A DNA stretch of 60,000 nucleotides, taken from positions 1 through 60,000 of the forward strand of contig NW_021833000.1 of the NCBI RefSeq assembly GCF_006345805.1, in the 5' to 3' direction. The translations under genes and the position numbers were made by a program. The notes under the pieces were generated by a model. It saw only the letters and a program-made list of their open reading frames with translations. It was not told the DNA's origin and made no database searches. Shown here piece after piece: positions 1 through 60,000 of the stretch (position 1 is its first letter; the number at the start of each line of letters is the position of its first letter). Origin of the DNA: Octopus sinensis (Eukaryota).

Positions 1-12187: not shown

Positions 12188-12946
12188 GGATCTTTTCCTT
12201 TTGAACGGCAGACAATTTCTAGTTAACTAAACACTTTTAAACTTCGTATACTGTTAGAATGTGTCAAAATAAAACATTTTTTTCTCTTGGCTTTCTTGAG
12301 AAAATTGTAATTTGTTTGTTTAACGTAGTTTAATTTTTCGAATTTTAACCAATCCTATGCTCTCTTTTGAGCTAAAATCATTTGCTGCGTCTAAAACTGA
12401 GACAACATCCTGTAACTAACCCTAAACCTCCCCCTAACCCTCACCCAAATTTTTTTTTCTTAATTGTTAAATTAATTTAATTGCTACGTGTGTAAAAAAA
12501 ACTAAACCAATGAAAAATAATTTAACAATTAACAAACAAAATAATTCTATAATTTTATACACACGCTTTCCGTACGTATACGGAAAGCGTGTGTATAAAA
12601 TTATAGAATTATTTCGTTTTAGCCTTCCATTTTTTTTACACGCGTAACAATTAAATTAATTTAACAATTAAGAAAAAAAATTAGGGTGAGGTTTAGGGTT
12701 AGTTACAGGATGTTGTCTCAGTTTTAGACGCAGCAAAAGATTTTAGTTGAATGGAGGTAATCGATTGGTTAAAATTGCCGAAATGCTCGGATTTTCAGAC
12801 GAAATATCTTACAAACTATAGAATTTTCTCAATAAAACCAAGGGGAAATGATGTTTTATAAACACATTCTACAAGTATACGAAGTTTAAAACTTTTTAGT
12901 TACCTAGAAATTATGTTACAAACAGCCGTTCAAAAGGAAAAGATCC
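12188..12946. mobile_element. 759-bp foldback MITE with GGATC termini and exact 8-bp TSD
   Basis: TIR ggatcttttccttttgaacggc / gccgttcaaaaggaaaagatcc. TSD acgacttc at 12180-12187 and 12947-12954. Central palindrome at about 12545-12615. Left end duplicated at 59909-60000. Confidence 0.9.
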
Positions 12947-13170
12947 ACGACTTCTTATCTCTGAGGTTCGACCAAATGGACGAGAACAAAATTACCAGGC
13001 TTTGAAAAATAGGTACTGGGGACGAATTGTTCGACTAGACCCTTTAAGACTGTGCTGCAGCATGGCCGTAGTCTCACCCCAAACCTGAAATGGACTGCCC
13101 CTGCTATATTTAATATATGTAACTCCTACTAAATATGCTGAGTGCCCTTTCTTTCGTTTGACCACTTACT

Positions 13171-13241
13171 CGTACATTGATGCAATGGTAGCACATTTAT
13201 CGCAAATATAAGAGGTGTGGGTTCGAGTCCCATGCGTACGG
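13171..13241 (+). pseudogene. tRNA-like cloverleaf (degenerate tRNA gene or tRNA-derived head)
   Basis: Acceptor, D, anticodon and T arms fold with two mismatches. T-loop TTCGAGT. Anticodon loop CGCAAAT lacks U33. Confidence 0.5.
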
Positions 13242-13415
13242 AAAAAAACTTACTTTTATCCGTCGTGGTCTTATATGCCCCAGAATTAGACTATTTTCTT
13301 TAATCGATACACGGTGATCGTCCATAAGCTTTTTAAGCTTATAATATATTCATTATTATTTGCAGAATTGTCACTCGTCGCCACTTTTCTATTTAACGCA
13401 CATATACATATGTAC

Positions 13416-13468
<53 letters not shown>

Positions 13469-13904
13469 ATATATATATATATATAATATATATATATAAG
13501 TGTTGTGTGTGTGTGTGTGTGTGTACATATATATCTTTAAATATGAAAAATTAATTTATTAGGTTTTTATTATATGTGCATATATATTTATTTATACAGA
13601 TTATTTTAGATTTTAATATTTATATACATTTATATATTTTCATTGATAATTTATATATATTAGTCATTTTTAAATATTTATGTAATTAGATATAGACTAA
13701 TACCGATATTAGATTATTGGTGGGTTTCCTACCTTATAAATTAAAATTAATATTAACATTATAGTCGATTTTGATATAATCATAATTGTTAAGTTTTATG
13801 TTTCTAGTTTGATAATAGAGTTTATTATAAGTAAAATATTATATTATTTATATCTTAAAAATATTGTTTAAATATTTCTGATTATATTTTAGATATTTCA
13901 ATTA

Positions 13905-13971
13905 GCCTGAAGATTGACTGTAACCATAACTCGAATTATTACGAATTGTACAGCCATGAAACGATCGTAGT
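13905..13971 (+). ncRNA. Degenerate hammerhead-like motif with long stem II
   Basis: CUGAAGA 13907-13913, stem tgactgta/tacagcca, GAAA-C-GAUC-GUA 13958-13969. Stem I is only about 2 bp. Confidence 0.35.
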
Positions 13972-14199
13972 GTTTTACTCTTTATCTTTTATTAAACTTT
14001 TAATACTTTTGATATATATTTAAAATAATATAAATTAATTAATTTTGTATATTGGCTTATGTTTTTCATTATTTGATTTGCCTAATAGTGGTTTTATCTG
14101 TAATTTAATATAACATAATATAATATATTTATACTATAAAATTGGATTTAATCCTAAATCTGATTTTTCCCTGTAAGTTTGGATTTATTCCCTAATATT

Positions 14200-14600
<401 letters not shown>

Positions 14601-15024
14601 TTAAATATGAATGCAGTGGCTGAATAAAAATGTATTGTTTGTGACTTCGGTCGAAAAAAGCGAACATTTAACCGTCTCTATTCTATCTTTTGTTTAGCAA
14701 TAGAATAATAAACAAGTCTTAACTAATTATTTTTCTTTGATATAAACTGTTTTATTACAAAATTTAATTAAAAACCTATCTTTGGGATGGTATGTTTCAT
14801 GAAGTAGTCTTGTTTCAATAATTAAAAGGTAATTAGCTTATCATCCGGAAAAAATCGTCATTTAAGCGTGTTAAAGCATTATGTGACAATGGCGGTTTAG
14901 AAGAAATGAAATAAGCTTATGATAAATCAATCAGCATTAATTATCCATTGATTAGTCTTTCGTTTATGCTTCGGAATGAGCAACAAGAAGTCACTGTGAA
15001 TGCTACCATTTTATTACTCATTAC

Positions 15025-15434
15025 TCTTTACTCTTTACTCTTTTACTTGATTCAGTCATTTGACTGCGGCCATGCTGGAGCACCGCCTTTAGTCGAGCAA
15101 ATCGACCCCGGGACTTATTCCTTTGTAAGCCCAGTACTTATTCTATCGGTCTCTTTTTGCCGAACCGCTAAGTGACGGGGACGTAAACACACCAGCATCG
15201 GTTGTCAAGCAATGCTAGGGGGACAAACATAGACACACAAACATACGCGCACATATATATATATACATATATACGACAGGCTTCTTTCAGTTTCCGTCTA
15301 CCAAATCCACTCACAAGGCATTGGTCGGCCCGGGGCTATAGTAGAAGACACTTGCCCAAGGTGCCCCGCAGTGGGACTGAACCCGGAACCATGAGGTTGG
15401 TAAACAAGCTACTTACCACACAGCCACTCCTGCG

Positions 15435-15472
<38 letters not shown>

Positions 15473-15638
15473 TACGACAGGCTTCTTTCAGTTTCCGTCT
15501 ACCAAATCCACTCACAAGGCATTGGTCGGCCCGGGGCTAGAGCAGAAGACACTTGCCCAAGATGCCACGCAGTGGGACTGAACCCGGAACCATGTGGTTG
15601 GTTAGCAAGCTACTTACCACACAGCCACTCCTGCGCCT
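15025..15638 (-). mobile_element. SINE family A, full copy plus tandem 5' partial copy
   Basis: Full copy about 15025-15437 and a second head region about 15470-15638. Confidence 0.85.
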
Positions 15639-15871
15639 TAATCGATCAGTTTATACCGAAACGTCTCGCAAAACTTTCTCGGACATTTCTTGTTTGGACT
15701 TGTTATTTCTTTCGAAGTCCATCAGTTTTCTTCTTTCATTTATTCTCCGTTTGTTTATCAAATAATCTTTACTTTTTCATTTTATCAATGATCCGTGTTT
15801 TGTGTTTTATTATTGATCGCTGGACGATAGGTGCTCTTTTATCGTGTGTACATGTACATATGTATTCATTT

Positions 15872-16190
15872 GGAGGCGCAATGGCCCAGTGGTTAGGGCA
15901 GCGGACTCGCTGTTTATTGAGCGAAAACACCTAAAAGCTCCACGAGGCTCCGGCAGGGGATGGTGGTGATCCCTGCTGTACTCTTTCACCACAACTTTCT
16001 CTCTCACTCTTACTTCCTGTTTCTGTTGTACCTGTATTTCAAGGGGCCGGCCTTGTCACTCTCTGTGTCACGCTGAATATCCCCGAGAACTACGTTAAGG
16101 GTGCACGTGTCTGTGGAGTGCTCAGCCACTTACACGTTAATTTCACGAGCAGGCTGTTCCGTTGATTCGGATCAACCGGAACCCTCACCG
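15872..16190 (+). mobile_element. tRNA-derived SINE family B with internal deletion
   Basis: Near-identical to 31420-31804 but missing the B-box segment. Confidence 0.8.
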
Positions 16191-16270
16191 CACTTTCACC
16201 GTTTAGGCTGTCTGATGTCATCACAGATCTACGTCAGGAATTCTGCAGTGTTCGTTGAATTTATTACGGA

Positions 16271-16697
16271 GGCTCTTTTCGGTTTGAACGGCAGTTTTTC
16301 TAGCGGTGTCATATGAAATTGTCACCCATAATTATGACCCTAGTATCGATCTATTGCATTTCAATCTGTTTTAGGGTTAGGGTTAGTTAGGATTAGGGGT
16401 GGAGGAAGGGTATCTTTTTTTCTTCACAAATGTAAATAAACCCATATCTGTTTCTTAAACGAGGGACATATTCATATGGCACAGAAAGTTATTTACCTCA
16501 ATAGACGTCATTGATTTGTTGAAATTGCAGAAATTGAAGAAAAAAAACCAACAAATATCTTACAAACTATAGAATTTTCTTAATAAAGTCAAGAGAAAAA
16601 GATGTTTTATAAACACATTCTACCAGTATACGAAGTTTAAAAGTGTTTAGTTACGTGGAAATTATGTTAAAAACTGCCGTTCAAACCGAAAAGATCC
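16271..16697. mobile_element. GGATC-terminal MITE, single ~427-bp copy
   Basis: TIRs (gg)ctcttttcggtttgaacggcagtttt / aaaactgccgttcaaaccgaaaagatcc. Internal TTAGGG-like tract. No clear TSD. Confidence 0.85.
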
Positions 16698-16820
16698 ACG
16701 GCAACTCTGCTAGGGCGGGATTCGAAGTGAAAGCGTAAAGACTGAAAACTAAAGATATTTTATCAGTCGATCCAAGATTTCTCCAAATCCACAATTTTAG
16801 TAATTATCTCTCTTTTCATT

Positions 16821-17791
16821 AATACCTATTTCTTTACTACCCACAAGGGGCTAAACACAGAGAGGACAAACAAGGACAGGCAAAGGGATTAAGTCGATTA
16901 TATCGGCTTCAGTGCGTAACTGGTACTTATTTAATCGACCCCGAAAGGATGAAAGACAAAGTCGACCTCGGCGGAATTTGAACTAAGAATGTAAAGACAG
17001 ACGAAATATCTATTTCTGTACTACCCACAAGGGGCTAAACACAGAGAGGACAAACAAGGACAGACAAAGGGATTAAGTCGATTATATCGACTCCAGTGCG
17101 TAACTTGTACTTATTTAATCGACCCCGAAAGGATGAAAGACAAAGTCGACCTCGGCGGAATTTGAACTCAGAATGTAAAGACAGAAGAAATACCTATTTC
17201 TTTACTACCGACAAGGGGCTAAACACAGAAGGGACAAACAAGGACAGACGAAGGGATTAAGTCGATTATATCGACCCCAGTGCGTAACTGGTACTTATTT
17301 AATCGACCCCGAAAGGATGAAACACAAAGTGGACCTCGGCGGAATTTGAACTCAGAATGTAAAGACAGACGAAATACTTATTTCTTTACTACCCACAAGG
17401 GGCTAAACACAGAGAGGACAAACAAGGACAGACAAAGGGATAAGTCGATTATATCGACTCCAGTGCGTAATTGGTACTTATTTAATCGACCCCGAAAGGA
17501 TGAAAGACAAAGTCGACCTCGGCGGAATTTGAACTCAGAATGTAAAGACAGACGAAATATCTATTTCTGTACTACCCACAAGGGGCTAAACACAGAGAGG
17601 ACAAACAAGGACAGACAAAGGGATTAAGTCGATTATATCGACTCCAGTGCGTAACTGGTACTTATTTAATCTACCCCGAAAGGATGAAAGCAAAGTCGAC
17701 CTTGGCGTAATTTGAACTCAGAACGTAACGGCAGACGAAATACCGCCGAGCATTTCGCCCGGTGTTCTAACGATTCTGCCAGCTCGCCGCC
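16821..17791 (-). repeat. Tandem array of 5 MetaSINE-like units (~184-bp period)
   Basis: Units start at about 16821, 17005, 17189, 17373 and 17556. Only the last has the full tRNA head. Confidence 0.9.
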
Positions 17792-18899
17792 TTTTTCATT
17801 CTTAATATCATTAATTCACTTACCTTTCAGATTCATGACTGTTACAGAGTTTGTTAAGTAAACCTTCCCTTTTAGTTGCAAAATCTACCAACCGGACGGG
17901 TCCCACTGGAATCAGTATCGTCTGCTTTTAGTGTTTCTTTTTTCTAGTTCCAATAAACAGGATTTCTTATATTTATTTCAGTTCTCTTCGTTCTGACAAT
18001 TTAAGAATAAATTCAGGATATTTCACAGTTGATTTCTTTTTGTATTGGCTTCGAGAAGATAATAAGCCCTTAAAACGATCTCACCAGATCTTTTCCACCC
18101 TTATAAAGATACGTGTTCCACTTAAACTTTCTTTCCTTCTAACTCCAGAAGCTGTCGCCAGGTTATTTCACTTTTTCTTAAACACGTTCTTAAACTCGGG
18201 GGTCTTCTGCCTTTTAATATTTCGTTTTCTAGTTTCGATAAACAGGATTTCTTTTATTCCTTTCTATTCTCTTCGTTCCGACAATTTAAGAATAAACTTA
18301 GGATATTTCACAGTTCAAGCTTCAAGAAGATGATATCTCCTTAAAACAATATCTTAAAATTTTTCCTCTCTTATTAACATAGATGTACAACTTGAACTTT
18401 CGTTCCCTCGAATTCCAGGAGCTGTCGCCAGGTTATTTCACTTTTTCTTAAGCACGTTCATAAACTTAGTGTCTTGTATTGTGGTGTCTTACTTTTCAAA
18501 ATACTTTGCTTGTAAGATTACAAGTAAATTATGTTTCACCCACAGATTTGTCAGTTTTTTCAATCAATTACCGCTTCTCTCCATCGATATTTGCAAATAA
18601 ACCACTACAAACAAAACGCCTGTATTTATATGCCTGCTAAACAAAAGAATTCTGTTTTAACATCGCAATATAACGATTGCTCACAATTTGTTTATTGTTT
18701 ATTTTGCACTGAACAAATTACGCTTAACGCTCTCCAAAGAAATACGATCAATGATTACAAGTTAATATTTTTGTGAAACGTAGGCGTGTTTATGTTTGTG
18801 TTTTGGTTACAAATAAGTATTGATAATCTCCGAGGAAGGCATCAATGATACAAATTCTCCCTTTAATTAGCAAACAAGCTTCTTTACAGTATTTATTTG

Positions 18900-19564
18900 G
18901 GATCTTTTCGGTTTGAACGGCGGTTTTTTCTAGCGATGTCATATGAAATTGTCACCCATAATTATGACCCTAGTATCGATCTATTGCATTTCAATCTCTT
19001 TTAGGGTAAGGGTTAGGATAGGGGTTAGTTAAGGTTAGGGTTAGTGTGGGGGGAAGGGTATCTTTTTTTCTTCACAAATGTAAATAAATTCAATCTGTTT
19101 CTTAAACGAGGGGCATATTCATACGGCACAGAATGTTGTTTACCTCAATAGACGTCAGTGATTGGTTGAAATTGCAGAAATTGAAGAATAAAAACAACAA
19201 ATATCTTACAAACTATAGAATTTTCTCAATAAAGCCAAGAGAAAAAGATGTTTTATAAACACATTCTACCTTACGTGGAAATTATTTTAAAAAACTGCCG
19301 TTCAAACCGAAAAGATCCCTGTTTCTTAAAACGAGGGACATATTCATACGGCACAGAATGTTATTTATCTCAATAGACGTCATTTATTGGTTGAAATTTC
19401 AGAAATTGAAGAAAAAAAACAAATATCTTACAAACTATAGAATTTTCTCAATAAATCAAGAGAAAAAGATGTTTTATAAACACATCCTACCAGTATACGA
19501 AGTTTAAAAGTGTTTAGTTACGTGGAAATTATGTTAAAAACTGCCGTTCAAAGCGAAAAGATCC
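18900..19564. mobile_element. GGATC MITE with tandem duplication of its terminal ~245 bp
   Basis: Element ends at about 19319, then restarts at tgtttcttaaaacgagggac and runs to a second TIR end at 19564. Confidence 0.85.
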
Positions 19565-19979
19565 TGAGAGGGTCCTACTTTGAAGGAAATTAGAGTTTTG
19601 TAATTCTATAAAGCCAATAAATGCCTCCCTGAAAAGTCTGGAAACTTCTGGACTGCATCTTGCATGTGTCAATTTATTCTTAACACATCTAGGCGGGTTC
19701 AGATACAAAATATGCTGAGAGCTGTAGCATATTCTCTGAGTAGAATAACTTTTTACTTTTACGACAACAGGACGTTCAACACACTTGTGTCATTGACACG
19801 CGGCGCTCGGAGGCAACGGTGTTTATACATGCTGTGTCTCGTCAGCCAGAAGTTGGAACTTTGAGACTAGCCAAAACTCATGGCTTTGCTAATGTTTTTT
19901 CAGCGCACAAATTGTCTATTGATCTATTCTCTATACAGGGGGACCTACTGAAAACATACGTTCCACAGATTTTATGGGG

Positions 19980-20785
19980 TCACCAGGCCTTTTTGATGTG
20001 GGATCTGTGCAGAGTTTTGATCTGGGATCTGTGCAGAGCCATTCTTTTACGTAGACTGTTTTTTGTTTGGCCTATGTATTGCTCTTGACACCCAGAGCAG
20101 GTTAGTGTGTATATCAGGTTCTCCGAAGCACATGTGAAGTTGCTTTTCACTGTGAAACGTTGTCCCTGTTTGAAGGAAAACTCTGATCCCTCAATTAAAC
20201 TGAACCATATCCCACAGTTGGGTCTTACACTTCTTTTTACTGACGGCTTCTGTGTTAGGAGACTTTTCATAGATTTGAGCTGTCTCTTTCTTTTTATGGG
20301 GGTGTGTGTTTGGAGGATTAAGTTCATTCTGTGATCCTTTTTTAGCAGGGGTATGTTTTGGAGGATGGTGTCGAAGGCTTCATTGTTGAGAGAGTTAAGT
20401 GTGGAGAGGTATGGTAGGGCTTTTGGTTGTAAATCTTTCTTTAATTTCGGATGTCTGAGTTCCTGGATGTTGAGTTGGAGGGCACGTTAAAACGCATATG
20501 TCAATTAGTGAAGGTGGGTAGTTCCTGGTGATGTGTGTATCCTTTAGTTCATGTAGTCGTGTGTCTCTGGTGTTTGCATTAGAGACTATAGTACATATCC
20601 TTTTAGCTAGGTTGAAGGGGGTATTCATTCTGGTGTGTCTGGGGTGGGATGAGTTGAACGGTAGATATTGCTTGGACTCCGTAGGCTTATAGTATATATC
20701 TGTTTCAATTATGTTGTTAGATTTCTTAATGAGGATGTCGAGGAAGGGAACTTGTTGCTGGCTATATTCCATCGTGAACTGAAGT
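19980..20785 (-). mobile_element. Penelope-like element, 5'-truncated RT C-terminus + GIY-YIG
   Basis: VPFLDILI...YYKPTESKQYLPFNSSHP and CASENLIYTLTCSGCQEQYIGQT, frameshifted. Confidence 0.9.
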
Positions 20786-20808
20786 ACATATATATATATA
20801 TATATATA

Positions 20809-21073
20809 TATAAGCGAGAAAGAAGCAACAAGAATGGATAGGTTTTTAGTACAATCGTTTCATACAAGGACAGGCTTTATTAAATGTTGCAAAAATTACA
20901 GCATATAAACGTGTCCCGTACTAGGATGTCTAGAGAACTCACATGTATTTTAGCTGATGAGTACGGGACACGTTTATATGCTGTAATTTTTGCAACATTT
21001 AATAAAGCCTGTCCTTGTATGAAACGATTGTACTAAAAACCTATCCATTCTTGTTGCTTCTTTCTCGCTTATA
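20809..21073. repeat. Perfect 114-bp inverted repeat with a 37-bp spacer
   Basis: 20809-20922 is the exact reverse complement of 20960-21073 on my reading. Confidence 0.92.
20948..21038 (+). ncRNA. Type I hammerhead ribozyme-like motif with long stem II
   Basis: Stem I ttttag/ctaaaa; CUGAUGA 20954-20960; 60-nt stem II; GAAA 21021-21024; stem III AC-gauu-GU; predicted cleavage after GUA at 21032. Confidence 0.6.
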
Positions 21074-21359
21074 ATCACCCCACATTACTGTATTGTTAAA
21101 ACAGTATAGTTTTTTTTTGGTGCATCTAAGTTAGGTACCATATTCAAGTAAATTCATTTAAATTAACTTGAATCTTTATTGCTTTTTGTATATATATATA
21201 TATATATATATAGTTTAATTTCGTTAACGGAAACGTTTTTGAATATGCATATAAAACTCCTATTCTATGATAAAGCCTAATGATGCCAACTGGTAATAGT
21301 AATTTTTGAGGTTGTACCGAGCTGTACCGATATAATGTAGGATTAATAATAATAATAAT

Positions 21360-21870
21360 AATCTTAACTGATTGGAAGTGTTATCATGTACATTGTTTTG
21401 TCTTGGTATAAAAGATGGGTTTTACAGCAAAGATTCTGCTCAATACCACAGATTTGCTTGTCAGTTGTTTGACCATAACCAGTTGACCATGTCCCTTAGT
21501 TGCTGATGATATGTGCATCTCTGATCATGAGCAGAAGTAGTGGGGGAGCATCATAGCCATGTGATAAAATGAATTCTCTGGGGTTTGGATAATTCACCTC
21601 TGGAAACATGGTTGTTTCGTTCAACATCATGAAACAACCCTTATTCAGGGACCTTTTGAGCAGGATGGGCTACTCGACTTGAAGAAAATTCTAACTGGGC
21701 CCTACCTGCAAGGTCATGTGTTGTTTATCTTGATATGAGATTACCATGTCACGCACATATGGTTGTGATGCATGTGTCTGGTGTACCCTTATCAGACGGG
21801 TAGTCATGATGGGTATATTGGGCTTCGTATATCTTAATCCAGTGTCACTTTGATGGCACGCACTGCTCTT
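21360..21870 (+). mobile_element. (TAA)n-flanked repeat family F, long copy
   Basis: Homologous to 5600-5990, starts and ends in (AAT)n. Confidence 0.6.
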
Positions 21871-21941
21871 TCACTGAATGATAATAATAATAATAATATA
21901 ATAATAATAATAATAATAACAACAACAACCACAACAACAAC

Positions 21942-21982
<41 letters not shown>

Positions 21983-22010
21983 TAATAATAATAACAACAA
22001 CAACAACAAC

Positions 22011-22046
<36 letters not shown>

Positions 22047-22103
22047 AATAATGATAATAATAATAATAACAACAACAACAACAACAACAATAATAATAAT
22101 AAT
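21870..22103. repeat. Compound (AAT)n/(AAC)n/(ATG)n microsatellite
   Basis: Direct reading. Confidence 0.95.
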
Positions 22104-22350
22104 TAAACATTCAATGATGAGGGAAAGGATGAGAAGTGAATGTTATCGCAGGGTAAGGACAATACTCAAGACAGAGCTGAATGCAAGAAACAGGATCGAA
22201 GCGATCAATGCTTTAGCCATGGCAGCCGTGACTTACAGCTTCAATATCATTAACTGATCAATTACTGAAATATGTAATCTTGACAGAAAAATACGAAAAC
22301 TGTTGACAATGCATAGAATGCACCACCCTAAGGCAGACATAGGACGACTG
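22104..22350 (+). mobile_element. R4/Dong-clade retrotransposon fragment
   Basis: ECYRRVRTILKTELNARNRIEAINALA...YSFNII...LDRKIRKLLTMHRMHHPKADIGRL, adjoining an AAT microsatellite. Confidence 0.75.
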
Positions 22351-22561
22351 TCCACAGTCTGTCTACCCTGTGTGAAAGGCCTCTCCGAAAATATACAAAC
22401 GATATGCGGCCCATATGACACCAGGACAGTATTCAGGAGTAATACAACACTTCGCAAATATCTCCTTCGAGTAAAACCACCAATAGAAGAGAATATGACC
22501 AAAGACTGCGTGTACTCCATCCCATGCAGCTGTGGTAGGTTATACAAAGGCGAAACATACC

Positions 22562-22974
22562 TGTTTCTTTACTACCCACAAGGGGCTAAACACAGAAAGG
22601 ACAAACAAGGACAGACAAACGGATTAAGTCGATTATATCGACCCCAGTGCGTAACTTGTACTTAATTTATCGACCCCGATAGGATGAAAGGCAAAGTCGA
22701 TCTCGGCGGAATTTCAACTCAGAACGTAACGGCAGACGAAATACCTATTTCTTTACTACCCACATGGGGCTAAACACATAGGGGACAAACAAGGACAGAC
22801 AAACGGATTAAGTCGATTACATCGACGGCAGTGCGTAAATGGTACTTAATTTAATCGACCCCGAAAGGATGAAAGGCAAAGTGGACCTTGGCGGAATTTG
22901 GCAGACGAAATACCGCTAAGCATTTCGCCCAGCGTGCTAACGATTCTGGCAGCTCGTCCCCTTTTCTGCCAGCT
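22562..22974 (-). mobile_element. Tandem MetaSINE-like insertion with 10-bp TSD
   Basis: TSD gaaacatacc at 22552-22561 and 22975-22984. Confidence 0.85.
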
Positions 22975-23144
22975 GAAACATACCGTCCCCTCAAAATAAG
23001 GGCAGACGAACATCGCAAAGCTGTGACACGAAAAGATATTGATAAATCGCGTATAGTTGATCATGTATGGGAAAATGGAGACCACCTCCCCCTGTGGGAT
23101 GAAGTTAAAATGATAGACAGAGAACACCACTGGAAAATACGCCT

Positions 23145-23365
23145 TTAGGCGAGGAGCAAATCGACCCCAGGACTTATTCTCTGTAAGCCTAGTACTTATT
23201 CTATCGGTCTCTTTTGCCGAACCGCTAAGTTAGGGGGACGTAAACACACCAGCATCGGTTGTCAAGCGATGTTGGAGAGTCAAACATAGACACACACACA
23301 CACACACACACACATACATATTTACGACGGGTTTCTTTCAGTTTCCGTCTACCAAATCCACGCAC
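23145..23365 (-). mobile_element. SINE family A, partial
   Basis: Matches the 11620-11850 segment. Confidence 0.8.
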
Positions 23366-23489
23366 AACAACCTCCTTAACAGACCGAGTGCAGATATGAG
23401 TAGCATATGGGAACCGGTATTAAGGAAGGATAGGAAAATATTAGATTTATAACCCCTGAAATTCACTCCGTAATTTCTCAGGGGCATAT

Positions 23490-23715
23490 GACGTAGTGGT
23501 TCTTGGCCGACCTCTTCTTCTCTTGCCACTGACCATTCCGAGCATGATGTCCTTCTCCAGGGATTTTCTCCGCACAATATGACCAAAATATGCCAATCTA
23601 TGCTTGGTGATCCTAGCTTCTAGCGACAGTTTCGGTTTGATCTGCTTAAGAACTTCTCCATTGGTGAACCTCGCTGTCCATGGAATCCGTAAAAGTCTTC
23701 TCCAACACCAAAGCT
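23490..23715 (-). mobile_element. RTE (BovB-like) LINE C-terminal fragment
   Basis: INAFELWCWRRLLRIPWTARFTNGEVL...YFGHIVRRKSLEKDIMLGMVSGKRRRGRP. Confidence 0.85.
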
Positions 23716-24275
23716 CGAATGCATTAATTCTCTTCTGTGTAGTAATAGAATAATAAACAAGTCTTAACTAATTATTTTTCTTTGATATAAACTGTTTTAT
23801 TACAATATTTAATTAAAAACCTATCTTTGGGATGGTATGTTTCATGAAGGTAATTAGCTTATCATCCGGAAAAAATCGTCATTTAAGCGTGTAAAAGCAT
23901 TATGTGACAATGACAGTTTAGAAGAAATGAAATAAGCTTATGATAAATCAATCAGCATTAATTATCCATTGATTAGTCTTTCGTTTATGCTTCGGAATGA
24001 GCAACAAGAAGTCACTGTGAATGCTACTATTTTATTAGCTCAAAATTAATCGATGAGTTTATACCGAAACGCCTCAAAAAACTTTCTCGGACATTTCTTG
24101 TTTGGACTTGTTATTTCTTTTGAAGCCACGGGTTTTATCTTTAGTTTACTTATTAAATAAACTTTACTTGTGAATTTGTCGATGATCCGTCTTAAGTGTT
24201 TTATTATTGATCGTAGGACGAAAGGTGGTCTTATATCCTTTGTATATATGCGTGTATATATATATATATATATAT

Positions 24276-24360
<85 letters not shown>

Positions 24361-24550
24361 GTGTATTTTTACCTTGTTAACAATTAACACGGAAAAAATA
24401 AATAAATAAATAAATAGTTACCAGGGAAGCAAAAAATCTCACAGGTAAAGAGGTTGTAACTCCTTGTTTATAAAGGTAGAAACTTCGTGTTTACGTGGAA
24501 TTTTTTGTATAATATATAAATAAATAAATGGAGTTTAACGCAGGTATAAA

Positions 24551-24725
24551 TTTTACTTTCGACACATATTTCGAAAATTCCACTGATACTATTCAAAATA
24601 ATAAATGGCAATCTTCTCTGAGTTTCGTTTTTTCACTTTCCTGAAGAGAAGATTGCATTGTTTTATACCATTTATTCTTTTGAATAGTATCAGTGGAATT
24701 TTCGAAACATGTGTCGAAAGTAAAA
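24551..24725. repeat. 175-bp palindromic MITE-like element
   Basis: About 58-bp near-perfect arms plus an inner stem caatcttctct/agagaagattg. Confidence 0.75.
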
Positions 24726-24739
24726 ATATTTGTGTGTGC

Positions 24740-24992
24740 GGAGGCTCGTGGCTTAGTGGTTAGGGTATCAGCATCATGATCGTAAGATTGTGGTTTCGAT
24801 TCTTAGACCGGGTGACGCGTTGTGTTCTTGAGCAAAATACTTCATTTCACGTTGCTCCAGTCCACTCAGTTGGCAAAAATGTGTAACGCTGCGAAGGACT
24901 GGCATCCCGTCCAGTTGGGGGGAACACATACGCCATAGAAACCGGGAAACCGGGCCCATGAGCCTGGCTAGGCTTTAAAAGGGCGCATTTAT
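24740..24992 (+). mobile_element. tRNA-derived SINE with V-domain-like core (family D)
   Basis: tRNA head, then ttgctccagtccactcag...gactggcatcccgtccag...gaaaccggg. Diverged copy at 27158-27400. Confidence 0.65.
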
Positions 24993-25737
24993 TATTTTTA
25001 TTTTAACAATGTCCGAATGCTGGAGATTATTAGCAGCAGTGACTTCATCCCAGAATGCAGAAAATGTTACGCCTTCATTTTATCAATAACTTGACGTCTT
25101 ACTGTATGTGGCTGTACCACACCTCCTCCGACAGCATTGAGTAAAACAAAAAAGCATCTATGAAGTTTAAAAGAAAATCAATCAAATAGAAATCTATCGA
25201 TATATTATAATATCTGAAAGTACTTTTGTTAACCACATGCATAAAAATTTGTGGCTAGATTTGATTGGTTTATTTGTGAATGTTGTTTGAGAGATGAGGA
25301 AGTAGCAAAGCTGATGACTAGACTGGAATCTTTGATATAAAAGCATTTTGAGTGCAAAAAAAGGTAACAAAGAAGCCAGACATCAAATTGAAGAATTTGT
25401 TTCAGATAAATTTAAATAACTTGGCGACAATTTCAAGAGTTGAAAGAAAAGCGAATTCAAACTTCAATAAGTTTGGGGGACATTCTTTTAACAACACATC
25501 ATTTTCGAAGCCGGTATAAAAAGAAATCAACTAGTTAAACAAAATCTGTGAAAGTTTCCGAATTTTATTATTCAACTGTCAGATCCGGGATTTAAGAAAA
25601 TACAATTTGGCCACGTTTATCGAAAACTGGAAAAACGAAAAAGAAAAAAAAATTATTTAAATCTCAACTAAAATTGAAGTTTACTTGGCAAATCAGCACC
25701 AGTCATGATTCTTAAAGGTAAGTGAATTAACGATATT

Positions 25738-26153
25738 GGATCTGTTCGGTTTGATCGGCAGTTTTTTAAAATAATTTCCACGTAACTAAAAAATTTTAAA
25801 CTTCGTATACTTGTAGAATATGTTTATAAAACATCTTTTTCTCTTGGCTTTATTGAGAAAATTCTATAGTTTGTAAGATATTTGTTGTTTTTTTCTTCAA
25901 CTTCTGCAATTTCAAGCGATCAATGACGTCTATTGAGGTGAAAACATTCTGTGCCGTATGAATATGTCTCTCGTTTAAGAAACAGATTGGGTTTATTTAC
26001 ATTTGTGAAGAAAAAAAGATATCCTTCCCTCCACCCCTAACCCTAACCCTAAAACAGATTGAAATGCAATACATCGATACTAGGGTAATAATTATGGGTG
26101 ACAATTTCATATGACACCGCTAGCAAAAACTGCCGTTCAAACTGAAAAGATCC
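25738..26153. mobile_element. GGATC MITE, single copy in opposite orientation
   Basis: Both TIRs present, (CCCTAA) tract at about 26035-26050. Confidence 0.85.
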
Positions 26154-26825
26154 CAACACTTAGTACACTACTAAGCCATCCATTACAATATCATGGCATT
26201 ACCACGACTTTCGAGACGGAAGATACAACAATATGTATCACTCTTTATATCGGACAACTTTATTTGATCTCTCCATCAAACACCTATGAGTCATCGGTTA
26301 TTGTAATGAATCCCTGTTGTTCCCCATATTAACATCTACAGGTTCATGACTCCCCTGTTTCGTTCCAACCGTCGTCTCACCGTATTCGATGCAGTTCTAT
26401 GCAGTTGTTCCCTAGACACTGCCTCCAACACGAACAAGCACTCAATTTCACTCTTCAAACGTTCAGTCCTCATGAACCCAATCACTATACACTTTTTCTT
26501 TAGCATGCACATCATCACCCCCAACACAAATACGCACACATAACACTCATATACACACAGACACATAAGTCGACATAGATTCAAATATACATTCATATAA
26601 ATGGTACATACGTATATACCAGCCACATAAATGCAATCATACCTGTATACACATCCATACATATAAATTTCAGTAAACAGACACAAGAGCCACAATACAT
26701 ACACAAACATATACGTGCGTGCACACATACTGACACACACGCACTCACGGCAACATATACACACATACCCAACATATAATACAGCTAACATTCACGCATA
26801 CACAAGTACATACACACATGTTTAC

Positions 26826-27130
26826 TATTTCTTTACTACCCTCAAGGGGCCAAACACAGAGAGGGGACAAATAAGGACAGACAAACGGATTAAGAAATAC
26901 CTATTTCTTTACTACCCTCAAGGGGCTAAACACAGAGAGGACAAATAAGGACAGACAAACGGATTAAGTCGATTATATCGACCCCAGTGCGTAACTGGTA
27001 CTTAATTTATCGACCCCGAAAGGATGAAAGGCAAAGTCGACCTCGACGGAATTTGAACTCAGAACGTAACCGCAGACGAAATACTGCTAAGCATTTCGCT
27101 CGGCGTGCTAACGATTCTACCAGCTCGCCA
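26826..27130 (-). mobile_element. MetaSINE-like SINE with duplicated 3' tail
   Basis: Tail segment repeated before a full unit. Confidence 0.8.
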
Positions 27131-27623
27131 TGTTTACGCAACAATATATCCATATGTAGGCGCGTAACGTAGTGGTTAGGACGTTTCACTCATGATCGTA
27201 AGATTGCGGTGTCGAATCCTAGACCAGGCGATGCTTTGTGTTCCTCACCAAAACACTTCATGTCACGTTGCTCCAATTCACGTAGCTAGCAAAAGTGAGA
27301 AATCCTACAACAGACCGGCGTCAGGTTCAAATGAAGACTATATACGCCACAGAATCCGGGAACGGATTTTATGTGCCTATGGCTAGGAAAAGACCTTTCA
27401 TCTTTTTCATATTCATATATAGCCCCTGCATACACTAGGTTCAAAATAAATTCACGTATGTGCCACACACATATGATAAAACTATATACACATACATACT
27501 AACACATATATACTGGTTTCACAATATACGCAGTAAATGTACACATATATATATATATGCACGTGCACATAAATACTTTACACAGAATTGCCTCCCGTAT
27601 TGCTCTTGTACGTTTGAAATCTC

Positions 27624-30391
27624 GGATCTTTTCGTTTTGAACGGCAGTTTTTTTAAAATAATTTCCACGTAACTAAACACTTTTAAACTTCGTATACTGG
27701 TAGAATGTGTTTATAAAACATCTTTTTCTCTTGGCTTTATTGAGAATATTCTATAGTTTGTAAGATATTTGGATCTTTTCGGTTTGACCGGCAGTTTTTT
27801 AAAATAATTTCCACGTAACTAAACACTTTTAAACTTCGTATACTGGTAGAATGTGTTTATAAAACATCTTTTTCTCTTGGCTTTATTGAGAATATTCTAT
27901 AGTTTGTAAGATATTGGGATCTTTTCGGTTTGACCGGCAGTTTTTTAAAATAATTTCCACGTAACTAAACACTTTTAAACTTCGTATACTGGTAGAATGT
28001 GTTTATAAAACATTTTTCTCTTGGCTTTATTGAGAATATTCTATAGTTTGTAAGATATTTGGGATCTTTTCGGTTTGACCGGCAGTTTTTTAAAATAATT
28101 TCCACGTAACTAAACACTTTTAAACTTCGTATACTGTAGAATGTGTTTATAAAACATCTTTTTCTCTTGGCTTTATTGAGAATATTCTATAGTTTGTAAG
28201 ATATTTGGGATCTTTTCGGTTTGACCGGCAGTTTTTTAAAATAATTTCCACGTAACTAAACACTTTTAAACTTCGTATACTGGTAGAATGTGTTTATAAA
28301 ACATCTTTTTCTTGGCTTTATTGAGAATATTCTATAGTTGTAAGATATTTGGGTCTTTTCGGTTTGAACGGCAGTTTTTTAAAATAATTTCCACGTAACT
28401 AAACACTTTTAAACTTCGTATACTGGTAGAATGTGTTTATGAAACATCTTTTTCTCTTGGCTTTATTGAGAATATTCTATAGTTTGTAAGATATTTGGGA
28501 TCTTTTCGGTTTGACCGGCAGTTTTTTAAAATAATTCCACGTAACTAAACACTTTTAAACTTCGTTATACTAGTAGAATGTGTTTATAAAACATTTTTCT
28601 CTTGGCTTTATTGAGAATATTCTATAGTTTGTAAGATATTTGGGTCTTTTCGGTTTGAACGGCAGTTTTTTAAAATAATTTCCACGTAACTAAACACTTT
28701 TAAACTTCGTATACTGGTAGAATGTGTTTATAAAACATCTTTTTCTCTTGGCTTTATTGAGAATATTCTATAGTTTGTAAGATATTTGTTGTTGTTTTTT
28801 CTTCTTCAATTTCTGCAATTTCAACAATCACTGACGTCTGTTGAGGTGAAAACATTCTGTACCGTATGAATATGTCCCTCGTTTAAGAAACAGGGATCTT
28901 TTCGGTTTGAACGGCACTAAATACTTTTAAACTTCGTATACTGGTAGAATGTGTTTATAAAACATCTTTTTCTCTTGGCTTTATTGAGAATATTCTATAG
29001 TTTGAGAATTTGGGATCTTTTCGGTTTGACCGGCAGTTTTTTTAAAAAATTTCCACGTAACTAAACACTTTTAAACTTCGTATACTGGTAGAATGTGTTT
29101 ATAAAACATCTTTTTCTCTTGGCTTTATTGAGAATATTCTATAGTTTGTAAGATATTTGGGATCTTTTCGGTTTGACCGGCAGTTTTTTAAAATAATTTC
29201 CACGTAACTAAACACTTTTAAACTTCGTATACTGGTAGAATGTGTTTATAAAACATCTTTTTCTCTTGGCTTTATTGAGAATATTCTATAGTTTGTAAGA
29301 TATTTGGGATCTTTTCGGTTTGACCGGCAGTTTTTTAAAATAATTTCCACGTAACTAAACACTTTTAAACTTCGTATACTGGTAGAATGTGTTTATAAAA
29401 CATCTTTTTCTCTTGGCTTTATTGAGAATATTCTATAGTTTGTAAGATATTTGGGTCTTTTCGGTTTGAACGGCAGTTTTTTAAAATAATTTCCACGTAA
29501 CTAAACACTTTTAAACTTCGTATACTGGTAGAATGTGTTTATAAAACATCTTTTCTCTTGGCTTTATTGAGAATATTCTATAGTTTGTAAGATATTTGGG
29601 ATCTTTTCGGTTTGACCGGCAGTTTTTTAAAATAATTTCCACGTAACTAAACACTTTTAAACTTCGTATACTAGTAGAATGTGTTTATAAAACATCTTTT
29701 TCTCTTGGCTTTATTGAGAATATTCTATAGTTTGTAAGATATTTGGGTCTTTTCGGTTTGACCGGCAGTTTTTTAAAATAATTTCCACGTAACTAAACAC
29801 TTTTAAACTTCGTATACTGGTAGAATGTGTTTATAAAACATCTTTTTCTCTTGGCTTTATTGAGAATATTCTATAGTTTGTAAGATATTTGTTGTTGTTT
29901 TTTCTTCTTCAATTTCTGCAATTTCAACCAATCACTGACGTCTGTTGAGGTGAAAACATTCTGTACCGTATGAATATGTCCCTCGTTTAAGAAACAGGGA
30001 TCTTTTCGGTTTGAACGGCACTAAATACTTTTAAACTTCGTATACTGGTAGAATGTGTTTATAAAACATCTTTTCTCTTGGCTTTATTGAGAAAATTCTA
30101 TAGTTTGTAACATATTTGTTGTTGTTTTTTTCTTCAACTTCTGCAATTTCAAGCGATCAATGACGTCTATTGAGGTGAAAACATTCTGTGCCGTATGAAT
30201 ATGTCCCTCGTTTAAGAAACAGATTGAGTTTATTTACATTTCTGAAGAAAAAAAGATATCCTTCCCTCCACCCCTAACCCTAACCCTAAAACATATTGAA
30301 ATGCAATAGATCGATACTAGGGTCATAATTATGGGTGACAATTTCATATGACACCGCTAGAAAAAACTGCTGTGCAAAACCGAAAAGATCC
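27624..30391. repeat. MITE-derived satellite array A (~16 TIR-initiated units) inside one MITE
   Basis: ~147-bp units plus two ~252-bp and two deleted units. Flanks gaaatctc (27616-27623) and gaaatccc (30392-30399). Confidence 0.92.
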
Positions 30392-31136
30392 GAAATCCCA
30401 TTTCTTCTGGGTCACTTCCCGTCATTCAACCTCCGTCGTTTTCAGAATGACTTATTACAAACACTTCCTCCTGAATTTACTCCTTCACGCTTCTTACTGC
30501 GGTACGTTTGCTTTCTGGAAAAAAGCTCACCTTTAAATAATTTCCGCTCTGTAATCATTGAGTATTAAACTATTATTTACAGCATATTTTTGCTTTGTCT
30601 TCCGTGTTTTTTTTTTTGTTATTCTTGTAGTTAATGTTGTACCTAGGTCGACGTGTGTACGTGTGTTTAAAGGGGAATAAAAACCCCATTGATGTCTCTA
30701 TCCCTTATACCTAGTAACGTCAGTAATTTGACAAACAGGAATGGGTAAAATGAGTACCAAACGGTAATAATTCCTAACGTTGAAAGCATTCACTAATAAC
30801 CTTAAAGCCTTCATTTCACCCTGGCCACATTTCAAAGACTGAAACCAGTTGTAAAGGGAACTAGTTGCTTCTTTACACTTTTAGGGTGGAACTTGGGTGC
30901 AACACAATTTCCTTTCTTTAGATTCCAGAAACTGCCAGTCATGAACAAGAACGCAACTTAAAAAATATATATATATAACTCTTTATTTTCTTATTTACAA
31001 AAGAAGTTCGTTGGTATCTTGGTATCCACTTGGTGCGAAATAGCAAGGCTGAATTTTAACGTTTGTAAGCTTGTTACAACAAATTCAACAGCAACAGAGC
31101 AGGTCGTCACGGCGCTATTAAGGAAAACGCCCTAGA

Positions 31137-31277
31137 AACTACTGTCCCCTTCAGTCTCTAGCGCATGCGCATGAGGGAACCTCCCTATGCCTTTCCAGAA
31201 GGTTCTAGGAGGTTCCAACCCCGCACATGCGCACTGAAGAAGGACGTTGCGTGTGCGCACACTGGAATATGACGTCA
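31137..31277. promoter_or_regulatory. CpG-containing TATA-less promoter-like motif cluster
   Basis: GCGCATGCGCA (NRF1-type) 31161-31171, two more NRF1-like sites at 31222 and 31248, TGACGTCA (CRE) 31270-31277, AACTACtgTCCC (ZNF143-like) 31137-31148. Confidence 0.5.
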
Positions 31278-31419
31278 CTACACAGTAAAGAGATAACAGA
31301 ACAAAAGAATATATATGGTCGTGGGATCTTTATTAAAAAACTGCCGTTCAAACCGAAAAGATGCTACAAAAAAAATACACGGAATTTTCCAGTCTTTAAT
31401 TTAATAATATTTTACTGAG

Positions 31420-31804
31420 TGGAGGCGCAATGGCCCAGTGGTTAGGGCAGCGGACTCGCGGTCATAGGATCGCGGTTTCGATTCCCAGACCAGGCGTTGT
31501 GAGTGTTTATTGAGCGAAAACACCTAAAGCTCTACGAGTCCCCGGCAGAGGGGATGGTGGTGATCCCTGCTGTACTCTTTCACCACAACTTTCTCTCACT
31601 CTTACTTCCTGTTTCTGTTGTACCTGTATTTCAAAGGGCCGGCCTTGTCACTCTCTGTGTCACGCTGAATATCCCCGAGAACTACGTTAAGGGTACACGT
31701 GTCTGTGGAGTGCTCAGCCACTTACACGTTAATTTCACGAGCAGGCTGTTCCGTTGATTCGGATCAACCGGAACCCTCGTCGTCGCAACCGACGGAGTGC
31801 TTCC
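31420..31804 (+). mobile_element. tRNA-derived SINE family B, full length with 14-bp TSD
   Basis: TSD aatattttactgag at 31406-31419 and 31805-31818. A and B boxes present. Confidence 0.9.
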
Positions 31805-32141
31805 AATATTTTACTGAGCGATATTTTTCGATTTAGCATTGATTTGGATAGAGTTGAAGGAACATATTGCTACAACCGAAGGGATTTGTGGATGTATCAA
31901 ATTATACTAGGGACTTTTAACTTACGACACCGGTGTCGTACGTATTCAGACGGGGGAAACTTCGGTATATGTACCGGTGTAAGTACCGGATACATTTCGA
32001 GAAAGTGTTTTTTTTATATATGGGGGTTAGGGTTAGGTTTAGGGGTGGGATAAAAGGGTTTCTGTTATCTTCAGAAATGTAAACAAAGTCACGTGTGTAC
32101 TTAAACCGAAGGATCGCCAAGTTAAACTTATGGTAGTACTT

Positions 32142-32346
32142 AAGAAGAGTGATCCCGGTGCGCGCACTCGCGTACTCGCGCTAGCTAGTTGTGACTAGTC
32201 GGTCCTACAATGACTACCTAGCAAAGTAAATAAAACAAAACAAATAATTTTTTTAAAACAAAAACACAGAGTAAGGATCGACTAGTCACGACTAGCTAGC
32301 GCGGATGCGTGAGTACGCGAGTGCGCGCACCGGGACCACTCTTCTT
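32142..32346. repeat. 205-bp CpG-rich inverted-repeat element
   Basis: Arms aagaagagtg(a/g)tcccggtgcgcgcactcgcgtactc..., AT-rich centre. Confidence 0.8.
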
Positions 32347-33069
32347 TCTGGGCTGGATATAAATGAAGGAACAATATTGGGAGAACGAAAGGAATTTCTC
32401 AAAGCATTAAATTAGTTTGGGGACTTTTAACAGGCGACACCGGTATCATATTGAGACAGGGGAAATTTACGAGCGACACCGATCACCTTGAATGTTTCTA
32501 ATTAGTTCAGCTTAATTAATAAGATCGTGTGTAATAATTATGTGACGTTGCGGTAAATTTTAATGTTTGTCGATCAGATAAACGTGAGCTACATGTTTCA
32601 GGGTCTCTGTTCCATCGTGATCATCATTAAATATTCCACTTCATCCACAAAGGACATCGTTAATTGGATATTTCCTAATTAACAAAAGCAGGACCAAATG
32701 AACGAATGAACTTTTAATCAACCACAGATGAACGAATCGCTTTCTTCACTTTTTAGTTGACTTTCAAACAGAAACCAATAATTATTTATTGATTAGAAGA
32801 TCGTAACAGAAGAAGACATTGGTTCGCTTTTCCTACAACTCGGAGTGAATGAACAATCCTCATTTATTAAGAAGACTTATTCGTAAGGAGCCTGGCCGGG
32901 TGGAAAAATTGAAGAGGTGTATTACCCCAAAAAGAGACTAAAAATGTAAAAAGTGAGAGGATTATTACCTCGTGTTTGTGTTTTATTTTTAATTTTGAAC
33001 TGTGTAAGAGGTTTATTGCCTCATTGTGTTTTTTTTTTAAAAAGGGAAAAAAGAATAATGTTTTAGAGA

Positions 33070-33231
33070 AGCGAAGGTCGGCGGGCGCTTTTCGTCTTCT
33101 CCCATCCTTATCATCCTTGCATCATCATCATCATTCATCCCATTAATGTCTCTGTCTAGCCCTCAAGCTTCTCATTTAATGAAATAAAGAAGACGATACG
33201 TGAATTTGGCTCCCGTGAATTACAGAAATCG
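33070..33231 (+). other. Candidate non-coding first exon of the zinc-finger gene
   Basis: GC-richer segment ending at donor G|GTGAGT (33232). Candidate acceptor tttag at 35528 upstream of the ATG. Exon start is a guess. Confidence 0.35.
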
Positions 33232-33369
33232 GTGAGTAAATTCTTTGAAACAGGTAAATCATATTCTAGAAATACTCTCTTAAATGTTATGCAAAATATA
33301 AAACGATAATTAACTCGGGGTGTGACTAATTACAAAAGGCCAAAATGATAATTAAGTCACACCTATACT

Positions 33370-33788
33370 CTCTCTTTACTCTTTTTACTTGTTTCAGTCA
33401 TTTGACTGCGGCAATGTAGGAGCACCGCCTTTAGTCGAGCAAATCTATCCCAGGACATATTCTTTCGAAGCCTAGTACTTATTCTATCGGTCTCTTTTGA
33501 CAAATCGCTAAGTTACGGGGAGGTAAATACACCAGCATCGGTTGTCAAGCGATGTAGGGGTGGGCAAACACAGACGCACAAACATATACACACACATACA
33601 TACATATATACATATACATATATACGACGCGCTTCTTTCAGTTTCCGTCTACCAAATCCACTCACAAGGCTTTGGTCGGTCTGAGGCAATAGTAGAAGAC
33701 ACTTGCCCAATGTGCCACACGGTGGAACTGAACCCGGAACCATGTGGTTAGTAAGCAAGCTACTTACCAGACAGCCACTTCTACGCCT
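33370..33788 (-). mobile_element. SINE family A, full length, diverged
   Basis: Colinear with 11560-11975. Another partial copy at about 34290-34548. Confidence 0.85.
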
Positions 33789-34851
33789 ATATATATATTT
33801 TTTTTTTAATCACCACCACCCCTTAAAATTTTTTACTTTTTTGAAATATTCTCCTCTGTTTTAGATAACGGAGATTCCGAATGTGCAAGAAACCACGTTT
33901 TCAAAATTTTTAATTCAATAAGTATATAGATGTGTGTACAGGTAGATATGAAAGTCTTCCTGGGGCTAAAAACAACAGTAACACTGCCTTCTATAGGCCC
34001 ACCACATTCAGTTGACAAATATATTTTATGAATAAACGGACAGGGATAAATAGACAGACAGATAAATAAATGGATGAAAAAGTTCAAAATTAAAATTGAG
34101 GGAGGGGTGAATTCTTTTTTTTTTTTTTTTTTGATATTCGTAATCTCCGACATCTAAAACGTAGGAATCTGAAAAAATTTTTTTCGAAAAAATACATTTT
34201 TAAGAAGTGTGAAACTGCATTAGACCCTGAATTCCTGTTTTCAATATCGGAGACTACGATTTTGTCAACAGAGCACATTCTTTATAAGGCTAGTTCTTAT
34301 TCTATCTGCCTCTTTTGCTAAACCGCTAAGTTACGGTGACGTAAACACACCAACATTGATTATCAAGGGATAGTAGGGTATACAAACACAAACACAAATA
34401 TATACATATACGACGGGCTTCTTTCAGTTTCCTTTTACTAAATCCACTCACAAGGCTTTGGTCGGGCCGAGGCTATAGTAGAAGACACTTGCCCAAGGTG
34501 CCACACAGTGGGACTGAACCCCGAACCATGTGGTTGGTAAGCAAGCTTCTTAATATTTGCAATGTTAAATTATTTTGTCGTTTAACGATTCTTTTTATCT
34601 TACTGCTTCTTTTTTCTTATTTCAGAATATCACATCATGTTGACATAAAAGAAATTTCTTCATTCGGATGTGCCTTCGATATTCCTCACCAACTTTCATC
34701 ATTTAAAGGAAGACGATATTTTTATAAGGAGCATTCATCAATACATCAACCTCTTTACAAAAATATAATCTATAACAAACAACGGCAAAATATTTTTCTT
34801 GTCTTCCCTCACTGGAATGTAGAAGAGAAGATTGCCTTACATGTTGATTAA

Positions 34852-35474
34852 CCCTTTTGATACCAACCCAGCTGAAACCACCCCTGGCTCTGTAGTATAA
34901 ATGTCTTGTTTTCATTAGTTTTTCATTAGAATATGCCACCAAACCTTAGTTGCAATTTATGTTCCTAACACTAGCTTAATGATAACTAAGTTATTTTACT
35001 AAATTCATTATTATATCTTTATATATAAAAGTAAGGTTATGTGCTGTCTGTCTCCTACGATTTAGATTCCTAACTACTCCCACATTTTGCGGTGCAGTTT
35101 AACCAAAACCGGGTATCTTATAGTCGTGATTCATATCGAGCCCTTCTGGATATTAGCACGCGTCTACGAGGAGTCTACGATTTTAAAAATAATTTACCAT
35201 TAATTTCTCCCATTTTTAATGCACTTTTGGCATATATAAGGGAAGTAACTCTCTAAAAATTTATTATTAAATCTCAGATCGTAAAAAGCTATAGTAACAC
35301 CACCCCCCCCCGCTTGTGGTTAGCCATATTGAGATGGCTATTATACTTTACATCTCTAAAAATGCTTATATAGTTATTTCCCTTACAAACCCGAGCAACG
35401 CCGGGCGATGCTGCTAGTTTTAAATAATTGAAAGAAACACAGAGCATCTCAAAATAAATACAGTAACGAAAGGG
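34852..35474. mobile_element. piggyBac-type non-autonomous element (TTAA TSD) hosting a Helitron
   Basis: TTAA|cccttttgatac ... gtaacgaaaggg|TTAA. Confidence 0.7.
35016..35417 (+). mobile_element. Non-autonomous Helitron
   Basis: A|TC start, subterminal hairpin cccgagcaacgccggg, CTAG|T end. Confidence 0.8.
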
Positions 35475-35668
35475 TTAAGCTTGGATAAACTTTACAAAAG
35501 AGTTGACAGTTTTCACCTGTTGATTTAGGTATGAAGTAAGATCACAAATGAAAGAAGCATAGCATTAAATTATTCTCTGAAAATAGTGATCCAACTTCAT
35601 ACAAACATATTCATAGAAATGAAAAAATCATTATCATTGTGATACGTATAATTAATTATTCTCTCATA

Positions 35669-36475
35669 ATGGATAATATAATTGAACCAAAAAACCCTGA
35701 TACCAGAGATAAGCCACATTCCTGCGATATCTGTGGTAAGTCATTCTCTCATAGTACTAACTTAACTAGACACAAGCGTACACATACAGGTGAAAAGCCA
35801 TACCATTGCGATATCTGTGGTAAATCATTCCCTGAAGCTGGTCAGTTGAAAACACACAAACGTATGCATACAGGTGAAAAGCCGTATCATTGTAATATCT
35901 GTGGTAAATCATTTGTTTCTGTTAGTCATGTCACTAATCACAAACGTATTCATACAGGTGAGAAGCCATATCATTGTGATACCTGTGGTAAATCATTCAC
36001 ACAAAACAGTCATTTGACTAAACCCAAACTTATTCATACAGGTGAGAAGCCACATCACTGTGGTATTTGCGGAAAATCATTCTCTCGTTATGATAAATTG
36101 AATCCTCACAAACGCACTCATACAGGTGAGAAGCCTCATCATTGTGATATCTGTGATAAATCATTCTCTGAAAGTAGCCTCTTGACTCGTCACATACGAA
36201 TTCATACAGGTGAGAAACCATATCAATGTGATATCTGTGGTACATCATTCTCTCAAAATGGTTATTTCGCTAAGCACAAACGCATTCATACAGGAGAGAA
36301 GCCATATCATTGTGATATCTGTGGTAAATCATTTTCTCAAAATAGCACTTTAACTAGTCACAAATGCATTCATACAGGTGAGAAGCCATATACCTGTGAT
36401 ATCTGTGGTAAATCATTCTCTCAACTGAGTGCCTTAAATAAACACAAACAGACACATACAGGTGAAAAGCCATAA
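35669..36475 (+). CDS. C2H2 zinc-finger protein, 9 tandem fingers (268 aa), cephalopod expanded-family type
   Basis: Nine CxxC-x12-HxxxH units with TGEKP linkers. Finger 4 has His replaced by Pro. ATG at 35669; upstream GTG start not used. Confidence 0.9.
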   Translation: MDNIIEPKNPDTRDKPHSCDICGKSFSHSTNLTRHKRTHTGEKPYHCDICGKSFPEAGQLKTHKRMHTGEKPYHCNICGKSFVSVSHVTNHKRIHTGEKPYHCDTCGKSFTQNSHLTKPKLIHTGEKPHHCGICGKSFSRYDKLNPHKRTHTGEKPHHCDICDKSFSESSLLTRHIRIHTGEKPYQCDICGTSFSQNGYFAKHKRIHTGEKPYHCDICGKSFSQNSTLTSHKCIHTGEKPYTCDICGKSFSQLSALNKHKQTHTGEKP

Positions 36476-36479
36476 TCTG

Positions 36480-36997
36480 GCGTCATCATCATCATCGTTT
36501 AATGTCCGTTTTCCATGCTGGCATGGGTTGGACGGTTCAACTGGGGTCTGCGAAGCCAGAAGGCTGCGCCAGGCCCAGTCTGATCTAAGTTAAGTTAATT
36601 ATTTGGCTCAAAAAGCAAAAAGCAAGGCCATGTAGGGGGACATGGAGTTATGTACAGAGTGGTGTTCATACAAAGAGTTCAGGCCATTTCTGGTCAAGAG
36701 AGACTTTGAACCGAGCGGTCGTCGGCATCTTCACTATCTCGTCTGGCAGCTTATTCCACGGATCCGCAACCCGGACGGAGAAAGCCCCTTTCCTTCGATT
36801 GAGATGAAATTGTCGCAGATAGAGCTTTTCGGAGTGACCCCCGCAGCCGACGCTCTGGAGTGTTTCTACAGCTGGATGCCCTCCCTAACACCTACCACTC
36901 CGTAAGTGTAGTGGGTGCTTTTTACGTGCCACCTGCACCGGTGCCAGGCGAGGCTGGCAAGCGGCCACGATCGGATGGTGCTTTTTACGTGCCACCA
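36480..36997 (-). mobile_element. RTE-related non-autonomous element with (ATG)n tail (family E) at the end of the ZNF ORF
   Basis: catcatcatcgtttaa...gcatgggttggacgg...ggatgccct. Flanks gccata(a)tctg / gccatatctg. Confidence 0.75.
36587..36853 (-). mobile_element. CR1/L2-type LINE 3' end nested in the family E element
   Basis: GHSEKLYLRQFHLNRRKGAFSVRVADPWNKLPDEIVKMPTTARFKVSLDQKWPELFV* and a (TTAAC)-like tail. Confidence 0.85.
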
Positions 36998-37000
36998 GCC

Positions 37001-37145
37001 ATATCTGTGGTAAATCATTTTCTCATAGACATAACTTAAATGTCCATGAATGAATTCCTACATAAGAGAAGCCATGTCAGTATGACACATGTGGCAAATC
37101 ATTCTATCGAAAACGCCACATGCATGAACATGTGGGTATCCAAAA
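37001..37145 (+). pseudogene. Degenerate continuation of the zinc-finger array (about 2 decayed fingers)
   Basis: ICGKSFSHRHNLNVHE*IPT*EKPCQYDTCGKSFYRK with in-frame stops, same nucleotide motif as the intact fingers. Confidence 0.75.
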
Positions 37146-37204
37146 ACAAATATAACTGTATCAATGTCAACATTTAACACATGACATCAGCTAAGACTAT
37201 TTTG

Positions 37205-40200
37205 GGATCTTTTCTGTTTGAACGGCAGTTTTTTCTAGGGGTGTCATATGAAATTGTCACCCATAATTATGACCCTAGTATCGATCTATTGCATTTCAAT
37301 CTGTCTCAGGGTTAGTGGTGGGGGGAAGGGTATCTTTTTTTTTTCTTCAGAAATGTAAATAAAACTCAATCTGTTTCTTAAACGAGGAACATATTCATAC
37401 GGCACAGAATGTTTTCACCTCAATAGACGTCACTGATTGGTTGAAATTGCAGAAATTGAAGAAAAAAAACAACAAATATCTTACAAACTATAGAATTTTC
37501 TCAATAAAGCCAAGAGAAAAAGATGTTTTATAAACACATTCTACCAGTATACGAAGTTTAAAAGTGTTTAGTTACGTGGAAATTATTTTAAAAAACTGCC
37601 GTTCAAACCGAGAAGACCCAAATATCTTACAAACTATAGGATTTTCTCAATAAAGCCAAGAGAAAAAGATGTTTTATAAACACATTCTACCAGTATACGA
37701 AGTTTAAAAGTGTTTAGTTACGTGGAAATTATTTTAAAAAACTGCCGTTCAAACCGAAAAGACCCAAATATCTTATAAACTATAGGATTTTCTCAATAAA
37801 GCCAAGAGAAAAAGATGTTTTATAAACACATTCTACCAGTATACGAAGTTTAAAAGTGTTTAGTTACGTGGAAATTATTTTAAAAAGCTGCCGTTCAAAC
37901 CGAAAAGACCCAAATATCTTACAAACTATAGAATTTTCTCAATAAAGCCAAGAGAAAAAGATGTCTTATAAACATATTCTACCAGTAATCGAAGTTTAAA
38001 AGTGTTTAGTTACGTGGAAATTATTTTAAAAAACTGCCGTTCAAACCGAAAAGACTCAAATATCTTACAAACTATAGAATATTCTCAATAAAACCAAGAG
38101 AAAAAGATGTTTTATAAACATATTCTACCAGTAATCGAAGTTTAAAAGTGTTTAGTTACGTGGAAATTATTTTAAAAAGCTGCCGTTCAAACCGAAAAGA
38201 CCCAAATATCTTACAAACTATAGAATTTTCTCAATAAAGCCAAGAGAAAAAGATGTTTTATAAACATATTCTACCAGTGATCGAAGTTTAAAAGTGTTTA
38301 GTTACGTGGAAATTATTTTAAAAAACTGCCGTTCAAACCGAAAAGACCCAAATATCTTACAAACTATAGAATTTTCTCAATAAAGCCAAGAGAAAAAGAT
38401 GTTTTATAAACATATTCTACCAGTAATCGAAGTTTAAAAGTGTTTAGTTACGTGGAAATTATTTTAAAAAGCTGCCGTTCAAACCGAAAAGACCCAAATA
38501 TCTTACAAACTATAGAATTTTCTCATAAAGCCAAGAGAAAAAGATGTTTTATAAACATATTCTACCAGTGATCGAAGTTTAAAAGTGTTTAGTTACGTGG
38601 AAATTATTTTAAAAAACTGCCGTTCAAACCGAAAAGACCAAATATCTTACAAACTATAGAATTTTCACAATAAAGCCAAGAGAAAAAGATGTTTTATAAA
38701 CATATTCTACCAGTATCGAAGTTTAAAAGTGTTTAGTTACGTGGAAATTATTTTAAAAAACTGCCGTTCAAACCGAGAAGACCCAAATATCTTACAAACT
38801 ATAGAATTTTCTCAATAAAGCCAAGAGAAAAAGATGTTTTATAAACATATTCTACCAGTAATCGAAGTTTAAAAGTGTTTAGTTACGTGGAAATTATTTT
38901 AAAAAACTGCCGTTCAAACCGAAAAGATCCCAAATATCTTACAACTATAGAATTTTCTCAATAAAGCCAAGAGAAAAAGATGTTTTATAAACATATTCTA
39001 CCAGTATCGAAGTTTAAAAGTGTTTAGTTACGTGGAAATTATTTTAAAAAACTGCCGTTCAAACCGAAAAGATCCCTGTTTCATAAACGAGGGACATATT
39101 CATACGGCACACAATGAATTTTTACCTCAATAGACGTCATTGATTGGTTGAAATTGCAGAAATTGAAGAAAAAAAACAACAAATATCTTACAAACTATAG
39201 AATTTTCTCAATAAAGCCAAGAGAAAAAGATGTTTTATAAACAAATTCTACCAGTATACGAAGTTTAAATGTGTTAGTTACGTGGAAATTATTTTAAAAA
39301 ACTGCCGTTCAAACCGAAAAGATCCCTGTTCATAAACGAGGGACATATTCATACGGCCACAATGCATTTTTACCTCAATAGACGTCATTGATTGGTTGAA
39401 ATTGCAGAAATTGAAGAAAAAAAACAACAAATATCTTACAAACTATAGAATTTTCTCAATAAAGCCAAGAGAAAAAGATGTTTTATAAACAAATTCTACC
39501 AGTATACGAAGTTTAAATGTGTTAGTTACGTGGAAATTATTTTAAAAAACTGCCGTTCAAACCGAAAAGATCCCTGTTTCATAAACGAGGGACATATTCA
39601 TACGGCACACAATGCATTTTTACCTCAATAGACGTCATTGATTGGTTGAAATTGCAGAAATTGAAGAAAAAAAAACAACAAATATCTTACAAACTATAGA
39701 ATTTTCTCAATAAAGCCAAGAGAAAAAGATGTTTTATAAACAAATTCTACCAGTATACGAAGTTTAAATGTGTTTAGTTACGTGGAAATTATTTTAAAAA
39801 ACTGCCGTTCAAACCGAAAAGATCCCTGTTTCATAAACGAGGGACATATTCATACGGCACACAATGCATTTTTACCTCAATAGACGTCATTGATTGGTTG
39901 AAATTGCAGAAATTGAAGAAAAAAACAACAAATATCTTACAAACTATAGAATTTTCTCAATAAAGCCAAGAGAAAAAGATGTTTTATAAACAAATTCTAC
40001 CAGTATACGAAGTTTAAATGTGTTTAGTTACGTGGAAATATTTTAAAAAACTGCCGTTCAAACCGAAAAGATCCCTGTTTCATAAACAAGGGACATATTC
40101 ATACGGCACACAATGCATTTTTACCTCAATAGACGTCATTGATTGTTGAAATTGCAGAAATTGAAGAAAAAAAACAACAAATATCTTACAAACTATAGAA

Positions 40201-40824
40201 TTTTCTCAATAAAGCCAAGAGAAAAAGATGTTTTATAAACAAATTCTACCAGTATACGAAGTTTAAATGTGTTTAGTTACGTGGAAATTATTTTAAAAAA
40301 CTGCCGTTCAAACCGAAAAGATCCCTGTTCATAAACGAGGGACATATTCATACGGCACACAATGCATTTTTACCTCAATAGACGTCATTGATTGGTTGAA
40401 ATTGCAGAAATTGAAGAAAAAAAACAACAAATATCTTACAAACTATAGAATTTTCTCAATAAAGCCAAGAGAAAAAGATGTTTTATAAACAAATTCTACC
40501 AGTATACGAAGTTTAAATGTGTTTAGTTACGTGGAAATATTTTAAAAAACTGCCGTTCAAACCGAAAAGATCCCTGTTTCATAAACAAGGGACATATTCA
40601 TACGGCACACAATGCATTTTTACCTCAATAGACGTCATTGATTGGTTGAAATTGCAGAAATTGAGAAAAAAAAAAAACAAATATCTTACAAACTATAGAA
40701 TTTTCTCAATAAAGCCAAGAGAAAAAGATGTTTTATAAACACATTCTACCAGTATACGAAGTTTAAATGTGTTTAGTTACGTGGAAATTATTTTAAAAAA
40801 CTACCGTTCAAACCGAAAAGATCC
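37205..40824. repeat. MITE-derived satellite array B: full MITE + ~10 x 146-bp + 7 x 250-bp terminal units
   Basis: Every unit ends at the TIR tip. Exact 8-bp TSD ctattttg at 37197-37204 and 40825-40832. Confidence 0.93.
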
Positions 40825-41089
40825 CTATTTTGTCTGCTAAAAGACAATTTTTTTCCCTTCAACTTCAATATCGTCAATGTGAATCTGAAATTTGTCATTA
40901 TCTGTAAAAATATTGACTCTGAGATAACTTCATCACTGAAAATGCCTGCAGTTGGATTTTGAGGAATTTGTCAAAAAAGAATAATGAATGAAATGTTAAA
41001 CTGTAACCATTCTGTGTTTGTTTTGTTACTCTGTATCTAGACTCTGTCCCTTCTATCCCTTAAATCTCTCAACTGGTACAGTTACACCC

Positions 41090-41635
41090 CTTCATCATCA
41101 TCATCGTTTAACGTCCGCTTTCCATTCTAGCATGGGTTGGACGGTTCAACTGGGGTCTGGGAAGCCAGGAGGCTGCACCAGGCTCCAGTCTGATCTGGCA
41201 GTGTTTCTACAGTTGGATGCCCTTCCTAACGCCAACCACTCCGTGAGTGCAGTGGGTGCTTTTTACGTGCCACTGGCACGAGGCCAGTCGGGGCGGCACT
41301 GGCAATGGCTACGTTAGGATGGTTCTCTTACGTACCACCGGCACTGGTATCACAGCTGCAATTTCCATTGATGTTGATCGATTCCGATTTGGATTTGGAT
41401 TTATATACATATACATGTATATATATATACTTACATATGTGTGTGTATATATATATCATCATCATCGTTTAGCGTCCGCTTTCCATGCTAGCATGGTTTG
41501 GACGGTTCAACTGGGGTCGGGGAAGCCAGAAAAGGCTGCAACAGACCCAGTCTGATCTGGCAGTGTTTCTAAGGCTGGATGCCCTTCCTAACACCAACCA
41601 CTCCGTGAGTGTAGTGGGTGCTTCTTATTGCCACC
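41090..41635 (-). mobile_element. Two family E elements
   Basis: Copies at about 41090-41345 and 41455-41635. Further fragments at about 43760-43945 (+) and 44015-44085 (-). Confidence 0.75.
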
Positions 41636-41884
41636 CTTCAATACTAATTCCCTTCCCTCACTCCTAGTTGTGTGTGTTTCATCTTGGAAGGTATTTGCTG
41701 AACCTGTAGGTACTGATGTCACACAAAAAGCACAGGAAATAAACAGTAGTACTGGTGCCATGTAAAGAGACCTGGAGTCCAACCCTTCCTCAAAGCGGTA
41801 GGGTGGTGTAAACGGGTAGTGTCAGAGCTATGCCGTCGGGAAGTTTGTTTCCTGGTAGGGCCACCCAAGGCAGATTGGTCTGGC

Positions 41885-42115
41885 ACCGAGCTGGCAGAAA
41901 CGTTAGAACACCGGGCGAAATGCATAGCCGTATTTCGTCTGCCGCTACATTCTGAGTTCAAATTCCGCCGAGGTCGATTTTGCCTTTCATCCATTCGGGG
42001 TCGATAAATTAAGTACCAGTTACGGACTGGGGTCGATATCGACTTAATCCGTTTTTCAGTCCTTGTTTGTCCCTTCTGTGTTTAGCCCCTTGTTGGTAGT
42101 AAAGAAATAGGTATT
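41885..42115 (+). mobile_element. MetaSINE-like SINE, full length
   Basis: Head gagctggcagaaacgttag, B-box, Meta core, tail aaagaaataggtatt. Another full copy on the minus strand at 42495-42725. Confidence 0.85.
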
Positions 42116-42877
42116 AGGGTCGCAGCTTGGTGAAAATTCCAAGAGGCGTCTGATCGGCAACCGGCGGCTTCGAGGTCGTTCTGTCCCTGCGTTTGAGGAG
42201 ACTCCGCAGCAAACAGGGCGTCCCGTCACTCGGGATATGCATGCGGGATGTCAGGGACTGCTTGTGAATTCAATATTCTCACAAAACTTCTATGAAAGAA
42301 GAAGCCGGCTCAACCCGCCTTGGGTGAACGCCGTCACAATTACAAGTGAGTACCTGATGTTTGTGCCTTGTAACAGGCCCTGGTGCTGTTACCACATAAA
42401 AAGGACCAGTCATAGTGCTATGGGAAGAATACAGGTGCTGGTGTCAGTAAAAACAGCACTGGTAATAGTGTCACATGACAAACGCTACTGGGGGTACCTA
42501 TTTCTTTATTACCCACTAGGGGCTAAACATAGAGGGGACAAACAAGGACAGACATAGGTATTAAGTTGATTACATCGACCCCAGTGCGGAACTGGTTCTT
42601 AATTTATCGACCCCGAAAGGATGAAAAGCAAAGTCAACCTCGGCGGAATTTGAACTCACAACGTAACGACAGGCGAAATACCGCTAAGCATTTCGCCCGG
42701 CGTGCTAACGATTCTGCCAGCTCGCAGAGGGTACCACATAAAAAGCACGTAGCCGATGCCAGACTAGCACCCCTGCTGGTGGCACATCAGAAGCACCTGA
42801 ACGTGATTGATGTCAGCACCCCCCCCCCCCCCCGACTGCTCCAATGCCAGTGGCACATAAAAAGCACCATTCAAATG

Positions 42878-43660
42878 TCATCATCATTCATCATTGTTCG
42901 ACCGTGGTCGAGACAATGGAATTTACCGTGCTGCGCCAGACTTCACGGTCCATCATAGCATTACGGAGGTCCTGTTGCTGGATGCCTGTATCCCTGGAGA
43001 TTACATCAGGACAGGAGAGTGTGCGCCCTCTGGTATCGCGACCGTGGTCGAGACAATGGGATTTCCCATGCTACGCCAGACTTCACGTCCATCATGGCAT
43101 TACGGTGGTCCTGTTGCTGGATACCTGTATCCCTGGAGATTACATCAGAGTAGGAGAGTGTGCGCACTCTGGTATCGCGACCGTGGTCGAGACAATGGAA
43201 TTTCCCATGCTACGCCAGACTTCACGTCCATCATGGCATTACGGTGGTCCAGTGGCTGGATACCTGTATCCCTGGAGATTACATCAGAGTAGGAGAGTGT
43301 GCGCACTCTGGTATCGCGACCGTGGTCGAGACAATGGAATTTACCATGCTACGCCAGACTTCACGGTCCATCATGGCATTACGGAGGTCCTGTTGCTGGA
43401 TGCCTGTATCCCTGGAGATTACATCTGGGTAGGAGAGTGTGCACCCTCTAGTATTGCGAGCAGGTGGCTTCCAAAGGAGAAGAGAAGAAATTGCCTCGTT
43501 TTCAGCTCTACAACAATGTCCAGCAAACTGGACTCTCCTACCTTTCACAAGAGATGACACAGGTGGTAGTTTCCCATATATTTGTACTTTGGTTGGATGA
43601 CGCTTCCACGAGAGATTTTGCGCTCTCATGAGGAGGCGAGTGTAGGTTCCATCCAACCGC
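42878..43660 (-). mobile_element. RTE/RTEX-like LINE 3' end with its last 139 bp in four tandem copies
   Basis: DGTYTRLLMRAQNLSW...RRVQFAGHC...LLLWKP...DREVWR. Units at 42899, 43039, 43178, 43317. (ATG)n tail at 42878. Confidence 0.85.
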
Positions 43661-44094
43661 CTCTCAAGCTTCTTTGATAACGTCCAGGTTTCTGAGCCAT
43701 AGAGTAGAATTGGTTCGACTGTGGCTTTGAAGATTTCAAGTTTGAAGTCTCTACTTCAAATGTGGTCGATGCCAGTGCCACGTAAAAAGACCCAGTGAAC
43801 TCTGTAAATTGGCTGATATTAGAAAGGGCGTCCGGCAGATGAAACCAAGCTAAAACAGAGAATGGAACCTCGTGGCTTTGCCAGCCTCCTGTCAAACCCT
43901 CTAACCCAAGTCTGCATGGAAGACAGACATTAAATGACAATGAGTATGAAGTCAATGATGAATGAAATATTGGGTCATTCCATAAAAAATGCGCTTTTTT
44001 ATACTTCTTTTCATCATCATCATCATCATCATCGTTTAACGTCCGCTTTCCATGCTAGCATGGGTTAGACGATTTGACTGAGGACTGGCGAACC

Positions 44095-44245
44095 CCGTAA
44101 CTTAGCAGTTCGGTAAAAGAGACAGATAGAATAAGTACTAGGCTTACAAAGAATAAGTCCTGGGGTCGATTTGCTCGACTAAAAGGTGGTGCTCCAGCAT
44201 GGCCACAGTCAAATGACTGCAACAAGTAAAAGACTAAAAGAGAGA
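44095..44245 (+). mobile_element. SINE family A, 3' part
   Basis: Reverse complement of 11560-11710. Confidence 0.75.
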
Positions 44246-44601
44246 GAGAGAGAGTTCTGGTTTTGTTTTTGTTTGTCAGTCTTGTATAGTTCTAAGATTT
44301 AAGAGTATAGAGAAGAGTAAGAGTATAGAGAAGTGAAGTGTTTCATAAATATGACAGACGAGGCTTTTTCTCAGATGAAAAATGTTTTATTTAACAACAA
44401 TAAAATAAATAACTGAGTCACAGAGGAAAAACTACAACAGCAAAGAAACAACATAGAATAATCACTCTTTGAATATTACATTGGGAAAGCAAATACATAA
44501 ACTTGTCTTTGTGTGCAACAGAATGTTTGAGAAAAATATATAAGCATAAGAGGATTAAAATGATGCGAATGTATGTGTGTGTGTGTGTGTGTGTGGTGTG
44601 T

Positions 44602-44636
<35 letters not shown>

Positions 44637-44796
44637 TAAAATCAAAATGAGGGTGAAATATTGGATATTAATTTGAAACAGCAAATGAACACCAGTGGTC
44701 TAGCGTATAAAACTGAGATTCGGTAATTAGTCCAATAATACTATATTTGTTCCACGTCATCGCGTTGTGTTTTTTTTGTGTTTTCTTGTTTGGATT

Positions 44797-44841
<45 letters not shown>

Positions 44842-44895
44842 ATATATATATATATATATTATATTACATATATATTATTTATATACATATATATA

Positions 44896-44932
<37 letters not shown>

Positions 44933-45063
44933 AATATCATATATATATATATATATATATTAAATATAATAATATATATATATAATAGATATTATATACA
45001 ATATATATTATATATTTATATATATTATATATATATAATATATATATATATATACAATATATA

Positions 45064-45104
<41 letters not shown>

Positions 45105-45120
45105 TAAATATATATAGATA

Positions 45121-45167
<47 letters not shown>

Positions 45168-45612
45168 GTATGTATGTATGTATGTATATATGTATGTATG
45201 TATATGTGTCATAAATGTCTTGCATTTCCGAGTTTTAAAAACAGTGTATCTGGTGAAAGATAAACTTTGAAATAAGAGATTTAACAATACATCAGTTATT
45301 AAATTGTAAAAGGTGCGAGTGAGTCAGCATAGGGATCAGTTAAAAACACTACAACGGACAGGTCACTTGTTAGATTCTGACCGTGTGAGAAGGTTTTTAT
45401 CGTACCCTAACGAGTTAAAAATAAATACTTGTAATAATATTTTAGTGTAAGTTTAAAGGATAATTCCATCCCAGCAATTTGTTATTTTTTTTTACATGTA
45501 TTACCATGTACCAAAATATTTCAATTCAAATCCAATAAATTAGTGTCAAAAATCGTGAAGAATATGTGCAAAAAAAAGGTTCTGCTATCTAATAATTATA
45601 TATATGTATACG

Positions 45613-45657
<45 letters not shown>

Positions 45658-46081
45658 CAAATATATATATGTATATCTATCTATACATAACATATATAAT
45701 ATAATATATATACATATATATATATATATACATTATATATATATAAATAATATATATACATATATATAATAACATATATATATACACACACATATATGTA
45801 TACTTATATATATATACATATATATATACACATATATATATATATATATATACACCATATATTATACATATATATACACACAAATATATATATATATATG
45901 ATATATATATACATATATATTTATATATATATATATTTATATATATAAATGTATATATATACATACATATTTATATATATATATATTTTAATATATACAT
46001 ATTATTATCTATACATACATAATAATATTATATATATATACAGACATATATGTATATATACACACACACACACACACACAC

Positions 46082-46148
<67 letters not shown>

Positions 46149-46310
46149 ATTATTAGATAGCAGAACCTATATATATATATATATATTATATATAATATAT
46201 TATATATATACAATTTAAAATAGGATAAAATCTTATAAGAATTTATTAAGTAGTTAGCGTGAAAAACCCTCATAAGAGAAAAATCCATCAATTTTCTTTT
46301 ACATAAATTC

Positions 46311-46471
46311 ATTTATATTGAGGGCATTACTATAAAATAATGCCACACGCTAGGAGGGATTCTTAAAGTCAAAACTACCGAATAAATAAAGACATTTAAT
46401 TTGGTAGGTTTGACTTTAAGAATCCCTCCTAGCGTGTGGCATTTATGTATAATAATGCCCTCAATATAAAT
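46311..46471. repeat. 161-bp imperfect palindrome followed by (ATATAA)n
   Basis: aatgccacacgctaggagggattcttaaagtcaaa and its reverse complement around a ~15-nt loop. Confidence 0.8.
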
Positions 46472-46603
46472 ATAAATATAAATATAAATATAAATATAAA
46501 TATAAATATAAATAAATAATATATATATATATTCAAAATGTAACCACATGTGAATCGTTGGCGATTTTCTTCCTCCGTCTTCCTTTCTATTGGAGATTCC
46601 TCT

Positions 46604-46642
46604 GTTTCTGAAGAAGGAAGAGCGTTGCTCGAAACGTTAAAC
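46604..46642 (+). ncRNA. Minimal hammerhead-like motif (Penelope-type), probably degenerate
   Basis: gttt-CUGAAGA-aggaa-GAGC-guu-GCUC-GAAACGUU-aaac. Five extra nt before stem II. Confidence 0.35.
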
Positions 46643-46929
46643 CATCTTCCTTTCTTCCCTGAGCGTCTGCTAATACTTTACATGTACCACGTCCTCGCCT
46701 TGTTTCTTTTTGTATTTTTTGTGTTTGTTCTTCTTTTTTGGGATTCACAATATATATATATATGTATGTATGTATGTATATATGTATGTATTTATGTATA
46801 ATTATCACGAAATGATATTGATAAAATAAAATTGAATTCAATAGTGTAAGTTTTGGGTGTCTTTTGTGTTTTTGTTTTGTTTTTGTCTAATTTACTGTTT
46901 ATTTTACATGTTTTGGCACATCTACTCCA

Positions 46930-47830
46930 AGTTTGGGGAGAGTCATTCTTTTTGTAACCTTATAATTTAACACACTCACCGGTAAAATTTCCACTTATTT
47001 CTTATTTTTTATTTTCCTAAAATTTTCGTTGCGTCTTGCAACCTTTTCCATAGTTTTGACTCTGTCGGATATTTACACTGTGTTCCTTTTTGTTTGTTTG
47101 TGCTCATGTGTGTGGGGCAGTGTGTGTATGTATGTATATGTATGTATGTATGTATAAACAGACAAATATGGAGACAAGGATCCACACATATAAAGATGCA
47201 CATCCATACATACAAACATGGTACGTAGTTGCATAACACACACACACAGACATGCACACACCAGGAGACAGAGGTGTATACATATCCAGACACACGCTTA
47301 CACACACACATACATAGGAAATACACAAACACAGACATGCAAGCACATAAATATGCAGGATACATACAGATACATACACCTACATACATATATACATATG
47401 CATACACAAACATATATACATACACATTCAAACACATATACATACATACATATAAATATATACATCCATACATATATACATACATACATACAGACAGACA
47501 GACAGACATACACACATGGATGCATGTATAGGAACACACACTGGCCCACACACAAAAAAGCAAAAGGGAACGCATCCTAAATAACGGACAGAATCAGGAC
47601 TATTGAAAAGGTTGCAAGACGAAACGAAAACTTTAGGAAAATAAAAATAAGAAATAAGTGTAAATTTTACCAGTGATTGTGTTATGGAGCATAAAAAGAC
47701 AATCACTCTCCCCAGACAACAACAGAATATGCTTCAACACACGAACTCACATAAAGAATCTTGCAAACCAAATCCAAAAACGAAATACTCCAAGTTTGTT
47801 TAGAAAAAATCTTGCTTGTGTCTTACACTT
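46930..47830. repeat. Inverted pair of an unclassified microsatellite-associated repeat
   Basis: Core gcaagacgcaacgaaaattttaggaaaataaaaataagaaataagtgg on minus at about 46930-47070 and plus at about 47590-47800. Also at 3755-3945 and 1-110. Confidence 0.7.

Positions 47831-60000: not shown

What the first reader, a model, noticed from the sequence alone, without database searches (positions are those of the whole stretch)
37197..40832. 3.6-kb satellite built from MITE ends and enclosed by a single 8-bp TSD
Seen: one full MITE, then about 10 copies of its last ~146 bp and 7 copies of its last ~250 bp. Each unit ends exactly at the TIR tip, and ctattttg flanks the whole array. Inference: satellite DNA is being generated inside a transposon, either after insertion or in a composite that jumped as one unit. 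Boundaries at the TIR tip suggest transposase-linked amplification rather than random slippage.
Basis: partly seen in the sequence, partly recalled or inferred. Interest (0 to 1): 0.75.

Follow-up and report, generated by a model that had tools for sequence, protein, structure and literature searches.

The report
Transposon-end tandem array inside one insertion
A small non-coding transposon (MITE) in this animal genome carries 17 tandem copies of its own right-hand end inside a single insertion site, and a second such array lies nearby, so this is a clean but not unprecedented example of satellite-like DNA arising from, and probably moving with, a transposon.

Summary
Window 37205-40824 holds one full 414-bp MITE, then 10 units of ~146 bp (MITE positions 269-415), then 7 units of ~250 bp (positions 167-415). 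Every unit ends at the right TIR tip. The whole array is flanked by a perfect 8-bp duplication, CTATTTTG.

New findings:
- A second array (27624-30391, minus strand) has the same two junctions and its own 8-bp duplication (7/8 match).
- A MITE plus one 250-bp unit lies at 18900-19564.
- A foldback relative has a perfect 8-bp duplication.

Both junction types join the exact tip to an internal site with no filler and no microhomology. This points to transposase strand transfer into a copy of the same element as the founding event.

Copy-number growth looks recombinational instead. Only two junction types exist, variants are specific to each array, and higher-order periodicities are present, including a 7-unit block duplication.

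Shared junctions at sites with different target duplications suggest that composites move as units. Gene conversion between the neighbouring arrays is not excluded.

The TIR starts with GG and the duplication is 8 bp, which fits Merlin better than hAT. No transposase and no external copy was found, and the organism is unidentified. This is a known kind of event (transposon-derived satellite) with an unusually clean architecture.

The parts
37197..37204 (.). Left copy of the 8-bp target-site duplication CTATTTTG of array E
   Evidence: Read directly. Abuts the left TIR tip GGATC at 37205.
37205..37618 (+). E00: full-length MITE (414 bp) with left TIR GGATCTTTTCTGTTTGAACGGCAGTTTTTT. Its right TIR tip carries the 1-nt deletion (GA-CC).
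   Evidence: It is 82-91% identical to the other full copies in the window.
37619..39075 (+). E01-E10: ten tandem units of 144-147 bp, each equal to MITE positions 269-415, starting CAAATATC and ending at the right TIR tip
   Evidence: Neighbour gradient and dimer pattern.
39076..40824 (+). E11-E17: seven tandem units of 248-252 bp, each equal to MITE positions 167-415, starting CTGTTTC and ending at an intact tip GATCC
   Evidence: Differences are lowest at lags 2 and 4, matching TRF period 499.
40825..40832 (.). Right copy of the TSD CTATTTTG of array E
   Evidence: Directly follows the last tip GATCC (40820-40824).
27616..27623 (.). TSD copy of array D (GAAATCTC on the + strand)
   Evidence: Matches 30392-30399 at 7 of 8 positions.
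27624..30391 (-). Array D. In element orientation: full MITE D00 (30391-29998, 394 bp, with a 26-bp deletion), 250-bp unit D01 (29997-29746), five 147-bp units D02-D06 (29745-29013), 119-bp unit D07 with the same 26-bp deletion (29012-28894), 250-bp unit D08 (28893-28643), seven ~146-bp units D09-D15 (28642-27624). The junctions are the same as in array E.
   Evidence: The 7-unit block duplication is shown by the lag-7 minimum and by the self-match 27818-29004 vs 28916-30107 at 98.1%.
30392..30399 (.). Second TSD copy of array D (GAAATCCC)
18900..19564 (+). Locus B: full MITE (18900-19318) followed directly by one 246-bp unit (19319-19564), with the same tip|CTGTTTC junction. No recognisable TSD.
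16271..16697 (+). Solo MITE copy A (427 bp), no clear TSD
25738..26153 (-). Solo MITE copy C (416 bp), no clear TSD. It is the closest relative of the head of array D.
12180..12954 (.). Foldback-like relative (element 12188-12946, 759 bp) whose two arms are both right-end type. It is flanked by a perfect 8-bp TSD ACGACTTC (12180-12187 and 12947-12954).
31324..31364 (+). 41-bp remnant made of about 8 nt of the left tip joined to about 33 nt of the right TIR. It is an internally deleted derivative.

Best explanation
This is a non-autonomous cut-and-paste DNA transposon (a ~415-bp MITE with a 30-bp TIR starting 5'-GG and an 8-bp TSD, most like the Merlin superfamily). Its 3' portion, including the complete right TIR, has been reiterated in tandem. 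The proposed history has four steps.

(1) Inferred: on two occasions a transposase-cut right tip was joined by strand transfer to a target site inside a copy of the same element, at position 167 and at position 269. This happened either as a same-orientation nested insertion later resolved by homologous recombination, or in one step by a sister-chromatid ('alternative') transposition. Either route gives 'full MITE + 3' partial unit' with the tip abutting internal sequence.

(2) Shown: these two junctions were then multiplied by unequal exchange between units. The result is arrays with dimeric and multi-unit higher-order repeats and array-specific variants.

(3) Inferred from shared junctions at sites with different TSDs: composites with one left end and several right ends were themselves mobilised. 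The transposase would pair the left end with a distal right end, seeding arrays at new nearby sites (D, E and the dimer B).

(4) Shown: arrays kept expanding in situ after insertion.

The product is a dispersed, potentially mobile seed of satellite DNA in which every monomer keeps a transposase-binding end.
For: Architecture and TSDs are shown. Three independent 8-bp TSDs were found: CTATTTTG 8/8, GAAATC[T/C]C 7/8 and ACGACTTC 8/8.

Junctions: all 33 unit junctions in arrays E and D and in locus B are either tip|CAAATATC (position 269) or tip|CTGTTTC (position 167). There is no filler. The bases preceding positions 167 and 269 in the full element (..CAAT..ACAA) share nothing with the tip (..ATCC), so there is no microhomology, as expected for strand transfer and not for slippage or MMEJ.

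Recombinational growth: variants are array-specific and sub-array-specific. In the E 250-bp units, differences are lowest at lags 2 and 4. In D they are lowest at lag 7 (mean 3.3 against 4.2-5.5 at other lags), and a 1.2-kb self-match at 98.1% supports this. D07 carries the same 26-bp deletion as the head D00.

Common descent of units across loci: D and E share both junctions plus the 1-nt tip deletion. The right parts of E00/E01 differ from those of D01/D03/D08/D10 by only 2-3 of 147 positions, yet the flanks and TSDs differ and the flanks share no similarity.

Precedent: alternative transposition of Ac makes tandem direct duplications whose endpoints coincide precisely with the transposon termini (PMC3744419). 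Merlin elements have TIRs starting GG and 8-9-bp TSDs (PMC8101967).
Against: No transposase or autonomous partner was found in the window, and none could be searched for in the genome. No nested-insertion intermediate is present.

Only one 60-kb window is available. All external searches for further copies were empty, so genome-wide generality is untested.

The left arms of the two array heads differ by about 8% (14/166), while some right parts differ by 1.4-2%. This fits gene conversion between the two neighbouring arrays as well as it fits composite transposition.

The solo copies A and C and the dimer B lack recognisable TSDs. The resemblance of the unit-start 8-mers to the known TSDs is inconclusive. 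Copy numbers rest on an unverified assembly that also contains a 99.5%-identical 12-kb duplication.
Confidence: 0.55

Rival explanations
1. Spread by local recombination only. Solo MITEs inserted at the D and E sites, giving each its own TSD. Units were later copied into them from a pre-existing neighbouring array by ectopic gene conversion or break repair. Composites never transposed as units.
For: D and E lie only 6.8 kb apart in inverted orientation. The left arms of their heads differ by about 8%, while class-I right parts differ by 2-3 of 147 positions. The head of D (D00) resembles the nearby solo copy C rather than its own units. The tip deletion is the only derived character the two arrays share.
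Against: Locus B, about 8-10 kb from D, also has the 250-bp junction but is about 13% diverged. This implies an old junction present at several sites. Unit order differs between D and E, and most variants are array-specific, so any conversion tracts would have to be old and then re-amplified. The rival still needs one original array whose junctions sit at the tip.
Confidence: 0.2
2. Recurrent independent formation. The transposase has a strong target preference for positions 167 and 269 of its own element, so the same junctions arise anew at each locus.
For: The 8-mer at position 269 (CAAATATC) ranks in the top ~2-4% of all MITE 8-mers for similarity to the three observed TSDs. B01 and B00 belong to different sequence subtypes, as expected if two different copies were joined.
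Against: The 8-mer at position 167 is unremarkable (top 22-32%). The three TSDs show no strong consensus. No nested full-length insertion is seen among about 9 elements. The 1-nt tip deletion shared by D and E is better explained by descent.
Confidence: 0.1
3. Circle and rolling-circle origin. Intramolecular strand transfer (autointegration) of the right tip into position 269 or 167 excised 147-bp or 250-bp circles. These were amplified by rolling-circle replication into concatemers, which re-entered a MITE by homologous recombination. This is true transposase-linked amplification.
For: It explains the exact tip-to-internal junctions and many identical junctions in one step. Rolling-circle models are discussed for some TE-derived arrays (PMC5932611; PMC12628747).
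Against: Higher-order structure, the neighbour gradient and the 7-unit block duplication show stepwise unequal exchange. A single burst would not give that pattern. Two unit types sit side by side in one array. There is no direct evidence for circles.
Confidence: 0.08
4. Assembly artefact or a non-transposase accident. Copy number is inflated or mis-joined by the assembler, or the junctions arose by slippage or end-joining that happened to fall at the tip.
For: The window contains a 12-kb segment repeated at 99.0-99.5% identity, which may be an assembly duplication. Many 1-nt indels among units could be long-read errors.
Against: Units differ by patterned, shared substitutions and indels that form higher-order repeats. 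Two separate arrays and a diverged dimer carry the same junctions. The chance that two junction types both hit the exact tip is about 6e-6 (my calculation). There is no microhomology and no filler.
Confidence: 0.07

Closest known systems
Xmix MITE / Xstir tandem repeats of Xenopus laevis (Hikosaka & Kawahara 2004, as summarised in PMC12628747 and PMC9659126)
   Same: The same repeat occurs as a solo MITE, as a tandem array, and as a composite of MITE plus array. The monomers derive from the MITE itself, and the reviews list the TIR region as the source.
   Different: The mechanism proposed there is stem-loop formation between two nearby elements followed by nuclease trimming. Here the junction joins an intact right tip to internal sequence with no left TIR and no trimming, which that model does not predict. 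I could not read the original paper, so a unit-level comparison is untested.
Tandem-repeat-containing MITEs of bivalves (DTC84 of Donax trunculus, pearl/CvA of oysters; PMC3879986) and miDNA4 of Xenopus tropicalis
   Same: These are MITEs that carry a variable number of about 150-bp tandem repeats and are thought to spread satellite seeds around the genome.
   Different: In those elements the repeats are an internal core flanked by two unique arms. Here the repeated unit includes the 3' terminus itself. The element therefore has one left end and up to 18 right ends, with no unique right arm.
TE tandem dimers and the hobo array formed by double insertion (McGurk & Barbash 2018, PMC5932611)
   Same: In both cases transposition creates the first tandem junction, and unequal exchange then expands it. 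Their example is hobo at about 16 copies, with a single junction type throughout.
   Different: Their dimers are whole elements head-to-tail, with a TSD-length 8-nt spacer between the two TIRs.
Alternative transposition of maize Ac/Ds (reversed-ends and sister-chromatid transposition; PMC3744419, PMC4270019)
   Same: These are tandem direct duplications whose endpoints coincide precisely with a transposon terminus, made directly by transposase and carrying 8-bp TSD signatures.
   Different: Those are hAT elements, the duplications span kilobases to megabases of flanking DNA, and they were observed experimentally. Here the duplicated segment lies inside the element, the superfamily is probably Merlin, and the mechanism is inferred only.
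Tetris foldback transposon of Drosophila virilis (PMC4079207) and the hAT-MITE tandem accumulations at Atlantic cod inversion breakpoints (PMC12368964)
   Same: In both, terminal parts of a DNA transposon, or MITE copies, are arranged in tandem and give rise to satellite-like arrays. In cod, inverted arrays are linked to rearrangements.
   Different: In Tetris the repeats are internal to long TIRs. The cod arrays are described as tandem insertions of MITEs. Neither has nested 147-bp and 250-bp units that share one end within a single TSD.

Membership tests
MITE (non-autonomous TIR DNA transposon) | Terminal inverted repeats | tested here: met
   The 30-bp TIR is GGATCTTTTCGGTTTGAACGGCAGTTTTTT. 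It has 41 matches at 3 or fewer mismatches in the window, against 0 in shuffles.
MITE (non-autonomous TIR DNA transposon) | Target-site duplication of fixed length | tested here: met
   The TSD is 8 bp at three loci: 8/8, 8/8 and 7/8 matches. Three older copies show none.
MITE (non-autonomous TIR DNA transposon) | Small size, no coding capacity, multiple copies | tested here: met
   The element is 394-428 bp. Its ORFs are 56 aa or shorter and have no homologues. The 60-kb window holds 5 full copies, 2 arrays and several fragments.
Merlin superfamily | 8- or 9-bp TSD | tested here: met
   The criterion is taken from PMC8101967.
Merlin superfamily | TIR (24-462 bp) beginning with 5'-GG | tested here: met
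   Both tips read GGATC. The foldback relative has arms of several hundred bp.
Merlin superfamily | Autonomous partner encoding a DDE_Tnp_IS1595 transposase with matching TIRs | not testable with these tools
   None of 18 ORFs of 110 aa or more scanned against Pfam has such a domain.
hAT superfamily | 8-bp TSD | tested here: met
hAT superfamily | Short TIRs with the terminal motif 5'-YARNG (from my own knowledge of the family) | tested here: not met
   The tips read GGATC.
Satellite DNA (classical) | Head-to-tail monomers with concerted evolution or higher-order repeats | tested here: met
Satellite DNA (classical) | Long arrays and high genomic abundance | not testable with these tools
   Only arrays of 3.6 kb and 2.8 kb are visible in one window. 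No external copies were found.
Tandem-repeat-containing MITEs (pearl / DTC84 / miDNA4 type) | Internal repeat core flanked by two non-repeated arms, each carrying a terminal inverted repeat | tested here: not met
   The repeated unit contains the right TIR itself. There is no unique right arm.
Double-insertion TE dimers (McGurk & Barbash) | Complete elements head-to-tail with a TSD-length spacer between the right and left TIRs | tested here: not met
   There is no left TIR between units and no spacer. The tip abuts position 167 or 269.
Alternative-transposition duplications (Ac/Ds type) | Duplication endpoint exactly at a transposon terminus | tested here: met
   All 33 junctions lie at the tip.
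Alternative-transposition duplications (Ac/Ds type) | Reciprocal product or matching TSD at the other breakpoint, and dependence on active transposase | not testable with these tools
   This would need population or experimental data.

The most novel reading that the evidence does not exclude
A Merlin-type transposase both creates and disperses satellite DNA. Its tip-to-internal strand transfer (autointegration or sister-chromatid transposition) makes 147-bp and 250-bp units, possibly through circles amplified by rolling-circle replication. Because every monomer keeps a functional right end, arrays of any length stay mobile and can seed new arrays. They could also act as multi-ended substrates for rearrangements. 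One example would be the two head-to-head arrays bracketing the 6.8-kb zinc-finger segment, which might behave as a macro-transposon or an inversion substrate.
Probability: 0.15. Interest if true: 0.7.

Novelty: new member of a known kind. Interest (0 to 1): 0.42.

Why it matters
How new satellite DNAs are born and how they reach many chromosomal sites is still argued mostly from old, degraded examples. Here the whole record is legible in one window:
- the parent MITE;
- two founding junctions at the exact transposase cleavage point;
- intact target-site duplications around whole arrays;
- a dimer stage;
- higher-order expansion.

If the pattern holds genome-wide, it would show that one transposition-type reaction seeds the repeat, recombination expands it, and transposition then spreads ready-made arrays. 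It would also provide a natural multi-ended substrate for testing alternative transposition outside hAT and P elements. On present evidence it is a clean new example of a known process, not a new process.

Tried and rejected
1. More copies from public data. Exact look-ups of array-encoded ORFs found nothing. A 397-aa concatenate of six-frame MITE peptides had no hit in the 5.8-billion-protein database. TIR and arm k-mers were absent from JGI metagenome, GTDB genome and IMG/VR contigs; the pattern had a wrong spacer and was repeated correctly. No paper prints the TIR sequence.

2. Organism identification. The C2H2 zinc-finger ORF matched animals of every phylum at about 55%. A LINE-tail ORF matched only unnamed ENA metagenome contigs. 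The long contigs fetched (ERZ25072740) contain neither the MITE nor any window-like DNA. The best hit is a 576-bp contig. A cephalopod origin is only a suspicion from memory and was not used as evidence.

3. Paralogous empty site. No such site was found in the window for either array.

4. Target hot-spot test. Comparison of the unit-start 8-mers with the three TSDs was inconclusive.

5. Microhomology or filler at the junctions. None was found, so slippage, MMEJ and the Xstir stem-loop trimming model were rejected for the founding junctions.

6. Pseudo-left-end idea. Positions 167 and 269 do not resemble the TIR, so the units are not shorter MITEs with their own left end.

7. Segmental duplication of one array into the other. 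This was rejected because the flanks share no similarity and the TSDs differ.

8. Rfam and tRNA scans found nothing in the arrays.
Full report
**Observation**

TRF reports a 146-bp repeat of 11.0 copies at 37473-39072 (97% matches) and a 250-bp repeat of 7.6 copies at 38931-40830 (98% matches). I used 37205-37620 as a blastn query and parsed units at each right-TIR core. This gives three parts:
- E00, a full element of 414 bp at 37205-37618;
- E01-E10, ten units of 144-147 bp at 37619-39075, each equal to element positions 269-415;
- E11-E17, seven units of 248-252 bp at 39076-40824, each equal to positions 167-415.

CTATTTTG lies at 37197-37204 against the left tip GGATC, and again at 40825-40832 against the last right tip GATCC. 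With the window's base composition, an 8/8 match at fixed positions has a probability of about 3e-5 (my calculation).

**The element**

The element is about 415 bp long. It has a 30-bp terminal inverted repeat, GGATCTTTTCGGTTTGAACGGCAGTTTTTT. This has 41 matches at 3 or fewer mismatches in the window, against none in 100 shuffles. Its ORFs are no longer than 56 codons and have no database homologues. The left arm contains a (TTAGGG)-like run of variable length.

The window holds further copies:
- solo copies at 16271-16697 (A) and 25738-26153 (C);
- a 41-bp internally deleted remnant at 31324-31364;
- a 759-bp foldback-like relative at 12188-12946, whose two arms are both of the right-end type, flanked by a perfect 8-bp duplication ACGACTTC.

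The family therefore makes 8-bp target duplications and behaves as a MITE.

**The array is not unique**

A second array lies on the minus strand at 27624-30391. In element orientation it reads as follows:
- a full copy D00 (394 bp, with a 26-bp deletion);
- one 250-bp unit;
- five 147-bp units;
- a 119-bp unit carrying the same 26-bp deletion;
- another 250-bp unit;
- seven units of about 146 bp.

It is flanked by GAAATCTC and GAAATCCC, a 7/8 match, with a chance of about 6e-4 by my calculation. At 18900-19564 a diverged full copy is followed directly by a single 246-bp unit.

All 33 junctions at the three loci are of only two kinds: right tip followed by CTGTTTC (position 167), or right tip followed by CAAATATC (position 269). 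Each array has one left end and many right ends.

**What the junctions say**

The tip is defined independently by the left TIR and by three target duplications. In both junction types the complete tip (...AAAAGATCC) abuts internal sequence with no extra bases. In the full element the bases preceding positions 167 and 269 are ...CAAT and ...ACAA. These share nothing with the tip, so there is no microhomology.

A random duplication breakpoint would hit the tip with a probability of about 1/415. For two independent junction types the joint probability is about 6e-6 (my calculation). This is the expected signature of a 3'-OH at a transposase-cut end attacking target DNA. It is not the signature of slippage, of microhomology-mediated joining, or of the stem-loop trimming proposed for Xstir.

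Two routes give exactly this product:
- a same-orientation insertion of one copy into another, followed by recombination between the duplicated left parts;
- a single sister-chromatid or 'alternative' transposition, in which the right end of one chromatid's copy integrates into the sister copy.

Maize Ac is known to produce tandem direct duplications whose endpoints coincide precisely with the element terminus (PMC3744419). The sequence cannot distinguish the two routes. The first 8 nt of each unit would be the target of that event. CAAATATC ranks in the top 2-4% of element 8-mers for resemblance to the three observed target duplications, but CTGTTTCT does not. This test is inconclusive.

**How the arrays grew**

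Repeated transposase action would create new junction positions each time, yet only two exist. The variant pattern instead indicates unequal exchange:
- Substitutions and indels are specific to each array, and within E to the 147-bp and 250-bp blocks.
- The E 250-bp units are most alike at lags 2 and 4, matching TRF's 499-bp period. The E 147-bp units show a neighbour gradient with alternating variants.
- Array D is a duplicated 7-unit block. The lag-7 mean is 3.3 differences against 4.2-5.5 at other lags. There is a 1.2-kb self-match at 98.1%. Unit D07 carries the head's 26-bp deletion.

Amplification is therefore recombinational, and much of it happened after the two array lineages separated.

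**Did composites move?**

D and E have different target duplications and unrelated flanks, so neither is a segmental copy of the other. Even so they share both junctions and a 1-nt deletion in the tip (GA-CC). This deletion is present in E00-E08 and in D01, D03, D08 and D10. The right parts of E00/E01 differ from those D units at only 2-3 of 147 positions. Locus B carries the 250-bp junction in a much older copy (86.6% identity to D00+D01).

The simplest reading is that 'MITE + 250 + 147' composites predate these insertions. They would have been mobilised as units using the left end and a distal right end, and then expanded locally.

The main caveat is that the left arms of D00 and E00 differ by about 8% (14/166), and D00 resembles the adjacent solo copy C. 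Gene conversion between the two neighbouring inverted arrays, or replacement of the array heads, could also explain the shared units. I give composite mobility about even odds and local conversion about one in five.

**Superfamily**

An 8-bp duplication fits both hAT and Merlin. The tips read GGATC and not the YARNG typical of hAT (my knowledge of that family). Merlin elements are defined by TIRs of 24-462 bp starting with GG and by 8-9-bp duplications (PMC8101967). The foldback relative, with arms of several hundred bp, also fits that range.

No transposase is present in the window. None of 18 ORFs of 110 aa or more scanned against Pfam has a DDE_Tnp_IS1595 or hAT domain. Merlin is therefore a lead, not a classification.

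**Comparison with known cases**

Satellite DNA derived from MITEs and from TIR regions is well documented (reviews PMC12628747 and PMC9659126).
- Xmix/Xstir of Xenopus is the closest case. It has MITE, array and composite forms, and its monomers come from the TIR region.
- Bivalve tandem-repeat-containing MITEs (DTC84, pearl) and miDNA4 carry an internal repeat core between two arms. Here the repeat includes the terminus itself, so that architecture is not met.
- The double-insertion dimers of McGurk and Barbash are whole elements separated by an 8-nt target duplication. That is also not met. Their two-stage logic does apply: transposition makes the first tandem junction and unequal exchange expands it.

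I found no description of this repeat, and no paper prints its TIR.

**Limits**

The organism was not identified. No further copies could be retrieved from any public collection reachable here. Genome-wide abundance, other junction types, the target logo and empty sites are all untested.

Copy numbers depend on an assembly that also contains a 12.3-kb segment repeated 47.7 kb away at 99.0-99.5% identity. The patterned variation among units argues that the arrays are real, but exact counts need long reads.

**Verdict**

The feature is real and was correctly described. The founding junctions look transposase-made, the amplification looks recombinational, and both in-situ growth and probable movement of composites contributed. 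It is a new and unusually legible member of a known class (transposon-derived, possibly mobile satellite seeds) and is of moderate interest.

Noticed in passing
window 2-12279 and 47689-60000: The first 12.3 kb of the window recurs 47.7 kb downstream at 99.0-99.5% identity in direct orientation. It is either a recent large tandem segmental duplication or a haplotype/assembly duplication. The MITE arrays lie in the unique stretch between the two copies.
   Followed up: partly
window 12180-12954: A 759-bp foldback-like relative of the MITE. Both arms are right-end type, the central palindrome lies near 12580, and the element is flanked by a perfect 8-bp TSD ACGACTTC. Its left end recurs at 59909-59998 in the duplicated segment.
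   Followed up: partly
window 31324-31364: A 41-bp remnant made of about 8 nt of the left tip fused to about 33 nt of the right TIR. It looks like an internal-deletion derivative from abortive gap repair, which hints that the family excises.
   Followed up: no
window 16821-17744; 15253-15638; 42899-43459: Other tandem arrays built from interspersed-repeat sequence: 184 bp x 5, 201 bp x 1.9 and 139 bp x 4. Conversion of dispersed repeats into short tandem arrays therefore seems common in this genome and is not limited to the MITE.
   Followed up: no
window 35639-37110: An ORF with nine C2H2 zinc fingers at 35639-36475 (TRF period 84). Decayed finger repeats continue to about 37110, so array E is inserted in the degenerate tail of a zinc-finger array.
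   Followed up: partly
window 27624-40824: Arrays D (minus strand) and E (plus strand) are head-to-head, with their left ends facing each other across 6.8 kb that contains the zinc-finger ORF. The outermost right ends are in inverted orientation. This is a potential macro-transposon or an inversion substrate.
   Followed up: no
window 18990-19045 and the equivalent position in other copies: The MITE left arm contains a (TTAGGG)-like run whose length varies between copies. It is longest in copy B and shortest in E00.
   Followed up: no
window 16271-16697, 18900-19564, 25738-26153: The two solo copies and the dimer have no recognisable 8-bp TSD, although both arrays and the foldback element do. 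This remains unexplained. It could reflect age, or exchange of flanks by ectopic recombination.
   Followed up: partly
window 19980-20772, 22303-22665, 9503-9835, 43279-43656: Fragments of retroelement ORFs. One has a weak GIY-YIG match below Pfam's cut-off. A LINE-tail ORF has 60-90% identical relatives, but only in unnamed ENA metagenome contigs.
   Followed up: partly
window 13170-13242: A tRNA-Leu(CAA)-like sequence found by both Rfam and ARAGORN. It may be a real tRNA gene or the head of a SINE.
   Followed up: no
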